A stretch of DNA of 64,000 bases, taken from a virus (lineage: Duplodnaviria; Caudoviricetes). Both the position numbers and the translations under genes were made by a program. The stretch covers positions 32,001-96,000 of IMG/VR virus record IMGVR_UViG_3300033121_000264. One strand, given 5' to 3'. Below are positions 1 through 64,000 of the stretch, piece after piece. How positions within the stretch are numbered: position 1 is the first letter of the stretch; each line of letters begins with the position of its first letter. Under the pieces are notes generated by a model that did not search any database, was not told the DNA's origin, and was given only the letters and a program-made list of their open reading frames with translations.

Positions 1-5
1 AAAGG

Positions 6-1139
6 ATGGTATTGTTTATCATGACTAAAGTATTATATATTGGAAATTGTACAGAAAATACTGGTTATGGAGAAGCTGTCCGACAAATGATTGCGGCTAT
101 GGATAGCGTTGGTATAGACGTTGTAGTTAGACCGTTATTTCTTGGTGGACAAAATATTCCTGTATCTCAAAGACTTGGAGAGTTAATTAATAAAGATGAC
201 AGAAATCCAGACGTTGTTATTCAACATACCCTTCCACACTTTATGGAATATAATGGTAAATGCGGAAAGAATATTGGATTATTTGCATCTGAAACTAATA
301 GATTTGACAATGGAATTTGGCCTGAAAAACTTAATTTAATGGATGAAGTTTGGGTTATCTCTCAACAACAAATAGAAGCATGTAAAACAAGCGGTGTTCA
401 AGTCCCAGTGAATTTGGTTCAGCACCCATGTAATGTAGCTAAATATCAACAAAAATATGAACCATTAAAGTATAAACAATTAGAAAATAAATTTGTCTTT
501 TACTGGTTAGGTGAATTTAATCAACGTAAGAATTTAGCAGCAGCAGTTAAGGCATTTCATATTGAATTTGACCCCGATGAACCTGTAGAGTTAATTATCA
601 AAACATCTATTCCAGGTAAGAATCCTGTTGAAACTGCTAGTATTATTAATGAGTATTTGAAAGAGATTAAAGAAAATCTTAAACTATATAAGAATATTGG
701 AGTATATAAAAAGGAAACTCTAATTACAGCATATATGAAAGAGTCTGATTTAATGAGACTACATAAATCTGGACATTGTTTTATATGTACTTCTCATGGT
801 GAAGCTTTCTGTTTGCCTGCTGCTGATGCTTTAGGCGTTGGAAATCCTGTTATTGCTCATAATCTAGATTATGTCAAGCATGAATATAATGGACTTATTC
901 CATACTCAGATAAAGCCGAAGTGTATGGGGCGGTAGATACTTTTCCTGACCTATTAGTTGGTAATGAACTATGGGATACTGTAAGGGTTCCAAGTCTACA
1001 AAAACAAATGAGAAGAATGTTTGAGGCAAAAACTAACGGAGAATATAATAAGTTCTCTGATAATGCTATGGATTCGGTATATGAGATGTCATATGAAAAA
1101 ATTGGTAATCAAATCAAGGGGCTTTTACATATTGACTAG
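6..1139 (+). CDS. Glycosyltransferase, GT-B fold (GT4-like)
   Basis: N-terminal TGYGEA loop, RKN motif, and TSHGEAFCLPAADALGVG matching the GT4 E-x7-E/D region. Confidence 0.85.
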   Translation: MVLFIMTKVLYIGNCTENTGYGEAVRQMIAAMDSVGIDVVVRPLFLGGQNIPVSQRLGELINKDDRNPDVVIQHTLPHFMEYNGKCGKNIGLFASETNRFDNGIWPEKLNLMDEVWVISQQQIEACKTSGVQVPVNLVQHPCNVAKYQQKYEPLKYKQLENKFVFYWLGEFNQRKNLAAAVKAFHIEFDPDEPVELIIKTSIPGKNPVETASIINEYLKEIKENLKLYKNIGVYKKETLITAYMKESDLMRLHKSGHCFICTSHGEAFCLPAADALGVGNPVIAHNLDYVKHEYNGLIPYSDKAEVYGAVDTFPDLLVGNELWDTVRVPSLQKQMRRMFEAKTNGEYNKFSDNAMDSVYEMSYEKIGNQIKGLLHID

Positions 1140-1153
1140 ACCAACTTTTGTAT

Positions 1154-1162
1154 GGTGTATAA
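1154..1162 (+). promoter_or_regulatory. Putative phage late promoter motif GGTGTATAA
   Basis: Exact copy of the motif found upstream of structural genes on the minus strand; lies ~35 bp before the HNH start. Confidence 0.6.
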
Positions 1163-1197
1163 TCTCATAGGTCGAAACTACCAATAAAGGAGATTAT

Positions 1198-1869
1198 ATG
1201 AGAAAACCATTCACAAAAGAAGAAAAAGATGAAATTATACGACTTTATCCTATAATGGATACAAAGGAACTTGCAAAAAAATTAAATAGAAACTGGAAAG
1301 TAATAAAACATTTTGCTTATTCTCAAGGTGTTAAAAAACCAGTAATTGATTTAACAAATCAAAAAATTGGTAAATTACAAATTATTGGATTATCTAATAA
1401 AAAAGCCGGGAGAGAAAGATTATGGAAATGTCAATGTGAGTGTGGTAAAAATATTTTAATGAGAACATATGCATTAAACAAAAGAGGGACGCTATCTTGT
1501 GGTTGTTACAGGATTGAAAAAATATCAAATTCTTATGGTAAAATCAGTGGAGTGTGGTATGGTAAAATCAAAGGAAATGCACAAAAAAGAAAATTAGAAT
1601 TTAATGTATCTATCGAATTTTTAAATGATTTATTAGAAAAACAGAATTTTAAATGTGCAATTAGTGGACTACCAATTAAAATAGAAATGGGTAGAACAAA
1701 TAAAATAACAACAGCATCCTTAGATAGAGTTGATAATACTAAACCATATACTGAAGATAATGTTCAATTTTTACATAAACATGTAAATTATATGAAGTGG
1801 ACCCATAAACAAGATTATTTTATTAAACTTTGTCATAAAATCTCAAAATATAATAGAAAGAAAAATTAA
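1198..1869 (+). CDS. Free-standing HNH/His-Me finger homing endonuclease
   Basis: WKCQCECG and SCGC Zn motifs, CAISG, and SLDRVDN...YTEDNVQ..H..VN..K; paralog of 32282-32848. Confidence 0.8.
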   Translation: MRKPFTKEEKDEIIRLYPIMDTKELAKKLNRNWKVIKHFAYSQGVKKPVIDLTNQKIGKLQIIGLSNKKAGRERLWKCQCECGKNILMRTYALNKRGTLSCGCYRIEKISNSYGKISGVWYGKIKGNAQKRKLEFNVSIEFLNDLLEKQNFKCAISGLPIKIEMGRTNKITTASLDRVDNTKPYTEDNVQFLHKHVNYMKWTHKQDYFIKLCHKISKYNRKKN

Positions 1870-2882
1870 TGTATTCAGCTATTGCAACTATATTACATAG
1901 AACTTCTAGACAAAATAGGCCATACAACATATTATGTGCTCCGACGCACGAAGCTTATGAATCTAATTTAGCTAAGACAGGCCATAACTTCTATGCTTGG
2001 CGTCAAAAGGGAATCAAAGATTGGAGAACTGATTATCGTCAACTTCCTGATAATTACGTATTATTAGATGGAACAAGAGGAATCAGACAAATTCCATTAG
2101 ACATTAAGTTTGATTTTGTATTAAGCCAAAACAAATTTGGACAATTCCAAATTTTATCAAAATTGGCTGAACAACTACATTTGCCTATTATTTGTATTGA
2201 ACATACATTGCCAGAACCAAGTTGGTCAAATGATATGTTATTAGGTACTAAAAAATTACAGGGCAATATCAATTTATTTATCTCTGAATACTCAAGAAAA
2301 GCTTGGGGATACGAACCAACGGAAGCTGACGTAATTCATCATGGAATAGATACTGAAAAATTTAAACCATCGAATGAAGAAAGACAAAATCATGTACTTA
2401 GTGTTGTTAATGATTGGATTAATAGGGATGGACCTTGTAACTTCCAAACATGGAAAAGAGTAGTATTTGATGGCAAGATTCCATATTTAGTATTGGGTGA
2501 TACGCCAGGATTATCTAAACCAGCCGCATCTAGCGACGAATTAGTTAAAGCCTATCAAACATCTAGAATCTTCCTAAATACGTCTAGAGTATCACCAATC
2601 CCAACAGCTCTTTTAGAAGCTATGGCTTGTGGGTGCGCTGTAGTAACAACGGCAACCTGTATGATTCCTGAGATTGTTAAGGATGGTCAAAATGGTTTTA
2701 TTACCAATAATGAAGTTGAAATCTATAATAGAATACAAGAGCTAAGACAAAACCCTGAGCTAGCAGCAAAACTAGGAGAAAAAGCCATGGAAACTGTGGT
2801 GGATATGTTTAGTTTGGATAAGTTCGTTAATAATTGGAATGGGTTCTTTGATAAAGCAGCCAATTTGGTATACGGGGTATAA
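1869..2882 (+). CDS. Glycosyltransferase GT4-like
   Basis: VIHHGIDTEKF, and PTALLEAMACGCAVVTT...EIVKDGQNGF. Confidence 0.9.
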   Translation: MYSAIATILHRTSRQNRPYNILCAPTHEAYESNLAKTGHNFYAWRQKGIKDWRTDYRQLPDNYVLLDGTRGIRQIPLDIKFDFVLSQNKFGQFQILSKLAEQLHLPIICIEHTLPEPSWSNDMLLGTKKLQGNINLFISEYSRKAWGYEPTEADVIHHGIDTEKFKPSNEERQNHVLSVVNDWINRDGPCNFQTWKRVVFDGKIPYLVLGDTPGLSKPAASSDELVKAYQTSRIFLNTSRVSPIPTALLEAMACGCAVVTTATCMIPEIVKDGQNGFITNNEVEIYNRIQELRQNPELAAKLGEKAMETVVDMFSLDKFVNNWNGFFDKAANLVYGV

Positions 2883-2883
2883 A

Positions 2884-3090
2884 ATGATATTTGATAGTAT
2901 TTATGATGATATTGATTTTTGGGTTAAGCAAAAATTATCTAAAGAAGACAAAATAGAATTACTAATATTAAATAGATTAATGTTGGAATTTTCAATGGAT
3001 AATAAAACAACACTATCAATTATTACTAACATAACCAAAGAATTAAGAAAAAAATTAGGAGCTACACATGAAAATAAATCTTCTACGTAA
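2884..3090 (+). CDS. Hypothetical protein
   Basis: Fills the gap between coupled genes; ATG at 2884 just after the upstream stop. Confidence 0.5.
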   Translation: MIFDSIYDDIDFWVKQKLSKEDKIELLILNRLMLEFSMDNKTTLSIITNITKELRKKLGATHENKSST

Positions 3091-3532
3091 TTCAAATCAA
3101 ACGATGTCGGGCTATTTGAATATTGATATTCTACCTGGAGAAAATAAAGTTCAGGGCGATATTGCTAATCTAGATAATCTAGTAGATGATGCTAGTTGTT
3201 ATGAGATTGTAGCTAGAAATATACTTGAATATGTACCACATACAGAAATTCCACAAGTGGTCGGTCATTGGGTTAAGAAACTAAGTCATGGCGGCAAAAT
3301 TACAATTAATACTACTGACCTACGTAGTATCGTAAAAAGTGTAGCTAGAGAAGCCCTAACAATTCAAGAAACGCTAGAACTACTTTTTGGTAAAAACTCA
3401 ACTGTATTCGATGGTAAAAAGAGCGCAATGACAGCTCATACACTCTCGGCTTTATTAGAAGCTAATGGATTAAAAGTCACCAATAAAGCAATTGATTCTT
3501 ATGAAATCTCTATTACTGCGGAGCGTCAATAA
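3068..3532 (+). CDS. SAM-dependent methyltransferase-like protein (degenerate type 11)
   Basis: GYLNIDI...GDI..LD...EI.A..ILE....W.KKL..GG pattern of short methyltransferases found in glycosylation clusters. Confidence 0.6.
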   Translation: MKINLLRNSNQTMSGYLNIDILPGENKVQGDIANLDNLVDDASCYEIVARNILEYVPHTEIPQVVGHWVKKLSHGGKITINTTDLRSIVKSVAREALTIQETLELLFGKNSTVFDGKKSAMTAHTLSALLEANGLKVTNKAIDSYEISITAERQ

Positions 3533-4293
3533 TGACAGAAGAAGTTAAGGCTATTCCAGTTACAAAAACAATCTGTCGTGATTGTGTATTCAATACATTT
3601 TTTGCTGTTGCTCATGATGAATATGGGGATAAACATTGGTGTTCGGTTGGTAAACTAGATAATAATAAAGCTGAATGGAACGAGAAAGACCAATATTGGT
3701 CATTAGACTATTTCTGTAATCATTGTCGTAATTCTGATTGGGTGAAAAAAAACAAATTAGAATATGCTCCAGACTCAGCCCTATTAGAAAAAATTCGTGA
3801 AGAAAATACTGTATTCACAGATATTATTATCTTAGTACATCAACATCATTTATTAGAAGATGTAAAACGAGTTTTAGATAAAATTCAATCTAAATATATT
3901 GGTAAAGTAATTGTGTCAGTTAATAATCAAAAGATTAAACCAAGCGCTATTAATAGACTATTATCTGAATATAAATTTGATTGGCAAATCTTAATGCATC
4001 TTGAAGATACTTCTGTAGATGACCAAGTTCATAAAGTTCATAAATTTACCAAAGGTATGTTCTTTATGTTAGTAGATATGCTTGGTCAATATAATGATGA
4101 TTTACCAAAACAAATAGATATTATGATAAACGATAATAATAATAAATTTGTCTATTACGAACCAGACGAAAATATGGTTAATATAGTAATGCACAATATA
4201 TTATATCAAATGCTTAGAACTGTTAAACGTGATGTAATTATTAAATACGCAGAGGACCAACAATGTCTACACATGCTGAAACTGAAAAACTAG
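3532..4293 (+). CDS. Hypothetical protein (Cys-rich N-terminus, possible degenerate GT-A domain)
   Basis: CRDC and CNHC motifs; translationally coupled within the GT cluster. Confidence 0.5.
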   Translation: MTEEVKAIPVTKTICRDCVFNTFFAVAHDEYGDKHWCSVGKLDNNKAEWNEKDQYWSLDYFCNHCRNSDWVKKNKLEYAPDSALLEKIREENTVFTDIIILVHQHHLLEDVKRVLDKIQSKYIGKVIVSVNNQKIKPSAINRLLSEYKFDWQILMHLEDTSVDDQVHKVHKFTKGMFFMLVDMLGQYNDDLPKQIDIMINDNNNKFVYYEPDENMVNIVMHNILYQMLRTVKRDVIIKYAEDQQCLHMLKLKN

Positions 4294-5066
4294 AATTACC
4301 TCACGTAGCAGTTATAATTGCCACTCATAATTATGGAAAATGGTTATTAGAAGCTATTACAAGTGTAATATTACAAAACTATCCTAATAAATCTATTTGG
4401 ATTTACGATGATGGTTCTACTGATAACACGTGGGAAATTTTAGAAGAATTACTTGATGGTGAACGCCATGAAACCATGTTAAGTGGAACAATACAAAATA
4501 CTAAAATATACGCACATACTAGTGCTATTGGTGGAAATAAACTTCCAGCTCAAGGACCATCAAAATCTAGAAATGAATTAATTAAAAAGGCGTGGGATTC
4601 TAGTCAACTATTTGCAATTTTAGACGCTGATGATTATTGGCAACCTGAAAAACTAAGTAAGTCTGTTGCAAAGATATTAGAAGTGCCAGATGTTATTGGG
4701 GCAGTATATACGGATAATTATACTATTAATGAACAAACTGGTATTACTAGTAGAGAATTTAGAGAAAGTTTTGATTATCAAAGATTAGTTCAACATAATA
4801 TGGTACATTCTGGTTGTGTCATTTCTAAGTTGGCCCTGGCAAAAGCAGGACTATACGATGAAGAAATGCGTGTAGCAGAAGATTATGACTTATGGTTTCG
4901 TATATCAGAACGTTTTATGATTTATCATATTCCAGAACCTTTAGTAACGATTAGGGCTGGAAATCACAACACATCTAATTCTGTAGCTCCAGAAGTATGG
5001 CAAAAAAATTGGCAACGTGTCTATCAAAAGGTACAACAAAGAAATGCGCAACGTAACGCCAATTAA
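4263..5066 (+). CDS. Glycosyltransferase family 2
   Basis: VIIATHN, DDGSTD, SRN, LDADD and AEDYDLW motifs. Confidence 0.93.
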   Translation: MSTHAETEKLELPHVAVIIATHNYGKWLLEAITSVILQNYPNKSIWIYDDGSTDNTWEILEELLDGERHETMLSGTIQNTKIYAHTSAIGGNKLPAQGPSKSRNELIKKAWDSSQLFAILDADDYWQPEKLSKSVAKILEVPDVIGAVYTDNYTINEQTGITSREFRESFDYQRLVQHNMVHSGCVISKLALAKAGLYDEEMRVAEDYDLWFRISERFMIYHIPEPLVTIRAGNHNTSNSVAPEVWQKNWQRVYQKVQQRNAQRNAN

Positions 5067-5733
5067 AAAATTCGGTGCTCAAAAGCAACCAAATGATTTA
5101 GCAATAATTTTATTGTCAGCCTCTCCACATAAACAAAGCGGGGTTTATCGTCCAACTATTGAGTTTAATGATGGACAAACTCTTTTATACAAACAATTAC
5201 ATACAATCGAACAAGTATTTCCTAATGCTGAAACTGTGGTAGTTCTAGGGCATGAACCAGAAGAAATATACAAAAATCCATATTTTCAGAATATTAGATT
5301 TATAGAAAATCAAAATTACCTTAGCACAAACACAATAAAAAGTTCTGCACTTGCATTAAGAGCAACGCATTCGGAGTCTTATATTTTTATTCATGGAGAC
5401 ATTTTATTCAACGAACAAGCACTTAATATTGCTGGTAATGAGTCTCAATTAGTAATAGGTAATAATGAAGTAATTAATGATAAGATTGGTTTGATATTAG
5501 ACAAAAACAAAATTGTGAATATAGGATATGGACTAGAGAAACCTTGGGGTCAAATAGCTTACATGAGAGGAAAAGAACTTGACTTGTTCAAAGATTTCTG
5601 CTATAATAAGACCAAGGCAAAATGTCTGCTTTTTGAGGGAATAAACTATATTATTGATAATGGTGGAATCTTTCATCAACACTCAAATAAAAATATTGTA
5701 ACGAAAGAAATCTTATCTAAAAAGGATATTTAA
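5044..5733 (+). CDS. Sugar/choline-phosphate nucleotidyltransferase-like (NTP_transferase fold)
   Basis: IILLSA start, TLL..Q, VVLG, N..Y..TN, and FIHGDILF; the usual G-x-G-x-R loop is degenerate. Confidence 0.65.
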   Translation: MRNVTPIKKFGAQKQPNDLAIILLSASPHKQSGVYRPTIEFNDGQTLLYKQLHTIEQVFPNAETVVVLGHEPEEIYKNPYFQNIRFIENQNYLSTNTIKSSALALRATHSESYIFIHGDILFNEQALNIAGNESQLVIGNNEVINDKIGLILDKNKIVNIGYGLEKPWGQIAYMRGKELDLFKDFCYNKTKAKCLLFEGINYIIDNGGIFHQHSNKNIVTKEILSKKDI

Positions 5734-6758
5734 TGAAGGTTCTATGTCAGTATAAATCAGGCGGTGAATATTATCGCCATCTTGGATTTGCTAATGCAAT
5801 CCGTTCAGCTGGATATGAATTTCTATTCTGGAACTCAGACCAGAAGCCGGCCTATGATGTGTTTGATGAATATAAACCAGACTTATTCATTGGAACGACT
5901 TTTGACCTTACGAGAGCTATTATCGGAGCGATTAAACGTCATCCAGAAGTAAAAGTAGTTCTCAAAGGTGGGAACTGGGGACCATCTGACAAAGATATTG
6001 ATAGAGAGAAATTTCCTATCGTTTTTGTATCTGAAAAAGAAAAGAAGATATTGGGTCAATTAAAAGCCGAGGTGGGTAAGCCTGACCTAGTAATTTGCCA
6101 TTATCATCCACGTAGTTTAGAAGAAACAATGTCAGGATGGAATGAGATTGGTATTGAGCCATTTGCTGTTATGAATGCTGCTGACGTATGTGTATTCTAT
6201 AAGGGCATAAAAGACCTACAATTAACATGTGATGTCTCTTTTGTTGGCGGGTATTGGAAATACAAATCTGAAAATCTAGATAAGTATATTCTTCCACTCT
6301 CATCCCCGGTGGGCAAATATAACCTAAAAGTATTTGGTAATCAACGGTGGACAATTCCACAATTCTTGGGCGGTATTCCAGATAATCGAATTAAAGACCT
6401 TTATGTTTCATCTTTAGTCTGTCCTAATGTAAGCGAACCACATTCCAATGAATTTGGATGGGATGTAGTAGAACGTCCATTTAAGATTCTATCTAGCGGT
6501 GGATTCTTAGTTATGGATGACGTTCGTGATTTTAAAGCTATTTTTAGTGATACGGTTAGATACTACAATAGTTACACTGAACTAGTAGAAATTATTGAGT
6601 ATTACAAAGCTAATCCAGATAGACGTAATTTTGAAGAAGCTCAAAAAATAGTATTACATAATCATACATATCACCATAGAATGGCTGATTTGTTTATGAA
6701 GTTAGGATTTACTAGAGAAGCAACTCAAGTATTAGGGGCTTTAGCTAATGTCCTCTAA
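5733..6758 (+). CDS. Glycosyltransferase (CgeB/Glyco_trans_1_2-like)
   Basis: DVSFVG, ERPFKI..SGGF and C-terminal HTYHHR motifs. Confidence 0.8.
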   Translation: MKVLCQYKSGGEYYRHLGFANAIRSAGYEFLFWNSDQKPAYDVFDEYKPDLFIGTTFDLTRAIIGAIKRHPEVKVVLKGGNWGPSDKDIDREKFPIVFVSEKEKKILGQLKAEVGKPDLVICHYHPRSLEETMSGWNEIGIEPFAVMNAADVCVFYKGIKDLQLTCDVSFVGGYWKYKSENLDKYILPLSSPVGKYNLKVFGNQRWTIPQFLGGIPDNRIKDLYVSSLVCPNVSEPHSNEFGWDVVERPFKILSSGGFLVMDDVRDFKAIFSDTVRYYNSYTELVEIIEYYKANPDRRNFEEAQKIVLHNHTYHHRMADLFMKLGFTREATQVLGALANVL

Positions 6759-7587
6759 AATGCTAACAATAGTTTTTTCAAAAGATAGAGCAGCTCAATT
6801 AGATTTATTTCTATGGTCTTTTTTACAAAATTTTCATGTTGGCGGATTATGTATAATATATACTTATTCAAATGAAGAATTTAAAAAGGGATACGAATTA
6901 TTATATCATAAATATATAGCTTTTAGCACAATAAGTTGGCAATTACAAAAATATTCAGTAAAAGAAGAATTGTATACGGCCCTATTACGTAATAATGATA
7001 TTATTAATTTATGTACGGATGATTGTGTATATTTTAGAAAACCATTTTTAAAAATAGAAGATATTGACAAAATTTTAGATGAACGAACATTATGTTTTTC
7101 TCCACGTTTAGGTCTTAATACTATAGTGCAAGACTATAAAACTGGACAATTACAAAAACCTTTGATACAAGACGATTTAACAAGTTATGAACCAAATGAT
7201 ATTCTACATTAGAATTGGAAAATAAAACCACCATTAGAAAATTATGGATTTGCTTGTCATCAAGACTCTTATATATGTCGTAAAGAAGACTTTTTAAAAA
7301 TAGCTAATTTTAATTGGCAAAACATGAGAGAATTAGAAGGAACTTTAGCTTTAGAACGTAGACATACAATGTACTATAAACCAATGATGTCATCACTACA
7401 GAAAAGTTTTTGTGTTAATATTCCAGCTAATAATGTTCTTCCAGGTCTATATGCTGGCGATAAATGTTATGAATCATTAGAAGATATGAATGATAAATTT
7501 TTAAGTGGTAAAAGACTTTCATTGGAAAAGTCAGATTTTAGCAATATTATTGGTTCACATCAGGAGGTACGATTGGTATGGGATTAA
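6748..7587 (+). pseudogene. Glycosyltransferase-like gene interrupted by one in-frame TAG (7210-7212)
   Basis: ORFs 6748-7212 and 7324-7587 share a frame and the intervening 111 nt are open. FSKDRA.QL start and TDD motif. The reconstructed gene is coupled to both neighbours. Confidence 0.75.
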
Positions 7588-8273
7588 ATGAATTGTTTCA
7601 AGAAGTAGTTGTTCTTAATTTAGATAAACGCTACAAAGAATTTGAACGAATTGAAAGTATGCTACAAAATGTTGGTTATACTCGTAATATTCGTAGAGTT
7701 GTAGTTGGTAAGGGCGATATACTTCCAGAAGATGAATATACATTAATTGATGAACCAAGATGCTCAGATGTTTGGAGTCGTGGAGCATTTTCACACCTAC
7801 CAAATTCATACCACGCATTTATGGCATTTCGTCGTATTATTGGAGAAATGTATAATACTGGAATTAAGACAGTTCTTATTCTAGAAGATGATGCAATATT
7901 TACTGATGATTTTAATGAGACATTAGAAAAGGCCGAGAAAGACATCAAGAACCAAAACCTTCATTGGGACATGCTCTATTTAGGTGCTAATCATACTTGG
8001 TCGCAAACGAAAGAACAATCACCCAACCTTCTACGGCTTTTTGGTAGTTTATGTTGGCACGCTGTTGGTCTACATCATAGTGTATATTTGCCAATTTTAC
8101 AATGTGCGGTAGACAAGCCAATAGATTTAAAGGCAGCAGAAGTATTACATCCAATCTATAATTGTTATGCTGTTTGGCCTTCAATTGCTTTGCAAAAACC
8201 TGGAATGAGTTTTGTCGAGGGTCGTGAAAGAAACTATAATGAGTTTTTCGTAAGTAAGGGGGCTAATTGGTAA
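7578..8273 (+). CDS. Glycosyltransferase family 25-like
   Basis: VLNLDKR, LILEDDA, WDMLYLG and ID motifs. Confidence 0.85.
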   Translation: MGLNELFQEVVVLNLDKRYKEFERIESMLQNVGYTRNIRRVVVGKGDILPEDEYTLIDEPRCSDVWSRGAFSHLPNSYHAFMAFRRIIGEMYNTGIKTVLILEDDAIFTDDFNETLEKAEKDIKNQNLHWDMLYLGANHTWSQTKEQSPNLLRLFGSLCWHAVGLHHSVYLPILQCAVDKPIDLKAAEVLHPIYNCYAVWPSIALQKPGMSFVEGRERNYNEFFVSKGANW

Positions 8274-9145
8274 TGCGTATTTTAATTACAGGTGCAACAT
8301 CATTTATTGGCAAACATCTTACAAAACAACTAATTAGTAGATTTCCACAAAATCAGTATATTGGAATATGTAATCACTCACCAAATGATAATAAATTTCC
8401 AGAACTAGATTTATATTATACAGATTTGGCTAATCCAGAAACAGCAAATATAGTACGAAATTATTTTAAACCAGATTTAGTATATCATCTTGCAGCCATC
8501 TCAAATCCAAGTTTTAATACTATTAAGAAGATTTGGGACATTAATGTAAATGGTACATTATACTTACTGAATGGAATTAATTGTCCAATTATTTTTGCTT
8601 CAACGGCTAATATTCTTGGTGGTTTTCCACATTATCGAGAAGAACTGACAACTATGTATACTGCAACCAAAAGAGCGGCAGAATGCTTAATTGAGGGTTT
8701 TGCAAGACAAGACTTATGTAAAGGTGTTTCTTTAAGACTAACTGGAGTTGTTGGTCCAGATATGACTCATGGATTACTTCCAGTATTGGTTAAGAAAGCA
8801 AAGGAAAAAGAAAATCCAATGCAATTGTTAAAAAATACTCGCAAAACATACATTCATATAGATGATGTTGTTAATAATCTAATTAGATATATTGATGGAT
8901 ATAATTGGCAAAATCATCCTAAATATGAAAAATTTACTATGTCGAATAAAGATAGTTTAAGTACAACAGAGTTTGCAAATTTGGTTTACGGTTTTTTCAA
9001 TCATGGACAAATTCCTGAGCTAAAATATAGTGATGTCAGTTACAATGGGGATATTGATTATAGTAATCCCAAAAACACTATTAAAACTGATTTAGTTTAT
9101 TCATCTTCTACGCAAGCAATTTATAAAGCATTGGAGTCTTATTAA
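8273..9145 (+). CDS. NAD-dependent epimerase/dehydratase (extended SDR)
   Basis: ILITGATSFIG, HLAA and YTATK (YxxxK). Confidence 0.85.
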   Translation: MRILITGATSFIGKHLTKQLISRFPQNQYIGICNHSPNDNKFPELDLYYTDLANPETANIVRNYFKPDLVYHLAAISNPSFNTIKKIWDINVNGTLYLLNGINCPIIFASTANILGGFPHYREELTTMYTATKRAAECLIEGFARQDLCKGVSLRLTGVVGPDMTHGLLPVLVKKAKEKENPMQLLKNTRKTYIHIDDVVNNLIRYIDGYNWQNHPKYEKFTMSNKDSLSTTEFANLVYGFFNHGQIPELKYSDVSYNGDIDYSNPKNTIKTDLVYSSSTQAIYKALESY

Positions 9146-10116
9146 TGAAAATATGTGTTTTAGGTGGACTAGGATATATTGGTAGTGGATTTGGTTCATG
9201 GCTACATTTAAAGGGTTATGACGATATTACGATTGTAGATAATCTTTATTTTAAACAAGCCGAAATTATAGAACCAATTTTAAAGGCTACTAAAACTAGA
9301 TTAGACTACATGCCGGATTTGAAAGAACAAAAAATTACCATCTATAAAGAAGATGTCAGAGAACACCGTAGATGGAATGATTATGACGTTATTATTAATT
9401 TAGCAGCATATGTAGGTGCTCCATTATGCAATAAACTTCCAAAAGAAGAAGTTATCTCGCTAAATCAGACATTTGTTGAAAATCTTACAAAACACTTGTC
9501 AAGAGAGCAATTATTAATTTATCCCAACACAAATTCATCATATGGATATTCAACAGAAGATATATGCACAGAAGATAGCCCAAGACAACCTTTATCGTTA
9601 TATGCAGAAACTAAAGACAATGCTGAAAAAGCTGTGTTGGATTTTGGGGGCATAGCTTATAGATTAGCAACAGTATGCGGTCCTGCTCCAAGAATGAGAT
9701 GGGATTTAATGGTAAATGATTTTTGTCTCAAGGCTTATCGTAATCATCAATTAGATATTTTTGAACCACATTATAAACGCAATTTCATCAATGTAATGGA
9801 TATCCATACAGCTTTAGAATTTGCTATTGCGAATCGTGAAGAAATGCAAGGTCAAGTCTATAATCTAGGATTAGATAGTGGTAATACAACCAAAGGCGAA
9901 TTAGCACAACAAATTTGCAAACATTTTGGAGCAGAATATATAGTATCAGAAGGTAATGACCCAGATAAGAGAAATTATAACGTATCAAGTCAAAAACTAT
10001 ATAATTTAGGATATCAACCTATTCATACTCTAGCAGCTACTATTACGATGTTAGATATTATGTTTATTATTATGAAGGGTAAAGAAATTGATGGTCCTAC
10101 CACAAGGAATGTTTAA
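9145..10116 (+). CDS. NAD-dependent epimerase/dehydratase (extended SDR)
   Basis: VLGGLGYIG, LAAYVG, YAETK, RLATV.G..PRMR.DL.VN. Confidence 0.9.
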   Translation: MKICVLGGLGYIGSGFGSWLHLKGYDDITIVDNLYFKQAEIIEPILKATKTRLDYMPDLKEQKITIYKEDVREHRRWNDYDVIINLAAYVGAPLCNKLPKEEVISLNQTFVENLTKHLSREQLLIYPNTNSSYGYSTEDICTEDSPRQPLSLYAETKDNAEKAVLDFGGIAYRLATVCGPAPRMRWDLMVNDFCLKAYRNHQLDIFEPHYKRNFINVMDIHTALEFAIANREEMQGQVYNLGLDSGNTTKGELAQQICKHFGAEYIVSEGNDPDKRNYNVSSQKLYNLGYQPIHTLAATITMLDIMFIIMKGKEIDGPTTRNV

Positions 10117-11096
10117 TGGATAAATGGCTAATTACAAAAACCCCAAATAGAATTAGTTTTTTTGGTGGTGGAACAGATTATCCAGAATTTTATAATGATA
10201 ATCCATCATTTGTAGTTAGTTCTGCAATTGACAAGTTTTCATATTTAATGATACGTAAATTACCAAAATTTTTTGACTATAAAAGCCGTTTTGTTTATTC
10301 AGAGACAGAAGAAGTAAAATCACACGAAGAAATTAAGCATCGAATTATTAACAAGGTATTAGAGGTTTTAAAGATTAATCATGGACTTGAAATCATTCAC
10401 ACATCGACTTTACCGGGAAACAGTGGTGTTGGTAGCAGCAGTAGCTTTACCGTTGGGCTTTTTAATGCAATTTCTAGCATTGAAGGTGTCCAAACTACTT
10501 CAAAAGGTTTGGCCGAAGCAGCAATCCTTTTAGAAAGAGATGTCCTTAAAGATGTTATTGGAATACAAGATGCGTATGCGGCAGCATATGGTGGTTTCAA
10601 TAAAATCTCATTTAGCCGACATGGAATACATGTAAATCCAATTATATGTAGTAATTCATTTATTACAGAACTTGAGGAATCATGTATATTATTGTACACT
10701 GGAATGAAGCGTGTCTCATCTAATGTAGCCACAGATTGCTTCGTTTTAAGAAATCCAGTAGAAGAACGATTAGCAACTAGACAAATAGCAGAAGAAGGAT
10801 TACAAGCTATTCGTAATGAGAGTATTAGTCAGATAGGAAAACTAATAGATAAGTCTTGGGAAGTAAAAAGAAGTCTATCCAAAACAGTATCAAACCCTTT
10901 AATAGATGATATTTATAAAAGGGCTAAATATATTGGATGCCACGGAAAGGTGATTGGAGCAGGGGGCGGCGGGTGTATGCTTTTAATATTTGATAGGACG
11001 TTAAAAAATAAAGTCAAAAACGAGTTTAAAGAGTTCGTAACGATTGATTTCAAACTGCAATTTGAAGGAAGTAAGGTGATGTATGTTGAAAGGTAA
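10116..11096 (+). CDS. hddA: GHMP sugar kinase, HddA-like (heptose-7-phosphate kinase family)
   Basis: RISFFGGGTD, PGNSGVGSSSS, GIQD and GAGGGG motifs. Confidence 0.85.
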   Translation: MDKWLITKTPNRISFFGGGTDYPEFYNDNPSFVVSSAIDKFSYLMIRKLPKFFDYKSRFVYSETEEVKSHEEIKHRIINKVLEVLKINHGLEIIHTSTLPGNSGVGSSSSFTVGLFNAISSIEGVQTTSKGLAEAAILLERDVLKDVIGIQDAYAAAYGGFNKISFSRHGIHVNPIICSNSFITELEESCILLYTGMKRVSSNVATDCFVLRNPVEERLATRQIAEEGLQAIRNESISQIGKLIDKSWEVKRSLSKTVSNPLIDDIYKRAKYIGCHGKVIGAGGGGCMLLIFDRTLKNKVKNEFKEFVTIDFKLQFEGSKVMYVER

Positions 11097-12033
11097 GGTT
11101 TGGGTAACTGGTGGAAACGGATTCTTTGGGCGACACTTAACTAGAGAATTAGAAAATCAAGGGTATTTTGTTTTATCTGCCCATTCATCAAAATTGAATC
11201 TATTAAATTATGAAGATTGTATTCGTTTTGTATATGATTATAAACCAATTTATATCATTCATGCCGCTGGTTATAATGGTGGAATTAAATTTAATTTAGA
11301 AAATCCATTTGATATATATGACCAAAATGTAAGAATGGGTAATAACGTAATAAGAATAGCTAATGAATATAAAGTTAAAAAAGTAGTATCTATTGTAACT
11401 AGTTGCGCTTATGGAGAATATACTTATTCGGGCGATGAAATGAATCCGTTTCAACCAAATGACCTATTAAGACCAGAAGACTTTCTATCTGATAAACCAA
11501 ATCCAACGGTAGAATGTCATGGATATGCCAAACGTCACTTACAACTCCTAAGCAAGTACGCCCATCAGCAATATGGTTTAAACGCTGTCACAGCCTGTAT
11601 AACTACAATGTATGGTCCAGGTGACTCTACGGACCTAAATAGAACTAAAGTAATGATGGCCCTCATTAAACGCTTTGTAGACGCCAAAAAAGAAAAAGCC
11701 GAAAGGGTAACCTGTTGGGGAACTGGAAAGCCACGCCGCCAATTTATTTATGTAAAAGATGCTGCAAAATGCGTTATAAAAGCTTTGGAAGACTATAATA
11801 ATAGTAGTGTCCCAGTCAATATTAGCCCATTGGGAGACATAAGACTTTCACAGCTAGTAAGAGAAATTGCATGGGCTGTAGACTATAAAGGTGAGATAGC
11901 TTGGGACCACACAAAACCTGATGGGCAAATGAAGAAAGAATTGGTTCCACATGAGATGTTTAAAGATTTTGAGTTTACTGGACTTACCCAAGGTATTAAG
12001 GAAACGATAGAATGGTATCAAAGTTTGGGATAA
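11083..12033 (+). CDS. fcl: GDP-L-fucose synthase-like epimerase/reductase
   Basis: VTGGNGFFG, HAAG..GGI..N, SCAY, YAKR, WGTG.PRRQF.YV.D, KPDGQ. Confidence 0.88.
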   Translation: MLKGKVWVTGGNGFFGRHLTRELENQGYFVLSAHSSKLNLLNYEDCIRFVYDYKPIYIIHAAGYNGGIKFNLENPFDIYDQNVRMGNNVIRIANEYKVKKVVSIVTSCAYGEYTYSGDEMNPFQPNDLLRPEDFLSDKPNPTVECHGYAKRHLQLLSKYAHQQYGLNAVTACITTMYGPGDSTDLNRTKVMMALIKRFVDAKKEKAERVTCWGTGKPRRQFIYVKDAAKCVIKALEDYNNSSVPVNISPLGDIRLSQLVREIAWAVDYKGEIAWDHTKPDGQMKKELVPHEMFKDFEFTGLTQGIKETIEWYQSLG

Positions 12034-12488
12034 TTCTTAATAACTATGGACAAAACCAGTTAGCATTCGATACGCTACAAACCGCTAACGAATTCCTTAG
12101 AATGGGCAACAAAGTAGATTTGACCCTATTTTATGAAACCCCAGTACCTTTAAGACAATCTCCATTAACTGCCCTAATGAATCTATATGAAGCATGGAAT
12201 TATGATGGAACAGTTGTAGCTACATCAGTTTCCTCGGCTTTTAAGGTTTTAGGGATGCCAATTCCAAACCAAAGATATTTTTATGTCTATAATCCTGAAT
12301 GGATTCATAATCATACTATCTATGAAGCATACTATAAACTAGCAAAATCCGACATTGAATTTATTGCTAGAACAAAAGAACACGCAGATTTGATTATTAA
12401 CAATTTTAATAAAGTACCGAAATTTATACTAGAACAAATGAATGTGGAGGCATTATGGCAGGCGTTGAACTCCTTCCAACAATCGTAA
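12012..12488 (+). CDS. Hypothetical protein (possible GT N-terminal-like domain)
   Basis: Coupled ORF; VVATS...YFYV pattern. Confidence 0.5.
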   Translation: MVSKFGIILNNYGQNQLAFDTLQTANEFLRMGNKVDLTLFYETPVPLRQSPLTALMNLYEAWNYDGTVVATSVSSAFKVLGMPIPNQRYFYVYNPEWIHNHTIYEAYYKLAKSDIEFIARTKEHADLIINNFNKVPKFILEQMNVEALWQALNSFQQS

Positions 12489-13240
12489 AAGGTTATTTTG
12501 AAGAATTTAAGTCTATTAGCACTATTGCAAAAGAATTAAATACTTATCCAAATGATGTGCGACGTATCCTATTAAAAAATGGATATACATTACGAGATAA
12601 AAGTGAAGCACAATCTATCTCATTAAAAACAGGAACTCATCCACATCCCACAAAAGGTAAGAAAAGAACAGATGAAACTAAGCTAAAAATTAGCGAAGGA
12701 CTATCAGCTAACTGGGAAGGTTTAAGTAAAGATAAGAAAGAGGCAAGAGCTAAGGTAAGTAGGGATAATTGGAATGCAATGAGCCAATCTGACAAAGAAA
12801 CATTTAGAAAATCAGCATCTAAAGCTATTCTGAAAGCCGCAAAAGAGGGTTCTAAAATTGAACATCTTATTATGGCAAATTTGGTCGAACGTGGTTATCG
12901 TCCGTTATTCCATCATGAAATGATGTTACCAAACGAAAGATTACAAATCGACCTGTTTATTCCTGAGCTAGCAACAGCTATTGAAATTGATGGGCCAACT
13001 CATTATAAGCCAATTTGGGGCGAAGAAAAACTTCAAAAACAAGTCGCCGCCGATAACGAAAAAAATGGATTACTTCTAAGTATGGGATTTAATATAATTA
13101 GAGTTAAATATACTGTGTCGAAAATTACATTGAAATATAAAAAAGAATTGGAGGAATCTCTTGCTAAAGTATTAAATACATTATCAGAACAACAGAAAAG
13201 CGGAAAAGTTACACCACAAATTGTTTTAATAGGAGCTTAA
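12455..13240 (+). CDS. Endonuclease with NUMOD3-like segment and Vsr/DUF559-like PD-(D/E)xK domain
   Basis: KGKKRTDETKLKISE, IDLFI...AIEIDGPTH, D..KN..L...GFNIIRV. Confidence 0.75.
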   Translation: MAGVELLPTIVKGYFEEFKSISTIAKELNTYPNDVRRILLKNGYTLRDKSEAQSISLKTGTHPHPTKGKKRTDETKLKISEGLSANWEGLSKDKKEARAKVSRDNWNAMSQSDKETFRKSASKAILKAAKEGSKIEHLIMANLVERGYRPLFHHEMMLPNERLQIDLFIPELATAIEIDGPTHYKPIWGEEKLQKQVAADNEKNGLLLSMGFNIIRVKYTVSKITLKYKKELEESLAKVLNTLSEQQKSGKVTPQIVLIGA

Positions 13241-13242
13241 TT

Positions 13243-14064
13243 ATGCCAAGAGGCAGACCAAGAAAAGTTGTATCAATTGTGACTCAAGGAGATAATGTGG
13301 AATTATCAGATAATGGACAAACAGATGCAGTTACAGCATTATTAGAAGTAGCAAATTTAGAAGTAAATGATGACCAAGAAAATGAAGAAGCACAAGAAGA
13401 AGCTGTTAAGGCTCCAAATATGTTCTCTCCAGAATGGTCTGATTATGTATTGGCTCAATTACAAGCAGATGAAAAATCTGATGACAAACCGACAGTAGAA
13501 GGTTTACGTAGAGTATCTCAAGTATTACTTGGGCCTATTGTTGATTCAAGACCAACCCACGTTGTAGGTAACGGCGGACAAACGATTGTTGGATATGCTG
13601 TTACTTTCTTATGGAATCGTCCAGAAGACCCACGTTTTGGTAGTGAGATTACATTTGGTAGTTGTGCAGATACTACAGAAGATAATGCTGGACATCCATT
13701 TAATAAATATGGAGCAGCCATGTCTGATACAAGAGCAGAGGGTAGAGCATTGAAAAAAGCATTAGGATTGCGTAGAGTTATGACGGCAGAAGAAGCTAAT
13801 CTTGATTTACAGGTTCCATCGAAAGATGCTGCAACATCAGGTCAATTAGCCGCTATTAAGAATTTATGCCGTAAACAAGACATTAACGTAAAGAAATTTA
13901 TTGAAATGTATTGTACCGAAAACGGATTAGATGTGCCGGTAGCAATTGAGCAATTAACAAAAGACGTTGCCGTTCAATTGTGTGCAGCTCTAAATAATTA
14001 TAATGTTGATGTTAAGAATAGTGAGTATAAAGTTGTTCCACAAGAAATTAAGGGGTTTGAATAA
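13243..14064 (+). CDS. Putative single-strand annealing protein (Rad52/Sak-like) with N-terminal AT-hook
   Basis: MPRGRPRK AT-hook; AMSDTRAEGRALKKALG resembles the Rad52-like helix; C-terminal AT..Q...IK motif. Confidence 0.45.
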   Translation: MPRGRPRKVVSIVTQGDNVELSDNGQTDAVTALLEVANLEVNDDQENEEAQEEAVKAPNMFSPEWSDYVLAQLQADEKSDDKPTVEGLRRVSQVLLGPIVDSRPTHVVGNGGQTIVGYAVTFLWNRPEDPRFGSEITFGSCADTTEDNAGHPFNKYGAAMSDTRAEGRALKKALGLRRVMTAEEANLDLQVPSKDAATSGQLAAIKNLCRKQDINVKKFIEMYCTENGLDVPVAIEQLTKDVAVQLCAALNNYNVDVKNSEYKVVPQEIKGFE

Positions 14065-14612
14065 TGTTGAAAGAATTTAGAATTTATAAGCCGTTTAAAG
14101 ACAAGACCACAGGCCAATTTAAAGGGGCCGCATCTAAAATTGAGCTTCGTCGTAAAGATGTTAAGAAAACAGACGCAGAAGGTAAAGAATATACCATTTA
14201 TGAATGGATGATGTTCTGGACTGGAACTGTACAAACAGGAGAAGACGCAAAAGGAAATGCTTCTTTCGCGTGGCAAACCAAGGAAAATCCAGGTAAGCAG
14301 GTGTGCCTAAAGTTAGGTGACCCTGATGTGGGCGACCTATTAGCTGTTCTTAATGGTCAAAAACCACAAGTTGGTGGTATGACTGGTAAGGGTATCTATC
14401 ACGAAAACGATAAGGGTAATAGCTCTTTAACGTTTAAGTATAGTGATGGTAAGGTTGATGGGGCACAAAAGTATGAACCATCATATCGAGTAAGAGTCTC
14501 AAGTAAGGTTGGTTCTACTCTAATTGCGGCAGAACATAGTATTACTCTTGGTGAAGCAGAAATTCTTAAAGAGATTCTACTTGGTTATGTAAGGAAGAAA
14601 TATCTACAATAG
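14064..14612 (+). CDS. Putative ssDNA-binding protein (PC4/Whirly-like)
   Basis: Two repeats of beta-strands plus helix (KLG.PDVG.LL; I.LGEAEIL); adjacent to the SSAP-like gene. Confidence 0.35.
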   Translation: MLKEFRIYKPFKDKTTGQFKGAASKIELRRKDVKKTDAEGKEYTIYEWMMFWTGTVQTGEDAKGNASFAWQTKENPGKQVCLKLGDPDVGDLLAVLNGQKPQVGGMTGKGIYHENDKGNSSLTFKYSDGKVDGAQKYEPSYRVRVSSKVGSTLIAAEHSITLGEAEILKEILLGYVRKKYLQ

Positions 14613-14616
14613 TAGA

Positions 14617-15060
14617 TTAAGTATCTCCAGGCCATTTCTTAAGGGGACAGTGAAAAGCTGCCCCTTTTGCTTTTAATGCTAGATAACAACCACAAAATGT
14701 ACACCTATTTCCAATGTCATCATACTTATCACAAGAAGAACACACTTCTAGTCTTTTAGCATATTCTTCTTTAGTAACAGTGGTTGGATTAGCTATGAAT
14801 GCTCCAAGCGCTTTTAGTGCATTTTTAGCCATAGTTCCATAAGATGGCATTTCTTGTAATTCGTTCTCAATTGGTGGTATGGTGCGTGGTTTATTTTTTA
14901 CTTCACGTAACTCTACATTTTGTGGTACATACCCTTCTTGATTATGACAAACTAATACTATTTTATTAGCTGGTGCCTTATGCATAAAAATACGTCCACA
15001 CAACGTACATATATTTTTCTCATCATTATTAACATCTTTAACTAAAGTACAAGCTCTCAT
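14617..15060 (-). CDS. Cys-rich small protein (DUF6171-like C-terminus)
   Basis: RLEVCSSC...RCTFCGCYL..KA....CPLKKW. Confidence 0.6.
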   Translation of the reverse strand: MRACTLVKDVNNDEKNICTLCGRIFMHKAPANKIVLVCHNQEGYVPQNVELREVKNKPRTIPPIENELQEMPSYGTMAKNALKALGAFIANPTTVTKEEYAKRLEVCSSCDKYDDIGNRCTFCGCYLALKAKGAAFHCPLKKWPGDT

Positions 15061-15072
15061 ATTGTTCCTTTA

Positions 15073-17406
15073 TTAATCTATTGTTATACTAACTTCAAAT
15101 TTTCCCAACCTTGGAGAACTTGGAGTATCAGCACATAAGGGGTGTGGAGTATTGGTATAAGGGGCACTATAACCAGTTGGGTATGAATAGCAAGATGGAC
15201 CACAACTAGATATATAGAATTGTGGGTCTATTTCACAACTAGCATTCATCCAACCGCCATAACCCCAATAATACAAATAACTTCCATTGCTACCACCAGG
15301 ATAATGATTATTGTACTCTCCCCAATTATCCTTGTATGGGATACCACTAACTTCACTTACAGAACATTTTGTGCCTGTGGCAGTTACACTACAGAAAGAT
15401 ACTCCAGGAGTGATATTAAAATTATAGTTATTTCCATACCAGCCATTGTAAATATTATTGGCCCAGTGGCAATTTGTAGACATAGCCACACCGGCCTTTA
15501 TCACAACTTTATGATTTGCTTCAGGGTCAACGCAAGATATTGCACTATTCCAACCGTAATATCCAGAATTTAGGTCGGATGGATTCATTTCATGATAACC
15601 TACTAATGTGGCCTCCATTTCCTGATTAGCATAATATTGAATTGCCGTCTTTGCACGATTAGGAAAAGTACCAGCGTGATGAGTTGAAGTTACAACGCAT
15701 GGTATAGTAGTTCCATATTCCTCATAACCTCCTTCTGTACCAATTTCATTACAAGCCCAAGGTACATCATTATTAACCTCAGTTTCTATTAATGCAGATA
15801 AATACCCACAATACCCGCCTACTGATTGGTAAGTAAGGTTACCGTTCATCCAATTATAATATGGCATAGTTTGGTTTTTCAAATTCACCAATTCAACAAC
15901 CTGTGGATGCGCAGAACATATGCCTGTATATTCATATTCTTTAGTTTCATGACAACACTTTTCTGACCAGTCTGGAGGTAATTGAAACTCGCCAACCGCG
16001 ACCCCGCTAGTAATTATATCTTGCCAACCAGCCATACCAGATTCTATTCTAGTATATGTATTATTAGATATGTCACAACACCACGGCGTACAATCTACTT
16101 CTGGGTTGTATAAGTCCTCCAAAGGAACATTAAGCAAATCAACTGTAGGCCAGCATCCCAATGAAACCCATCCCCACGCACACGGACTAGAGCAAAAACA
16201 CGTTCCATTGATTTCACCTACGAATGCTTGGTATTGTTCGTTAGTAATAAATGTACCGACTTTAGTGCCAATATAAGCTAATAATGCTTGACGAGTATTT
16301 TGATTGTATTGATTACATTGTGCTACTTCACTTGCAATATTCTTGGCAACAAAGTAAGAAGTTGTTTTGTCTTCAAGTTCTGGAAAGTGTAGATATACGC
16401 TCGGAGCAAATGTTCCGGCGTTTAAACTTAAACAATTACACTCAGCGCATGGACAATGATATTTAATCCCGCTCACTTGACCAGTAAGACCATTATAATC
16501 AAAACATTGACCTTTAGCGTCTTTTTGGGTTGAACGAAAACCAAAATATACATCTTTAATAAAAATATTATCTTCTCCTTGTAAAATTTGGAAAGAGAAG
16601 TCTTTTGTGGTAGACGGCATTTCCCACCCTAATAATTGAGCACCAAGATGCGTATACAGTTGTGAATTTGCTGTTAGACGATAAGTACCTCCTTGGATTA
16701 TAGATGGTTTATCTGCTTGTGTATGACATTGTTTGAATTTCCATTTTTCATCATTATCTTCGCCAGCGTATGCTTCTGGTGGAGTGTATGGCGGTGAATA
16801 TATGCCATTTTCATAAGACCAATATGGAGGAATATTTGAAATATCGTACAAAACACTATCACCCTGGGCCAAAAATAATTGACTAATACTTAAACCGCTA
16901 GCCTCTCTTACATCGTCGTTAGCAAAACCAAGTAAAAATTCTGCTGCCCAATTACCATCCTGGGGTACACCATATGAATGTGGCATTTCTATGATGGTTT
17001 CATATAGATTAATAGAGTTTGTAATCTGAATAGCTAGATAGTTATATGTACTAGGGTCTGGTGGTATTGCTCCTTCTATATATTCTGTATATTCAACAAC
17101 GGTAGCAGTAATATAATCATTATGAAAGTGTAATCTAATAGCGTCCCCTTCTTGAACGCCAGAAAACATCACGTTGGCATATAGTTCTAAAGAGCGCCCC
17201 TTGCTACTGAGTGTAATTTTCTCATTTGGCACATGACAAGCAAGTAATGCTGGGTCTTCATCATCTGTGCCCTCAACAGGTTTAAGATACCACGTATTAC
17301 TATTAAAATCATACGAGTCTAACGACGTATTCATTAAAAAGGATGTATTTTCGTGAATTTTGCAACCGCCGCAACAGCCGCAACCACCGCCAAATTTAAA
17401 AGCCAT
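15073..17406 (-). CDS. Cys-rich virion protein (putative tail tip/receptor-binding)
   Basis: Near the distal end of the tail operon; starts GGGCGCCGGC; rich in Cys, Tyr and Trp. Confidence 0.55.
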   Translation of the reverse strand: MAFKFGGGCGCCGGCKIHENTSFLMNTSLDSYDFNSNTWYLKPVEGTDDEDPALLACHVPNEKITLSSKGRSLELYANVMFSGVQEGDAIRLHFHNDYITATVVEYTEYIEGAIPPDPSTYNYLAIQITNSINLYETIIEMPHSYGVPQDGNWAAEFLLGFANDDVREASGLSISQLFLAQGDSVLYDISNIPPYWSYENGIYSPPYTPPEAYAGEDNDEKWKFKQCHTQADKPSIIQGGTYRLTANSQLYTHLGAQLLGWEMPSTTKDFSFQILQGEDNIFIKDVYFGFRSTQKDAKGQCFDYNGLTGQVSGIKYHCPCAECNCLSLNAGTFAPSVYLHFPELEDKTTSYFVAKNIASEVAQCNQYNQNTRQALLAYIGTKVGTFITNEQYQAFVGEINGTCFCSSPCAWGWVSLGCWPTVDLLNVPLEDLYNPEVDCTPWCCDISNNTYTRIESGMAGWQDIITSGVAVGEFQLPPDWSEKCCHETKEYEYTGICSAHPQVVELVNLKNQTMPYYNWMNGNLTYQSVGGYCGYLSALIETEVNNDVPWACNEIGTEGGYEEYGTTIPCVVTSTHHAGTFPNRAKTAIQYYANQEMEATLVGYHEMNPSDLNSGYYGWNSAISCVDPEANHKVVIKAGVAMSTNCHWANNIYNGWYGNNYNFNITPGVSFCSVTATGTKCSVSEVSGIPYKDNWGEYNNHYPGGSNGSYLYYWGYGGWMNASCEIDPQFYISSCGPSCYSYPTGYSAPYTNTPHPLCADTPSSPRLGKFEVSITID

Positions 17407-17407
17407 A

Positions 17408-20400
17408 TTAGCACTCCGCAGAAATTACAGTTAATTCATCATCCATAAATCCACAAACCATTTTAGTACCAACCGGTATATCATCTAAGTTATAAAAATC
17501 ATGAAGTGGAAATTTAATATCTTGGTATTTAAACATATGTTTACCACCTTCTACACCATCATATGTTCCTTTCATTAGTATATATGGGCTATCCCACATT
17601 TTTATTATAGGATTCCATCTTATATTTAATGGTCCAGTCTTCCATTTGTCTGGTTTTTGCAAAAAATCATCAGCAAAATCAGTACGATTTGGTAATGTTG
17701 GCAACGTTGGAATACTAGACTCAGCATTTGGTACTGGACATCCATAAAAATCATAACCCCACCCAGTAATAGTAATTGGCCCTTTCAAACCAATAGCGCG
17801 TATATCTTGACTTAATGATGAAATTTGATTTTTAATAGTTTGTAGACCATCACTTGGGATTGTTGTACCATAGGCGTATAATTGACCATCAGCATATGAT
17901 GATTGTGAACCGCCATGAAGACTGTGTGAAAACGGGTCAAAATATTTAGAACTTTTACATTTGTCCTCACCAATACCTCCTTGATAAAGCGGTGTTTCAT
18001 AATGTGGTAATTGTGCGCTAGTATAATACGAAAAAGGAGAGAATAAAGAATCTAAACCACAAATCGCTTGTTTAGTATAATTAGTGCTATTTAAACTTGC
18101 CATTCCTTCTTCCATAGTACCAAAAGATACAGTCACAGCATTATGAGAAGAACCCTCAAAAGATGGATGAGAATAATGAGCGCCATAAACAACTAAGTGT
18201 GGAGACTTTTGAACAGAGCCAGCCGTACCCTTTTTAGAAAATACATCTGCTCTAGCAGAGAAATATCCAGCAGGAACAGCATTAACAGAGCGAGCATTTT
18301 GTAAATTATTTCTATAGCTTTCTCTAGCTACTTTAGATAATCTTTGATAACGGTCTGCTCTAGCTTTAGCAAAACCAGCTATTGAAGCTGTGTATGTTCT
18401 TAGTGTATATGATGTGCTAACTCCATTTGGACCAATACTAACGTCTAAACTGGTCACATTAGGTCCACCAGCCACTAACTCATCCCCAAGGTTGACTATT
18501 GGGGCACCAACCAATTCAACTCGACCCATTTCTGCTTCTTGTTGATTGGCAGTAACTCCAGCCATTTGAGCTAAACCGGCATAATTCATCCAGGTGTACC
18601 CATTATAATTCCAAGGTACTAATTCTTGATTTTGTTCTACTCTAACCTTACCACCAGCGGCCGCTGCCGCCCCTGCTGTTCCATACCAAGGTCCATAAGT
18701 TCTATTATTGTCTCTTAAAGGCACACACGCTTCTGCTGGTAGTACGGCGGCTGGAGCATAATCAATAGAAAAATAAGCTGTAGCATTTGTACCGTTTTCA
18801 TTAGCAATAGCTTTTGCTTTAGTTTTTTGACCACCTGTACCATTGTCGATTTGAGGATTACCACCAGCCGCTTTTATAATGGCTTTTAAAATGATTTGTG
18901 ATGGTCCCCAAACTTCATTACTACCATCTACCCTCATATTAACAGATGATGGCAATGTTATTACAGCCCTAGGGTCATATTTATTCGAGGCTGTTACATA
19001 TACTAATTTTTGGTCAATCTGAGCTTTAACATATAGTTTTAAATTACCACTTTCATTATATACTAAAAAATCATCTGGAGACAAATTTTTACATTCTAAT
19101 TGATTAGCGCTATTAAATTTAACAAAGGTAATCCATTTACCATCATCTGTAGTCATAAAATCTTCAAATGCTTCTGGGAAATTCAGAGGTTTTTGTCCTC
19201 CAGCCCACGCTCCAACATCTAAATATCCAGCATCTATTGGTTCATAATTAATTAATTCTCTATTAGTGTCTGGTTCTATAGCTGTAGCAAACGGTTCTAA
19301 CAGCGGTAATAAATTTAATCTAACCATAAACTTACGACCATAATATTCTTTAGCTAGAATCTCTATAGCATTAAACAAATTAAATATTTGCTCTTGTTTG
19401 TCTGGGTCTTTTGCGAATTCACTAAGACCAACTTTAGTATTAGCTATTGTAGCCGCATTACCTTTACCACTGGTTAATGCTTCACTAGTGGCTGAATCTA
19501 AATTAATTCTACCCTCTATACCTAATGTTGAAGCTTTAGATGGAAATACAATACCAATATATGTCATCCATGAATCAATACCAGCGGCCGCTGCTCTTAG
19601 TTCTCCAACGCTACATTGATATGTGGCCCCAACACCAGGACAATTAATATGTCTAGAATCAATAGTAAATGAATGAGCATCATTTATACCGGTGCCAATA
19701 ATCGCATTACCATTGGCGTCTACTCCCCAATATGGCCAGATTGTAGCGCTAGCCCCAGTACCATCTAATGTTGTGGTATATATGCGTTCTTGCTGACCGC
19801 CAATTAAAAAGCCGAAGACTTCCTCATTACGTAGTTCTCTACCGTGATTTTTAGCAGATGCTTCTGTTTGACTTTCAATCCAGGCTGATAAAACTGTTAG
19901 GTCTGGAACTACTTTTCTAGACACGCACTTAAATTTAATTATAGGTAAATAACTACTACTACCGCTAGAATGACCAATAGATAGAGATAAATATGGATAA
20001 AAGTCATAACCGGCATCTTGACATAATTGACCAATGGCTTCGCCAAGATTAATAGTATTTCCGCCCATTCGATATGATGGGTCTGCAACTGGTAATTCAG
20101 ATACGTCAATTTGATAATATTGGTTTTTAAACTTCATTCTACAGCTAAAATTACCATCTCCACCAGCATTACATAATGTATTTATGCCGGTCTTTATTCC
20201 AAGGCCAGTGCTTCCATACCAGGGCATTCCTGCTTCATTTATTCTTGAACCACCAAAACCATAGATATATTCATAATATCCATAAATATTCATTAAATTA
20301 GGCGCACCATATACCCATCCACTATAACCCCCAATTATCAATTGAACATTATTTAATATTTCAGTTGGGCCTACAATATGGACTTCGTAGTATCTACCAT

Positions 20401-20701
20401 TAATTTCATTCTTTTTTTCCCAACTTTGTAGAATACCGCTAAATTCAAAGTCTCCAAATTTAAAATAAACTGGGGCACCAATTTCTGGTGGTGAAAAAGA
20501 GTCTGCTGTAGTAGTATCACTAGCCGTAGCTAATGGCGTAATATTATTACCACTGTAACTAGCCCAAACCTTTTTAGTTGTTTCTGTAGAAGTATCCTCT
20601 ACTAATGATACACTTAAAGATGTAGCATCACCATTCCAGCCTAACTGGGCACTAAAGTTAGCAATGCTTGCTCCTAGAAATCTTGTTTGTTCAAACGACA
20701 T
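17408..20701 (-). CDS. Tail hub/tip protein
   Basis: 1097 aa, two genes after the tape measure; beta-rich N-terminus (SLSVSLVED...FSGILQSW). Confidence 0.6.
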   Translation of the reverse strand: MSFEQTRFLGASIANFSAQLGWNGDATSLSVSLVEDTSTETTKKVWASYSGNNITPLATASDTTTADSFSPPEIGAPVYFKFGDFEFSGILQSWEKKNEINGRYYEVHIVGPTEILNNVQLIIGGYSGWVYGAPNLMNIYGYYEYIYGFGGSRINEAGMPWYGSTGLGIKTGINTLCNAGGDGNFSCRMKFKNQYYQIDVSELPVADPSYRMGGNTINLGEAIGQLCQDAGYDFYPYLSLSIGHSSGSSSYLPIIKFKCVSRKVVPDLTVLSAWIESQTEASAKNHGRELRNEEVFGFLIGGQQERIYTTTLDGTGASATIWPYWGVDANGNAIIGTGINDAHSFTIDSRHINCPGVGATYQCSVGELRAAAAGIDSWMTYIGIVFPSKASTLGIEGRINLDSATSEALTSGKGNAATIANTKVGLSEFAKDPDKQEQIFNLFNAIEILAKEYYGRKFMVRLNLLPLLEPFATAIEPDTNRELINYEPIDAGYLDVGAWAGGQKPLNFPEAFEDFMTTDDGKWITFVKFNSANQLECKNLSPDDFLVYNESGNLKLYVKAQIDQKLVYVTASNKYDPRAVITLPSSVNMRVDGSNEVWGPSQIILKAIIKAAGGNPQIDNGTGGQKTKAKAIANENGTNATAYFSIDYAPAAVLPAEACVPLRDNNRTYGPWYGTAGAAAAAGGKVRVEQNQELVPWNYNGYTWMNYAGLAQMAGVTANQQEAEMGRVELVGAPIVNLGDELVAGGPNVTSLDVSIGPNGVSTSYTLRTYTASIAGFAKARADRYQRLSKVARESYRNNLQNARSVNAVPAGYFSARADVFSKKGTAGSVQKSPHLVVYGAHYSHPSFEGSSHNAVTVSFGTMEEGMASLNSTNYTKQAICGLDSLFSPFSYYTSAQLPHYETPLYQGGIGEDKCKSSKYFDPFSHSLHGGSQSSYADGQLYAYGTTIPSDGLQTIKNQISSLSQDIRAIGLKGPITITGWGYDFYGCPVPNAESSIPTLPTLPNRTDFADDFLQKPDKWKTGPLNIRWNPIIKMWDSPYILMKGTYDGVEGGKHMFKYQDIKFPLHDFYNLDDIPVGTKMVCGFMDDELTVISAEC

Positions 20702-20739
20702 ATAACTTTCCTTTGGTTATGTTATTATTATATTATAGC

Positions 20740-22155
20740 CTATTGATACGTCCAAGTGAGATTTGCGCTAAATCTACCATTTGATGGACTCCAACTGTCA
20801 TTATGTTCTGTCAAAAATACCTGTGATGTACTTGGTTTTACAGCATTAACTATAGCGGTAATATCTGGTTTATTACTAATATAATTAGCATAAGAGCATC
20901 CAGTTGGTGGGGCGACAATTGCTTCAATAGATAAACTACGTGTGGTTTCTGAAACTGTACGAATATCCTGTAATACTGGTCCTGCCGTTCTACCTAATAC
21001 TGGCATAATAGCAATTACATCTTTAGCATATTGTTCACTAATTGTAATAACTTCACTTAAAGCATTAGCAATACATGTACTTGGTCTAGTATCATATTCA
21101 TAATTATAATTAATAGTTCCAATAACTGGATTACGAGTCACCGTTCTAATAGCTGGTATAATATTTAAAGAAGTATTACTATAATTTTGTGCTCTAGTTA
21201 ATAATTGATTTTGAATACTATTCCATGCTCCACTAGCCGCTTGCCACTTAGTTTGAGTTAAAAGAAAACCATTATCTCTAGTTGATAGACCTTGAATACT
21301 ACCATTAATACTAACGCGAGTAATACCATCATCTACACTAGTCTTTGTTTCAACACTAAAATCTTCTGTAGCCCCAGATGTAGCTAAAATCCAATTTTCA
21401 CTAACACTAAATGAACCGGCTAGTTCATCAATATTCTGACTACGAATATGGTCAAAAGCCGCAAAACCTCCTAGTCCCATTGGTAAGTTAGTACCTGATA
21501 CAGCTTGCCAATCTATTCCTAAACGCGTTAATACCCACCCAGATGCTTCTTGCCAGCCTTGTCTTAAAATTGTGCCACTACTAGTATAGTGTAAACGTCC
21601 TACTGCACTTACGTTATGCGTTACTCTATAAGTAGCAGGAACAAGTTCATTTTGAGGTTCGGCCATTTCTACGACCCAATCCTCTTTTGCATCATTTAAG
21701 TAATAATCAAAAATGGCTTCTCCTGTTGGAGTCACCGCACAACTAATCTTATCGGCTTCTAAATTAATAGTATAGTCGGCAGTATTAAACCATTGACCTT
21801 CTGGCACATCAATACTAACAACTCTAGGATTACAAGTCATTGGGGTTGAACCATCTAGAGGTTCAATTGATAATAGTTTACCTTGTTGACTAAATAATTG
21901 ACGCAATGCTTGTTGTTTACTAATAAGTGATGCTAGTCTACCATCATGACCTATAATTTCATCATCTGGATAACCAGAACTAGTATGCCATGTTCCATTA
22001 CTAGTTGGACTACCTTTGTCAGCTACGAATTTACCGGTAAGCACAACATTATACGTATTACCTATAATCACATCGCCATTCTTATAATATGACTGTGAAA
22101 TATTAACTAATGGTGCTGGAATTAGATATTTGTTATTATATTTTACTACTCCCAT
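20740..22155 (-). CDS. Tail protein (distal-tail-like)
   Basis: Immediately downstream of the tape measure; repeated beta-rich units. Confidence 0.55.
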   Translation of the reverse strand: MGVVKYNNKYLIPAPLVNISQSYYKNGDVIIGNTYNVVLTGKFVADKGSPTSNGTWHTSSGYPDDEIIGHDGRLASLISKQQALRQLFSQQGKLLSIEPLDGSTPMTCNPRVVSIDVPEGQWFNTADYTINLEADKISCAVTPTGEAIFDYYLNDAKEDWVVEMAEPQNELVPATYRVTHNVSAVGRLHYTSSGTILRQGWQEASGWVLTRLGIDWQAVSGTNLPMGLGGFAAFDHIRSQNIDELAGSFSVSENWILATSGATEDFSVETKTSVDDGITRVSINGSIQGLSTRDNGFLLTQTKWQAASGAWNSIQNQLLTRAQNYSNTSLNIIPAIRTVTRNPVIGTINYNYEYDTRPSTCIANALSEVITISEQYAKDVIAIMPVLGRTAGPVLQDIRTVSETTRSLSIEAIVAPPTGCSYANYISNKPDITAIVNAVKPSTSQVFLTEHNDSWSPSNGRFSANLTWTYQ

Positions 22156-25100
22156 TATTTATCCTTTTTTTGACCTTTGGTTGTTGATGGTGTTTGTGGT
22201 CCTGGTCCCATTGCCGGTTTTAGTCCTGGAATCACTTTACTTAACTGGTCTGTAATTTGCGCCATAATAGCAGGAGCTAATATAGCTTCTAATCCTTTAA
22301 GAGCTTCTGCTCCTGTAATATTAACTTGAATTGGGTCAAATTTTCCAGCCAAATCAATAGATGATGGAATATATTTTAAAATTTCTGCTAGAGAAGTTGT
22401 ACTTTGTTGAAAATCTTTATTGAAAGTTAAGAAATTCTTATTTAATTCTTCTGGTAATTTATTTAATAATGGAGTCAAACCTTGTAAATAAGTATTATAA
22501 GCTGCTTTTCCTGCTCCAATAGATTTTGGCATTAATGAATTTATTGATACACCAGGACGTTCTGTATAATTAGGAGATTCTATATTTGGTTTAATTTCTC
22601 TTGGTAATTCTGGTCTTCCTATTGGAGACAGTGAATCAATAGGCACAGAATTATAAGGTCTAGTATTTCTATAGATATCAACAGTTTCTGGATTTGGAAT
22701 ATTTGGCACCACTCTTTGTGATGGTGGGATTACATATTTAGGTAAAGATGGTTTACCAATAGGAGTTAATGGATTTTTAACTTGGTCTGATAAATCAGCA
22801 TCTCTAGCAATTTTTTCTATTTCTTTTCTTTTTAAAATTTCTTGATAATTTTGTTCGGCAGCTTGTTGTTTAATCAATTCTGCGTTTCTATTAGCATTAG
22901 CTTCATCAATTTTAGCTTGTTGAGCGCGACTAATTGGTTTACCACTACGAGTAGTACCAACAATATCTGTTGATTTTTCTTCTGCCGGTAGTGTATTATC
23001 TGGCGTTTTTTCTTCTATTGCTTTTAATGGGTCTGTAAGTATTTTTTTCAATTCACCAATTATATCAGGAATTTGAAATTTTGGTAATGCAAATTTGAAT
23101 GCAGCAGCTTTACCAGCAGCAACATTAACAATTGGCGCTTTTTGTTTTACATCTCTTTGTGTATTATTAGGAGATTCTAAATTGATAACTGGTTCTTGAT
23201 TTTCTGAAACCAATTTTAACTCTTTAATAGCACCATAAATATCAGTTAGAATTTTATTTGCAATACCAGTGAAACCAGCAATTAGGTCTGTGCTTGCGCT
23301 TTGTTTTTGTTGTTCCCTTTGAGTCTTGTTGTCAAGAGCAGTTTGTTCTGCTGATTTTACAGAAATATCAGCAGCTTTCTTTGTTTGGTCTGCTTTTTGT
23401 CTATCAATATCAGATTGGGCACTAGATTTTGCTGCCGCGTCTTGCGCTTGAGTATTTGTTTTTCTAGCTTCTGCTAAATCAACATTTCCAACTTCTTTAC
23501 TTAATTTAAATAATATTGCTTTAGATTGTGGGTCTAATTCAAGAATTTGAGTAATTTGTGTATCTGTAAAACCTTGTGAACGTAAACCTTCTTTCAAAGT
23601 TTGTTCAGAAAATTTACTATTATTATCAATAGTGCGAGTAACAAGTTCTTGAACACGTTTATTAAAATACTCATTTCTATCTTGTGAGCCAATTTCAAAA
23701 GCTTTTGCGCTTACAGTATCACCAGTTTGTTTATGAACAAACTCTCCTCCTGGGCCACGTTGAAAATAATCTTCTTTATTGTAAAGACCTCTTTTTAATG
23801 TATCTTCTTTAATCTTATCAATTTCACCTTGTAGTGAAGTTTGGTCAATTAAACCACTAAACTTATTACTTAATGCTGATTGAATTTGAGAACCTTGGTC
23901 ACGTGTTGGGTCTAGCGTTACTCTTTCTTTTGTGGTTCTTAAATTGCGTAGTTTATCTCTAATTTCTTTTTGTTTATCTAATGTAGCAAATACATCAGCA
24001 TTTTGAGCTACACGTTCGGCATTAACACCAGTAACAGAAGCGGGGTCAACACCAACACCTTTTAATCTTCTATTAAGGTCTTCTTTCTTTTGTACAACGC
24101 TTAATGACTTATCAGCAATTTCTTGTCTGCTCTTAGTTTCACTTTCAGAACGTCTAGCCTGCGCTTCCGCCATACTTGCTTCAAAAGTATTACGTAATGA
24201 TTCAAAACCACCAGTCAAAGTAACATCAAGAGCATCTAATTTTTGAGCTTCTAAATTGGTTAATGCGTTTTGAGCCTTTACCATTTCTTTTTGTTGTTCA
24301 ACAATAGCTCTTTGAAGCGTAATTTCTTCTTTATTAGAATTGATTAAAAGTTTTGCATCTTCTTTACCAACAAGAGCGCCAAGTCTATTTTGTTTAACTT
24401 CATTAGCAGATTTTCCACCTAATGTCGCAAGTTTCTTGTCGCCTGCCCCCATTTCAATTACTTGGTCTAAGAATTGTAGAGCTGAACCTTCTTGTTCAGA
24501 TGAGCCAATAGCGTTAGGATTATTAGCAATAACTCTAGCATTTTGAGCACTCTTAGCAAATTCTTTTCTGCCTTCTCTACCACCGAAAGCTAGATTAGTA
24601 GCAGCAGATAGCTGTGTCTTACGTTTGTTTTCGGCAGTAGCTAATTCGGTTTGTAATGCAGTTAAAACTTCTGTGCTAGTAGCTTGGTCATTTAAAGCCG
24701 ATAGAAGGTGCTGTAACTCGTTTTCTGTGCCGGCAATACTTTTACTTAATGTTTCAAATTCTTTACTAGCCGGATTTGCTTTGTTTCTTTGATTTTGTAA
24801 ATCTAGTATTCTAGCTCTTTTTGAAGAAATAGCATCGGCAATTGCGTCGGAAGACTCTCCACCGTTTAGTCCACCTTTGCGTAATCTTCTATTTTGACTA
24901 ATACTTACAGAACTTCTAGCATCTTTAGAAGAAAGGTCACTATTGAATTTATTTGTTCCAATTAGTCCAGCTTGACGGTTTGCCTTAAATCTACTGGTAG
25001 CAGCACTTATACTAAGGTCTGTTACCTTTTGCTCAATAGTATTACGTTGTTGTAGCATAGCAATTAATGCATTTGCATTATTTTTAGCAATTTCCGCCGC

Positions 25101-28100
25101 ACCATTTAATGACTCAAGATATAGGGCAGTTCCTTCTGTTAGGTCTTTAGCAAATTTTTCAGTATTAGAACGAATTTCATCAATAAACTTGCTATCACCA
25201 CTATCGTCTGCTAAAAATTCATCTAGCTTTAATTGAATGCTTGATTTTAATTCTTTTGGGAAATCAGCAATACCATCTTCAACTGCGGCAGCAAAACCAG
25301 CTAAAGGAGTTTTATCACCACCAGTATCAGATAGTGGACCAGCTTCTAACGCTTTACGTAATACATCCGGTAATGATTGTGCTGCACCCGCTGACGCTCC
25401 TAGTCTTTCAGCTAAACCATTTCCACCACCACCAATTAGTTGTGTTAGAGCTTTAGTTAAATCGGCAGGATTAGCTTCTAAACCCTTACCAATAATTTCA
25501 CTCATATTAGAATCAAATTGTAGATTCTGAAAATCATTAGCTATAATATTAGCTTTATTTGTGAATTTTTGTAACGCATTAGTAGAATCATTAAATGCTT
25601 TTACTACATTATTTACATATTGAGCGTCTTGATATGTAGCAGCAAGAGAAGCATTAATTTGATTTTGCAAATTAGCGGCTTTGTTTTGAGATTCAATTGT
25701 TTTCTTAAATTGTTCTTCAACTTCTACAATTGGAACATTAGCCAATAAAGAAATAGTTTCAATTAAACTTTTACCAAGACCGTTGCTAGCAGATTTAAAC
25801 TCGCCAATACTCTTAACTGAGCTGGCAAGTTTATCAGCGAAGCCTTGAATTCCAGGTAGTTGTCCTTGGGCCTTCGTTAAAGTTTCTTGTTTTTGTTCTG
25901 GTGTTGCATTTAGTACATTACGTTGTAAAGTGTCTATTTGATTTCCGACTGTTACTTTATCAAAACCGCTAACAGTTGTACCTTTATTGATTCTTTCTAA
26001 AGTTTTATCTAATCTTTCAAATTGCTGACTAATAGCAATACTTTTCATTTGTTCAGTAGCTTCTTTTGTGGCATTAGTAAATCCTGTAATACCACCAATA
26101 GCTCCACCGATAACTGCTCCACCTAATGTTCCTAACGGACCTAAGAATGAACCAACAGCAGCACCCATAGCAGCGCCAGAACCAGCGCCGCCTAATAATC
26201 CACCATAACCGGCATTTGTTACATCTTTTTGTGTGCCTTTACCAGCTTGGATATTTGCAAACGCTGGTTTAGAAAATTTACTCTCTCCAACAACGGATGC
26301 TACGATACCTAGTCCAGCACCAATACCGCCAGCACCCTCTGCTACCCTACCTAATTTTGCTTGACGCAATTGAGCCTGTCTTAATGGGGCGCGTTTATTA
26401 GTATTTCGTTTTGTACGTTGTGCTTGACGGGTAAATGCACCCAAAGTATCTGGTGTTGGATTAGCCTTATAATCTTCATATCTGGTTTTTAATCTAGCAA
26501 AACTACGATTAGTCGAGCCAGATAATTTAGATTGAATTTTATTAACCTTTTCAGTGTTTTCTTTAAATCCACCTAGACTCTTACCTGCTGCACCAGCAAT
26601 TCCAGCCATTACTGTAAACTGAGTAATAGCTGTTGACATTTCTTCACTTAATCCACCGAACATAGATGTAATTTGAGGAAGAACAAATAATAATGGAGTT
26701 AATTTACTTAGGTCTGCTCCACCGCCACCAGTAGCAACCTTGCCACCACCAGCAAATTTACGTACTACGCCACCCTTAGCATATTTTTGTACACGCATAG
26801 CGTCTAGATTATTATAACCTACACGTTGTGCAGTACCTTTATCTAATACATATTCACCTGGGGTAAGTAGGGCTGGAACTGTGTCTGTGCCAACACCTGT
26901 AATATCACCACCTTCTGCCTTCTTTTGCGGTGGTTTATATTGTGTTCTATTACGAGTAGCATGAAATGCTTGCGCCGGAGTGAATTTTAGTTTAACTAAA
27001 TCTTTATTATGTTGGGCACTAGTTTTAGAATCATTATCTGGATTAGTAAGATAATCTCGTCGTATAGCTGTTAAAACTGTGTTTTTCACCTTTTTCGCAA
27101 CACTTTTTTCCTGACCAGTAACGGTGCGTTTAGCATCAGTTGGAACATTACCTAAGGATGCATCATCATAAACTTTTTCAGTAAAATTGGCTCCAAGTCC
27201 ACCAACAAAATCAAAAGCGTCCGTTGAAACATTTTTAGTGAATGGAGCGCCAGCAGTATTTAATGCCGCTTCAAACAAATTCCCACTCATTTGTTCAAAA
27301 TTAAATTTTCGTATATCTTTAGCTGACAATGGGTGTGATACTATACCCATAGTATCTAAAACGCGTTTACCTTCATTATTAGCAATATCTTTTAATCTAT
27401 GAGCTATATTATTCTCAAATCTTTTACCATGTGGAGCTTTAATTGTTCCAGTATATAAAGTATATTCTAATTGTCCTCTTGCATTTAGACCATAAGCATC
27501 TTTTTGTGCTTGACTTAAATTTGAAATTGGTAAAGATAGTTGTCCTTTTTTTGGTTTAACGTCCTTTTTATTTGGTAATAAACCAACAAGAGCAAAACGT
27601 CTATCTATAGACGCGGCTTTAATTGCAGAATGAGATAGCTCATCACCAATTTTTTTATTAATACCTTTATTTAATGCTCTTTCTTCTTTTTCTTTTGCTG
27701 ATAATTTACTAACACCTTTTTCGCTACCTTTACCATATTTACGTACAGTGCCACCTTTATGTAAAGCTGCAATATTTCCAGCCCCATAAGCCTGTACAGC
27801 GCTAGTAGGTAATACATATTCTCCAGGAGTTAAAAGAGCAGGAACAGTATCTCTGTTACCAAATCCTGGTACTAAACCTCCTCTAGCGAACTTGCGTGGA
27901 ACCTGTCTAGCAATACCACCAGGCCCAATTATAGTTTTAGTTGTTGCGGCTATACTAGCTTTTAATGCGCTAGATAAATTATTAATTTGTGTAGCTAAAT
28001 TATTAAGAGCTGTAGTATTAGCACTAATAGCCCCACTTTGATTAGCATTGGCCGTAGCAGCGCTAGCTTGTACAGTATTCAATTTATTATTAGTTGAACT

Positions 28101-29615
28101 AGCGCTTTGAGTACCGCTATTAGCCTTTCCTAAAAAGCCGGTAGAGAATTGTTTAAGTCCTGCCCCAAGTTTAATAGCTCCAATTGCAGTAAACATTGGG
28201 ATTAATGGAGTAAGTGATTGGCCTACTGTAATTAGGTTATCTGCAATTTTAAGAGTTAGACCTAAGAATCCTTGAATAGCAGTATTATCACCTATTGTAC
28301 GGAACAACTCAAAGAATCTTTCACGTAACTTAGTAAGTTGTACTAACAATGATTGTTGTGCAGTTACAGCGTCTCTTGTTAAGCTTCCACGACCACGTTG
28401 AGCAACAGCTAATGCCTTTTCAGCAGTAGCGAATTGTTGAATTAATGGAATAACTTTAGATACTTGACGGAAACCACCAAGTTCTTCAATAATCTGGGCG
28501 AATCTTGGGTCATTACCAGGAATTTCAGATAAAGCATCACTTAAACGTCTAACAGCTTCATATGGGCCTACGAATCTTCCTTGAAGGTCTAATAACTCAA
28601 CTCCAAGGTCACGTAAGAAATTAAGAGTTTTAGGACGTTGAATACGAGTAAAGATTGTACGGAAACCAGTAGCAATAGTTTCGGCAGATTCTCTAGTTGT
28701 TTGACGTACTGATGTGAACAATGCAATGAATTCTTCTAATGAGCCTCCGGCAGCTTGGAATGCGGCACCAGAACGACGTACAGCGGTTACGATGTCTTGT
28801 GATTCTACAGCGAATGCAGCGGCCACACTATTGAATGAGCCAAGCGTTGATTCTAAATCTTCTACGCCAATTTTGAATTGACGCATAGAAGCAATAACGC
28901 CTTCTACTGTGTCTTCAATTTTACCGAAAGTTGGAGCTAATTTAGTTTTAGCAAGAGCTTCTAATGCTACCTTAACTTCTCCGGCACTCAAACCGGCCTG
29001 AGCTAAAGTATCAGATACGGCCAATAATTCTTGAGAAGATACGCCAAGAGTTGTAGCAAGTCTTGTAATTTCAGCGGTTAAACCACCAAGATTTTTAACA
29101 GAAGTACCTGTAATTTGAGAAACTCTTACTAAACCATGTTGGAATAGAATAGCTTCTTGAATACCTGATTTCATAGCTGTAGTTAAAGCAATTACAGCAG
29201 AAGTAGCAACTGAGAATGCAGCAATACGTTTAATAGCAAAAGCAGATTGTTGACCAAGCCTTGTCATACCTGATGCAGTCTGATTAGCCGCCTTAGCTGT
29301 AGCAGCCATAGCTTTTTGATTAGCTTGAGCAGTTTTTGTAATTTGCCCAAGTTGCTTTAGATTGCCACCAAGAGTTTTATTTAATTGACTAATTTGTTGA
29401 TTTAAAACTACAGCGGCTCCAGCAGCACTCTTTAGACGTTGTTCAGTAATACCTAATGCTTTATTTATATTATCTAGTTTACCCTTGGTTGATGGGTCTA
29501 GTTTAAGTGTTACATTCGCCTTAACATTACTCAACTGTTTCTGTAGCTGACTAATGACTGGGCGAAGATTTTGATTCCGTACTGCTAATTCACAAGTTAA
29601 AACAAATTTAGCCAT
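22155..29615 (-). CDS. Tail tape measure protein (TP901-type core)
   Basis: 2486 aa, Ala/Gln/Lys helical; LAQAG...RESAETIATGFRTIFTRI core; glycine-zipper segment; position after the tail tube and chaperones. Confidence 0.92.
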   Translation of the reverse strand: MAKFVLTCELAVRNQNLRPVISQLQKQLSNVKANVTLKLDPSTKGKLDNINKALGITEQRLKSAAGAAVVLNQQISQLNKTLGGNLKQLGQITKTAQANQKAMAATAKAANQTASGMTRLGQQSAFAIKRIAAFSVATSAVIALTTAMKSGIQEAILFQHGLVRVSQITGTSVKNLGGLTAEITRLATTLGVSSQELLAVSDTLAQAGLSAGEVKVALEALAKTKLAPTFGKIEDTVEGVIASMRQFKIGVEDLESTLGSFNSVAAAFAVESQDIVTAVRRSGAAFQAAGGSLEEFIALFTSVRQTTRESAETIATGFRTIFTRIQRPKTLNFLRDLGVELLDLQGRFVGPYEAVRRLSDALSEIPGNDPRFAQIIEELGGFRQVSKVIPLIQQFATAEKALAVAQRGRGSLTRDAVTAQQSLLVQLTKLRERFFELFRTIGDNTAIQGFLGLTLKIADNLITVGQSLTPLIPMFTAIGAIKLGAGLKQFSTGFLGKANSGTQSASSTNNKLNTVQASAATANANQSGAISANTTALNNLATQINNLSSALKASIAATTKTIIGPGGIARQVPRKFARGGLVPGFGNRDTVPALLTPGEYVLPTSAVQAYGAGNIAALHKGGTVRKYGKGSEKGVSKLSAKEKEERALNKGINKKIGDELSHSAIKAASIDRRFALVGLLPNKKDVKPKKGQLSLPISNLSQAQKDAYGLNARGQLEYTLYTGTIKAPHGKRFENNIAHRLKDIANNEGKRVLDTMGIVSHPLSAKDIRKFNFEQMSGNLFEAALNTAGAPFTKNVSTDAFDFVGGLGANFTEKVYDDASLGNVPTDAKRTVTGQEKSVAKKVKNTVLTAIRRDYLTNPDNDSKTSAQHNKDLVKLKFTPAQAFHATRNRTQYKPPQKKAEGGDITGVGTDTVPALLTPGEYVLDKGTAQRVGYNNLDAMRVQKYAKGGVVRKFAGGGKVATGGGGADLSKLTPLLFVLPQITSMFGGLSEEMSTAITQFTVMAGIAGAAGKSLGGFKENTEKVNKIQSKLSGSTNRSFARLKTRYEDYKANPTPDTLGAFTRQAQRTKRNTNKRAPLRQAQLRQAKLGRVAEGAGGIGAGLGIVASVVGESKFSKPAFANIQAGKGTQKDVTNAGYGGLLGGAGSGAAMGAAVGSFLGPLGTLGGAVIGGAIGGITGFTNATKEATEQMKSIAISQQFERLDKTLERINKGTTVSGFDKVTVGNQIDTLQRNVLNATPEQKQETLTKAQGQLPGIQGFADKLASSVKSIGEFKSASNGLGKSLIETISLLANVPIVEVEEQFKKTIESQNKAANLQNQINASLAATYQDAQYVNNVVKAFNDSTNALQKFTNKANIIANDFQNLQFDSNMSEIIGKGLEANPADLTKALTQLIGGGGNGLAERLGASAGAAQSLPDVLRKALEAGPLSDTGGDKTPLAGFAAAVEDGIADFPKELKSSIQLKLDEFLADDSGDSKFIDEIRSNTEKFAKDLTEGTALYLESLNGAAEIAKNNANALIAMLQQRNTIEQKVTDLSISAATSRFKANRQAGLIGTNKFNSDLSSKDARSSVSISQNRRLRKGGLNGGESSDAIADAISSKRARILDLQNQRNKANPASKEFETLSKSIAGTENELQHLLSALNDQATSTEVLTALQTELATAENKRKTQLSAATNLAFGGREGRKEFAKSAQNARVIANNPNAIGSSEQEGSALQFLDQVIEMGAGDKKLATLGGKSANEVKQNRLGALVGKEDAKLLINSNKEEITLQRAIVEQQKEMVKAQNALTNLEAQKLDALDVTLTGGFESLRNTFEASMAEAQARRSESETKSRQEIADKSLSVVQKKEDLNRRLKGVGVDPASVTGVNAERVAQNADVFATLDKQKEIRDKLRNLRTTKERVTLDPTRDQGSQIQSALSNKFSGLIDQTSLQGEIDKIKEDTLKRGLYNKEDYFQRGPGGEFVHKQTGDTVSAKAFEIGSQDRNEYFNKRVQELVTRTIDNNSKFSEQTLKEGLRSQGFTDTQITQILELDPQSKAILFKLSKEVGNVDLAEARKTNTQAQDAAAKSSAQSDIDRQKADQTKKAADISVKSAEQTALDNKTQREQQKQSASTDLIAGFTGIANKILTDIYGAIKELKLVSENQEPVINLESPNNTQRDVKQKAPIVNVAAGKAAAFKFALPKFQIPDIIGELKKILTDPLKAIEEKTPDNTLPAEEKSTDIVGTTRSGKPISRAQQAKIDEANANRNAELIKQQAAEQNYQEILKRKEIEKIARDADLSDQVKNPLTPIGKPSLPKYVIPPSQRVVPNIPNPETVDIYRNTRPYNSVPIDSLSPIGRPELPREIKPNIESPNYTERPGVSINSLMPKSIGAGKAAYNTYLQGLTPLLNKLPEELNKNFLTFNKDFQQSTTSLAEILKYIPSSIDLAGKFDPIQVNITGAEALKGLEAILAPAIMAQITDQLSKVIPGLKPAMGPGPQTPSTTKGQKKDK

Positions 29616-29629
29616 GCTTATTAACCCTT

Positions 29630-29672
29630 AAAAAGAAAGAGGTTAGCCCACTTTTAACGATGAACTAACCTC
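29630..29672 (-). terminator. Hairpin plus U-tract just upstream of the tape measure start
   Basis: Minus strand GAGGTTAG...CTAACCTC followed by TTTCTTTTT. Confidence 0.55.
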
Positions 29673-29720
29673 GAAACATTCTATCCACGACTATCCATTT
29701 CTCGGCTTTTCCCTAATAGA

Positions 29721-30521
29721 TTATACACCTTGGGCCACAGGAGCAGGACTTTCAGCGACTTCTAAAGGATTACCATCATCATCAAGGAATGGTACTGTTT
29801 CTACCTTTTCAGGCATAATTCTCTTACCTTCTGAATCTAGGTAATAACCTTCGGAATCTACTCTTTTTCCAGACCTATCCGTAAAATTACCATCTTTATC
29901 AACAAAGCGTAACTTGTCATCTACGAATTTAAACTTCTTAAGGAATTGATTTTCTGGTAGACTTGATTCATAATCGGCATCTACACCATAAATAATTTGC
30001 ATTAGTTTACTTGCCGCTAGCGAAGTCGCAACTTCATTAGAACGTTCGTAATAATCATTTAAATCCTTAAAGTAACGTCTACCATCACTATATAGAGTGC
30101 AAGCACTAACCAAGTAATCAAACTTAGCATTTTCAGCAACTCCTTCTGCCGTATTAGAATCTAGTGCAGTACGAGCAGTATATAGTTCTCGTAGTTGAGA
30201 ACGAATATCATGTACTTCTAAAGCTAGTTGTTTAGCTAGACTTAGTTTAATTCCACCCTTTTCAATAGCGGCTAGTTTTTCATTACGTTGATTAATCAAG
30301 TCCACTTCTTTAGCAATCTGTTCTGGACCCCATAATCCTTGACGTTCAAGTTCTTCTTCTAACTTATCACGTAATAGAACTCCAGCCTTCACAGCTTTAG
30401 CAAAAGCAGTACGGTATTGTAAGTTAGCATCTTGAGACACTTGAGCATTTGGTGATACTACTACAAGTTCAACTTCCTTATCATCCACAGTCACCTTAAA
30501 CGTTTCTTTAGCCATTGTCAT
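29721..30521 (-). CDS. Putative tail assembly chaperone
   Basis: Directly upstream of the tape measure; helical and acidic. Confidence 0.5.
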   Translation of the reverse strand: MTMAKETFKVTVDDKEVELVVVSPNAQVSQDANLQYRTAFAKAVKAGVLLRDKLEEELERQGLWGPEQIAKEVDLINQRNEKLAAIEKGGIKLSLAKQLALEVHDIRSQLRELYTARTALDSNTAEGVAENAKFDYLVSACTLYSDGRRYFKDLNDYYERSNEVATSLAASKLMQIIYGVDADYESSLPENQFLKKFKFVDDKLRFVDKDGNFTDRSGKRVDSEGYYLDSEGKRIMPEKVETVPFLDDDGNPLEVAESPAPVAQGV

Positions 30522-30969
30522 CCTCCCGTTTTCTATTAATATAGTCTTGTCTTGTCATTCCTTCTGGTAATACTTTTAAGTCCATACGATAACGATTCCA
30601 GTGTACGGTATACGTATCTAATTCATTTAATACAGCTTTAAGCTGATTATTTCCATTAGTTAAAATCCTATCTCTAGTTTCATTCCAGATTTCCCTAAAA
30701 ATTTCCTCACTAAAACCATTAGCTTCTAAACATTCCTTTAATTGTTTAACTAGCATATTATTACTATTATAGTTGCTATCACCCCATAAGAATCCAAATC
30801 TTCGTTCAAATTCGCTTAATGCTCCAACAAATGTGGTTTTTGACTTAGTTTCAATAGTTTTAGTTAAACGTTTCTTTGAATCTTCTAAATACTTTTTAGC
30901 TAATTCATCTTTGTTTGGTTTTTTATAACTATTACGAATTTCTTCTAAACTTCTATAATCTTTGTCCAT
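30508..30969 (-). CDS. Hypothetical protein (tail region)
   Basis: Coupled ORF in the tail operon. Confidence 0.55.
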   Translation of the reverse strand: MDKDYRSLEEIRNSYKKPNKDELAKKYLEDSKKRLTKTIETKSKTTFVGALSEFERRFGFLWGDSNYNSNNMLVKQLKECLEANGFSEEIFREIWNETRDRILTNGNNQLKAVLNELDTYTVHWNRYRMDLKVLPEGMTRQDYINRKREDDNG

Positions 30970-30970
30970 A

Positions 30971-32071
30971 TTATCCTCTAACCCTTTCTGAAAACATCTT
31001 ATTCATTTCTGTCATTAATTCCATTCTTACGTCCGGCATATCAGTTTCTTTTACTTCACCCTTTTCCTTTAATGTATCTAATCTTAATTTCTTAGTCATT
31101 TGACCATATGCATCATTAAGAGAATCTACCCGTTTTGCCTTTTCTTCCGGCGCCCTAGTATCATTAGTTAGGTCATTTCCCCAAATATCCTTTTCATTAC
31201 GACAGAAGACATATACTTCCCTGGCATTTTGAATTTTGGAATTATTACCTACCAATTCATTACCTTCCTTTTGTATTTGGTCCTTTTCTCGTTTACGACG
31301 CTGACTTATCATCCAACCATCTAACATATCATCATCATCAATTATACTATCATGTGGACATTCTGATGATTCGTATATATTATCATACATTTTTGACCAA
31401 GAACATAAGTTGCGTTGTTCATCACTATATTCGGATACTGAAAAGCCGAAAAGGTTCTGTGTTTTCCCTAAATTCCAATATGTGCGCCAAGGGTCAGTTC
31501 TAGCTAGTTCCCTATATTGTGTTTCGGTAATACGTTCTTTACTTATCATTCCTAGTAAACTGTCAAACGTTCCATCAGATTCAAAATAAAATAATCCGCC
31601 ATTTTTATATACTGTGCTGGCCAAAATAAACTTACTTTTAACATATGCGGCAAATCCACTACAAGTTAAATAATCAAAGGAGTGCCGTTCTAAAAATAGT
31701 TCTTCTGCCGCTTGTTTCTTTGCTTCTAATTCCTGTCTACATTTAATTCTTTGTTGGGCATTATTGATTGCTGTAAATAAATTGACTTTAACATCTTCTA
31801 TTTCTTTAGGTAAAGCGTCTAATCTATTTTGTTTTTCTGGAGTCCATAATTTATTACGAAGTAAATAAGTTTCTAATTTATCATCATCCATTATCTCATA
31901 AAAAGATGCTCGATTTAATGATTCATTATAAATCTCTGATGCTTCATATTTAATTGCTGGATTAGGACTATTAATTATATATACATCTTTATTTGTAGAT
32001 TGATAATTAACACATCTAACATGCCCAGATAAAATACGATTAACCAGAAGTTCCTTGTGTTCCGGTGTCAT
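30971..32071 (-). CDS. Hypothetical protein (tail region, chaperone-like)
   Basis: Between tail tube and tape measure; ECP.D.IIDDDD.LDGW motif. Confidence 0.55.
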   Translation of the reverse strand: MTPEHKELLVNRILSGHVRCVNYQSTNKDVYIINSPNPAIKYEASEIYNESLNRASFYEIMDDDKLETYLLRNKLWTPEKQNRLDALPKEIEDVKVNLFTAINNAQQRIKCRQELEAKKQAAEELFLERHSFDYLTCSGFAAYVKSKFILASTVYKNGGLFYFESDGTFDSLLGMISKERITETQYRELARTDPWRTYWNLGKTQNLFGFSVSEYSDEQRNLCSWSKMYDNIYESSECPHDSIIDDDDMLDGWMISQRRKREKDQIQKEGNELVGNNSKIQNAREVYVFCRNEKDIWGNDLTNDTRAPEEKAKRVDSLNDAYGQMTKKLRLDTLKEKGEVKETDMPDVRMELMTEMNKMFSERVRG

Positions 32072-32243
32072 TAGCTTGTTCCTTTAAAGCTACTGCTTTT
32101 CTAAGTATTTGTACTTCTTCTTGTAGAGCATTATTCTGTTGTAATAAAGCTAATGCTTCTTTATCTTTTAATTGCAATTGCATCTGACTATTTAAATAGA
32201 TATGTCCTACATGACGACATATATCATCATAATTGAATTCCAT
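32040..32243 (-). CDS. Small coiled-coil protein
   Basis: GAGGA RBS; downstream of a GGTGTATAA motif. Confidence 0.55.
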   Translation of the reverse strand: MEFNYDDICRHVGHIYLNSQMQLQLKDKEALALLQQNNALQEEVQILRKAVALKEQANDTGTQGTSG

Positions 32244-32281
32244 AATATCCTCTTTTTATGTCCTAATTGTTGTCCGATAGA

Positions 32282-32848
32282 TTATACACCGTATTGATTT
32301 ACGATACGTTTACACATCTCAATCATTTCTTTGTTATTAAAATCCTGTTTCATAAAATTAACATCAACATGTAACCATTGAATATTGTCTAATTGATATC
32401 CAATTTTAGGATTTATTCTATCTAAAGATGCTGTTTGTGAAATTCCATTTTTCTTTGCTAATCTAGGATTTCTTACTAAACAAATATCTAATCCACTTAA
32501 AGCACATTTAAAATTTTGCTTAACTAATACATCATATGCGTCTTGCATTTCTAGTTTAAAACTGATATTGCGTTTTTTGGCCCCATGTTTTAAAGATGAC
32601 CAATATGTTCCTCTTAAATCTCCAATACCAGTGTATCTATCAGTATTTGCAAATAATAAACAACCACAAGATTTAGTTCCTTTAGTTGTAATGGCTATAC
32701 TCGGAATTTCAGTTATTTTACCACAATCACATTGACATGTCCAATAAATTCGTTTTCTACCTTTACTATCAGCCCTACTTCCTATTCTGTTAAGAACTGT
32801 CAACATTTCATATTTTTGACCGATATTAATATCTGCTTTAACACCCAT
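32282..32848 (-). CDS. Free-standing HNH/His-Me finger homing endonuclease
   Basis: WTCQCDCG, KSCGC, CALSG, TASLDRI...DNIQWLH.DVN.MK; paralog of 1198-1869. Confidence 0.8.
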   Translation of the reverse strand: MGVKADINIGQKYEMLTVLNRIGSRADSKGRKRIYWTCQCDCGKITEIPSIAITTKGTKSCGCLLFANTDRYTGIGDLRGTYWSSLKHGAKKRNISFKLEMQDAYDVLVKQNFKCALSGLDICLVRNPRLAKKNGISQTASLDRINPKIGYQLDNIQWLHVDVNFMKQDFNNKEMIEMCKRIVNQYGV

Positions 32849-32851
32849 AAA

Positions 32852-32905
32852 TAAAAACTCCTCACATATAAAATAGTTTGTATACTAGATTATATGCAAG
32901 GAGTG
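32852..32905 (-). terminator. Hairpin/terminator after the tail tube gene, overlapping the HNH RBS
   Basis: Minus strand ACTCCTTGCATATAA...TTATATGTGAGGAGT followed by TTTTATTT and ATG. Confidence 0.6.
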
Positions 32906-32934
32906 ATGTCAAATGCACAATTTTAAAAAATATA

Positions 32935-34032
32935 TTATGTCGCTAGGCCGCCTTGGGCGGGTGCTATACTTGTTGTACAATCATTCCAGTGACTTACACT
33001 ACAATCATTGAATGTCGTGTATGAGAACGTCATTGTTTGATTACCACCACCAGCATCACCAGCACTCATACCAACGCTAGCTAACTTGTTCTTCGTACCC
33101 ATATTTAGGCGAGTACCTTCATATGTTGCGATACGAATACTTTGATTTTGTAGGTTTGAACCACCAGCGAATACACCGGCTTCCGTAGCACTAATCATAT
33201 CACCACTGATTGATAATACTTCAATTTCCGTTGATACTTCAACTGGGAATGTTACGAAACGGTGATAAGGAGTCTTGTGACCAAGTTGTAGAATTTGTTC
33301 ACGGCCAAGGTCAGTTGAAACACTAATGTTCTGTAACTTACAGCTATAGAATCCGTCTGAGCCTAGGTTATTTGTTCCGCTTGAGCTAATACCAGGTAGG
33401 TTACGTGGTAAAATCGTGCAATCTGGGTCTGCAATTTGGTTATTTGCATCAAGTGTTGCAACAGTTGGACGGAAGTGAATATGTTGTCTACGGTTTACGC
33501 CACCAGAACCAGCAGAAGCTACTGGGAAATCAGCATTATCTAGGAATTGACCTGAGAATGTGAAAGGGGCAGCAGAACGCCATACCTTATTGTTACCTAC
33601 TAAAGTAACTGATTCGGTAAAGTTTCCATCAACTGGGAATTGATATTGTAATGAGCTAACTACCATACCAGACATAGTTACTTGAGAAACTGGCGTTCCA
33701 GTAGCAGAATCTTGACTATCTGGGAAAATACTCATAGCCACTGATGACTTAGCATTTTGACGACCTGATAATGAAGTGCTAGTTGAACCGCGTGTAGCTA
33801 ATAGATATAGTGGGCAATAACCATCAAGAACCTTTTCCATCGTTACTTCGATGTCTGGGATGTTTTCGATGTTATCGTAAATAGCTAGTTGACCTAGCTC
33901 GAATACTTGTTCAAGATTGAAAGTCGTTGTAATACCACAGCTTTGAACACCGTGAGCAGCAGTATAAGTGTTTGAACCATCTGGAGCAAAACCAACTTGC
34001 TCAATGGCGAAATATACACGTTTATTAGGCAT
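32935..34032 (-). CDS. Major tail (tube) protein
   Basis: Position after the tail terminator; beta-rich; biased codon usage suggesting high expression; own late motif and downstream terminator. Confidence 0.75.
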   Translation of the reverse strand: MPNKRVYFAIEQVGFAPDGSNTYTAAHGVQSCGITTTFNLEQVFELGQLAIYDNIENIPDIEVTMEKVLDGYCPLYLLATRGSTSTSLSGRQNAKSSVAMSIFPDSQDSATGTPVSQVTMSGMVVSSLQYQFPVDGNFTESVTLVGNNKVWRSAAPFTFSGQFLDNADFPVASAGSGGVNRRQHIHFRPTVATLDANNQIADPDCTILPRNLPGISSSGTNNLGSDGFYSCKLQNISVSTDLGREQILQLGHKTPYHRFVTFPVEVSTEIEVLSISGDMISATEAGVFAGGSNLQNQSIRIATYEGTRLNMGTKNKLASVGMSAGDAGGGNQTMTFSYTTFNDCSVSHWNDCTTSIAPAQGGLAT

Positions 34033-34070
34033 TGTAATTCTCCGTTAAAATTGTACGCTTTGACATAAGA

Positions 34071-34079
34071 TTATACACC
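34071..34079 (-). promoter_or_regulatory. Putative late promoter motif GGTGTATAA
   Basis: Intergenic, ~40 bp upstream of the tail tube start. Identical copies at 29721, 32282, 36751, 41364 and 43421 (minus) and 1154 (plus). Confidence 0.65.
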
Positions 34080-34086
34080 ATTCCGA

Positions 34087-35025
34087 TTAAACATTAGGAA
34101 TTCCTACTTCTATGACTACTTTAGCTATTCCACCAAATAGATTTGAAGACAGGATATTTTGCTCCTGGCTTTCTATATTTTTAAATATTCCCTGACGGTA
34201 TCCATATTGGCTACCCTCGCCAACTAGATTATTATAATTTCTGGTACTTTGATTAACAATATTACCATCTAGATTGATAGGGAACATATTATCTTCTGCT
34301 AACTTATTCATATCATATACAACAATATTACTATCATGTTGATTTACAATAATGTCCAAAATTTTATTACGTTCTTGTGGAGTTTCAGCAAAAACATGAA
34401 ATAATAGACTTTGTTCTAAATAATGACCACCACCCAATTGTGTGCCCTTTGGGAATCGTTTACGTGGAACAGTCTCAATAGCTACAACTGGTAATTGTAA
34501 TTTATTTCTGTCAAATTCTACTTTTTCTCCAGAGCCAATCATAAATTGGTCATCTATAGTTAATGTTCTTTCATGCAGTTGACGACCTTCAATGCTGTCT
34601 GAATTTGTAAATTTAATACGTTTATATGAATATTCGCACATAACAGTAGATGTGGCAGAAATAGCATTATCAAAAATAATTCTTCCATTTGGATAGTCAA
34701 TGTCGAAAGCATAAGCGCCCACTCCTGTAACTGGTTGAAATGTGTTATTAATATAAATACCAGAGATTTCTATTGGTTGTGTTTGATAAGTAATACCACT
34801 TTCCCAAACCCAATTATTACGAAATGCTTCCCAAACTTTAACATTTGTATAATTTGGATTTAATACCGGTCTAAGTCTTGACTCGGATGTAGATAATGAA
34901 ACATTACTAAAAGCCCCAATATTTAAAAAGCCCCATTCAAAATATGTTTGTAGGCCGTATTGAATTTCATCAGTGATTGTAAAATCACCATAATCATTCA
35001 CGCCTTTAAAGTTTAAATATGACAT
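34087..35025 (-). CDS. Tail terminator/neck protein
   Basis: LPVVAIE...QLGGG...LLFHVFAE...ERNKI.DI pattern; position before the tube gene. Confidence 0.6.
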   Translation of the reverse strand: MSYLNFKGVNDYGDFTITDEIQYGLQTYFEWGFLNIGAFSNVSLSTSESRLRPVLNPNYTNVKVWEAFRNNWVWESGITYQTQPIEISGIYINNTFQPVTGVGAYAFDIDYPNGRIIFDNAISATSTVMCEYSYKRIKFTNSDSIEGRQLHERTLTIDDQFMIGSGEKVEFDRNKLQLPVVAIETVPRKRFPKGTQLGGGHYLEQSLLFHVFAETPQERNKILDIIVNQHDSNIVVYDMNKLAEDNMFPINLDGNIVNQSTRNYNNLVGEGSQYGYRQGIFKNIESQEQNILSSNLFGGIAKVVIEVGIPNV

Positions 35026-35666
35026 TATATTGCTCCATCTACTGCAATTAGTAGCATTTTTTGTAATTCAGTATCCACATCACCAAAGGTTCTAGTCACC
35101 CAGTTATCATCAATTGTACCAGCAAACTCAAGTGGTATCTTATATAGATTACCAGGACGCTTATACATTTGTGCTTCACCGCTTCTTGACCTAGGATAAG
35201 AACCATATCTAATATCATAATCTGCAATTAGATTTTTGTATCCATCTAATAATAACCATCTTAACCAAGGCACTTCTCCACCTTTAGAAAAAACAGTTGA
35301 TTCAGCCATTTTTAATACATCAGCAAAACTTGCATCAATTGCACTAATACTTAAACCGCCAGTAATAGTTCGTACTTTAGGTTTAATCTTTATTAATTTA
35401 AATTCAAAAGAATGTGCCCATTGATAGATAATAGCATTTACTCTTGTTAGAGCGTCATCTAAACCAAATTCTGCGGTAAGTTTACCATTTACCAATTCAT
35501 CATATTCATCTGTATCTTCAAGTTGATTTTTAACATAAAATACAAATTTAGCTTTCATAATTTCTGCTATAGTTGATAAACGTTTATTCATCTCGTCAGA
35601 TAATGCTTGAAGCATCATAGATTCGATTTCTTTAATAGGTGTAACTAATTTTAATGATACAAACAT
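35025..35666 (-). CDS. Neck/tail-completion protein
   Basis: Position; VPWLRWLL..G motif. Confidence 0.5.
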   Translation of the reverse strand: MFVSLKLVTPIKEIESMMLQALSDEMNKRLSTIAEIMKAKFVFYVKNQLEDTDEYDELVNGKLTAEFGLDDALTRVNAIIYQWAHSFEFKLIKIKPKVRTITGGLSISAIDASFADVLKMAESTVFSKGGEVPWLRWLLLDGYKNLIADYDIRYGSYPRSRSGEAQMYKRPGNLYKIPLEFAGTIDDNWVTRTFGDVDTELQKMLLIAVDGAI

Positions 35667-35668
35667 AG

Positions 35669-36205
35669 TTATCCTATTCTAGTTAGTAAACAAGTAAAGA
35701 ATGTATTATGTGCTAAACCGTATGGAATTGGTTCTCCTGCACGCTCATATCTCCAATAACCGTAATTTACAACCCCACCATGAACTCGTATTTCTACGCA
35801 TTCACGTAATGGATTCATGTAAGAAATGTCTGCTTGAATTTTTATTAAAGAGCCGGGGAACTGTATGTTGCTCTCAGTTTTATGCCCAAACGAGTCTGTA
35901 CCATTAATAAGGTTTTTGTATTCTTTTGGTTCCCAATCTATTAGGGCTTTAAAGTTAATTGTGTTTTCAGTTTCGGTAAATCCCTTACCTTGACAGTATG
36001 GGCAAATTTGACCAGTAGTGAAAGTGTTTGGCCCACCGGACTTATATCTTCCGCTAGAACTCATAGTCAAAGGATTAACGATACAATTGATACATTCAGT
36101 TCTTAATTGTGGATAGACTAATACACATGTTGGGGCCATATCACTATTTAACATAGCTGTAACGCCATCATTAAATATTGTAAAAATTCCTGATGGAATG
36201 TCCAT
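35669..36205 (-). CDS. Head-closure/neck protein with Zn finger
   Basis: CINC...CPYC.G.G; position after the adaptor. Confidence 0.5.
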   Translation of the reverse strand: MDIPSGIFTIFNDGVTAMLNSDMAPTCVLVYPQLRTECINCIVNPLTMSSSGRYKSGGPNTFTTGQICPYCQGKGFTETENTINFKALIDWEPKEYKNLINGTDSFGHKTESNIQFPGSLIKIQADISYMNPLRECVEIRVHGGVVNYGYWRYERAGEPIPYGLAHNTFFTCLLTRIG

Positions 36206-36717
36206 TAAAAGAACCTTTCTCTATTATTTTCACTTCTAGCAATAAGAGAAGTATCGTAGTTGATACCTTGGAATGGGCCAAGAATAGCTCTGCCAGGAAT
36301 TGCATTACCAGCAATATATTCTAATTTAGCTTGTTCATAAGCCTTACATGGCCCAACTTCTAATAGTTTATTGTAACCTTCTAATTGACCCTTAGTATCA
36401 ACTGAGTGTGAGCCGGTCTTAACAGATATACCAGCTTGTGCGGCTTTTGTTCTGAATAGACTTGTATCCATTAAGCAGGCAGTTTTTAAAGAAATCAAAT
36501 TAATGAAAGCGTTATCAGGTAAACTAGTCGGGTCAGGACTAATTGTTGGAACTGTGATATCGACAGTATAAGTTTGTTGAAACGTTAATTCGTGTAGAAC
36601 TAATTGTGCAGATACAGCAATAGCTGTTTGTAATCTAGCATCTGAAAATGTATATGGTGCTACTACATCATTTACTAAATAACGTACTAGGGTTACCATC
36701 TCTGTTGTCCATGCCAT
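36205..36717 (-). CDS. Head-tail adaptor/connector
   Basis: VRYLVND...YTFSDARL N-terminus typical of connectors; first structural gene after the capsid gene. Confidence 0.6.
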   Translation of the reverse strand: MAWTTEMVTLVRYLVNDVVAPYTFSDARLQTAIAVSAQLVLHELTFQQTYTVDITVPTISPDPTSLPDNAFINLISLKTACLMDTSLFRTKAAQAGISVKTGSHSVDTKGQLEGYNKLLEVGPCKAYEQAKLEYIAGNAIPGRAILGPFQGINYDTSLIARSENNRERFF

Positions 36718-36750
36718 AGTATAATCTCCGGAATAGTGGTATCTACTTAA

Positions 36751-37878
36751 TTATACACCCTTTTTAGCTTTTAACTCTGGTATAGTTAAATACTTATCTT
36801 TTTTACGTTGGAGACAGAATTTATCGTTGTCGTATAAGAATCTAAGAAATTTTAAGACAGATTCTCGTCTATTAATACAAAATTGAGTAATATTATTCTG
36901 ACGTTCAGGATGACGACAATAATAAGTAAAATCTATTTTAAAAGGTAGTCTTACAACCATACCTTCAAAGAACTCTTTAGTTGCTACTATCATGACCGTT
37001 TTCTTTGGTAAGATGCTACCATCACCATCAAAGAATCCTCTCAAAAAATCTCCTAACAATTCATCGGGTACTTGTTCTTGAGTGGGGAATTTGAGAGTAA
37101 ATGTTTTATTTGGCTCGCACCCCAAAGCTATCAAATCTTTAGCAACCTTTTGTCTATTAATGCATAACTCTAATTGTGGTTGTTTATTTGGTTGTTTGAC
37201 GGGTGTTGGCTTAAAATGTAATGGTCCAGTATATTGTATGTCTTCTTTGAACTGTTTAACTATTTCTGAATCTCTCTCCTGTAAGGACAAGCGTATTTTA
37301 CCATCTTTTCCAACCGACCCATCAGAATACATCCAACCTAACCAATATGCCTTATCAATAGTATCAATTTTTTCAAAGTATGTCTCATCTAAAGTAAATG
37401 TTGCTCTGTCTCGACATTCAATACCATTTTTATTTAAAATCACCATAATTGAAGTAGAAGTGGAATTATATTCTTTAGCTATTGAACATGTACTTTCGCC
37501 TTTATTATATTTTTCTAAAATCTCTTTAGTGTGATTTGTTAATTTATCTATTCTACTAGTAGATTTTATATTGGTATTAAAACCGTTTTTAATCAACCAT
37601 TTACGTAAATCGCATTTGTTGATTTTTAAATCCTTAGAAATTCTATATATACTTTTGCCAGACTGAAACATTAATTTAATCGCTTCTTCTAAACCAGTAA
37701 TTGGAACATAATTTTGAAATTTTTTATTTTTGATTAAAACTTTGCATTCGTCTCTTAAAAACAAATATACTAATGCTCCAGAACAATGAAATTCTTTGGC
37801 AATATCTGTAGTTTTAATTCCTTCTTCATATTTTTTAATGATTAATTGTTTATTCTTGCGCAGCTCTAACATACTCAT
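36751..37878 (-). CDS. LAGLIDADG homing endonuclease with N-terminal HTH repeats
   Basis: AYWLGWMYSDGSV and FLRGFFDGDGSI motifs. Confidence 0.88.
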   Translation of the reverse strand: MSMLELRKNKQLIIKKYEEGIKTTDIAKEFHCSGALVYLFLRDECKVLIKNKKFQNYVPITGLEEAIKLMFQSGKSIYRISKDLKINKCDLRKWLIKNGFNTNIKSTSRIDKLTNHTKEILEKYNKGESTCSIAKEYNSTSTSIMVILNKNGIECRDRATFTLDETYFEKIDTIDKAYWLGWMYSDGSVGKDGKIRLSLQERDSEIVKQFKEDIQYTGPLHFKPTPVKQPNKQPQLELCINRQKVAKDLIALGCEPNKTFTLKFPTQEQVPDELLGDFLRGFFDGDGSILPKKTVMIVATKEFFEGMVVRLPFKIDFTYYCRHPERQNNITQFCINRRESVLKFLRFLYDNDKFCLQRKKDKYLTIPELKAKKGV

Positions 37879-37901
37879 GGGAAACTCCTAGCGACGTAAT
37901 A

Positions 37902-37941
37902 TAAAAAAACTCGACTATAACCTATATTATAGCCGAGCTTT
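37902..37941 (-). terminator. Rho-independent terminator after the major capsid gene
   Basis: Minus strand AAGCTCGGCTATAA-TATAGG-TTATAGTCGAGTTT followed by a T-run. Confidence 0.75.
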
Positions 37942-37961
37942 TCTAATTTGAACCTAAAATA

Positions 37962-38948
37962 TCAGTTCGACCCAATAATAACGCGCCTTCCGTCTAATAC
38001 GCCGAAACCATGTTCCATTGTACACCACATACCACTACGACGCATACGTACTTGGTCATCTTCAAATACTTCTAGTTGTGAGGCAACTGGACGTACGAAG
38101 CTGTCACGATTACGTAAGTCTAAACCAACTACTAATTCTACGTCGCCAGAGGCAAGTGAACCAGATAGAGTGTTGGTGAAGAAGTCTTGATATTCTTGAC
38201 CTTCGCCAAGTTCATCAATGTCGTGAAGATTTACATTGAAGATACGATTTACTGCACCATCTGCTGATACGTAAATTTCTCTACGAGTAACTTCATCAAC
38301 TTGGTCAATACCCCAGTTACGGATATCTTCCATGTTTTCTGGTGACATGTAAAGGTCCGTTAGGATACCACGGTTTTGTGATGTTGAGTTACCACCACCG
38401 TTACGACGCATAACAATCTTCATAAGAGAAACAAGTCTCTTTGTAAATTGTCCGGCTTGAGCATCACCGTCAAATACTAGAACGTTTCTATCAACACCAG
38501 CTGATAGTAATGTGTGCCAAGCGTCATCGTTAGTTTTCTTAACGATACCGGCTTCCATTACTTGCATAGCACGACGAACGATGTCCCAACGTGCTTGACG
38601 AGCATATTTCTTTAACCAGTCGATTGAATTACCAACTTCAAACACTGGAACTTGTACGTAGTCGCCTTCTACGTTACGATGTGGAACAGCACCGGCTTTT
38701 GGAATCGTATAGGCAACATAGTCCTTTTCCGTTCCAGGTACAATTAGGTCAAGAGGAAACTCGGCTGTTACACCGTTAGTTACATCTACAACCTCGAAAA
38801 TACCACCAGCAATGTCACCGCTTAGTACAGCTTCACGAAGTGGAGACTGTAAGGCAACAGTAAGTTCTCGCACAGCGGCAAGAGACTCAGCGTTGTTATT
38901 GCTGCCTGATTTCTTTAAAAGTTGAATCATTAATTCAGTAGGTTGCAT
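37962..38948 (-). CDS. Major capsid protein (HK97 fold)
   Basis: 328 aa after portal, protease and decoration genes; biased codon usage; followed by a terminator. Confidence 0.85.
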   Translation of the reverse strand: MQPTELMIQLLKKSGSNNNAESLAAVRELTVALQSPLREAVLSGDIAGGIFEVVDVTNGVTAEFPLDLIVPGTEKDYVAYTIPKAGAVPHRNVEGDYVQVPVFEVGNSIDWLKKYARQARWDIVRRAMQVMEAGIVKKTNDDAWHTLLSAGVDRNVLVFDGDAQAGQFTKRLVSLMKIVMRRNGGGNSTSQNRGILTDLYMSPENMEDIRNWGIDQVDEVTRREIYVSADGAVNRIFNVNLHDIDELGEGQEYQDFFTNTLSGSLASGDVELVVGLDLRNRDSFVRPVASQLEVFEDDQVRMRRSGMWCTMEHGFGVLDGRRVIIGSN

Positions 38949-38998
38949 TTCGTAACTCCTTATAGTTTTTCTCTAGTTTTTACTTATCTAAATTGTTA

Positions 38999-39469
38999 TT
39001 ATGGAAGGTTAATTTCTACTTTTGCGTATCCATCTTCATCAGCACTTGATAGGAACTGACCGACAGGTGGAGAAGCAGCAGCACCAGTATTTACGTTCGT
39101 AATACGTCCGCCATTGGCTAAGTAAGCTGTATCACCAGCAACTAGCGTTAGACCTGATGCGATTTGGTCTGTTACAACCCAACCACGACGTAGAATTTCT
39201 ACCTTACCACCCTTTTGTACTTCATACTTGTGTTGGTTAAGGTGTTGACGAGTTAGGTCAAGGTTAACCATATCACATAATAGAAGACCAAGAGGTTTCT
39301 TTCCTGATGCGGTTGCAGCATACGTTGCAAGAGCAGCAGATTGGTCAAGTGCAGCACCAGAACCCATAGTTGAGAATGATACTATACCACCACGATTACC
39401 TACTTCGTTCATGAAGAACTCAACAGTAGTACCGTTTACACCGAAATTGTAGTCACCTTTAAGAGCCAT
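38999..39469 (-). CDS. Head decoration/cement protein
   Basis: Directly upstream of the capsid gene; G..AYL...G.IT...VGQFLS..DEDGYAKVEINLP. Confidence 0.7.
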   Translation of the reverse strand: MALKGDYNFGVNGTTVEFFMNEVGNRGGIVSFSTMGSGAALDQSAALATYAATASGKKPLGLLLCDMVNLDLTRQHLNQHKYEVQKGGKVEILRRGWVVTDQIASGLTLVAGDTAYLANGGRITNVNTGAAASPPVGQFLSSADEDGYAKVEINLP

Positions 39470-39488
39470 CGTATATCTCCTTGTTAAA

Positions 39489-40940
39489 TTACTTCTTCTT
39501 ATTTTTCTTGTTTAGGGTAAGTTCATTCTTTACGAATTCCATTAATTCAGCTTTAGCCTTTTCTGCTGCTTCTGCCCCTGATGTATCTTCTACAACAAGT
39601 GGAGCTACTTCATTTGGTTTAGCTGCGTCAATTACTTTTGCGGCTGCGGTTGCGGCTTCTTCTTCTGTCTTTACTGGTTCTTCAACCTTTTCGGCAGGTT
39701 TTACGAAAGCTACAATCGTATCGAATTGTTCATCATTAAGATTTTCAAACTTAACCACAGTTGCTTCGGCTTCTTCTTTAGCTAAGCCCTTTTCTACAAG
39801 TTTAGCAACTCTATTAGCTTTTAGTTCAGCAGCCTTAATTTCTGCTAGCGTCTTTTCAGTAACTACAAGCTTATCACTTAATTCTTTTAGTTTTACATTA
39901 CCTTCTTCGACAGCGGCAGCAACTTTGCCTTCTGTTTCGGTAACTTTTGCTGTTAAGCTAACAACTTCATCATTCTTAGCCTTTAGATTAGCTTCAAGAG
40001 TTCCTACTTTTTCAAGCAAGCCACCCTTATCTTTTTCTAAAGCTTCAATCTTTGATTTGTATTCAGCGATTAAAGCATTCTCAGCGTTATCATTCTTGTT
40101 TTCGTTTGCCATTGCTGTCTCCATTAATTCTTGGACTTGAGAGTTTTGTTCCTCTCTAAAAGATAATACACCATTAAAAATAATACTTTGTGGATTTGCT
40201 GGTTGATTTACTAAACCTAAACCAGAAAATGACAAATTCTTAGGCACTCTACCAACCTTATAATTGTTGATAAGACCCGTTCCACCATATACTCTTAAAT
40301 GTTTTGTTAATACAGAAGTTGCTTCTGTGCGCTCTAAAATACTGACTTTTCCATCAGAATCTTGGATAGCATAATCGAAACCTCTGAATCTACATTCCAT
40401 AGAAACATACCATTTCATATCTTCTTCCTTTTCGGAAGCCAAAGCAGTTTCAATATCCAAAATTAATCCGTCAATTCTTTTTTGTTGTTCTTCATTTTCC
40501 CAATCTTTATAGATTACTGATGAAGCAATAATATGAAATTGGTCAGGTAAATCTTCTTCTTTAGTATCATCTGCTAATACATTACCTTGAGCATCAATTA
40601 CATAACTTCCAACTATATGACCAAGAATATCTAACTCTTTATGCATAAAGTTAAAAGGTTTATCTTCTGGAGTTTTTCTAGCGGCCCAAACACGATTTCT
40701 TAGAAAAACATCGTCATTTAGGTTCCACCCAACACTGACCATTAAAGAATGAACATCATATAGTTCTTTATCGCCCAAAGAAGCAATTGCCTTTTCTAAA
40801 TTTAATTTAGCAAGCAATTTTTCTTTTTGGTAGCCACGACATAATGGAGCATGAGCCTTAATACACGCATTTGCGGGATTTAATAGAATTTCTTCTAATC
40901 CAGCGTCACGTTCGGCTTGAAATATTACGAAATTATCCAT
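39489..40940 (-). CDS. Prohead protease/scaffold fusion
   Basis: NLNDDVF, FNFMH...ILGH, VSMEC and FSGLGLV..PAN protease motifs plus a C-terminal coiled coil. Confidence 0.8.
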   Translation of the reverse strand: MDNFVIFQAERDAGLEEILLNPANACIKAHAPLCRGYQKEKLLAKLNLEKAIASLGDKELYDVHSLMVSVGWNLNDDVFLRNRVWAARKTPEDKPFNFMHKELDILGHIVGSYVIDAQGNVLADDTKEEDLPDQFHIIASSVIYKDWENEEQQKRIDGLILDIETALASEKEEDMKWYVSMECRFRGFDYAIQDSDGKVSILERTEATSVLTKHLRVYGGTGLINNYKVGRVPKNLSFSGLGLVNQPANPQSIIFNGVLSFREEQNSQVQELMETAMANENKNDNAENALIAEYKSKIEALEKDKGGLLEKVGTLEANLKAKNDEVVSLTAKVTETEGKVAAAVEEGNVKLKELSDKLVVTEKTLAEIKAAELKANRVAKLVEKGLAKEEAEATVVKFENLNDEQFDTIVAFVKPAEKVEEPVKTEEEAATAAAKVIDAAKPNEVAPLVVEDTSGAEAAEKAKAELMEFVKNELTLNKKNKKK

Positions 40941-41253
40941 TTCTTAACCATTTCTGAATTTGTTTGTGGATATCACTTTCAGTAGATTTAGCAACGAAAC
41001 CTTCAATCTTACTAGCTGTAATTTTACCAGCTTCGGCCATTTCTGATTCTTCACATTCGCATTCTAGGGCGTATTCTGTATAAGTACGAATACCATTATC
41101 TTCTTTACATGTGCCTAAACGAACTGAGTATTCATCATCTTCATTCCAAGACTGATAAATTTCAACTCTACTAATATCCGTCAACTTTGTTCCATTTAAA
41201 GATACATCAAATGTTTTTGCGTCTGTATCTACATTAATTGTCATCTTGGGCAT
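40933..41253 (-). CDS. Hypothetical protein (head region)
   Basis: Coupled between portal and protease; GGAG RBS. Confidence 0.6.
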   Translation of the reverse strand: MPKMTINVDTDAKTFDVSLNGTKLTDISRVEIYQSWNEDDEYSVRLGTCKEDNGIRTYTEYALECECEESEMAEAGKITASKIEGFVAKSTESDIHKQIQKWLRNG

Positions 41254-43381
41254 TGTTTAGTTCTCCATTAAAATACATTCCGTAAGAATAAGTACGAATT
41301 TCACGGCTTTCATCTATAGTTGGTTGCTTTTGATGACGATTGACGTAATCTGCAACTAATTGATTATACACCGCATTGATTGGATTTTCTTTATTTGCAA
41401 CTAACGTCTGGGTTAGAGTATCATCATCTAATTTAGAAAATGGTTCTAATCCAGCTAATACATCAAATTTAATTTTTTCGATTGAGTTTAATTGTGTGTC
41501 GCTTAATGAGCGTGCATTAGATTTTCCATACATGGCTAGCATTTTAGGTAATACAAAAGCCGAGATGGAATCCTGTGCTTGTTTTGCCCACATAACCGTT
41601 TCTACTAGTTCTGCTTTAGAACGTGGTTTAACTGTTTTAGTCTTACGTTTTCCAGCATCTTTTTTACCTACGGGTCTACCTTGTCCAGGTTTTCCTTTGG
41701 CTTTTTTAGCATCATTCGCGCCTTTTATATCCATAGGCGTTTTTTCGCCTGGTTTTCGGTCTTTAAGTGGAATACCTACTTCGCTTGGCGCTACAGAACC
41801 GTGTTGAACAAACATTTTAGTAAGTTCTTCTTTGTTTTGTGGATTATGATAAGGACCGGCCTTAGCAGGAATTTCTTCTTTACTACGTTTATCTTCCTCT
41901 CTCTTAATTCTTGCTGATTCAATATCACTGATTTCTCCAAATCTATCGCGTACAGTTTGTTCGCTAATAATTTGTCTATCCACCAAACCAAGTAATAGAT
42001 TTTTCTCAGCAGCTTCATCTGAAAGTGTCATTCTATCGAAGATAACTTGAGGAGGTTCTCTAAGCCCCAAAGCCTTTTGTAATAATCTCATTTGAGTATT
42101 CCAAAATGTTACAAGTACGCTGCGACCATACTCTAACCGCTCAGTGAGAGTTTTTAGAGAAATATAGTTATTTGTAAATCCGGATGCAGTAGCACTTCCT
42201 GTTAGGGTTGGAGGAATACCAAGACCGGCATAGATTCTATTAAGAGTAGGAGCATATTTTGCTTCTCCTAAGAATTTACTAATATCAGATGATGATTCTT
42301 TAAAGTCTAGAGTGGCGTCCCAGATAAGGTCATAAGCACCACCACCAACATTATTTGAAATGATTTCGCTTAACTTAGCTACGGCAGCAGGAGTTGGCAT
42401 AATTTTATTATCTAAATCTCCAAGTCTCCATAGTCTGACGCTAGAAATAGCTCCATCGCAAGCCGCTAAGTCAGTAAGTTTTAACTTTTCCAACATCATT
42501 ACGTCATCTAAAATGGCGTAAATCATAGGCTTTGGAAACTGTTCCCAGTCGTCTTTCTTATAGAAATATGCGGCGAAATTGTCATCTAGAGGCATTGGTT
42601 TATTAGATTTTGCGGCCTTGATAACTTCGGGTGGTAATGAGGAAACTACCTTTGCTTCTTCTTGAGTAGAAGGATTAATAATTTTCTTTTTAATAGTATC
42701 AGGAATTACTAATCCATATTGCACTTTAGAACTACCAAATAGAGTCATTTCACCACCAATAACTTCAATTGTATTAGGATGAAGGAAGGTATAATTCCAA
42801 GGTATTTCGCTTACAGGTCTAGAACTATCAATTAGAATTTCTTTTGGGTCAATAAACGTTTGAAGATTTTTGATGTCAATATTATTTACTGTTGCATAAT
42901 TAGTCATAACTCCAACAGTACCAAGACGATATAGAATATTTAAAAAGCGTTCTGAACGTTCACGAAGACGTACTTTGTCAGCCCACTTCTCAAATACTTT
43001 TTGAGCCTTATCATCTTTGTGTACAATCTTAATGCCCTGACAAGCAAAGTCGCCCATAAGGTCAATAACGTTCTTGATAAGCCCAACTCTATAATAGGCC
43101 GAATCGCAAGTTGTAGTAATCTCACGACGTTTCTTAGGAGTAGCTTCTTCGGGACGGAAGTATTCATAACTATCGCGCGTAAATGTAGGACGAACATTAA
43201 TATTCGTGTCTACGTTTTTATAGCCTGGAAATCCTCTGTCAGCTTTACTTCTTTGCCTTCCGGCACTCTCTGATACTTGATATAAAGCTAAATCCTGCAT
43301 AGCTTTAACTCGTTCTGAGTCATTTGACCAAGTTACGAACATTGGGTCAGGCTTTGCTGCGTTGGTTACTTCTTTAGTCAT
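41234..43381 (-). CDS. Portal protein
   Basis: Follows the terminase; GLIKNVIDLMGDF, YAGLGIPPTL and IS..T motifs. Confidence 0.85.
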   Translation of the reverse strand: MTKEVTNAAKPDPMFVTWSNDSERVKAMQDLALYQVSESAGRQRSKADRGFPGYKNVDTNINVRPTFTRDSYEYFRPEEATPKKRREITTTCDSAYYRVGLIKNVIDLMGDFACQGIKIVHKDDKAQKVFEKWADKVRLRERSERFLNILYRLGTVGVMTNYATVNNIDIKNLQTFIDPKEILIDSSRPVSEIPWNYTFLHPNTIEVIGGEMTLFGSSKVQYGLVIPDTIKKKIINPSTQEEAKVVSSLPPEVIKAAKSNKPMPLDDNFAAYFYKKDDWEQFPKPMIYAILDDVMMLEKLKLTDLAACDGAISSVRLWRLGDLDNKIMPTPAAVAKLSEIISNNVGGGAYDLIWDATLDFKESSSDISKFLGEAKYAPTLNRIYAGLGIPPTLTGSATASGFTNNYISLKTLTERLEYGRSVLVTFWNTQMRLLQKALGLREPPQVIFDRMTLSDEAAEKNLLLGLVDRQIISEQTVRDRFGEISDIESARIKREEDKRSKEEIPAKAGPYHNPQNKEELTKMFVQHGSVAPSEVGIPLKDRKPGEKTPMDIKGANDAKKAKGKPGQGRPVGKKDAGKRKTKTVKPRSKAELVETVMWAKQAQDSISAFVLPKMLAMYGKSNARSLSDTQLNSIEKIKFDVLAGLEPFSKLDDDTLTQTLVANKENPINAVYNQLVADYVNRHQKQPTIDESREIRTYSYGMYFNGELNNAQDDN

Positions 43382-43420
43382 GTTATTTCCTAATTGGGAA
43401 TATAATTTGAATTCATATTA

Positions 43421-45409
43421 TTATACACCACGCATAGGGTCTGTGTACCAAGCTGGACCAGTCATCAATGGACCTGAGATATTATTATTGCTAAAACGTC
43501 CTGCAAAACCGCCTACAGCATTGTATTCTGGAGCAGATTTAACCATAGATAATAGACGAGCCACAGCGTTACCCATAAGTAAGGATGAATAACGGTCTTT
43601 ACGTTGACGCCCCTTTTTACCCCCTGCCAACTTAATTTCCGGTGTATCCCATTTATCACGACCATTTGGGGTTTGAGTATGCACTATAGAGGCTAACTCG
43701 TCTTTTAGTTCTTCGATTTCTAATACGCAGTCTTCTAATGTATTAGTAGTACGCCCAGTTCGTTTATCTTCCTCAAAGGCTAACCCGATGGTAATAGTAT
43801 CAAAAGCCGGGAACAATAATGTACGGTCTTGGAAATCTTTTTGCATACCGTAGTTAGATTGATTAGTCCATTCTGCATTTGCGAATTGTATAGGGTGAAG
43901 AATATGTAAACCAGGCAGATTATCCGTATCCTTTTCCTTATCTTCTTCTATTACGGGATATAGTGGACGTTCAAATTCGTGTACTACGTGTTTATTACTT
44001 TGGAGGGCTTCCATAATTGCGTAACCGCCACCCTGGGTATCAATAGCAATAGCTTCACATGGAAAGTCTATCATCAAGTCCCTAATTTTTCGGGCGCAGA
44101 AACCATAATAGTCATCTTCCTTGGCTTGGCCCGTTTTAAATAGATTCTTATAATGTGTTTTATTGGTAGTCCATAAATAGACAATACGCCTATGGTCTGG
44201 ATGCATTTCTAATATAACAATACTAAAATTGTCATCAGCGAAGGCAGGGTCAATACCAAATACATACTTCCTATCCTTTCGGCCTTTTAATTGGGCCGTG
44301 AAGTAAACATCGCCGGAATTTAATCTAATAGGTTCATCATCTTTGCATACGCACAATTCTATTACAGAACGTTTATAGAATCCATTACTATCAGTTGCAA
44401 ATACAGCCCCATATTCCATTCCATAAATACTACTATGAATAGTAGCTTTGGCTCTATCTACTTGCGTAGCATCCATAAAGCCTTCTGGAATTAATTCATA
44501 TGGAATTCTAATTACACTAAACTGATTATGTTTGAATCCTTCTGGAACACCCTCTGGAAATATTTCTTCTAATTTTCTCTTATCACCCCTACTTAAAATA
44601 ATCTGCTTATATTGCATCCAGTATGTATAGAAATGATTAAATGCATAGTAAGCCGTACCGGAAATAATAAGTTGGTTTTGTTCTTTCTTTTGTGTTGGAA
44701 TCATAATACCAACATGTTTCATAGCTTTTTCGTAAGCGATACGTTTGACATTTTCAATTGGATTTTGAGATACTACACCGAAACCAACGATAACGTTTTC
44801 AAAGATAAGTCTACTCAAAGATGCAAACTCGTCGCAAATCGTAACGTTAGCACGCAAACCTCTAATCTTTTGCCCATCGCCAATTGGAATAGCGGTAATA
44901 CTACTATCACCCAAAACTAAAGTACATTTGTCCGGTTCTGTGTGTGGGCCTTGTCTACTGTCATTTCCACAGATGTCTCTAAGAATTTCAGAGTCACGCC
45001 AAATCTTAGTCATATACTCGAATAGAAATTTAGATTGACGGAAAGCCGCACCAACAATTACTACTTTAGAGCCTGGTATTAATAAAGCCCGAAGAATGGC
45101 GTAAACGGCTAGTAAGAATGATTTACCCAAACCACGACTACCTATAAGCATAGGGAATGGATGAGTCCACATATCATATAGAATTGCAGATTGGAATGGT
45201 GCTAATTCTACGCCGAGAAAATATTTCGTAACGAACCCAAGATATTCTGGCGACAGGATTGTATCAAACAAACCAGTGGGAATACCTGTGTCTCTATCAA
45301 TAACACTATCTTTGAATGGGCCAGAAACATCGTATTTTGTAATGTCGCCCAGGTTAAGGTATGCATATTCTGCTAACTCCTGTCTACTTCCCTTTAGAAA
45401 TCTCGTCAT
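43421..45409 (-). CDS. terL: Terminase large subunit
   Basis: Walker A GSRGLGKS, IRGLRA, Walker B ICDEF, nuclease FGIDPA and KDRYS. Confidence 0.93.
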   Translation of the reverse strand: MTRFLKGSRQELAEYAYLNLGDITKYDVSGPFKDSVIDRDTGIPTGLFDTILSPEYLGFVTKYFLGVELAPFQSAILYDMWTHPFPMLIGSRGLGKSFLLAVYAILRALLIPGSKVVIVGAAFRQSKFLFEYMTKIWRDSEILRDICGNDSRQGPHTEPDKCTLVLGDSSITAIPIGDGQKIRGLRANVTICDEFASLSRLIFENVIVGFGVVSQNPIENVKRIAYEKAMKHVGIMIPTQKKEQNQLIISGTAYYAFNHFYTYWMQYKQIILSRGDKRKLEEIFPEGVPEGFKHNQFSVIRIPYELIPEGFMDATQVDRAKATIHSSIYGMEYGAVFATDSNGFYKRSVIELCVCKDDEPIRLNSGDVYFTAQLKGRKDRKYVFGIDPAFADDNFSIVILEMHPDHRRIVYLWTTNKTHYKNLFKTGQAKEDDYYGFCARKIRDLMIDFPCEAIAIDTQGGGYAIMEALQSNKHVVHEFERPLYPVIEEDKEKDTDNLPGLHILHPIQFANAEWTNQSNYGMQKDFQDRTLLFPAFDTITIGLAFEEDKRTGRTTNTLEDCVLEIEELKDELASIVHTQTPNGRDKWDTPEIKLAGGKKGRQRKDRYSSLLMGNAVARLLSMVKSAPEYNAVGGFAGRFSNNNISGPLMTGPAWYTDPMRGV

Positions 45410-45896
45410 AAACCCTCTTAAAAATTGAATCTACCATTTCCCATGCGTTATGTTGATTGCCTGCCCATATTATATTCAAGTTATACTTTAATTGGATTTC
45501 TGCTAATTTCTTACGTAATACTTTTCCTTTCATCTCAATCTTATACCACATGCTCTTTGGTATATTAGAATTGACCGGAAACATCATTACATCTTCAAAA
45601 GAACACTCAGCAACCATAAAGGCGTGCTTAAATTCTTTAAAACGTTCCAAAAACTTAGGAAAACGTGATTCGCTAATGTTAGTTGCTATTTCTGCCACGC
45701 TGGCTTTACGCTCAATACGCAAAATTGATTCAGCCCCTTTAATAGTATAATCACCTGTTTTTAGGGCATCTTCTATGGTTCCATTACATCTATCACTAGG
45801 CTCCCAGAACCAACCATGATTCTTTTGTTCTCTAGTATCACGAATTACTGTAAACCTTTTTGTATTCTCAACAATTTTATTATCATCGGGCCACAT
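45384..45896 (-). CDS. ERCC4/XPF-family nuclease
   Basis: IRDTREQ...LKTGDY....IERKAS..E. Confidence 0.88.
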   Translation of the reverse strand: MWPDDNKIVENTKRFTVIRDTREQKNHGWFWEPSDRCNGTIEDALKTGDYTIKGAESILRIERKASVAEIATNISESRFPKFLERFKEFKHAFMVAECSFEDVMMFPVNSNIPKSMWYKIEMKGKVLRKKLAEIQLKYNLNIIWAGNQHNAWEMVDSIFKRVYDEISKGK

Positions 45897-46141
45897 AATA
45901 TCTCAATGAACATCTGTTCAAACTGTTCTTCTTTACCGTAAATTTTACCATGACATCTTTTACACAGTGTGATGCCATTATCTATAACTAACTCTAATTC
46001 CGGGCTACTTGCAAATTTTTTAATATGATGCACTTGTAACTTCTTTTTATTTCTACAACCTGGGTACTTACATTTATTACCATCGCGTTTTAAAACAGCA
46101 TCTCGAAACTTTTTATAAAGGTCGTTATACTGACGTTCCAT
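45845..46141 (-). CDS. HNH endonuclease (terminase-associated type)
   Basis: VLKRD..KC..PGC...LQVHHI...NGITLC.RCH. Confidence 0.88.
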   Translation of the reverse strand: MERQYNDLYKKFRDAVLKRDGNKCKYPGCRNKKKLQVHHIKKFASSPELELVIDNGITLCKRCHGKIYGKEEQFEQMFIEILCGPMIIKLLRIQKGLQ

Positions 46142-47196
46142 TACAGTCTTTCGTAAGCAGAAGTTATCATCATTCTAATTAATGTATCTAAATTAACTGT
46201 GCGATGCCAACCTAATACTAGATTAGCCTTAGAAGCATCACCCTTAAGATAATCTACTTCACTTGGACGTTTTAATGAATCGTCAATGTCAACCCACTTC
46301 ATATAGTCTTCTCCAATATACTCAAATGCTTTTCGCACAAAGTCTTCAATTTTAGTTGTCTCACCCGTTGCAATAACATAATCATCCGGTTTATCTTGTT
46401 GTAGCATAAGCCACATGGCTTGTACATAATCGCCGGCAAAACCAAAATCTCTATAACTATCTAGATTACCTAATTTTAATTTTCCAATCTTATTCTTTCC
46501 ACCATTATGTAATTTAGCGACATACTTACAAACCTTTTGTGTAAGAAACTCGTCGCCTCTACGTGGCCCCTCATGATTAAACAAAATTCCGCATGAAGCG
46601 TGAATACCATATGCTTTTCTATAATTGTTTACTAAGTAGTGTGCTGCTGTTTTAGCTACTGCGTATGGAGACATTGGTGAAAAAGAAGTTCGTTCATCCT
46701 GATATTTATTAATAACTGGTTCTAAGTGGTCTGTATATAGTGTTGTATAGTTGTCCCCAAACATCTCACTTGTACTAGCCTGATAGATTCTAACAATATT
46801 AGGAAAAAGCCGTGAGGCTTCTAGTATGTTTAGTACGCCCTTGTAGTTTACGTCAAATGTATAGCCCGGTTGTTCAAAGCTAGTATGTACGTGTGATTGG
46901 GCTGCCAGGTTATATATTTCTAATACTGGAGCATTATCATGATGATAAGAACCTCCACCTAAAAGCGAGTAGGCTTTATATATAGTTTTGTCTACTGAGA
47001 AGTAGTCCGTTACATCTCCCTCAACTAACTGAAAGTCCGGATTATTAATTACACCTTTTAATCGCCATAGATTATCGCTACTAGTACGGCGTTTCATTCC
47101 TAATACTTTATAACCCTTAAGTAAAAGTAATTCTGCTAAATAACTTCCGTCCTGTCCATTTACACCTGTAATTAAAGCTACTTTAGGTTTATCCAT
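46141..47196 (-). CDS. gmd: GDP-mannose 4,6-dehydratase
   Basis: ALITGVNGQDGSYLAELLL, YNLAAQSHV, QASTSEMFG, SPYAVAK, LFNHE.PRRG. Confidence 0.95.
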   Translation of the reverse strand: MDKPKVALITGVNGQDGSYLAELLLLKGYKVLGMKRRTSSDNLWRLKGVINNPDFQLVEGDVTDYFSVDKTIYKAYSLLGGGSYHHDNAPVLEIYNLAAQSHVHTSFEQPGYTFDVNYKGVLNILEASRLFPNIVRIYQASTSEMFGDNYTTLYTDHLEPVINKYQDERTSFSPMSPYAVAKTAAHYLVNNYRKAYGIHASCGILFNHEGPRRGDEFLTQKVCKYVAKLHNGGKNKIGKLKLGNLDSYRDFGFAGDYVQAMWLMLQQDKPDDYVIATGETTKIEDFVRKAFEYIGEDYMKWVDIDDSLKRPSEVDYLKGDASKANLVLGWHRTVNLDTLIRMMITSAYERL

Positions 47197-48127
47197 TATT
47201 GTCCTCTTTTAATGTTTCACTATTTAGTATTGGTTGGTCCACAGTCCCATCTATATATGTATGATATTCGCCCAAGTCATTTAGCGCTTTCTTAGAAGAT
47301 AAAGATATTAGTTCCGCCTCGGTTGACATACGTTGTTTTTCCTTGGCGTTTTCAAATTGTTTTAATAGTCCAATAAAAGTCTTTTTTCTATCTTCAATAT
47401 CCTTATATCGCTGGTCTCTTGTTACTTTTAAGTCCCGGTTCATCTTCTGATGTTTGTCAAGCAACTCATTATATTCTTTTGTCCGGGTCATCTGACTACT
47501 ACGAATGCCCTGAATTTGGGCCATAATAGCTGCCGTATAAGTTCTATGTTGACTAAGTAAAAAGCCCTTATCTTTTTCGCCCAACTCAGATTCTTCGATT
47601 TCCTTATCCTTATCTAACGCCTTATTAAGTTCCTTATCTAGTCGGGCCAACTCACCATCAATTTTAAACTTTTCCTTTAGGTTACGATGCATCATAATTT
47701 CAAGGTCAATAGTCTTACATATCTGGCTTTCTTCTGAGTGAGTCACATCCCAATTAAACTGCTCTAAGAATTTGGCCCAGTGATATAAGTACAACTCTAA
47801 TTCGCGTTCTGAGTATTGTTGTTTAAGTTCGGCCCAGAAGGGTTTTGTTTTTAAGTCCTTAAACGCCTCTTTATTTTCTAGGCGATTGAGTGTTTCGTGC
47901 TTATCATCTATTAATGAGTCGAGATGCTTCTGAACTACTTCTACAGTTCTATTAAGTTGTTGGGCAATTTCATCTGCACTTAGACTATGCATGTTAGTAT
48001 TCATGAAGTTAATTTCTTCAATACTAAACTTACCTCGCTTACGACCGCTCTGTTGTACAACTATGTCCGATGTGTCTGGTTTAGGTGTTTCGCCCTTAGG
48101 TGTTTCATTCACTAGATTGTCTGCCAT
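47189..48127 (-). CDS. Hypothetical protein (N-terminal HTH, coiled coil; candidate terminase small subunit)
   Basis: GKFS.EE..F...IAQQLNRT HTH; located upstream of the packaging genes. Confidence 0.4.
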   Translation of the reverse strand: MADNLVNETPKGETPKPDTSDIVVQQSGRKRGKFSIEEINFMNTNMHSLSADEIAQQLNRTVEVVQKHLDSLIDDKHETLNRLENKEAFKDLKTKPFWAELKQQYSERELELYLYHWAKFLEQFNWDVTHSEESQICKTIDLEIMMHRNLKEKFKIDGELARLDKELNKALDKDKEIEESELGEKDKGFLLSQHRTYTAAIMAQIQGIRSSQMTRTKEYNELLDKHQKMNRDLKVTRDQRYKDIEDRKKTFIGLLKQFENAKEKQRMSTEAELISLSSKKALNDLGEYHTYIDGTVDQPILNSETLKEDNNG

Positions 48128-48767
48128 AGAATTCCTTTATTAACTCTTGTACTGTATGTCTAATTAACTCTTGACGTTGTTTGGTTAGTTTGGCCTGATG
48201 TGATGGTTTGGCTCCAAAATTAGTAATCATCTTAAGATAGTCTGCTCTCATTTCGGCAGGCAAGTGTTCGTCAATGTAGTCCTTTAATTGTTCCGTCTCA
48301 AATTTTTCCTCAACCTCAAAATTTTCCTTCATTCCTCTTTCATTCTCATCATCTATGTCGCCTATATTTACGCAATCAACCAAATTCTTCTTGGTATGAT
48401 TTAAAGTGAACCAGGTATTATACTTATCACATTCCATCTTATCGGTAAAGCCCATACACTGATTCGTCGTTTTTTTACATAACTCATCATATAAAGGGCA
48501 GGCGTGACAAGGCATTGCGGTCCTAAAATACTTATTACGCTTTAGATTGATAAATCGACTTTTAATATACACTCTTAAAAAGTTCTCAAGCGGCCTATCC
48601 TCGTCATATCTTCCATCATTAATCACATCTAATGCTAAAATGGTTCCCTCTTGCTTTAAGTCATCAACATCATAATACCCAAATTTAAATTGTTTGCTTA
48701 ATTGTCCTACTACTTTATCTATTATTGCTAGTGCCTGTTCCTCTGAGTAATTCTTCAATTTTTTCAC
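48105..48767 (-). CDS. Sigma-factor-like protein (candidate late sigma)
   Basis: Region-2-like DDLKQEG..LAL....YD..RPLENFL...IK.R..N; CHAC..C..C..C insert. Confidence 0.65.
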   Translation of the reverse strand: MKKLKNYSEEQALAIIDKVVGQLSKQFKFGYYDVDDLKQEGTILALDVINDGRYDEDRPLENFLRVYIKSRFINLKRNKYFRTAMPCHACPLYDELCKKTTNQCMGFTDKMECDKYNTWFTLNHTKKNLVDCVNIGDIDDENERGMKENFEVEEKFETEQLKDYIDEHLPAEMRADYLKMITNFGAKPSHQAKLTKQRQELIRHTVQELIKEFYGRQSSE

Positions 48768-48987
48768 GTTCTTCCTCCTCTGTCATTTTCTGATTTAGTT
48801 CAGCGGTAGTTTTTTCCAAACTGTCTTTATCTTCCTTCATAACCACTTCGCTAGCAGTTAGTTTTCCTTTTCCGCATTTTTTACCACCACAACATTTTTC
48901 TTTGATTGTATCTTTTTTCATTTCATTTACCTTTGCTATTAAGTTATCTTGCACTGTAGTATTATATTCTTTGTATTCGTAGTTCAT
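48715..48987 (-). CDS. Hypothetical protein
   Basis: ORF overlapping the start of the sigma-like gene. Confidence 0.45.
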   Translation of the reverse strand: MNYEYKEYNTTVQDNLIAKVNEMKKDTIKEKCCGGKKCGKGKLTASEVVMKEDKDSLEKTTAELNQKMTEEEEREKIEELLRGTGTSNNR

Positions 48988-49042
48988 TCTTCATGAGAGA
49001 GTATAAAGAATTATATTAAGGGTAATGAGGAGAGATTAGGTG

Positions 49043-49633
49043 TTACAAACGTAATTCATATCCGTTATGTTTTTTGGAATGACAATTAGCACAAATTACT
49101 TCACATTTTTTAATTTCTTCTAGTATATCTATTAATGTATATTTACTACTATTTTTCATTGTTGATAGGTCTGCAACTTTAGTTTTAGGATTTATATGAT
49201 GAAAATCTAATGAAGCATAAAAACTTTCTCCACACTTACAAGAGTTTTGTTTTTTTACTTCTCTAATTAGTTTATCTTTTTTAGTATTCCCTAAATATAG
49301 AGGGTTAGAATGTTGTTTTCTATGACAATTGTGACATAATACTTCACATTTCTTTATCTCTGCTTCAATTCTTTTTTTATTCATAGTAATTTTGAGAATT
49401 TTAGAAATTGTAAATTTTTTATTTTCTAAATGATGGAAACATAAACATATTGGATTATTCTCTTTGCATTGTTTACATTCTATTTTGAAGGTATCAATCC
49501 ACGCTTTTAAAATTTGTCTTTGTTTTTTTCTATTTAATTTATTATACAAACGAACTTTAGGTAGAATAATATCTTTATTTGCATAATATCTTTTTAAACT
49601 TCTTTCTCTATCTTTATCTGAACTTTTATACAT
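49043..49633 (-). CDS. Tandem double-HNH endonuclease
   Basis: Two C..C...FHH...KKCEV.C.NCH.K.H units; AGGAG RBS. Confidence 0.8.
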   Translation of the reverse strand: MYKSSDKDRERSLKRYYANKDIILPKVRLYNKLNRKKQRQILKAWIDTFKIECKQCKENNPICLCFHHLENKKFTISKILKITMNKKRIEAEIKKCEVLCHNCHRKQHSNPLYLGNTKKDKLIREVKKQNSCKCGESFYASLDFHHINPKTKVADLSTMKNSSKYTLIDILEEIKKCEVICANCHSKKHNGYELRL

Positions 49634-49845
49634 AAATATCTCCTATACGGAAAAACCCCTCCTAGGTATAATACACCACCAACAAATGAGAATTAAAAAG
49701 ATTAAATATAGATAGATTAGCTGAGACAAATTCAATTTTTGTCAGTTGATTTCGTTTGAATGCCCCCAACATTCACGACCCACCCACAGGTAGTATATTT
49801 TGAATGAATAAACGGGCACCCCTATGCCTCATGATGATACATATT

Positions 49846-49924
49846 GTAAGGTGTTGCTATCAATAGACTTATGTATGTGTGATACGCCGGCCCTCCCTAA
49901 GTCCTTACGCTGTAAGGGTTTACG
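49846..49924. repeat. 80-bp double-palindrome element, copy 1
   Basis: TAAGGTGTTG-ctatc-AATAGACTTA at 49847 and TAAGTCCTTA-cgctg-TAAGGGTTTA at 49898; central GC core degenerate; extra single palindrome at ~50011. Confidence 0.75.
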
Positions 49925-49926
49925 AC

Positions 49927-49941
49927 TGGCACGATAGTTGC
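49927..49941 (+). promoter_or_regulatory. Sigma54-type -24/-12 box
   Basis: TGGCACGATAGTTGC matches TGGCACG-N4-TTGC. Confidence 0.65.
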
Positions 49942-49953
49942 CTTGGCCTCATA

Positions 49954-49968
49954 GCAAATACAATGCCA
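49954..49968 (-). promoter_or_regulatory. Sigma54-type -24/-12 box
   Basis: TGGCATTGTATTTGC on the minus strand; a second minus copy, CGGTATGATATTTGC, at 50046-50060. Confidence 0.5.
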
Positions 49969-50210
49969 TACCAAACAGAATAATTCTACAAGAATAATAG
50001 TAGATAGTTGTAAGTCCTTACGCACAACCAGGTTATAGCTAAGTAGCAAATATCATACCGTAACACTCTCATAATAAAATGTTTATTTTCTTGGAAATAT
50101 TTCTTTTAGATATTTTGTTTTCTTTTGTGGAATTGTTCTGGACACGATAGGGATAGGTCGATAGAATACATAGAGACAAGAAAAGAACACTAAAGAGAAG
50201 GAAACGAACA

Positions 50211-50393
50211 ATGCCTAAGCTATTCTCCAAGAAGTCGATGCGTGAAGCGGTTGTCAAGATGCATCCCGTTATTGAGAACGGCCAGCACGTTTGGGTTGTG
50301 AGCAAGGGGTGGAAGTCCAAATATGCTTGGCCGGCCAATGGTATGTCAAGCCTAGAAATTGCCAAAAAAATGATGGAAAACTGGCAAGATTAA
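50211..50393 (+). CDS. Small early hypothetical protein
   Basis: AAGGA RBS; first gene of the plus-strand block. Confidence 0.6.
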   Translation: MPKLFSKKSMREAVVKMHPVIENGQHVWVVSKGWKSKYAWPANGMSSLEIAKKMMENWQD

Positions 50394-50465
50394 GGGTTGA
50401 CAAAACCGATACTAAGTGTAGAATTGAAGCATACAAAGAAACGATAACACGAAGGAGATTGAAAG

Positions 50466-50711
50466 ATGGCTAAGCATGTTAAGACGGTTTCGAGCTGGGA
50501 TTTGTTTTCCGCTACTGTGTTGGGTGTCGATGTGGCACCTAGCAAGGGTGTGCAATTGAGCTACGGCGGTAAGATTCGTCGTGGTACGGTTGAACGTATC
50601 GGACAACGTGAAGATGGTTCGATTGTGTTGAACGTGGAAACGCAAGACGGTTTCCGCAACTTCGATGCAGACTTGATTGAATCTTTCGAGATTCTGGAAT
50701 TAGTTCTCTAA
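50466..50711 (+). CDS. Small WYL/SH3-like protein
   Basis: LSY.G..R.G.VE...GFRNFDADLIESFEIL resembles the WYL R.F..DRI strand; GGAG RBS and own promoter. Confidence 0.5.
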   Translation: MAKHVKTVSSWDLFSATVLGVDVAPSKGVQLSYGGKIRRGTVERIGQREDGSIVLNVETQDGFRNFDADLIESFEILELVL

Positions 50712-50794
50712 GTCTAGTTGACAAAGAGAGAGGCATCGGCTACAATTGGGTAGTCGATAGGATAACAGGAAAAGAAAAAGCCAGAGGTATTAGA

Positions 50795-51013
50795 ATGAGC
50801 ATTGTAAACAGTACCGAATTGACGATTGCCGCAGTACGTGGTATGAGTGTTCGTCTGTTTGGTGAATCGTATGGTACGATTGATTACCATGATGGTTTGT
50901 GGTTTCTTACCATTGGCGGTATACTGTATCACTTCGACGGTGAGGTACTAGATGAGATTAACTATGCTATGGCATATGCTTATCGTGAGTTGATACGCGA
51001 GGGGAAGGTGTGA
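50795..51013 (+). CDS. Small hypothetical protein
   Basis: Own promoter and GAGG RBS. Confidence 0.6.
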   Translation: MSIVNSTELTIAAVRGMSVRLFGESYGTIDYHDGLWFLTIGGILYHFDGEVLDEINYAMAYAYRELIREGKV

Positions 51014-51062
51014 GCGTCACACCTAATGCAGACGCATAGGGCCGCCAGTAGAGGGGTACACA

Positions 51063-51278
51063 ATGGGAATGATGACTATAACGGAGATGCGAGACATGGT
51101 AAGTAGTCTAGAAGTTTCGATTATGCGAAATGAGCAACATCGTGAAGAAGCTCCCCATAACGACAAACGTGAATATTTCCAGTCGATTATTGACGCCCAA
51201 AAATCGGCCAAACGATACTATGAAAAACGTATCGAAGAAGTTGGATTTGATAATATTGAGGAATTTTCTCAAAAATAA
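51063..51278 (+). CDS. Small hypothetical protein
   Basis: GAGG RBS. Confidence 0.55.
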   Translation: MGMMTITEMRDMVSSLEVSIMRNEQHREEAPHNDKREYFQSIIDAQKSAKRYYEKRIEEVGFDNIEEFSQK

Positions 51279-51307
51279 CTCCGGCACAGTAAATGCCTCT
51301 TGACAAC

Positions 51308-51387
51308 CCTAAGTCCTTATAGGATAAGGGGTTAGGTCGCCGGGGCGCGTCCCCTCGCTCTAAGTCCTTACATATCAAGGGTTTACG
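51308..51387. repeat. 80-bp double-palindrome element, copy 2
   Basis: Palindromes at 51310 and 51361, core GGGGCGCGTCCCC; flanked by sigma54-like boxes at 51282 and 51391. Confidence 0.9.
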
Positions 51388-51557
51388 TTCCGGCATGAAA
51401 AATGCCTAGTCAAGAAAAAAGATTTTGCGTGCCTGGCATAAGAATTATTTTCTCGGCTTTTTTGAAAATATTTTCGATTTTGCTATTGTGTTTTGTTGGA
51501 ACGGACGATATAGTATGTAGAGTAATTGATTAAGTGATTGGTTTGAAAGGTTTGAAG

Positions 51558-51767
51558 ATGAAGATTGAAATTGGTGGTCGTGAAGTTTCCCGTAAGTCTT
51601 GCGAAGTTTGCAACGTGCTGTCGTTTGATTATCCGGATTTTTGTGATGCGTATATTGAATATGCCGAATTTGTCGATGGTGGTGAATTGAACGATGAGCA
51701 GCTAGAAATTCTGAATGAAGAAAATTCTATGCTAGTTCACGAATTAGCTCACGAATCGCAATTTTAA
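51558..51767 (+). CDS. Small acidic hypothetical protein
   Basis: DYPDFCDAYI..A...DG.EL..EQL..L; RBS present. Confidence 0.65.
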   Translation: MKIEIGGREVSRKSCEVCNVLSFDYPDFCDAYIEYAEFVDGGELNDEQLEILNEENSMLVHELAHESQF

Positions 51768-51837
51768 GTATTGACGCAAGGTTAAACAGCCGATAAAATC
51801 AGTAGAGTGATACAGTAAAGGTTTTAAGGGTAGAACG

Positions 51838-52032
51838 ATGAGCATTGAAAAGAAATTGATTGAAGCAACGAACGCTGGCGACTATGCTGGTTTCGGCAAA
51901 CATCGCCGGATTGTTAAGGAAACGGAAATTTCGGTGCCGGAAAAGTTTTGCGGTACTGAGATGGAATATGAGCGGTACGTTTCCGCTTACAAACGGTCGA
52001 ATCGTGACGCATACGAAGAATACGCGGAGTAA
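51838..52032 (+). CDS. Small hypothetical protein
   Basis: Own promoter and RBS. Confidence 0.6.
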   Translation: MSIEKKLIEATNAGDYAGFGKHRRIVKETEISVPEKFCGTEMEYERYVSAYKRSNRDAYEEYAE

Positions 52033-52218
52033 ATAAAATGGGTACTTTGCCGCCAGACGGTATGGTTATCGTAACTTTGTCAATCGTCGCCTTTGTTTTT
52101 ATGGTGATTATTATTTGGGATGATATTCGTAAAAATTAGAAATTAGGGTTGACAAATTCGGCCCGGTTGCTAAAATCAGTAGAGTAACGAAAAACGACTT
52201 TTCTTAAGGAATACAAAA

Positions 52219-52437
52219 ATGTCAGAAGCTGAACTAGTTGTCAAGGCTTTAGCTGCTCATTTGCGAGATTTAGCAGATATTTGTTTAAGAGAAGATAATG
52301 ACGGCCGTGGCGAATTATATTTAATCGCAGCGAAAGAATGCGAATCTGCTCTTGACGGCAAATATGGTTGGTCGTTAGAATTGTGGAAAGAATTAAAAGA
52401 ATTACGCGAAGCAAACGAAGATGCACGTTCTTTGTAG
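52219..52437 (+). CDS. Small hypothetical protein
   Basis: Own promoter and AAGGA RBS. Confidence 0.6.
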   Translation: MSEAELVVKALAAHLRDLADICLREDNDGRGELYLIAAKECESALDGKYGWSLELWKELKELREANEDARSL

Positions 52438-52512
52438 ATTCTGAAAATAGGTATTGACAAGCCTAGAAACAGTCGATACAATACATAGAACAAAGGAAAC
52501 AAAGGAAATAAG

Positions 52513-52689
52513 ATGAACGAACAAATTCAAAAAATGCTGGCCGAGCTACTTGATAGCAACGAACAAATTCTGAAATTGAGTGGGTCGAAAGTATCCCCCT
52601 CTGAAGAGGGGTTGGGAAACATTAACAACCATGCTTGCGATATTTATTTATTCGCAAAAAATCTGGAAAGACTATTGACGCAACAATAA
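52513..52689 (+). CDS. Small hypothetical protein (58 aa, below the ORF-track cutoff)
   Basis: Promoter at 52454, AAGGA RBS, open frame MNEQIQKMLAELL... Confidence 0.55.
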   Translation: MNEQIQKMLAELLDSNEQILKLSGSKVSPSEEGLGNINNHACDIYLFAKNLERLLTQQ

Positions 52690-52738
52690 GCGGCCGATAT
52701 AATTAGTAGAGTAACGAACAACGTAAAGGAATAGAAAA

Positions 52739-52954
52739 ATGCTGTACGACAACGAAGAACAATACAACGACGCCCGCGAATACTACGAAGGTAACGATTA
52801 CGACAATTGGGAAAACGAGCAAGTTTTCCAAGATAACGAGGGCGAGGAAGACTGGGGGGGCGAGGAAGATTCGTATGACCCCGGGGAATACGAGGCCAGC
52901 GACGAGGACGATGTTTACGGATGGGACGAGGACGATGGAAGGTGGGACGAATAG
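52739..52954 (+). CDS. Extremely acidic small protein (candidate DNA mimic)
   Basis: 31 of 71 residues are D/E, only 2 basic; own promoter and RBS. Confidence 0.65.
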   Translation: MLYDNEEQYNDAREYYEGNDYDNWENEQVFQDNEGEEDWGGEEDSYDPGEYEASDEDDVYGWDEDDGRWDE

Positions 52955-52963
52955 GTAAAATAC

Positions 52964-53097
52964 GAGGATGGGACGGTCTGGCACCGTGCTAGTTTAGGGG
53001 AAATGTGCAAGCTACACAAAGTACCCAAAACTTACTAGCTGGATACTAGTTAAGCTAGGAAAATAGGATAAAGTGGGTTCGACCCCCACCATTCTCA
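52964..53097 (+). ncRNA. tRNA-like RNA with expanded anticodon arm
   Basis: Acceptor GAGGATG/CATTCTC, D-arm ACGGT-CTGGC-ACCGT, T-arm GTGGG-TTCGACC-CCCAC; terminator hairpin at ~53114-53145. Confidence 0.65.
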
Positions 53098-53184
53098 GCA
53101 AATAAGTAGAATAGGTAGTCTGGGAAAACCTGGGTTGCCCATTTTATTTATATTAACAGTGAGAATGAGTCTCAATCTCGTCGT

Positions 53185-53264
53185 CCTAAGTCCTTTACTG
53201 GTAAGGGTTTACGTCTGGGGGCCGCGCACCGCCCACCTAAGTCTATATACAGTAAGGGTTTACA
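53185..53264. repeat. 80-bp double-palindrome element, copy 3
   Basis: Palindromes at 53187 and 53238; sigma54-like TGGTATGGTATTTGC at 53268. Confidence 0.88.
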
Positions 53265-53403
53265 GTTTGGTATGGTATTTGCCTATCGTTTTAAAAAATA
53301 ATTGTGTGCCGGGCATGAGAATTCTTTTCTGACCTATTTTGGAAAATTGTAGCGAGTGGCGTTGACAGGCGGCCGATAATTATGGTAGACTCAGTGAGTC
53401 AAG

Positions 53404-53622
53404 ATGATTCATTATATGAGGTTTATTATGGTTATTCGTACTGATTTTCAATTGTTGATTCACGACTTAGCCTGCTGCCAACTAATGAAGAAAAAAGATT
53501 TAGATAGGTGCTTAACAGAACGTGGTTCAAACTCTATCATCGTGCTTGGCACCGTTCGCACAATTAAGTGGAAAAGCGAGGGGGCTGGATACTACAAGGT
53601 TTTTACGGTTCCGTTTGAATAG
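53404..53622 (+). CDS. Small hypothetical protein
   Basis: Downstream of a promoter at ~53362; the true start may be internal (~53428, after GAGG). Confidence 0.5.
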   Translation: MIHYMRFIMVIRTDFQLLIHDLACCQLMKKKDLDRCLTERGSNSIIVLGTVRTIKWKSEGAGYYKVFTVPFE

Positions 53623-53780
53623 GTGAAACTATAACCATTGATTTTACGTTTGCACGGTATCGAATGCCGCACCGCAGAAACCGTGATTGCAGAAAATATT
53701 TTGCGAGACTAGTTGACAAGGTTTCGGCCAGTCGCTACAATTCACTAATCGAACGAAGAACACTTTAAGGAGATAGAAAA

Positions 53781-54200
53781 ATGACGAATTTGATTCAACC
53801 GGGAATTACGCTGAACAATGGGGAAGTGATTGGTTCGATGAGCGACCTAGATTGTTTCCGCCAGTTCAGTTTTGACGCATCGACCTATATTGATGCAATC
53901 AATGCTGACAACGGAATCCAGTTGAGCAAGCCGAAAAATGGGAACGGACACAATAAGCCGATTTACCGGATTGCGAAGATTGGGAAAACCCAACGGGCTG
54001 CGACGGTTAAGAAAGAACGGAAAGCTACGAAGGCTGAGAATCTTGCGAAGTATATGAAAGAGGCGGAAGCTGGATTACCTTTGAGTGTTTGCAGCGACGA
54101 CGAACTCTGCGACCGTATGGTCGCCGTGTTAAGCAAGCAAGGTAAGGACGGTTTGAAGTTTGGGGCGGTCGATGGCAAATGGGATGGCGATGAAAACTAA
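53781..54200 (+). CDS. Hypothetical protein
   Basis: Promoter at 53713 and AGGAG RBS. Confidence 0.7.
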   Translation: MTNLIQPGITLNNGEVIGSMSDLDCFRQFSFDASTYIDAINADNGIQLSKPKNGNGHNKPIYRIAKIGKTQRAATVKKERKATKAENLAKYMKEAEAGLPLSVCSDDELCDRMVAVLSKQGKDGLKFGAVDGKWDGDEN

Positions 54201-54209
54201 GGGGAATAG

Positions 54210-54377
54210 ATGATTAAGGTAATTTGGGTGGTGCTGCTGGAATGGGCCAGCAGCGTTGATTGCATGGGAGCCTTCTCTAATGAGACTGAGGCTCAAGAAC
54301 ACTTGAACACTTTGTATGATTCGCTAGATTACCCAAAGTCTGCATTTAGCCTACAATCCACACGCTATAAGGAATAG
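54210..54377 (+). CDS. Small hypothetical protein (55 aa)
   Basis: GGGGA RBS; stop abuts repeat copy 4. Confidence 0.5.
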   Translation: MIKVIWVVLLEWASSVDCMGAFSNETEAQEHLNTLYDSLDYPKSAFSLQSTRYKE

Positions 54378-54378
54378 A

Positions 54379-54459
54379 CCTAAAGCCTTATGGTGTAAGG
54401 ACTTAGGTGGCCGGGGCGCACCCCGTCGATGTAACCATATATACAGTAACACTTTACAT
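54379..54459. repeat. 80-bp double-palindrome element, copy 4
   Basis: Palindromes at 54381 and 54432, core GGGGCGCACCCC. Confidence 0.88.
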
Positions 54460-54540
54460 CTTTAAATTTTGCCTATTGACATATTGGATAAAATGACGAT
54501 AATATTGGTATAGCTCACAACATTGGAAGGATAGATAAGA

Positions 54541-54786
54541 ATGAAAATCTACGTGCTTTGCGATACTTACGTTGATTACGGGCAATATGACCGAGATACG
54601 GAAATTGAGCAATTTAAGGATGTTGCGTCAATTGAGAAGGTCGTGGTAATTTGGGCACAACAGGAAGTTAAGGCAAATAAGATAAGACCGGCAACTTGCA
54701 AAGTATACGACGATGTGGGGCTTTGCGTAGGTAGGGTAGATTTGAAGAAAACTGCGGCGGCTGGTAGGGTCGTGATGGCCCAATAA
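54541..54786 (+). CDS. Small hypothetical protein
   Basis: Promoter at ~54476 and RBS. Confidence 0.6.
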   Translation: MKIYVLCDTYVDYGQYDRDTEIEQFKDVASIEKVVVIWAQQEVKANKIRPATCKVYDDVGLCVGRVDLKKTAAAGRVVMAQ

Positions 54787-54906
54787 TTGTATCGGCTAAT
54801 ATATGCCGATTATGATAGAGCCCGCCATTGCAAGCGAAAAAGTGGCACTCGCAAGCTAATATTGTACTTGACAAAGCTATAACGATTAGTATAATAGAGA
54901 CATATC

Positions 54907-55006
54907 AGGGGACATGGTGACATAATAGTTGTGCTGGTGAGCGGTGGTAACACAGCGGAAGCCAGAGAACATAAGTATTATGGGTGGGTTCGATTCCTGC
55001 TCCCTA
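54907..55006 (+). ncRNA. tRNA-like RNA (T-arm, short acceptor, long GNRA-capped hairpin)
   Basis: Just after promoter 54868; GTGGG-TTCGATT-CCTGC T-arm; GGGGA/TCCCT; CATAATA...TATTATG stem enclosing CTGG/CCAG and GTG-GTAA-CAC. Confidence 0.55.
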
Positions 55007-55041
55007 GCCTTAGTTAGTTCAGAAAAAGCCGAAGGTGAAGT

Positions 55042-55242
55042 ATGTTGAAAGATAAAGCCCTAGCATTACAGTTTGCCCAAGAGTTGAAAGCCCTATTTGA
55101 TAAATATGAGGCAGAACGTATTACGCGAAATGAAAATGACTTGACAATTGTGGGGTCATTTGGTACAATTGATGATATTGACATTACGACTGGTACTATC
55201 TGGTCAGAACAACCTTGTGGTTGGGCATTAATTAAGGAATAA
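55042..55242 (+). CDS. Small hypothetical protein
   Basis: AAGGTG RBS. Confidence 0.55.
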   Translation: MLKDKALALQFAQELKALFDKYEAERITRNENDLTIVGSFGTIDDIDITTGTIWSEQPCGWALIKE

Positions 55243-55250
55243 CAATACAA

Positions 55251-55454
55251 ATGATAGAAAGAATGTGGATTAATCAACCATCAACCTTGCAACCTGACCA
55301 TTTTTGGCATGGTACAAATGTATTGGTTGATATGAGTTCTGTTAGATTTCATGAAAGAACCAAACAGAATCATGTTGACATTTACTTTTTAAGCGGTAAT
55401 ATTATTAGCTGTAGATGCTCAATGTTATCATTATCTAAAGGATGGAAGCAATGA
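55251..55454 (+). CDS. Small hypothetical protein
   Basis: AAGGA RBS; MWINQPSTLQP.H..HG.NVL motif. Confidence 0.65.
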   Translation: MIERMWINQPSTLQPDHFWHGTNVLVDMSSVRFHERTKQNHVDIYFLSGNIISCRCSMLSLSKGWKQ

Positions 55455-55605
55455 AAACCTTTCGGCTTTTTCTTCTCCTAATCACAGTTAAAATCAATAT
55501 TGATGCGAATACGTATCAAATAAAAGATTGGCAACCTTTCGAGATTGTTAATCCTGCCCCAATTATCCCATTGTTACAACCTCTTAAGAAAAATTGGTGG
55601 ATTCC

Positions 55606-55770
55606 ATGACCGAAATGTTATCTGATTGGGCATTCTATTATGGTATGCTAGTTTTCATTTTAGTCGATGAATGGTGTAAAGTACATCAAAGACCATGGTA
55701 TGTAAAATTTATATTACTTACAACAATTTTAACATTTGGCATTTTTATGTTGAAGTTGTATAAGTCCTGA
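55606..55770 (+). CDS. Small membrane protein (54 aa)
   Basis: Two hydrophobic segments; stop lies inside repeat copy 5. Confidence 0.45.
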   Translation: MTEMLSDWAFYYGMLVFILVDEWCKVHQRPWYVKFILLTTILTFGIFMLKLYKS

Positions 55771-55837
55771 CTCCATAAGGAGTTAGGTGTTGGGGGCGTG
55801 CCCCGCGAACGTAAGTGCTTATGTAGTAACGACTTAA
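55760..55837. repeat. 80-bp double-palindrome element, copy 5
   Basis: Palindromes at 55761 and 55812, core GGGGCGTGCCCC. Confidence 0.88.
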
Positions 55838-56011
55838 AACTACTAAAGAATTATCCCCAGGTTACCGATACTATCTATATCAAAGGAGTATTGGTATGAA
55901 AATTATTTTGACAATTCTTGCGATTGGCGTATTGACAATGACGGGCTGCGTTGCTACAATCAAGAGCGTAACAGTTGCTTATAACGATGTGGAAGTAAGG
56001 ACGGAATTCCG

Positions 56012-56200
56012 ATGAAAATTACTATTGATATTCAGCACCGTTACACGGATAATGATAACGAGGAAAATGAATACATTGTCAAAATCTCTGATGATACCAA
56101 ATTAGAGACCAGTGAATACAAGTGTGACGATATTCAAAAAGTAAAGAATTTTATTAGTTTAACAGTTCGTGAAACTTTGTTTGACTTAGGAATGTATTAA
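56012..56200 (+). CDS. Small hypothetical protein
   Basis: AAGGA RBS. Confidence 0.55.
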   Translation: MKITIDIQHRYTDNDNEENEYIVKISDDTKLETSEYKCDDIQKVKNFISLTVRETLFDLGMY

Positions 56201-56349
56201 TGAAAATCACTGGCCGCGAATTGGCACAGATGGGTCGTAATGGTCACACCACCCATTTTAGTGGTACTGGCTTGCATCGCAATTGGAAGAAACAACCAAA
56301 AGGTGGAAAGAAAGCCCAGGCTCGTAAAGCTATTCGAGAATTTGCTTGA
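56200..56349 (+). CDS. Small basic protein (49 aa)
   Basis: Coupled by TAATG; MKITGRELAQMGRNGHTTHFSGTGLHRNWKKQPKGGKKAQARKAIREFA. Confidence 0.5.
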   Translation: MKITGRELAQMGRNGHTTHFSGTGLHRNWKKQPKGGKKAQARKAIREFA

Positions 56350-56404
56350 CAAGTCTGAAAAGTCTGATACACTAAGCTAGTCACCAACAATAAGGATTAG
56401 TAAA

Positions 56405-56659
56405 ATGACTGACCTATCCCATCCTGAGTTTAGACTGACTAGGAACCGGCCATACGTTCTTTGTAACTGTCCTGGACGTAAGGACGTTCGTGCCCGTCAA
56501 GGTTATTACATTCGTGCTAAAGATTCTCAAGCTGCACTTGAGCGAATGGCTGAACACTTTCCGGATGATATGCAATTCGGATTTACTTGCGATTTGTGGA
56601 AGTTGCCCGAAGGTATGAGTTTTGAACACTATAACGAAATGTTGGAGATTATGTCGTGA
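56405..56659 (+). CDS. Small hypothetical protein
   Basis: Promoter at ~56346 and AAGGA RBS. Confidence 0.6.
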   Translation: MTDLSHPEFRLTRNRPYVLCNCPGRKDVRARQGYYIRAKDSQAALERMAEHFPDDMQFGFTCDLWKLPEGMSFEHYNEMLEIMS

Positions 56660-56886
56660 AGATTACAGAAGCAATCAACCAACTTACAGAATGTTTAAAA
56701 ACTGGCGAAACCGACATTATCTTTGCATATTGGGAAAGAAATATGTTTGATATAGACGGTAAACTAATTGACAAAGAAACCTTTGCAGGTTATGCTGAAG
56801 ATATTGAAGACAATATGGATTGGTCGTATGCTTGGGAAGATATGATGGAAATTATTGCTAGAAATGTAGCAGAAGATTCAGAATAA
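56656..56886 (+). CDS. Small acidic hypothetical protein
   Basis: Coupled by GTGA; stop abuts repeat copy 6. Confidence 0.6.
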   Translation: MKITEAINQLTECLKTGETDIIFAYWERNMFDIDGKLIDKETFAGYAEDIEDNMDWSYAWEDMMEIIARNVAEDSE

Positions 56887-56966
56887 CGTAAAGCCTTTAC
56901 TCGTAAGAGTTTAGGCGTTGGGGGCGTGGCCCGCCGCCATAAGTCCTTATATACCAAGGGATTACG
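56887..56966. repeat. 80-bp double-palindrome element, copy 6
   Basis: Palindromes at 56889 and 56940. Confidence 0.88.
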
Positions 56967-57091
56967 CTCACTAGAATTATTCGTAGAATTATTTTTCCAG
57001 GCCGCTTGACAATGCCGATAAAGACTGTATAATGATGGAGTAAGGCAAACGAATCACTTCGATTCGGAACCAATTATCTAAGGAGTCTGAT

Positions 57092-57283
57092 ATGTCGCAA
57101 GTTCAAACCATTCGTGCCCTTCGTATGGCGTCTGCTCTCGTTAAGAAGAACCGTTTCGATACGGCTCGGATTCAGCGTGCTATCAAGTCTAAGGTGGGTG
57201 TGACGGTCGATGGTCGTACGATTGCCGGCATCCGAATGTCGCATCGTTATCAGGTGGGGAAAGCGTTGAGTTTGGTTATGTAA
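57092..57283 (+). CDS. Small basic protein
   Basis: Promoter at 57006 and AAGGAG RBS. Confidence 0.65.
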   Translation: MSQVQTIRALRMASALVKKNRFDTARIQRAIKSKVGVTVDGRTIAGIRMSHRYQVGKALSLVM

Positions 57284-57404
57284 ATAAAAGATTGGGGACT
57301 GGGGGAAATAGCAAAGGTGGGTACAATATGATAGAGACTCACGCCTCCAGTTTTCAATTTTCTAATTTCGTTTTTAGTCAAGCAAACCATTTTTTTGGGA
57401 GACA

Positions 57405-57584
57405 ATGACAATGCAACAATATATTGAGTACCGGTTGAGTGAAAAGGGAAGCGAACACCAAGGCCAATGGATTGAGTTTGGCCGAGTCGAGGCTAAGAGT
57501 CGTCGGCAGGCAATGAAGCAACTAAGTAAGGATGACCCGAAAGAGGGGCCACAAGTTCAGCGGAAAGTTCGTCAGGCCGAATAG
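57405..57584 (+). CDS. Small hypothetical protein (59 aa)
   Basis: GGGAG RBS; open frame MTMQQYIEYRLSEKG... Confidence 0.5.
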   Translation: MTMQQYIEYRLSEKGSEHQGQWIEFGRVEAKSRRQAMKQLSKDDPKEGPQVQRKVRQAE

Positions 57585-57647
57585 GGCTTGACAGATTGAA
57601 AATCCGTTGTAAAATTGTGGTATACTAATCGCTTCTCTTGGTGTAAC

Positions 57648-58040
57648 ATGACGATTGAAAAGCAAGCAACGTTTGATTTTGTTGTTGGAAAAATTCGCGA
57701 ACAGGGTTGTGCTTCTGTTAAACCCGATTCAAATAGCTGTTTGTATCGTGGACCGAATGGTACTAAATGTGCGGCTGGTCATGTCATTCCAGATGAAAAA
57801 TATGACCCTTGTTTTGAGGGTTGTACTGTCCCCGTATCTCTTGCAGACTGGGACTCTGGTAATACTAAAAAACTTTATGAAGTTTTGAAAGAAACTGGAC
57901 ACGATTTAAATTTGTTGCGTTCTTTGCAACGTGCTCACGACAGCATATCTATGGAATATAATTTCCTAGCAGGTTTTGAGAAAAATGTCCAGCATGTAGC
58001 AGAATTTCATGAGTTAGTTTACACTCCGCCGAAGGAGTAG
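57648..58040 (+). CDS. Hypothetical protein, paralog A
   Basis: CLYRGPNGTKCAAGHVIPD...LQRAHD; close paralog of 58722-59108. Confidence 0.75.
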   Translation: MTIEKQATFDFVVGKIREQGCASVKPDSNSCLYRGPNGTKCAAGHVIPDEKYDPCFEGCTVPVSLADWDSGNTKKLYEVLKETGHDLNLLRSLQRAHDSISMEYNFLAGFEKNVQHVAEFHELVYTPPKE

Positions 58041-58041
58041 T

Positions 58042-58121
58042 CCTAAGTCCTTTAGCCGCAAGGCTTTAGGCATAGGGGGCGTGCCCCATAGCTCTAACTC
58101 CTTATGCTACAACGACTTAGA
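58042..58121. repeat. 80-bp double-palindrome element, copy 7
   Basis: Palindromes at 58044 and 58095, core GGGGCGTGCCCC. Confidence 0.88.
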
Positions 58122-58162
58122 AATATACTTGACAGATGAGAATTCTATTGTATAATAATTGA

Positions 58163-58312
58163 ACTTAGGGAGATGCCGCTATGGTGGCGGATACGCCTAT
58201 AAGGTAGGATAGAACGGTCCTACTACCTAGGAGCCAAATACTTGTATCTGCTAAAATAGGCAGATTGCCCCGAGCCACATGATGCCTGCGAAATCAGTCG
58301 CAAGCGAATATT
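58163..58312 (+). ncRNA. Candidate structured ncRNA (four hairpins)
   Basis: Between two consensus promoters with no long ORF; hairpins CCGCTA/TGGCGG, GTAGGA/TCCTAC, ATCTGC/GCAGAT and TGCGA/TCGCA. Confidence 0.45.
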
Positions 58313-58351
58313 TAGGGTTGACAAACGAAAAGCCGAGAGTATAATAGTCGT

Positions 58352-58558
58352 ATGAGCAAACAATTCTTCCATGTTAGTGAGCGGGTTAAAAGTTTAATGA
58401 TGGGCCATATTGAGGGCACTGTTGTTATAACCCATAATAGGGGTGAGTTGGGTTGGGAATACTTTATCTGTTGGGATAATGGGATGAGTGGGTCATTTAC
58501 AGAAGAACAAATTGTAGCAAACGGAATTAAGAAATGTCATCGCTTAAATCAATCCTAA
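58352..58558 (+). CDS. Small SH3-like hypothetical protein (possibly leaderless)
   Basis: F.V.ERVK......GTVV...Y.I.WD.G pattern; ATG ~6 nt after the -10 box. Confidence 0.55.
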   Translation: MSKQFFHVSERVKSLMMGHIEGTVVITHNRGELGWEYFICWDNGMSGSFTEEQIVANGIKKCHRLNQS

Positions 58559-58725
58559 ACCAGAAATCCTACGGCATTTTTATTCAAGGGGTTGACGAAA
58601 ACGGAATTCCTTGTATGATTAGGGTCGCAGGTGAGTGGACGAACAAACGAGTGGCTCAACGTGAAACTCGCCGCTTAATGAATTTGGATAGTCGAAAACT
58701 TAAAGGGGAATTGGTACAATTATGA
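58534..58725 (+). CDS. Small hypothetical protein
   Basis: Coupled ORF. Confidence 0.5.
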   Translation: MSSLKSILNQKSYGIFIQGVDENGIPCMIRVAGEWTNKRVAQRETRRLMNLDSRKLKGELVQL

Positions 58726-59108
58726 TTACTATGCAAGAAACGTTTGATTTCGTTGTCGGTAAGATTCGTGAGCAGGGTTGTGCTTCTATTGTGGAAGGTG
58801 GTAGTAGTTGCCTTTATCGTGGGTCGAATGGTACGAAGTGTGCCGCTGGTCACGTTATCCCAGATGACAAGTATGACCTTATTTTTGAGGGTTGTACCGT
58901 TGTCACGAAACCTTGGGATGGAATGCGTGAAGGTGTTAAAAAGTTGTACGAAGTGTTAAAAGAAACTGGCCACGATTTAGATTTGCTTCGTAACTTACAA
59001 CGATGTCACGACGATGCATCTTCATTTAAAAACTTTATGGAGAAGTTTGAAATTAACGTGAAAGAGATTGCTACCTTAAAAGAATTAACCTACACCCCGA
59101 AAGCATAA
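58722..59108 (+). CDS. Hypothetical protein, paralog B
   Basis: CLYRGSNGTKCAAGHVIPD...LQRCHD. Confidence 0.75.
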   Translation: MITMQETFDFVVGKIREQGCASIVEGGSSCLYRGSNGTKCAAGHVIPDDKYDLIFEGCTVVTKPWDGMREGVKKLYEVLKETGHDLDLLRNLQRCHDDASSFKNFMEKFEINVKEIATLKELTYTPKA

Positions 59109-59121
59109 AACAACCCAACGT

Positions 59122-59201
59122 CATAAGTCCTTACTATGTAGGGATTTATGGCTAAGGGGCACGCCCGCCATACCTAAGTCGTTATGCCACAAGGGTTTAC
59201 G
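59122..59201. repeat. 80-bp double-palindrome element, copy 8
   Basis: Palindromes at 59124 and 59175; sigma54-like CGGCACGATATTTGC at 59204. Confidence 0.88.
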
Positions 59202-59360
59202 TCCGGCACGATATTTGCCCAGAAAATCTTTTCAGAATTATGATGCCAGGCACACCATTTTATTTTATTCTAGGCTCTGTATTAGTGGGGATTAACGATT
59301 GACGCCAGGCCGATTCTATGGTACAATCCAGACTTCGCAGCCAGTTAAAACCGGAGTCAA

Positions 59361-60122
59361 GTGATGGAAATTTTAAAGTTTGGAAAAGCAAACGGAAAAT
59401 TGAAGCAATTGCAAGCAAAATTGGGCCGGAAAGTAGCAATTTTTGATATGCTCGCCGGCCATACTTGCCCATTCGCTAAAGATTGCCTATCTAAAGCAAT
59501 TAACCTAGATGGGAAGCGAACAATTGAAGATGGGAAAGATACAAAGTTTCGGTGCTATGCGGCGAGTTTGGAAGTTATCTATCCGGCCGTATATTTCGCA
59601 CACGAACACAATACTAAGCTGATTCGCACAGCTCTATTGGGGGGTGTGAATAATGTAGTCGATTTGATTACACAATCAATCCCAAAGTGGGCCGAAGTTA
59701 TCCGGATTCACTCATCGGGCGATTTTTTCCATCTTAGCTATTTTGACGCTTGGCGGAAAGTTGCGGAATCTTATCCAGACCGCCTATTCTACGCATATAC
59801 TAAGGCTACCCCGTTCTGGGTGAAACGCCTAGATGCTATCCCCCCGAATATGCTACTTACCGCTAGTTTTGGGGGTAAGCGTGATGATTTGATTTTGTCG
59901 CATAATCTCCGGTCAAGTTTGGTAGTTAAGACCGTAGCAGAAGCGAAAAAATTGAAATTGCCTATTGACAAAGCTGATATTTGTGCAGCTACGCCTGGCC
60001 CTAACTTTGCTTTGCTGATTCATGGAGTTCAGCCGAAGGGAAGCGAATACGGAAAAGCGGTACGGAAACTAAAGGGGAAGGGAAGTTATGGTCGAAAGTC
60101 TACTCGAAAGGTGGCTGTTTAA
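59361..60122 (+). CDS. GP88-like (radical-SAM-like Fe-S) protein
   Basis: TCPFA.DC...CYA, RIHSSGDFF and FYAYTK motifs as in the mycobacteriophage gp88 family. Confidence 0.7.
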   Translation: MMEILKFGKANGKLKQLQAKLGRKVAIFDMLAGHTCPFAKDCLSKAINLDGKRTIEDGKDTKFRCYAASLEVIYPAVYFAHEHNTKLIRTALLGGVNNVVDLITQSIPKWAEVIRIHSSGDFFHLSYFDAWRKVAESYPDRLFYAYTKATPFWVKRLDAIPPNMLLTASFGGKRDDLILSHNLRSSLVVKTVAEAKKLKLPIDKADICAATPGPNFALLIHGVQPKGSEYGKAVRKLKGKGSYGRKSTRKVAV

Positions 60123-60387
60123 TGAAACCGCAAATATGGGCCATTCTATTGGGGGGTTTGATGATTCTCGGATGGTACATGGAAGCAAGTAAAAATTCTG
60201 GCCGCTAGTTGACAAGTCGTGAAAAGATGGTAAAATTTGGGAGTCGTGAGGGGATGACTGAAACGAGAAAAGCCAACAACGAAAAAAACGCGAGTCGCTT
60301 GACAAGCTATAAAATGTTGGTATAATCAAAGAGTCGCCCACAGTTAAACGGTTTTGTAGTTTTTATTTTTTGAAAGGTTGGTGTACG

Positions 60388-60831
60388 ATGGCTGAGCAAG
60401 TGACGAACGGTGTTGAAACGGAAACGACGATTGTTGTCCCGGGTATGAAGGTGGGCAAGTCGGCCCCGAAGATGCGAAAGGATGGTACGCCTCGTAAGGA
60501 GCGTACCGTGGTCGAGGACGAAAAGTTTCTGGCTGCGTATTTCGCGGCGGTTAAGGCCGGTCATCCGGTTAGCAAGTTGGCGGAAACTTTGGGAATGGCG
60601 GTCGGTTCGGTGATTCAACGCATCGAATCGACTAACACGAACCTCTTGGAGGTTGGTGCGAAGCCGCTGCCGAAGTTGGCACGTAAGACCGGTCCCCGAA
60701 AAGACCGTTCCGCCCTGGCTGCCCTAGTTGCCCAGATTGGCAAGGGTACGCTGGAAAGCCTGCCGGTTGAAGCCCCTATTTCGGGGGAAGCTCCGGAAAT
60801 GTCGGACGAGGAAGCTAACAGCGACGCCTAA
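60388..60831 (+). CDS. Putative DNA-binding protein (HTH-like)
   Basis: VSKLAETLGM..GSV.QR; two promoters upstream; GC-richer codons; terminator downstream. Confidence 0.6.
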   Translation: MAEQVTNGVETETTIVVPGMKVGKSAPKMRKDGTPRKERTVVEDEKFLAAYFAAVKAGHPVSKLAETLGMAVGSVIQRIESTNTNLLEVGAKPLPKLARKTGPRKDRSALAALVAQIGKGTLESLPVEAPISGEAPEMSDEEANSDA

Positions 60832-60861
60832 GCACTAGGCCGAGTTGAGTAGAAACTAAGC

Positions 60862-60903
60862 AAGCCACCTATCAGGGGTAACTCTGGTGGGTGGTTTGTT
60901 TTA
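60862..60903 (+). terminator. Rho-independent terminator
   Basis: AAGCCACCTATCAGGG...CTCTGGTGGGTGGTTT followed by GTTTT. Confidence 0.7.
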
Positions 60904-60922
60904 TTGTATAAAATGCAATCGT

Positions 60923-61002
60923 CGTAAGTCCTTACCTGGTAAGGGTTTAGGGCTGGGGGGCGTGCCCCGCCGCTGTAAGTCTATATGCTGTAATGGTTTG
61001 CA
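60923..61002. repeat. 80-bp double-palindrome element, copy 9
   Basis: Palindromes at 60925 and 60976, core GGGGCGTGCCCC. Confidence 0.88.
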
Positions 61003-61087
61003 TTGTTTTATTTTTGTCTATTGACACTTCGATAATTCGGTGTAAAATCACTACATCAAAGCAACTAACTTCACAAAGGAAAATGTC

Positions 61088-61345
61088 ATGCGTATCTGGG
61101 TTCGTAAAGCCGATTGTGTCAAGGCTCGTCAGGCTATGGAAGCCGGTTTGTCTATTAAGGATGGTGCTTGCCCCGTTATCCAAGCGTTGCGTTCGCTTGA
61201 TATTCCGGCCCAAGATTGCGGATATGAGACAATCTACGTCGATGGGAAAGCGTACAATATGAATGGGCACAATACCATTCGCCGTTGGTTGCATACGAAT
61301 TGCGACAACGGATTTTATATCAAGATTAAGGACTTGACATACTAG
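61088..61345 (+). CDS. Small hypothetical protein
   Basis: Promoter at 61021 and AAGGA RBS. Confidence 0.6.
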   Translation: MRIWVRKADCVKARQAMEAGLSIKDGACPVIQALRSLDIPAQDCGYETIYVDGKAYNMNGHNTIRRWLHTNCDNGFYIKIKDLTY

Positions 61346-61400
61346 AAACTTGTGCTACAATTCAATAGTCAACGGTCAACAGTAAACAAGGAATCAAAAA

Positions 61401-61646
61401 ATGAAAACGAACGATTTGAAAAAGGGTACACGAATCAAGTTGGCTAATGGTTGGGAAGCTATTATTGAGGATAATATGAAAGGCAACACTCGCCTTGCCA
61501 AAGTGTTCGGATTCTTTACCGAAATTGGTTCGGTCTACAGTCACGATATTAAGTATTTCCGAAATGATGCTGGTATTTGGGAAAGTGTGGAACATACGCC
61601 AGCCCAAATTAAGATGCGAAAACAAGTCTCAAGTTTTGGAATGTAA
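61401..61646 (+). CDS. Small SH3-like hypothetical protein
   Basis: DLKKGTRIKL.NGW.A...DN..G.TR...V.G...EIGSVYSHDI; own promoter and RBS. Confidence 0.7.
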   Translation: MKTNDLKKGTRIKLANGWEAIIEDNMKGNTRLAKVFGFFTEIGSVYSHDIKYFRNDAGIWESVEHTPAQIKMRKQVSSFGM

Positions 61647-61806
61647 CTAAAGGACGAATAAAATGAAAAATTGTGCCTTGACTTTCTCGTTCTTTGTGGT
61701 ACAATGGGCGTAGTTGCAGCAGTAATAATCTGTGGGCTACGCTAGTGACAAATAAACAGTGGGAAGCTATAATACTTATCCTACTGTTGATTGGGTGGTA
61801 TCGTGA

Positions 61807-61879
61807 GGAACTGTAGTATAATGGTTATTACAGCGGACTTTTAATCCGCAAAATCTGGATTCGACTTCCAGCGGTTCCA
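61807..61879 (+). tRNA. tRNA-Lys (UUU)
   Basis: GGAACTG/CGGTTCC acceptor, GCGGA-CTTTTAA-TCCGC anticodon arm, CTGGA-TTCGACT-TCCAG T-arm. Confidence 0.9.
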
Positions 61880-61903
61880 CTTAATGAATACAATCTAAGA
61901 TAC

Positions 61904-61974
61904 GCCCCATTATGTTAATGGTAGACACGCCGGTTTTCAGCCGGAAAATAACAGTTCGATTCTGTTATGGGGTA
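61904..61974 (+). tRNA. tRNA-Glu (UUC)
   Basis: GCCCCAT/ATGGGGT, CCGG-TTTTCAG-CCGG, AACAG-TTCGATT-CTGTT. Confidence 0.85.
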
Positions 61975-61980
61975 CTTTAT

Positions 61981-62057
61981 GCTGGCATGGCTCGACTGAG
62001 AAAGGCACCGCACTTGTAATGCGGATTATGTGGGCGCGAATCCTACTGTCAGCCCCA
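61981..62057 (+). tRNA. tRNA-Thr (UGU), non-canonical T-loop
   Basis: GCTGGCA/TGTCAGC, CCGCA-CTTGTAA-TGCGG, GTGGG-CGCGAAT-CCTAC, encoded CCA. Confidence 0.85.
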
Positions 62058-62071
62058 TACTAGAGGATAAT

Positions 62072-62236
62072 ATGAAAAGTGAAATTGTTAAAATTGAATT
62101 AACCAAAGAACAATATGAACAGTTAATTAGCGAATTGTATTCATTATATGGTTATCACTGGAATAGCGATAAAGTTCATGCTGATGATTGTGGAAGTAAG
62201 GTGATTGATATCATCCAATCACAAGTCCAATCATAG
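62072..62236 (+). CDS. Small hypothetical protein
   Basis: GAGGA RBS before ATG 62072; stop inside repeat copy 10. Confidence 0.55.
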   Translation: MKSEIVKIELTKEQYEQLISELYSLYGYHWNSDKVHADDCGSKVIDIIQSQVQS

Positions 62237-62299
62237 TAAGGACTTAAGTGTAAGGGGCACGCCCCCCAGACGTAACTCCTTATGCCACACCAGGTTACA
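62220..62299. repeat. 80-bp double-palindrome element, copy 10
   Basis: Palindromes at 62222 and 62273, core GGGGCACGCCCC. Confidence 0.82.
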
Positions 62300-62510
62300 A
62301 ATACAAGCCCCCATTGATGTGATTATTCCCCAGAATATGTATAGACTATAAACAAATACATGATATAATTGTATCATCTAATCTATTCTCATCCCCACAG
62401 GCCAGCCACAGCAAGCCAATTTATATGATTGCCGATGATATTGGTCGTCAGCCAATTTGCCCCAAAAGAGGTATAGACAGACCGTAAAAAGATAGTATAA
62501 TGAGATATAT

Positions 62511-62580
62511 GGGTTCACCAATGGATTTTGGCTGCGGTTCTTCTAAAACTGCTTGTGGGGTTCGATTCCCTATGGACCTA
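62511..62580 (+). tRNA. Atypical tRNA-Arg (UCU)
   Basis: GGGTTCA/TGGACCT, GCGGTT-CTTCTAA-AACTGC, T-loop TTCGATT; compact D-arm without the usual linker. Confidence 0.65.
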
Positions 62581-62585
62581 CTTTA

Positions 62586-62673
62586 CGAAGGTAGTGTACC
62601 AGGAACTCTTATAAGGTTCCCGAGATTAAATGATGGTAATGGTTCTCATCAGGTTCGATTCCTGTACCTTCGA
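62586..62673 (+). tRNA. Atypical tRNA-Ile (UAU)-like: no D-arm, long variable arm
   Basis: CGAAGGTA/TACCTTCG, GGAACT-CTTATAA-GGTTCC, CAGG-TTCGATT-CCTG. Confidence 0.6.
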
Positions 62674-63109
62674 CTTAGTGTAGTCAATTTGATGACAGAT
62701 TAGATTACAAAACTGTAAGGTTGTAGTCACTTTGATGACGTTGGTAGTGTCGCGAGACTATAATTTAATTATGAGAGTAATTAAGATTCTAAGTTAAATT
62801 AGGAAAAAGCCGAGGGAAGAAAACTATGGTAAATTGGAAACAAGACCTACCTATTCTTATTGGTGGTTTGATTGGTCTAGTGTTGGGTTGTTTGATTAAT
62901 TACCTTTTACATGGGCATATCTAATGGTTGAAGTGATTAAACGTTCATTCTTGGTTATCTGTGTGGTCTTTACTATTCTTGATATTGGTTACAGGTTGTG
63001 GTACGGTCTACCTATTATGTAACTCTCGGCCTTTAAAAGTATTTGGTTTGTAGGGTTGGAATTATACTTGACATGGGCCGAAAGGTGAGTATAATACTAT
63101 AGAAGATTT

Positions 63110-63183
63110 TACGGTGGGGAGCCGCTGGTGGCTCGGAATAGCTGTTAACTATTTTGCCATTGGTTCGATTCCAATTGCCGTAG
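63110..63183 (+). tRNA. tRNA-Asn (GUU) with 6-bp D-stem
   Basis: TACGGTG/TGCCGTA, GAGCCG-CTGG-TGGCTC, AATAG-CTGTTAA-CTATT, ATTGG-TTCGATT-CCAAT; own promoter. Confidence 0.8.
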
Positions 63184-63204
63184 CTAGTTTAGATAGGACA
63201 ACGT

Positions 63205-63390
63205 ATGAAAGAGTTTTGGCAAGGACTAACAATTCAGGAACGTATGTATTTGGCCCTCAATGTTTATTATGCCCAGATTGTAAAAATTAGTGGCTTTAAA
63301 TATTTGCCCACACCTAATAAGATTGCTTATTGTGATTGGGATAATATAGGACCGATTTATCAGGACGCACTTATGGGTTGTCATAGCTAA
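63205..63390 (+). CDS. Small hypothetical protein
   Basis: AGGA RBS. Confidence 0.55.
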   Translation: MKEFWQGLTIQERMYLALNVYYAQIVKISGFKYLPTPNKIAYCDWDNIGPIYQDALMGCHS

Positions 63391-63437
63391 CCTAATCAGA
63401 TTCGACCAGGGCTAACCACAGTCAGTCAAGTATTAAT

Positions 63438-63659
63438 ATGAATCTACAACTTAAAAGGGCCGAATCATTTGTTGACCATAAAGAATATTTAATTGTGTTT
63501 TGTCTGGATAATAATGTACTAGTATGTAGAACAGCAACATATGGTTATGGCGCTTTCAATTGTGGCAAAACGGTCAAAGATATTATTGATGCTTATGAAT
63601 TACCAATAACCCCAGACGAATACTGTAATTTGATTATTGAACCGGACAACTTTGTATAA
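63438..63659 (+). CDS. Small hypothetical protein
   Basis: ATG ORF in the same orientation as the block. Confidence 0.45.
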   Translation: MNLQLKRAESFVDHKEYLIVFCLDNNVLVCRTATYGYGAFNCGKTVKDIIDAYELPITPDEYCNLIIEPDNFV

Positions 63660-64000
63660 TGCGCAAGATATAGTGGTGTGCGAAAACGCACATACAAGAT
63701 GTAGTAGTATAACTTTTTTCACCGTTTTTTGAATATAATAAGGTTGTACGCATATTCGGTCAAAGGGGTTATTTTAATAAACGTCACACCGAATACATTA
63801 TTAAGAGTTGGTATTATCTTATTACTACAAGCCTTAATGCCCAACTCAGAAATAAAAAGCCGAAGGAATAAGTGGTCTGTATTAAGGGCCACAAAGAATT
63901 ATGGGATTCATTATATTAATAGTAGTGGGTGGTATATTGGCTCTATGGATATTAGAACAATTTACTGATTTTACAACACGATAAGATATACAAAAGCCAG

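Follow-up and report, generated by a model that had tools for sequence, protein, structure and literature searches.

An uncultured ∼160-kb phage carries among its early genes a recurrent ∼80-bp element in which a GC-rich core is flanked by two matching symmetric sites of 25 bp each. What does this element do? A sequence-only reading of the window (the whole 64,000-nt stretch analysed) had proposed two answers, phased protein-binding sites or recombination sites bounding gene cassettes.

Ten elements of fixed geometry

An nhmmer profile was built from the ten window copies and applied to the whole 104,685-bp contig. Exactly ten full-length matches were obtained, all at window positions 49846–62299 and at the coordinates first read from the sequence, and the earlier observation that the first 49 kb of the window lack the element also held under the profile scan. 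All ten are on the same strand (52–72 bits on the + strand versus 32–51 bits on the − strand, + being higher for each copy) and align to the model without indels, so that the claimed 51-bp start-to-start distance between dyads is exact in 10/10. Shuffles give an expectation of 0.84 occurrences of the skeleton TAA-N4-TT-N7-AA-N4-TTA for the window; 12 are present, all within the element zone. Half copies with a single dyad are present at 50010–50035 and just past the window end. The GC-rich core between the dyads (GGGGC..GCCCC type) was found, as described, in most copies, TATATA substitutes for the inner TT in three, and ORFs do end at or inside elements at 54377, 55770, 56886, 58040 and 62236.

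49847–49922, +: element 1, the most diverged copy (left dyad drifted, right dyad canonical), in the divergent gap between leftward late genes and rightward early genes
50010–50035, +: solitary single dyad (half element), faced by a minus-strand sigma54-type site
51310–51385, +: element 2, strict skeleton in both dyads; box 4 is TATCAAGGGTTTA, a perfect IHF 13-mer match
53187–53262, +: element 3, with TATATA in place of the inner TT in box 3
54381–54456, +: element 4, beginning 4 nt past the stop codon at 54377
55761–55836, +: element 5, box 1 containing the stop codon of ORF 55594–55770
56889–56964, +: element 6, followed by a perfect 12/12 sigma70 promoter
58044–58119, +: element 7, followed by a perfect 12/12 sigma70 promoter
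59124–59199, +: element 8, followed at 4 nt by a sigma54-type motif
60925–61000, +: element 9, with a terminator-like hairpin (60858–60901) directly upstream
62222–62297, +: element 10, with a diverged box 1

Conservation, pairing and gene turnover in relatives

The element family comprises at least 184 full copies at 63 IMG/VR loci, ∼10 per genome, confined to a single GC-richer early zone. Among 153 distinct copies the skeleton is essentially invariant in both dyads, with AA/TT present in 153/153, and variation within the dyads falls in the 5-nt centre and the inner N4. Only A/T pairs occupy the strictly invariant positions; 9 bp separate the inner TT step from the inner AA step, a TTA lies 6 bp outside each, and two positions beyond each dyad a C and a G are conserved. 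GC content is 76% in the spacer, compared with 42% in the flanks, and the spacer sequence is not conserved. Dyad spacing is uniform within the genome at 21 of 31 loci and differs between genomes, 53 bp being commonest, then 52, then 51. Lengths that never change are thus a property of this genome but not of the family, and spacing variation in homologs, named beforehand as evidence against binding, is found in part, between genomes and hardly within them. A change from 51 to 53 bp twists one dyad relative to the other by ∼70 degrees, a shift that a rigid, phased complex would be expected to tolerate poorly. What is conserved is a set of fixed bases (YAA-N4-TT / AA-N4-TTR) in two dyads ∼5 turns apart.

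A fold of the whole unit into one long hairpin, as had been proposed, is predicted for many copies. By pair counting, pairing was 80.5% in a three-hairpin model versus 81.4% in shuffles (489 of 500 shuffles equalled or exceeded the observed value), and 83.6% versus 85.8% in the long-hairpin model (500 of 500). Since the variable positions pair no better than shuffled controls, base identity and not a hairpin is conserved. The two dyads stand, but not as true palindromes: they are imperfect, and their symmetry comes from the invariant A/T positions rather than from base pairing.

These results bear on whether the element acts as RNA, be it a terminator, an RNase III or other processing site, a stabiliser of early mRNA, or a small structured RNA started by a docked sigma54 promoter. 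Most window copies do fold better as the + strand than as the − strand, since mismatches become G.U pairs there, and ten of ten window copies share coding-strand polarity. The predicted sigma54 start in relatives is ∼2 nt ahead of the element, and the distal dyad is G.U-compatible on the sigma54-transcribed strand in 31 of 38 units, a polarity that might point to an RNA role or simply to common descent. However, covariation is absent for either fold, G.G and C.C oppositions are frequently tolerated, loops vary freely while stems carry the invariant bases, and there is neither a U-tract behind the GC core nor an Rfam match. In relatives the element has the polarity of the coding strand in 42 cases and the opposite one in 49, a mixture to be expected of a symmetric DNA site but not of an mRNA element. 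An RNA function, with no covariation and a polarity that flips among relatives, was thus considered very improbable.

When the phage is compared with relatives whose TerL is 52–54% identical, the elements are nearly the only early-zone DNA still alignable. The genes between them have been almost completely replaced, the elements persisting. The only widely shared early gene is gp88-like (PF17338).

Such turnover would suit elements that serve primarily as recombination substrates bounding shuffleable cassettes, either by homologous exchange like that of promoter-early stem-loop (PeSL) cassettes or, less likely, by attC-like site-specific recombination of a folded strand. The predicted breakpoint signal exists but is limited to a ∼2-fold enrichment of homology breakpoints within 20 nt of elements in related loci (11.6% versus 5.1%). 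A gene-plus-element unit is duplicated in the window (57662–57941 and 58733–59012, each followed by an element), and cassette differences adjoin element copies at three loci (L009, L016 and L029). Against this, elements figure in only 2 of 8 clean indels, 0 of 7 cases showed a presence/absence polymorphism the size of an element, and a search of the contig and of four complete motif-bearing viral records, three of which are TerL relatives, found no tyrosine or serine recombinase. Recombination alone also fails to explain the invariant A/T skeleton, the fixed spacing and the 10.5-bp promoter ladder described below. We give this explanation little weight; recombination between copies is probably a by-product.

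The integron comparison in the sequence-only reading was not supported. As in attC arrays, a gene is followed by an imperfect inverted repeat, repeated along the array, but attC sites keep structure and not sequence, whereas the element keeps base identity and a folded site lacks covariation support. With pairing no better than in shuffled controls, no integrase found in the contig or the four complete records, cassettes that have their own promoters and few clean indels at elements, the attC-like form was judged unlikely.

Promoters around the elements

Outward sigma70 promoters have their −35 box 9, 19–20, 29–32, 40–42 or 50–53 nt from the element edge, a ladder with a period of ∼10.5 bp (Rayleigh R 0.75, n = 53; the copies are related to one another, so the phasing statistics are not fully independent). 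The ladder is maintained across 35–41 diverged linker clusters rich in phased A-tracts. In the window its short form is occupied by only four of the ten elements, and with ∼25 strong early promoters versus 10 elements, only some early promoters come after an element; the gene cassettes between elements carry promoters of their own. The phased sigma70 early promoters are:

54476–54503, +: phased to element 4, −35 at 19 nt from the edge
57006–57033, +: phased to element 6, 12/12, starting 41 nt past the edge
58129–58156, +: phased to element 7, 12/12, starting 9 nt past the edge
61021–61048, +: phased to element 9, −35 at 20 nt from the edge

Sigma54-type −24/−12 motifs are ∼20-fold enriched in related loci and dock at a fixed distance there, the −12 C lying 15–16 nt from the first dyad. 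Five of the six sigma54 PWM matches in the contig touch elements. Tandem, divergent and convergent sets of such promoters surround the elements, and a site is present at ∼30% of copies in relatives and at 4–5 of 10 here:

49923–49944, +: TGGCACGATAGTTGC, a −24/−12 motif 4 nt past element 1, directed away
49951–49972, −: motif directed toward element 1
50043–50064, −: motif facing the half element at 50010–50035, an arrangement as in relatives
51282–51296, +: CGGCACAGTAAATGC, degenerate, firing into element 2 from 13 nt upstream
53264–53285, +: TGGTATGGTATTTGC, docked after element 3
59200–59221, +: CGGCACGATATTTGC, docked after element 8

The layout of CGGCACAGTAAATGC, firing into element 2, is typical of relatives.

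The enrichment, the fixed docking distance and the promoter sets could mean that the docked promoters are activated by a bacterial enhancer-binding protein for which the element serves as the enhancer (upstream activating sequence); in many relatives these promoters would yield transcripts antisense to early operons. Enhancers usually have two dyads, as each element does, and a promoter that may fire into its own enhancer has a precedent in FlrC, whose sites, paired dyads beside −24/−12 promoters, lie downstream of the transcription start (PMC6504787). Neither a PF00158 activator nor a sigma54 gene was detected, however, in the contig or the same four complete records, most copies have no sigma54 site, the 4–16 nt gap leaves no room for looping, and the sigma70 ladder would go unexplained. 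We regard an enhancer function as improbable.

A putative docking module and its binder

The element is probably a double-stranded DNA protein site with an architectural or regulatory role. The binding model proposed earlier stands in this general form, given the fixed bases, the absence of compensatory change, dyads ∼5 turns apart and helical phasing to downstream promoters. The best explanation overall, offered tentatively, is a docking module for a bending protein upstream of early transcription units. Each 25-bp dyad would be one symmetric binding site, and the stiff GC-rich spacer would hold the two sites ∼five helical turns apart as one architectural unit. Kinks would fall at the inner TT and AA, 9 bp apart, with flank contacts another 6 bp out at the outer TAA/TTA. 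With both dyads bent, the upstream DNA, which carries phased A-tracts, would be folded onto RNA polymerase at the next strong early sigma70 promoter, itself in helical register with the element, and the same fold would position sigma54-type sites docked on the element. The effect might be activation, shut-off or insulation.

The likeliest binder of such a module would be an IHF/HU-type protein, although a specific binder of that type is still somewhat doubtful. It would probably be host-derived, because the phages encode no IHF/HU (no such gene was found in the contig or the four complete records). In IHF/HU complexes the distortions are ∼9 bp apart and TTR lies 6 bp from the nearest kink (PMC5829579), and the AA/TT and TTR geometry of the element fits a site of this type. 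The match to the Escherichia coli IHF consensus does not extend beyond this: the perfect agreement of TATCAAGGGTTTA in copy 2 with WATCAANNNNTTR is as had been claimed, but element boxes typically show 3–4 mismatches at the 9 specified positions of the 13-mer, the WATC part is absent and the element zone is not enriched for good IHF matches. The elements resemble IHF/HU-family bend sites in their YAA-N4-TTR core, in A/T-only invariant positions and in being extragenic, repeated, near sigma54 promoters and upstream of strong promoters; they differ in two-fold symmetry, in the fixed spacing of two sites and in the missing WATC half. Bend sites of this family include the paired REP-plus-IHF mosaic elements (RIP/BIME) of enterobacteria.

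The same conservation without covariation, two-dyad design and −35 ladder would also support operators for a sequence-specific regulator (helix-turn-helix or similar), phage-encoded or a host factor, that dispenses with IHF/HU-type bending. Such a regulator would switch early promoters off (or on) like phi29 p4, or form a roadblock or insulator between early operons. The C and G conserved outside the dyads point to some base-specific contacts, a spacing particular to each genome would be in keeping with co-evolution with a phage protein, and near-consensus promoters need shut-off more than activation. On the other side, no DNA-binding protein is conserved in the element zone, and the model of the gp88-like protein shows an enzyme fold resembling an alpha/beta barrel, without any DNA-binding match. 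Strictly invariant positions that are all A/T are unusual for major-groove readout, and the sites lie far upstream of the promoters and not over them. We consider operators of this kind unlikely, though worth keeping in mind.

The putative docking module has partial counterparts. Architectural control upstream of strong promoters is exerted by phased Fis sites (rrnB P1), by IHF (Mu Pe, lambda PL) and by the phi29 p4/p6 switch, in which inverted repeats separated by 15 bp control the early/late transition. The element shares with these the dimer sites (putative here) centred ∼80–150 bp upstream, on one helical face, in A-tract-rich DNA at strong promoters, whereas the motifs differ and no corresponding regulator gene was identified in the phage. 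To our knowledge, none of these systems consists of ∼ten dispersed copies built to one fixed 80-bp plan.

Cluster A mycobacteriophage stoperators are 13–14 bp, asymmetric, oriented with transcription and bound by the prophage repressor. The sites described here are symmetric, their polarity is independent of transcription and no integrase gene was found in the phage contig, but both families place one protein site (putative here) in many copies within short intergenic gaps of a single genome.

Like the PeSL cassettes of T4-type phages, the elements are short conserved non-coding units repeated through a hyperplastic region of small early genes, most of them orphans, with strong sigma70-type early promoters and gene turnover between copies. 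PeSLs combine a promoter with a terminator stem-loop, and their recombination and mini-circles have been shown (Arbiol et al. 2010, PMC2839356). In contrast, the element has no terminator, recombination evidence at it is weak, and what is conserved in it, upstream of the promoter, is two dyads resembling protein sites.

The element family and its skeleton

The phage is siphovirus-like, with a tape measure protein of 2,486 aa and a large terminase (TerL) at most ~25% identical to its counterparts in cultured phages; the source contig in IMG/VR, of which the window is bases 32001–96000, is 104,685 bp long, with a completeness rating of 68%. From ~49.8 kb of the window, coding switches to the + strand, genes become small and the GC content rises from 31–38% to 40–46% on entering the early zone. 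The part holding the elements (window 50000–62000) stands 5–10 GC points above the rest of the genome, and the corresponding zone of G004, a complete genome related to this phage, is raised likewise (152–161 kb plus 0–8 kb).

A profile scan of the whole contig, which the sequence-only reading had called for, returned ten full elements and no more, all in the zone (49847–62297) and at exactly the positions first assigned to them. The ten copies align to the profile without indels and all score higher on the + strand. This uniform polarity is a trait of this genome, since across the family 42 elements lie in the same orientation as the coding strand and 49 in the opposite one, mixed even within loci. 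The window has 12 occurrences of the invariant skeleton, TAA-N4-TT-N7-AA-N4-TTA per dyad, where 0.84 would be expected, and two half elements accompany the array:

50010-50035, solitary dyad (half element)
just past the window's end, second solitary dyad

The exact dyad TAAGTCCTTA-N5-TAAGGGTTTA was found in 63 stretches of IMG/VR contigs, and a profile search of these gave 184 full elements, 1–2 kb apart. Three complete genomes of 161–167 kb have a TerL 52–54% identical to that of the phage; in one of them, G004, about ten elements are restricted, as in this phage, to one zone (~17 kb in G004) of higher GC content close to the terminase gene. DNA searches with the zone and with a single element found nothing similar among 50,697 GenBank phage records. 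Among 185,579 species genomes the exact dyad pattern occurs in no more than ten contigs, all of MAGs and spread over many phyla; these are probably mis-binned phage DNA, so the pattern provides no host clue. None came either from a search for look-alikes of the phage sugar dehydratase, which returned mainly viral clusters. The impression that the element had not been described before was borne out in Rfam, in GenBank phages and in the literature on sigma54 in phages and on intergenic repeats, where the nearest items are the promoter-early stem-loop cassettes (PeSLs) of T4-type phages and, in halovirus HF2, intergenic repeats that bear promoters.

In a set of 153 distinct copies, both dyads keep T-A-A, T-T, A-A and T-T-A essentially unchanged, with AA and TT present in all 153. 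The strictly invariant positions are exclusively A/T pairs, the four bases within each 10-nt box and the five central bases vary, and the 10-5-10 layout of the boxes is constant throughout. The dyad spacing had been described as an invariant 51 bp; this holds for all ten copies here, but the family also uses start-to-start spacings of 53 bp (116 copies) and 52 bp (37), with 51 bp in six copies, and the value is usually uniform inside one genome (21 of 31 loci). The spacer between the dyads is 76% GC, against 42% in the flanks, contains indels and has no conserved hairpin. The 51-bp spacing places the four TAA triplets of an element (offsets 0, 15, 51 and 66) in a common reading frame and, as had been noted, several upstream ORFs end at or within an element; thus, the elements may also act to stop translation.

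No part of a phage genome is less understood, or changes faster, than the early region. The early-zone DNA that still aligns to relatives is nearly confined to the elements, the exceptions being one promoter and one gene, and at the protein level a gp88-like gene is the only early-zone gene widely common to relatives. Across a family-level clade of uncultured ~160-kb phages (TerL ~53% identical), a non-coding design of 80 bp has survived longer than nearly all the genes around it. Such persistence implies that a function in cis is under strong selection.

Possible folding and exchange at the elements

The explanation of the elements best supported by their sequence is a docking module on double-stranded DNA, in which two symmetric putative sites would lie on one helical face. 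An RNA element is possible at lower odds. Single copies fold well in silico, in keeping with the long hairpin that the sequence-only reading had proposed, but when 85 elements were aligned without gaps, pairing was no higher than in shuffles. Paired cells amounted to 80.5% under a three-hairpin model (81.4% in shuffles) and 83.6% under the long-hairpin model (85.8% in shuffles), and for both models covariation scores in the 85 elements were below nearly all shuffles. At variable positions, opposed bases pair no more than column composition predicts, with frequent G.G and C.C oppositions. It is therefore the conserved bases that make the dyads symmetric, and such bases without covariation argue against an attC-like folded site, a terminator or a processing hairpin. 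No U-run follows the GC core, and an Rfam scan matched tRNAs only, with no match to the elements at E values up to 1; on sequence features, an intrinsic terminator was rejected. In the terminator scan only two elements had a hairpin upstream and no element had one inside, and with neither U-tract nor covariation the elements do not resemble the terminator stem-loop of PeSLs. The two upstream hairpins suggest that at least some early units end before an element:

53114-53139, terminator-like hairpin with T-run, just upstream of element 3
60858-60901, terminator-like hairpin with T-run, just upstream of element 9

A recombination site is likewise a possible reading of lower probability. Relatives have almost entirely different genes between their elements and homology breakpoints between related loci are ~2-fold enriched at elements, as the idea of shuffled genes would have it, but only two of eight clean indels touch an element. 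The specific proposal of integron attC cassettes did not survive. Whereas attC sites keep structure, with paired R/L boxes that vary in a compensatory manner, the elements keep sequence instead; and whereas integron cassettes are promoterless and served by one common promoter, the array contains >20 near-consensus sigma70 promoters of its own. Neither tyrosine (PF00589) nor serine (PF00239) recombinases were found in the contig (68% complete) or in four complete motif-bearing viral records, three of them TerL relatives. A MITE-like mobile element was also rejected, none of seven indels of 50–160 nt between related loci, a small sample, containing an element. Recombination between copies, yielding indels, replacements and mini-circles, has been shown for PeSLs (PMC2839356), and by analogy exchange at the elements is plausible, as a by-product of repeated homologous DNA. 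Recombination would moreover leave the conserved skeleton, spacing and phasing unexplained. Two paralogous genes (phrog_17693) at 57615–58040 and 58722–59108, each followed by an element, share ~73% DNA identity over 280 nt, as if a unit of gene plus element had been duplicated in tandem; a third fragment lies at 50846–50879.

Likeness to bending-protein sites and the candidate binder

Within each dyad, 9 bp separate the inner TT (positions 11–12) from the inner AA (20–21), and the outer TTA/TAA follow 6 bp further out on both sides. IHF and HU complexes show distortions ~9 bp from each other, with the TTR element 6 bp from the nearest kink (PMC5829579). As sequence geometry only, the dyads match an IHF/HU-type bend site, from which each differs in being, in layout, a two-fold symmetric version. 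The sequence-only reading had related the boxes to the IHF consensus. Their AA/TT and TTR geometry does fit, but the E. coli consensus 13-mer WATCAANNNNTTR is poorly matched, usually with 3–4 mismatches because the WATC part is missing. Among 80 box readings, three had at most one mismatch to WATCAANNNNTTR and 69 had 3–5, and good IHF matches per kb are fewer in the zone than in the remaining window. Membership of the E. coli IHF consensus was rejected on these two grounds; the likeness of the putative sites to IHF sites is one of geometry and not of consensus.

The binder of the docking module would likely be an IHF/HU-type bending protein, which the dyad geometry favours; a sequence-specific regulator in its place is nearly as likely. 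Either might boost, time, shut off or insulate early transcription. No HU/IHF gene was found in the contig (68% complete) or in the four complete motif-bearing viral records, of which three are TerL relatives. The one early-zone gene shared widely with relatives encodes the following protein:

59361-60122, gp88-like protein (PF17338, phrog_1392), ~45-50% identity to relatives

This protein contains conserved motifs of Cys, His and Asp and has no sequence match in the PDB. Its AlphaFold model (pLDDT 82) weakly resembles alpha/beta barrel enzymes and has no DNA-binding fold; on this predicted structure, the gp88-like protein was rejected as the element binder.

If the binder were a host architectural protein, the elements would be a clear natural case of repeated, phased nucleoprotein units built by a phage, units that would drive or time early transcription, and the unexplained sigma54-type sites in these phages would be tied to a defined partner element.

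Promoter phasing, sigma54-type sites and the early zone

The proposed docking module would lie upstream of early transcription units and be coupled to sigma54-type sites. In a PeSL the unit itself includes a strong early promoter of sigma70 type. Here an outward sigma70 promoter follows the element, 9–53 nt beyond it, in four of the ten copies here and in ~50 related copies; many copies have no adjacent promoter. The distance from the element edge to the −35 box takes the values 9, 19–20, 29–32, 40–42 or 50–53 nt. The linker sequence itself is not conserved. Grouping the linkers at 70–80% identity gave 35–41 clusters, whereas single-linkage at 60% merged them all because they are AT-rich. The ~10.5-bp ladder persists across the 35–41 clusters of diverged linkers, which are rich in phased A-tracts, and points to a face-of-helix constraint between the putative dyad occupant and RNA polymerase.

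In the related loci, sigma54-type motifs (TGGCAC-N5-TTGC) show ~20-fold enrichment (144 against ~7). The first dyad starts 16 nt after the −12 C in 29 of 38 units, with the predicted promoter firing into the element, and at some elements the docked sites form tandem, divergent or convergent sets. The 104-kb contig has six sigma54 PWM matches, five of which touch elements or a half element. In the window, the motifs by elements are:

49923-50064, sigma54-type -24/-12 motifs (PWM)
53264-53285, sigma54-type -24/-12 motif (PWM)
59200-59221, sigma54-type -24/-12 motif (PWM)

Four elements share a longer module, with a sigma54-type motif 4–5 nt after the element and facing away from it. A docked sigma54-type site was counted on 42 element sides in relatives; most copies have none. 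The docked sites of many relatives are oriented antisense to early genes. At one related locus (L013:130-5914) the repeat is a longer unit of ~220–290 nt, present in seven copies in 6 kb at 83–90% identity; besides the element it contains a docked antisense sigma54 site and another conserved block.

A sigma54 enhancer is a possible identity for the element, at lower odds than the docking module. Such enhancers have an adjacent -24/-12 promoter and a cognate AAA+ enhancer-binding protein; no such protein (PF00158) was found among the phage genes surveyed, those of the contig and of the same four complete viral records, though a host activator might serve. Nor was a sigma54 gene found in the contig (68% complete) or in these four motif-bearing records, three of which are TerL relatives. 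A more speculative extension of the docking module, which we consider unlikely, is that the elements are hubs at which a lytic phage assembles host factors that it does not encode, an IHF/HU-type bender and sigma54-RNA polymerase, the latter docked at a constant 15–16 nt. Since the sigma54 sites of many relatives point back into the preceding early operon, such hubs could time early-gene shut-off, through either antisense transcription or parked closed complexes. If true, this would be an undescribed phage use of sigma54. The grammar of the element is in any case precise and testable, comprising the A/T skeleton, the per-genome dyad spacing, the 10.5-bp promoter ladder and the fixed-distance sigma54 docking.

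Near-consensus sigma70 promoters are abundant in the zone (89 found, 40 expected). Beyond the −35 and −10 hexamers, many of the early promoters share a conserved spacer block (TTGAC-...-CCGATAA-...), seen also in promoters of related contigs; it may be an additional recognition element or reflect the descent of promoter modules from a common ancestor. The early zone also contains a tRNA cluster (61807–62054 and 63110–63184).

51484-51523, promoter with shared spacer block
51769-51808, promoter with shared spacer block
52452-52491, promoter with shared spacer block
52673-52712, promoter with shared spacer block
57014-57043, promoter with shared spacer block
within 61807-62054, tRNA Lys and tRNA Glu (ARAGORN)
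61981-62054, third tRNA-like match (Rfam only)
63110-63184, tRNA Asn, a separate gene (ARAGORN)

Follow-up and report, generated by a model that had tools for sequence, protein, structure and literature searches.

Organization of the region

Ten double-palindrome elements punctuate the region described here, each placed where one gene group has ended and ahead of the sigma-70 promoter that follows. They lie in the window (the whole stretch of 64,000 nucleotides that was analysed), itself part of a 104,685-bp contig (about 105 kb) that represents 68% of the genome of an uncultured phage, for which neither a cultured relative nor a close relative allowing position-by-position orthology of the boxes discussed below was found. 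The elements, with the associated promoters and genes, are:

49847..62298, plus strand: ten double-palindrome elements of ~80 nt (repeat families D1 and D2), starting at 49847, 51307, 53184, 54378, 55758, 56886, 58041, 59121, 60922 and 62219 (copies 1 to 10)
48105..48767, minus strand: gene for a small phage sigma factor of the sigma-70 family (region 2), a weak PF04542 match
51486..51514, plus strand: sigma-70-type promoter TTGTGT-N17-TATAGT of the copy 2 operon, aligning with repeat family D3
53362..53391, plus strand: sigma-70-type promoter following copy 3
59299..59327, plus strand: sigma-70-type promoter following copy 8
59361-60122: Gp88-family gene (PF17338), downstream of the 59204 box and the 59299 promoter

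The product of the sigma gene is 29% identical (E 9e-22) to that of L103:1087-1611(-), which passes the PF04542 cut-off. Sigma-70 consensus promoters are abundant in the phage (77 against 29.9 expected) and form a class distinct from the boxes, and tgGTGTATWAT sites constitute a further promoter-like class without GG-N10 upstream; as these other classes differ from the box, the small sigma factor of the phage already has a separate candidate motif. Terminator-like sites show no enrichment in the region (10 against 10.6 expected).

The seven boxes and their placement

Seven 15-mers with the appearance of sigma-54 (-24/-12) sites had been picked out in a preliminary description of this DNA, and all of them lie at the coordinates and on the strands it gave, with GG and GC precisely 10 nt apart in every case:

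49927..49941, plus strand: strong box TGGCACGATAGTTGC, 19.6 bits, no mismatch to TGGCAC-N5-TTGC; 4 nt past the right palindrome of copy 1, directed rightward, toward the early genes
49954..49968, minus strand: strong box TGGCATTGTATTTGC, 20.5 bits (the contig maximum), one mismatch; directed leftward, toward the operon containing the phage sigma-like gene
50046..50060, minus strand: weak box CGGTATGATATTTGC, 12.7 bits, inside the shuffle range; its GC end ~10 nt from, and directed into, a degenerate palindrome (50011-50035), the usual layout in relatives
51282..51296, plus strand: weak box CGGCACAGTAAATGC, 11.1 bits, inside the shuffle range; 13 nt upstream of, and directed into, the left palindrome of copy 2, again the relatives' usual layout
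51391..51405, plus strand: very weak box CGGCATGAAAAATGC, <9 bits, following copy 2
53268..53282, plus strand: strong box TGGTATGGTATTTGC, 17.5 bits, following copy 3; two mismatches, both C to T
59204..59218, plus strand: strong box CGGCACGATATTTGC, 20.1 bits, following copy 8; one mismatch

All seven are intergenic and each lies no more than ~30 nt from a palindrome of a double-palindrome element, and six of the ten elements carry no box. The boxes at 49927, 51391, 53268 and 59204 begin 4 nt after the ...GGGTTTA of the right palindrome; counting the next C or CG as part of that palindrome gives the docking at 2-3 nt originally proposed for copies 1, 2, 3 and 8. Such docking is a property of this phage and not a rule of its family, in which boxes usually lie 9-17 nt away and are directed into the palindrome; a box straight after the right palindrome was otherwise seen only in L270. 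The further premise of an IHF site at the palindrome, adjoining -24 on its upstream side, is not supported: nine of the ten elements lack the core consensus WATCAANNNNTTR, whose sole match in 49600-62500 falls at 51373, within copy 2's right palindrome, and the core conserved in these dyads is a different one.

At copy 1 the strong plus- and minus-strand boxes face one another, their GC dinucleotides separated by 12 nt, and the minus-strand boxes of this cluster face the leftward operon to which the sigma gene belongs. The modules of copies 2, 3 and 8 can be aligned, with the distance from box to -35 hexamer fixed at 94-95 nt (51391 to 51486, 95; 53268 to 53362, 94; 59204 to 59299, 95); the copy 1 box precedes its promoter by 212 nt. 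In this alignment the very weak 51391 box, which doubles as a GGCAT/ATGCC dyad, occupies the position of the strong copy 3 and copy 8 boxes, and a conserved island further downstream contains a partial second box:

51430..51448, plus strand: partial second box TGCC-T-GGCAT-N5-TTAT
53307..53325, plus strand: partial second box TGCC-G-GGCAT-N5-TTCT
59244..59262, plus strand: partial second box TGCC-A-GGCAC-N5-TTTA

The copy at 51430 has a -24-like half without the GC at -12 and precedes the -35 hexamer by ~52 nt; three related loci (L103, L029 and L120) carry TTTGGCACAAGATTAT at the matching place.

Enrichment of the boxes within the phage

The boxes were scored with a matrix trained on 218 boxes from other phages and none from the phage analysed. 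The four strong boxes are the four highest scores of the whole contig (17.5-20.5 bits), and sites of at least 17 bits number four against 0.21 expected, with no more than two in any of 150 shuffles; at a threshold of 11 bits, seven were observed against 2.99 expected. The pattern YGGYAY-N5-WTGC was counted nine times over the contig, where dinucleotide shuffles give 1.96 +/- 1.4, and seven times in 49634-62400, against 0.36, a count reached in none of 1000 shuffles; this pattern was drawn up after the sites had been seen, which makes the matrix from other phages the less circular test. With the a-priori consensus at up to two mismatches there is no enrichment across the whole window (11 against 8.4). 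The signal thus consists of a few near-perfect sites together with their placement. Matrix scoring singles out four of the proposed boxes as strong, whereas 50046-60(-), 51282(+) and 51391(+), all poor matches to the extended consensus TGGCAC-N5-TTGC(A/T), score no better than chance.

The box class in related phages

The same double palindrome is present in at least 120 IMG/VR contigs. In 120 palindrome loci, chosen solely by the presence of the palindrome, TGGCAC-N5-TTGC with at most one mismatch occurs 227 times against 12-30 in shuffles, an enrichment of about 10-fold. The logo of the relatives' sites, an A/T-rich stretch followed by TTTGGCAC(G/A)gnATTTGCT, is that of the RpoN consensus, and at the level of sequence the boxes are indistinguishable from RpoN -24/-12 sites; the motif of the RpoN holoenzyme in E. 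coli is TGGCACnnTTnTTGC (PMC8743547). Across 103 non-identical aligned pairs of sites, the most constant positions are the second G of GG and the GC at -12 (rates of change 0.03-0.07), and the N5 spacer varies most (0.32, against 0.25 in the flanks).

Some relatives carry complete units of the enhancer type, made up of dyads, an A-tract, a -24/-12 box, a leader of 30-39 nt and a small gene. In these units the GTAGCAAAATGCTAC dyad occurs three times, at about -95 to -170, and the conserved leader starts ~12 nt past the GC. A reading of the boxes as -35/-10 elements fails on the sequences of these units because the spacing is wrong. The enrichment in relatives and the enhancer-type units in some of them bear out the original assignment of the boxes to the sigma-54 (-24/-12) sequence class. 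No dyad cluster of the relatives' type (GTAGCAAAATGCTAC or GCAAAATGC) was found in the 104.7 kb of the phage analysed; its nearest dyads are the double palindromes abutting the boxes, centred at about -40 and -91. Exact boxes in complete relatives are limited to a single control region of 3-4 kb, and many boxes, in this phage and in relatives, stand in face-to-face or back-to-back pairs or are directed into palindromes or against genes, orientations that are odd for simple promoters.

Sigma-54 and activator genes

Searches for the sigma-54 domains PF04552 and PF04963 found none in the phage analysed and five relatives, and the activator domains PF00158 and PF14532 were likewise not found in this phage and 42 related phage records, AAA+ matches being weak and generic only; six-frame translations contained no GAFTGA motif. 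The earlier statement that the window encodes no enhancer-binding protein therefore stands and extends to the whole contig, where the suggested search for a GAFTGA-containing AAA+ protein found no enhancer-binding ATPase, and to the 42 related records. With neither a sigma-54 nor an activator gene in the records searched, an outside factor would be required, and part of the gene control of the phage probably depends on a host factor. The gene rpoN is present in two of five MAGs containing related phage contigs, an inconsistent pattern in bins that include these contigs incidentally.

Regulatory interpretation

We favour the view, with a probability of about 0.55, that the boxes are genuine RpoN (sigma-54) -24/-12 sites of a class common to a large family of uncultured phages and controlled through the host polymerase. 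In outline, host RNA polymerase with sigma-54 would bind the boxes as a closed complex, which would fire only once opened by an ATP-dependent activator. As the phage encodes no canonical activator, this role would fall to an enhancer-binding protein of the host or to a phage factor not yet recognised, for which the palindromes are candidate binding sites. The plus-strand boxes after copies 1, 2, 3 and 8 would act as conditional second promoters for the next early operons, and the best minus-strand box faces the leftward operon that contains the phage's own small sigma factor. Against this view stand the need for an outside factor, the inconsistent MAG pattern, the missing dyad cluster in this phage, the orientations that are odd for simple promoters, the three boxes at chance level by score, and the TTGCC of all five plus-strand boxes, as the boxes of relatives carry a C behind the GC in only ~10% of cases.

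Unlikely, while the most credible of the alternatives, is that the boxes are operators of another protein, probably phage-encoded, that reads GGCA/TGCC half-sites and tunes the sigma-70 promoters, their RpoN likeness being convergent. All five plus-strand boxes end in TTGCC and are thereby GGCA-N7-TGCC dyads, the TGCC-N-GGCA of the partial second box, ~27 nt past the boxes, is made of identical half-sites, and the fixed 94-95 nt to the sigma-70 -35 hexamer is what would be expected of a factor acting on that promoter. The variety of orientations, the paired arrangements, the confinement to one control region and the absence of sigma-54 and activator genes from the phage also fit such a protein. 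Against this, the family logo (TTTGGCAC...TTTGCT) is asymmetric, with no dyad, and fits RpoN at GG, at GC, in the Y at the sixth base, in the TT before GC and in the T/A after it. An operator is also disfavoured by the pattern of conservation, which peaks at the second G of GG and at TGC and falls to its minimum in the 5-nt spacer, and by the sigma-54 geometry of the gene-proximal boxes of relatives (three dyads, A-tract, leader ~12 nt past the GC).

Less probable again is that the boxes bind sigma-54 holoenzyme without being promoters, either as stable closed complexes that form boundaries beside the palindromes and next to strong sigma-70 promoters, or by titration: as the phage DNA replicates, the growing number of boxes would draw in the limited cellular supply of sigma-54 holoenzyme and silence the host's sigma-54 stress regulons. 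Consistent with this are the lack of an activator gene in every phage record searched, the missing upstream dyads of the relatives' type and the many relatives' boxes that oppose genes or stand face to face, where two holoenzymes could not bind simultaneously; with so few intrinsic terminators in the region, some other form of boundary would be of use. For E. coli it has been proposed that RpoN holoenzyme acts as a repressor when no enhancer accompanies its binding (PMC8743547), which favours such a role, whereas intragenic RpoN holoenzyme left the expression of the genes concerned unchanged, which its authors take as ruling out repression by roadblock (PMC4591121) and which speaks against one here. 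Also against this reading, those relatives' boxes that have dyads upstream and a gene behind a fixed leader resemble working promoters, and the six elements without a box imply that it is not needed for the elements' role.

Improbable likewise is the prospect of a widespread family of large aquatic phages that runs part of its early-region control through host sigma-54 with no canonical ATPase, by means of a new phage opener, perhaps one binding the imperfect double palindromes, or of a sigma-54 sponge; the sponge, if real, would disarm the sigma-54 stress regulons of the host and gate the operon carrying the phage sigma factor. An origin of the boxes by chance, or as short RNA hairpins of the repeat element with a GGCA stem and a 7-nt loop, is very improbable and already contradicted by the 120-contig enrichment and the matrix scores. 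In its favour are the shuffle-range scores of three of the seven boxes, the lack of enrichment of the loose consensus across the window and a terminator-like hit at 51297-51283 (minus strand). Against it, four sites of at least 17 bits against 0.21 expected all lie within ~30 nt of a palindrome, the class is enriched in 120 independent contigs, the stem is a marginal 4 bp (at most 4-5 bp, with no T run), and most relatives' boxes are not self-complementary and cannot form the hairpin because T or A follows the GC.

Comparison with known systems

Enhancer-dependent sigma-54 promoters of bacteria include E. coli glnAp2, with its NtrC sites, and pspA, which uses PspF and IHF. The phage boxes resemble these promoters in the GG and GC 10 nt apart within TGGCAC-N5-TTGC and in the A/T-rich stretch upstream, to which relatives add the three dyads at about -95 to -170 and the leader ~12 nt past the GC. 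They differ in residing on a virulent-looking phage with no gene for sigma-54 or an enhancer-binding ATPase, in that the dyads of the phage analysed abut the box instead of lying a loop's distance away, and in that many boxes of the family are directed into dyads or against genes.

In enteric bacteria, glnAp1 (sigma-70) and glnAp2 (sigma-54) form tandem promoters ~100 nt apart that serve one operon. The phage arrangement is similar, with a sigma-70 promoter and a candidate sigma-54 promoter serving one operon at about this distance, whereas the order is reversed, with the sigma-54 box upstream, and at least three operons are each preceded by such a module, with a constant spacing of 94-95 nt.

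Finally, the boxes are reminiscent of the non-productive or 'repressive' RpoN sites of E. coli (PMC4591121, PMC8743547), which are well-formed -24/-12 boxes lacking an obvious activator site and are sometimes antisense and sometimes adjoin sigma-70 promoters. Those of E. coli are dispersed and for the most part intragenic, whereas those of the phage are intergenic, gathered in one control region, linked to one particular repeated palindrome and conserved across a phage family.

Control region and promoter classes

The window covers bases 32001-96000 of a 104,685-bp IMG/VR contig whose completeness is estimated at 68%. Gene direction switches at 49.6 kb of the window, with virion and packaging genes running leftward and a 13-kb block of very small genes running rightward. 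This block carries 77 consensus sigma-70 promoters against 29.9 expected, and intrinsic terminators in it are no commoner than expected (10, expected 10.6). It is partitioned by ten ~80-nt elements, each located after one gene group and ahead of the next promoter and each consisting of two imperfect palindromes (TAAGTCCTTAC-N4-GTAAGGGTTTA) that flank a G+C-rich spacer. In the family's sigma-70 promoters, the -35 hexamer is followed at 2-3 nt by a conserved GCCGATA or GACGATA (window 50397-61361; related loci L103 and L183-L208), an unusual case of a conserved promoter spacer that may mark a further recognition element. Besides these promoters and the sigma-54-type boxes, a third promoter-like class, tgGTGTAT(A/T)AT, lacks both a -35 hexamer and an upstream GG-N10; its ~17 copies in the contig precede late or leftward genes and replication-module genes, and the class is a candidate for recognition by the phage's own sigma factor.

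Promoter-like sites, sigma-like genes and tRNAs
49676 (-), 43428 (-), 36758 (-), 34078 (-), 32289 (-), 29728 (-), 1155 (+): examples of tgGTGTAT(A/T)AT
48105-48767 (-): small sigma-70-family (region 2) gene in the leftward operon
contig 29874-30077 (+): second small sigma-70-family (region 2) gene, ~2 kb before the window start
61981-62054 (+): third tRNA, Rfam 40.3 bits, uncalled by ARAGORN
63110-63184: tRNA-Asn, called by ARAGORN alone
54987 and 62652: tRNA-like T-arm sequences (GGTTCGATTCC), no gene called

The leftward operon with the sigma-like gene has its own tgGTGTATTAT site, at 49676. That gene is the orthologue of one in L103 (1087-1611, minus strand; 29% identity, E 9e-22). In the complete relatives G001 and G002 the box cluster has a sigma-70-family gene within 1-2 kb, and in G004 such a gene lies ~10 kb from the single box.

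The seven boxes

All seven -24/-12-type boxes named in the preliminary description were confirmed at their positions, each with GG-N10-GC spacing, and the four said to be docked after a right palindrome start 4 nt after its GGGTTTA.

Sigma-54-type boxes, with scores from the related-phage matrix
49927 (+): docked, 19.6 bits
49954-68 (-): 20.5 bits
50046-60 (-): 12.7 bits, in the noise range by score
51282 (+): 11.1 bits, in the noise range by score
51391 (+): docked, <9 bits
53268 (+): docked, 17.5 bits
59204 (+): docked, 20.1 bits

The pattern YGGYAY-N5-WTGC has nine occurrences in the contig, compared with 1.96 +/- 1.4 in dinucleotide shuffles; seven lie in 49634-62400, where shuffles give 0.36 and none of 1000 reaches seven. 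Because this pattern came from the sites themselves, we scored the contig with a 21-column matrix built from 218 boxes of other phages; this matrix and the published RpoN consensus served as the references. Enrichment over background stood for four boxes, which are the highest-scoring sites in the contig (four at >=17 bits against 0.21 expected), and failed by score for 50046-60, 51282 and 51391, which are credible only because of their location.

A box family in related phages

Scanning IMG/VR for exact matches to the palindrome pattern, regardless of any box, gave at least 120 loci from freshwater and marine samples; loci L210-L292 did not serve as background, since they had been chosen for a box-like match and are biased. 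In the 120 palindrome loci listed, TGGCAC-N5-TTGC (up to one mismatch, GG and GC fixed) occurs 227 times against 12-30 in shuffles, and the logo from 218 unique sites reads as an A/T-rich stretch followed by TTTGGCAC(G/A)gnATTTGCT. The E. coli RpoN holoenzyme selects TGGCACnnTTnTTGC in vitro (PMC8743547), and variants such as GTGCA at -12 are found among E. coli ChIP sites (PMC4591121). Across 103 non-identical aligned site pairs, the lowest variability within +/-30 nt falls on the second G of GG (0.07) and on the GC (0.05 and 0.03), while the 5-nt spacer is the most variable part (0.32, flanks 0.25); higher variability than expected at the first G (0.22) and at the C following GG (0.32) probably reflects the inclusion of paralogous and GGTAT-type sites in the alignment. 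Complete relatives of 166 and 161 kb hold all of their exact boxes (7/7 and 9/9) in one 3-4 kb region, and one of 238 kb has a single box.

Two classes of box can be told apart in these relatives. In the gene-proximal class the box, TGGCAC-N5-(G/T)TGCAT, precedes the ATG of a small gene by 30-39 nt. Upstream of the box come an A-tract and three GTAGCAAAATGCTAC dyads, the dyads at about -95 to -170; the order dyads, A-tract, box, purine-rich leader and small gene is conserved.

Enhancer-type units in related loci
L103: 4150-4330 and 5540-5720
further units: L007, L026, L028, L030, L052, L106, L109, L115, L120, L125, L135

The gene of one L103 unit (~143 aa) begins with a DxDxT motif resembling that of HAD phosphatases. 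These units share the layout of classic enhancer-dependent sigma-54 promoters, and this is the strongest argument that the motif is one read by sigma-54. We rejected them as sigma-70 promoters, since only 12-13 nt separate TTGGCA from the TATATA stretch, which is too little for a -35/-10 pair, and as phage-sigma promoters, since the tgGTGTATWAT class is without an upstream GG-N10.

The palindrome-associated class comprises boxes within 150 nt of about one-third of 210 unique double palindromes, most often directed into the palindrome with the GC end at a distance of 9-17 nt. Judged by strand-composition skew, 46 are downstream and antisense to the genes against 15 downstream and sense, the latter being the arrangement of the studied phage. 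Boxes also pair recurrently, either face to face, with 5-12 nt between the GC dinucleotides, or back to back (TGCCAA, A-rich stretch, TTGGCA), as at window 49927-49968 and in L088, L098, L100, L113, L115 and L117; neither pairing is explained by simple promoter logic.

Arrangement in the studied phage

The studied phage resembles L103 in several respects. Both have the double palindromes; in both, a GCCGATA-like motif closely follows the -35 of the sigma-70 promoters; and both encode a Gp88-family protein and, two genes to the left of the divergent control region, a small sigma-70-family protein. When the early region was compared with all relatives' loci by blastn, only repeats and promoters matched and no close relative emerged; relatives of the neighbouring 128-aa protein were not found, and Gp88-family relatives (28 loci) are 38-55% identical, some having reverse-strand boxes instead.

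The boxes of the studied phage belong to the palindrome-associated class in an unusual arrangement, the four docked plus-strand boxes pointing the same way as the genes. A scan for the docked layout gave 83 matches, about the chance number, with a full palindrome plus box in L270 only. The sites at 51282(+) and 50046-60(-) follow the relatives' usual layout, 10-13 nt off and directed inward. At copies 2, 3 and 8 of the element, box start and next -35 hexamer start are 95, 94 and 95 nt apart, and a partial box (TGCC-N-GGCAY-N5-TT(A/C/T)T) follows ~27 nt after each box, so that box, partial box and promoter make up a conserved ~200-nt module; the order full box, partial box, sigma-70 promoter is kept in L103, L029 and L120. 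The boxes at 49927(+) and 49954-68(-) stand face to face with GC dinucleotides 12 nt apart, presumably without simultaneous room for two polymerases given the usual holoenzyme footprint. The minus-strand boxes are directed at the leftward operon containing the sigma-like gene 48105-48767.

The palindromes themselves had been proposed as IHF sites, a proposal we abandon, as only one of the ten elements matches the IHF core. Among 186 unique double palindromes of relatives, a perfectly complementary pair of 4-nt half-site cores occurs once, where independent halves would give 58.9 +/- 6.4; GTCC/ACCC and GTCC/GTCG are the commonest pairs. The apparent avoidance of perfect dyads speaks against a plain hairpin, a role we did not adopt, and favours either a structure that is imperfect by design or an asymmetric site for a protein. 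Fold energies are similar for sense and antisense, and G-U-type outnumber A-C-type mismatches by 108 to 50 on the strand that an inward box would transcribe.

Activator and host

Sigma-54 domains (PF04552, PF04963) were not found in the contig or in five relatives, of which four are >=94% complete. That the window encodes no activator, the AAA+ ATPase needed to open the sigma-54 closed complex, was supported and extends to the whole contig and 42 related phage records, where searches for PF00158 and PF14532 gave only weak generic AAA+ matches; the search of the whole contig for a GAFTGA AAA+ protein, proposed earlier, likewise found none, nor does the motif appear in six-frame translations of the contig and the 120 relatives' loci. 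Neither the GCAAAATGC dyad cluster of relatives nor their enhancer-type unit was found in the studied contig, itself an estimated 68% complete.

DNA and protein searches of a phage collection returned no cultured relatives, and no match to the early region, the 483-aa virion-module protein or the 105-nt repeat plus box; the terminase is only 23-30% identical to those of Bacillus, Clostridium and Microcystis phages. A palindrome scan of bacterial genomes gave 60 loci. Single palindromes in chromosomes came at about the chance number, as terminator-like hairpins (Listeria, Erysipelothrix, Vibrio) or scattered sites (Planctomycetota), and true double palindromes sat on short contigs binned under unrelated taxa, probably phage sequence binned in error; with rpoN in two of five such MAGs, these were rejected as host evidence. 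One auxiliary gene, for sugar-nucleotide metabolism, might be useful for tracing the host: a full-length GDP-mannose 4,6-dehydratase gene (46141-47196, minus strand; PF16363, E 3e-103) that has the terminase gene on one side and the control region on the other.

Interpretation

The most probable reading (roughly 0.55) takes the strong boxes to be true RpoN holoenzyme sites that would act as conditional promoters. They would serve three or four early operons, and possibly the leftward operon too, and the factor that opens them would be either an enhancer-binding protein of the host or one from the phage that has gone unrecognised. The foremost rival, which we hold unlikely, is that another protein, probably phage-encoded, reads the GGCA/TGCC half-sites: the dyad form of the studied phage's boxes, the variety of box orientations and the fact that no activator was found would suit such a protein, but the family logo is asymmetric, and both the conservation pattern of box positions and the enhancer-type units in relatives speak against it. 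Slightly less probable still is the main variant of the RpoN reading, in which bound holoenzyme is non-productive and acts as a boundary or sponge; E. coli data speak against a simple roadblock (PMC4591121) while leaving room for repression by holoenzyme bound without an enhancer (PMC8743547). Chance or a hairpin is essentially excluded.

Textbook phage transcription relies on host sigma-70 polymerase, phage sigma factors or phage polymerases, and sigma-54 promoters, themselves well known, stay silent until fired by a signal-sensing ATPase activator. A full-text literature search returned no account of a phage family with a promoter class read by sigma-54. If the boxes work as RpoN promoters, an entire phage family, abundant in fresh water and the sea, would link some of its genes to the host's physiological state or, alternatively, interfere with host sigma-54 responses; with its hundreds of natural box, dyad and spacing variants, the family lends itself to direct in vitro tests of the idea with sigma-54 holoenzyme.

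Follow-up and report, generated by a model that had tools for sequence, protein, structure and literature searches.

The tRNA cluster of bacteriophage T4 gives rise to two stable RNAs, RNAC (species 1 RNA, 139 nt) and RNAD, whose role is unknown (PMC3014915, PMC9697503), and tRNAs of the Lak megaphages carry short introns that have been called 'enigmatic' (Devoto et al. 2019, PMC6784885). When a phage tRNA gene seems 'too long', it is mostly discarded as an artefact or annotated as containing an intron. The 3' end of MALAT1 carries mascRNA, a tRNA-like processing signal located directly after a long RNA.

An overlong tRNA-like gene of 134 nt from an uncultured aquatic phage is described here. 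The window, i.e., the whole stretch of DNA that was analysed, comprises 64,000 nucleotides (positions 32,001 to 96,000) of the IMG/VR record IMGVR_UViG_3300033121_000264, and the gene, hereafter X, occupies 52964–53097 on the (+) strand, position p of X being window position 52963+p. The preferred reading, with a rough probability of 0.55, is that X is a non-decoding tRNA-like RNA, a tRNA mimic. A literature search found no published description of its family, which does not in itself prove that there is none.

The Early Locus and Its Relatives

The source record (104,685 bp, estimated to be ~68% complete) encodes a terminase, a structural protein of 2,486 aa, and a block of small early-type genes, and its closest relatives are short aquatic metagenome contigs with a terminase identity of ~50–55%. 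X lies in a compact unit composed of the following features.

52675..52703, (+): putative sigma-70-like promoter TTGACG-17-TATAAT, 5' of the acidic ORF (consensus scan, 11/12 matches)
52739..52954, (+): acidic ORF of 71 aa (ORF list), directly preceding X
52964..53097, (+): X, whole gene of 134 nt (ARAGORN -i, covariance model R1 at 131.7 bits, and fold)
53114..53149, (+): terminator-like hairpin and T run (scan), closing the promoter–ORF–RNA unit

X starts only 9 nt downstream of the acidic ORF, and both are probably co-transcribed from the early promoter. Neither Pfam nor PHROG has a family that matches the ORF, which is one of a large, unnamed group of small, acidic proteins from aquatic phages (240 hits with E<=0.01, P0001–P0120 among them) that share the invariant core EGSDxDNWExEQVFQDHEG. 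This ORF was the route to the homologues of X, direct DNA searches having failed. With the region or X as the query, BLAST against 50,697 phage records returned T-arm matches only, and three exact or gapped sequence patterns had no match in IMG/VR. Moreover, exact-protein look-ups of two window ORFs returned no record, the capsid protein and a 139-aa downstream ORF had no relatives in IMG/VR, and a single-query search with P0003 matched only itself. Neither nhmmer nor ARAGORN detected an X-like element in 154 loci reached via the HNH gene (48), the terminase (26), and a sigma-like gene (80), and the 80 metagenome loci of the sigma-like gene contained no tRNA whatsoever.

Homologues of the acidic ORF were found in three contigs of related uncultured phages, labelled L156, L157, and L158, two of them with 90% and 82% identity and the third, via a profile search, with 46% identity overall; across the loci, the conserved ORF measures 71–76 aa. 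In all four loci, including the window, a tRNA-like element starts 9–10 nt past the stop codon of this ORF. The three elements of the relatives are as follows.

L156, 297–470: tRNA-like element of 174 nt
L158, 3235–3385: tRNA-like element of 151 nt, reported by ARAGORN -i as 'Leu(UAG) with a 60-nt intron'
L157, 788–863: 76-nt cloverleaf that encodes CCA and has the loop CGGUUUA; its D and T loops are atypical

The order of promoter, ORF, and RNA is the same in the window and in L158, where a putative promoter (TTGACA-16-TAAAAT) occupies the equivalent relative position. The similarity of the window to its relatives ends at 52959 (L157) or 52977 (L156) and restarts at 53128, so that the terminator region is conserved (53128–53318 matches L156 604–794). 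Since similarity breaks at the edges of the RNA and resumes at the terminator, the RNA slot seems to be an exchangeable module, or recombination cassette, within a conserved frame. The early regions of the three relatives are mosaic.

Directly 3' of the tRNA-like element and ahead of the terminator, L156 (469–560) and L158 (3385–3475) contain a second structured RNA of ~90–100 nt, with 83% mutual identity. It has a closing stem of 6 bp (CUUACA/UGUAAG) and three hairpins, which form a cloverleaf-like four-way junction without tRNA loops that is conserved between both contigs. The window lacks this second RNA, and neither IMG/VR nor the phage records contain a match to it.

The tRNA-Like Body

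Within X, the following parts can be distinguished.

52964..52970, (+): 5' strand of the acceptor stem, pairing with 53090–53096 (GAGGATG/CATTCTC, 7 bp including one G.U)
52971..52972, (+): linker G8 G9, non-canonical (tRNAs have U8); GG is found in X, L156, and L158
52973..52987, (+): D arm ACGG-TCTGGCA-CCGT, with U14, G18, and G19 present
52988..53072, (+): middle domain, 85 nt in place of the anticodon arm and variable loop
52991..53032, (+): hairpin 1 of the minimum-energy fold, with the apical part UGUG-CAAGCUA-CACA
53035..53058, (+): hairpin 2 of the minimum-energy fold, CUAGCU...AGCUAG, with alternative registers that include ACTAG-CTGGATA-CTAGT
53046..53052, (+): heptamer CUAGUUA (family consensus CUAGUYA)
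53059..53072, (+): A-rich unpaired stretch 5' of the T arm, A-rich in all three long RNAs
53073..53089, (+): T arm GTGGG-TTCGACC-CCCAC
53090..53097, (+): 3' strand of the acceptor stem and discriminator A; CCA is not encoded

The sequence-only reading had noticed clean acceptor, D, and T arms in a gene that is yet 134 nt long, and both the sequence and ARAGORN with introns allowed bear this out, the program delimiting X at exactly 52964–53097. The identity that it assigns is a different one, namely tRNA-Pro(AGG), the insert measuring 44 nt and the variable region 23 nt, and not the Asn with a 53-nt insert that had been proposed. At the default threshold of ARAGORN -i, X and the L158 element are both accepted as intron-bearing tRNAs, and the L157 element is called only at a lowered threshold. 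Default ARAGORN misses X, and the Rfam tRNA model RF00005 (gathering threshold 29 bits) does not match it even at E<=1, nor does it match in L156 or L158; three other tRNAs in the window score 40–67 bits with the same model. No Rfam family of any kind matches at X. The arms and the elbow nucleotides of a canonical tRNA (G18, G19, and U54-U55-C56) are present in X. However, the tertiary pair U8/A14 is replaced by G8 and U14 in X, L156, and L158, and position 26 is not directly followed by a 5-bp anticodon stem with a 7-nt loop and a conserved anticodon. The predicted fold of X is only modestly above shuffles (z −2.2), and that of L158 is no better than shuffles (z −0.8).

Two other tRNA genes of the window also evade one of the finders. 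The tRNA-Asn(GUU) called by ARAGORN at 63110–63184 has a normal loop (CUGUUAA), carries G8 G9 replacing U8 R9, as in the family of X, and is not reported by the Rfam tRNA model even at E<=1. The resemblance of its linker and D loop to those of X, which had been pointed out before, holds, the same GG at 8–9 and CTGG being found there. The tRNA-Thr(UGU) at 61981–62057, with an encoded CCA, scores 40 bits with the Rfam model and is missed by default ARAGORN.

The arms of the three long RNAs (X, L156, and L158) covary. Their automatic alignment has 97.9% of the cells paired, with 9 of the 16 pairs changed on both sides, and once the D arm of L156 is placed correctly, every cell (48/48) holds a standard pair. 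None of 500 shuffles was as good, and sliding the partner by 1–3 columns left 49–56% of the cells paired. The acceptor stem retains 7/7 pairs in all three RNAs, four of the seven changed on both sides, and the T arm retains 5/5, with four such changes and a loop that starts with UUCGA throughout; in the D arm, the pair 10–25 reads A-U, G-C, and C-G, and every D loop starts with U and contains GG. Thus, as far as these sequences allow it to be judged, the covariation shows the acceptor stem, D arm, and T arm to be under selection for pairing, with the limited statistical weight of a comparative set of three long members and one short one, all from metagenome assemblies. None of the three long RNAs encodes CCA, and their discriminators are A, U, and U. 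Moreover, all three have in common G8, G9, U14, and the A-rich stretch 5' of the T arm, and these shared oddities indicate one family rather than different tRNAs.

The covariance model R1, built from the three long RNAs, scores 118–154 bits on them and detects no additional member when run on the window, the complete record, and 20 loci, and BLAST of the L156 and L158 elements found nothing. The one weak hit of R1 falls in an ordinary tRNA cluster of L002 (IMGVR_UViG_3300044712_000815), an unrelated 159-kb phage contig with at least 15 tRNA genes at 9777–12094. This cluster includes class I tRNAs of 85–89 nt (Val UAC, Thr UGU, Gly UCC, and Pro UGG), the surplus length of Val(UAC) being a long A-rich unpaired variable region. 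Another contig, L019 (IMGVR_UViG_3300033066_002300), has a tRNA-like gene at ~3175–3258 with the loop CUGAUAA (GAU, Ile) and a long stem-forming variable arm, GUACGAAAGUAC, which is unusual for a tRNA-Ile.

The Middle Domain and the Anticodon

The middle domains differ in length (85 nt in X, 121 in L156, and 101 in L158) and in fold, and several folds lie within 2–5 kcal/mol of each other, which makes the structure model ambiguous. Aligned against shuffles, the middles of X and L158 show weak homology (z 3.4), and the other two pairs give z 1.9 and 0.8. Since the middles of X and L158 can be aligned, the 'insert' seems to be an inherited part of the RNA and no recent insertion. For these two RNAs alone, RNAalifold keeps two small hairpins with 7-nt loops and a few compensatory changes; the apical 4-bp stem and 7-nt loop of hairpin 1 are kept in L158 with two compensatory changes in the two-sequence alignment.

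The heptamer CUAGUYA occurs in all three middles (X 83–89, L156 116–122, and L158 92–98), in each case within or adjacent to a hairpin loop; the closing stem differs between the three RNAs and measures 6 bp in X and L156 and 5 bp in L158. In the form CUAGUCA, the heptamer can be placed on a hairpin of the size of an anticodon arm, where it makes up the 7-nt loop (L158) or lies within a loop of 9 nt (L156), so that a decoding or anticodon-mimic role is conceivable. CTAG is the most enriched tetranucleotide of the middles (8 observed vs 0.99 expected, Poisson P ~1e-5, uncorrected for 256 words), and the genome as a whole has no bias (337 observed vs 337 expected). On this comparative evidence, the middle is an inherited, rapidly changing domain with at least one constrained island and no conserved anticodon.

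Several other origins or contacts of the middle were considered and rejected. It is not a repeat or mobile insert, there being no second copy in the genome, and its antisense pairing with neighbouring early transcripts is no better than that of shuffled sequences. A kissing interaction of the CUAGUYA loop with the loop of a hairpin further upstream (UGACUA/UAGUCA, 6 bp, in L156) is equalled by 35%, 8%, and 9% of shuffles. Moreover, the middles are not tRNA-shaped, since ARAGORN finds nothing in the three of them even at an 80% threshold and they contain no TTCRA motif.

X contains CTAG four times, at positions 26, 72, 83, and 92. This word is self-complementary, and the 5' strand CTAGT can therefore pair with three different downstream pentamers; thus, several registers of an anticodon stem are possible and the edges of an insert are not unique. 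When each stretch of 20–84 nt of the middle was removed and every product was run through ARAGORN, 105 'tRNAs' with 12 different anticodons were obtained, including AGG, UGG, GGA, GUU, UAG, and UAA. Deletions of 44, 53, or 61–62 nt give Pro, Asn, Ser, Leu, and others, with at least three equally clean registers. The deletion of X 33–85 (52996–53048), on which the sequence-only reading had based a tRNA-Asn(GUU) with a 53-nt intron between positions 33 and 34, does produce the arm CTAGT-TT-GTT-AA-GCTAG, and ARAGORN calls it tRNA-Asn(GTT); however, it is one of the 105 deletions. The hairpin ACTAG-CTGGATA-CTAGT that had been seen in the insert is indeed present. After any such deletion, 14–23 nt of unpaired A-rich variable region (14 nt in the case of the 53-nt deletion) persist together with G8 and U14.

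Across the four elements, the ARAGORN calls are Pro AGG (X), Leu UAG (L158), Thr AGU, and Asn GUU. Orthologues with a shared unusual core are unlikely to serve four amino acids, and these anticodon calls are therefore best regarded as artefacts; to judge from the sequences, there is no conserved decoding identity among the four elements.

What X Might Be

The arms are kept, the middle evolves fast, and the same design recurs at the same site in two relatives, all of which makes a tRNA mimic likelier than a tRNA-Asn with a removable intron. Among the readings that had been offered on the sequence alone, that of a mimic fits best, whereas the spliced tRNA-Asn(GUU) is not supported, given an anticodon that varies by homologue, an inherited middle, and the remaining G8 and U14. 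On the best reading, X would be one version of an RNA module located between an early acidic-protein gene and a terminator in a small lineage of aquatic phages.

An unlikely alternative is that X acts purely in cis, as a tRNA-like signal for the processing or stability of the mRNA of the acidic protein, the released RNA having no role of its own. The short spacing of 9–10 nt between the conserved ORF and the element in 4/4 loci would agree with such a signal, as would the confinement of conservation to the parts read by RNase P and RNase Z, and t-elements that define mRNA ends are documented (PMC1920247). However, no tRNA-like element accompanies the ORF in L159, L160, L162, and L163, which harbour more distant members of the family, so that the ORF does not seem to need one. 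Moreover, the intrinsic terminator 17 nt downstream would already protect the 3' end, and a bare processing signal needs no inner domain of 85–121 nt with CUAGUYA.

It is quite improbable that X is a decoding tRNA whose anticodon loop or its immediate surroundings contain a short protein-spliced intron of 44–53 nt, akin to the 'enigmatic' introns of the Lak megaphages. The removal of X 33–85 leaves a textbook Asn loop (UUGUUAA), X and L158 pass ARAGORN -i at its default threshold and each have a reading with the insert between positions 33 and 34, GUU occurs in the loop of the short L157 form, and the phage tRNA-Asn also has G8 G9. In addition, short introns have been published for phage tRNAs (PMC6784885). 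On the other side, each homologue yields a different anticodon, many different deletions of X yield a 'tRNA', and any such deletion leaves behind the 14–23-nt unpaired variable region and G8/U14. There is no clean pair of alleles with and without the insert; the L157 element was rejected as an 'intron-less allele', since its similarity to X is confined to ~9 nt at the 5' end. The middle is inherited and diverging and not a discrete insert, and, not being tRNA-shaped, it offers no handle for excision by RNase P or RNase Z. A group I intron had been discounted from the outset, correctly so, given an insert of 44–53 nt vs the ~200 nt or more needed and no match to Intron_gpI or another Rfam model. 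The search for RtcB or an RNA ligase that the sequence-only reading had suggested came back empty, with no RtcB, Rnl1, Rnl2, or EndA in the 104.7-kb record, which is ~68% complete and comes from an uncultured host (PF01974, PF01139, PF09414, and PF09511 absent; the PF09511/Rnl1 control matched nothing anywhere). The GUU of one reading of X and of the L157 loop, together with the G8 G9 of the tRNA-Asn, hints at an ancestry in tRNA-Asn, which is possible for the family on these sequence grounds.

Just as doubtful is a decoy role, in which X would lure an anticodon nuclease or a different reader of the anticodon loop, with CUAGUYA as a bait loop displayed on a tRNA body. Known anticodon nucleases attack the classes to which the tRNAs of the phage belong (Lys UUU, Glu UUC, Asn GUU, and Thr UGU), and the conserved CUAGUYA lies within or next to a hairpin loop; in L158, it forms a 7-nt loop C-U-AGU-C-A on a 5-bp stem. 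However, the heptamer of X lies outside any 7-nt loop on a 5-bp stem, the hairpin is off the position and spacing of a real anticodon arm, and loop position 37 is a pyrimidine. Moreover, the uncultured host has no known defence system or target, and conservation rests on the acceptor, D, and T parts rather than on a canonical anticodon arm.

Finally, there is little chance that X is a functionless, decaying tRNA pseudogene with junk insertions, as the lack of a match to the Rfam tRNA model, the non-canonical G8 and U14, a highly variable middle, and homologues in one narrow lineage only might suggest, since all arm cells pair, with nine doubly changed pairs, although the middles have diverged almost beyond alignment, the elbow nucleotides are retained, and the place in the promoter–ORF–terminator unit is conserved; the stem covariation thus contradicts the decayed pseudo-tRNA that had been named as the refuting outcome.

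Proposed Maturation and Significance

If X is a tRNA mimic, it would be transcribed together with the acidic ORF from the early promoter, and RNase P would release it 9 nt past the stop codon by a cut at 52963/52964, as suggested by the acceptor/T-arm stack and elbow, which are what RNase P recognises. The 3' end would then be trimmed and CCA probably added by a host enzyme, and the mature X, of ~134 nt, would persist stably. No CCA-adding enzyme was found in the 104.7-kb record. The conserved top half of X could bind some tRNA-binding factor, and the inner domain would be a lineage-specific module. The conserved part is what tRNA-end enzymes read, namely the acceptor/T-arm stack and the D-loop/T-loop elbow (GG, UUCGA), and this favours a partner that reads the acceptor end over a reader of a canonical anticodon loop. 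Thus, the favoured candidates are a processing enzyme, a synthetase, an elongation factor, or a toxin directed at the acceptor end.

A more far-reaching proposal, to be taken as speculative and rather unlikely, is that of an undescribed class of phage RNA in which a minimal tRNA body serves as a scaffold for processing and stability of a fast-evolving domain that displays CUAGUYA; encoded in an exchangeable early locus beside a small acidic protein, it would act in trans on a host tRNA-directed factor, e.g., a tRNA-targeting defence nuclease or toxin. If true, this class would parallel, in nature, the engineered 'tRNA scaffold' with which recombinant RNAs are expressed.

X is a concrete candidate for a phage tRNA mimic, and the covariation indicates that an element of this kind can be a selected RNA that keeps the upper, enzyme-facing half of a tRNA and has its decoding half replaced by a variable module. 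Moreover, the anticodon and intron calls of tRNA finders on such genes seem to be unreliable, four homologues having received four 'identities'.

Comparison with Known Systems

X resembles the tRNA-like domain of tmRNA in that the acceptor stem and T arm are kept and other RNA replaces the anticodon arm. However, X has a full D arm, and neither pseudoknots nor a tag frame are evident; a tmRNA was rejected, with ARAGORN -m negative, no Rfam match, and no G3.U70 (the pair 3–70 is G-C in all three long RNAs). As with the t-elements of plant mitochondria (PMC1920247), where RNase P and RNase Z would set the ends, a tRNA-like fold follows right after a coding RNA. In contrast, t-elements and mascRNA are smaller and lack an expanded inner domain, and the cleavage of X would be a prediction from its fold.

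Class II tRNAs (Leu, Ser, and Tyr) also have a cloverleaf with an extra part between the anticodon and T arms and keep G18, G19, and T54–C56, whereas the middles of the X family measure 85–121 nt vs ~30–38 nt, carry G8/U14 vs U8/A14, and have no conserved 7-nt anticodon loop. The Lak cases share with X an overlong tRNA-like gene that is called only with introns allowed and an insert too short for a group I intron. However, inserts of that kind are located in tRNAs of defined identity, are nearly identical between genomes, and can be tRNA-shaped, one or more of them may themselves encode a tRNA, and they occur in alleles with and without the insert, whereas the middle of X diverges fast, has no conserved anticodon, is not tRNA-shaped, and has no pair of alleles with and without it.

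The nearest described look-alike, in architecture only and as far as the predicted folds allow the comparison, is T4 RNAC. Both are phage RNAs of ~135–140 nt with paired ends, a T arm just before the 3' strand, and long hairpins in the middle; T4 rnaC (L166:1909–2047, (−) strand) has a closing stem, two long hairpins, and the T arm CCGGG-UUCGAAU-CCCGG, its fold scoring z −4.6 vs shuffles. However, R1 matches rnaC over the T arm only (14.2 bits), and RNAC, unlike X, has no GG-bearing D arm in its predicted fold and an imperfect closing stem. Moreover, the T4 RNAs come from a tRNA cluster and are regarded as late, in contrast to X, which belongs to an early-type unit behind a protein gene. X may represent a second example of the T4 RNAC type, in a lineage where comparison can guide mutagenesis.
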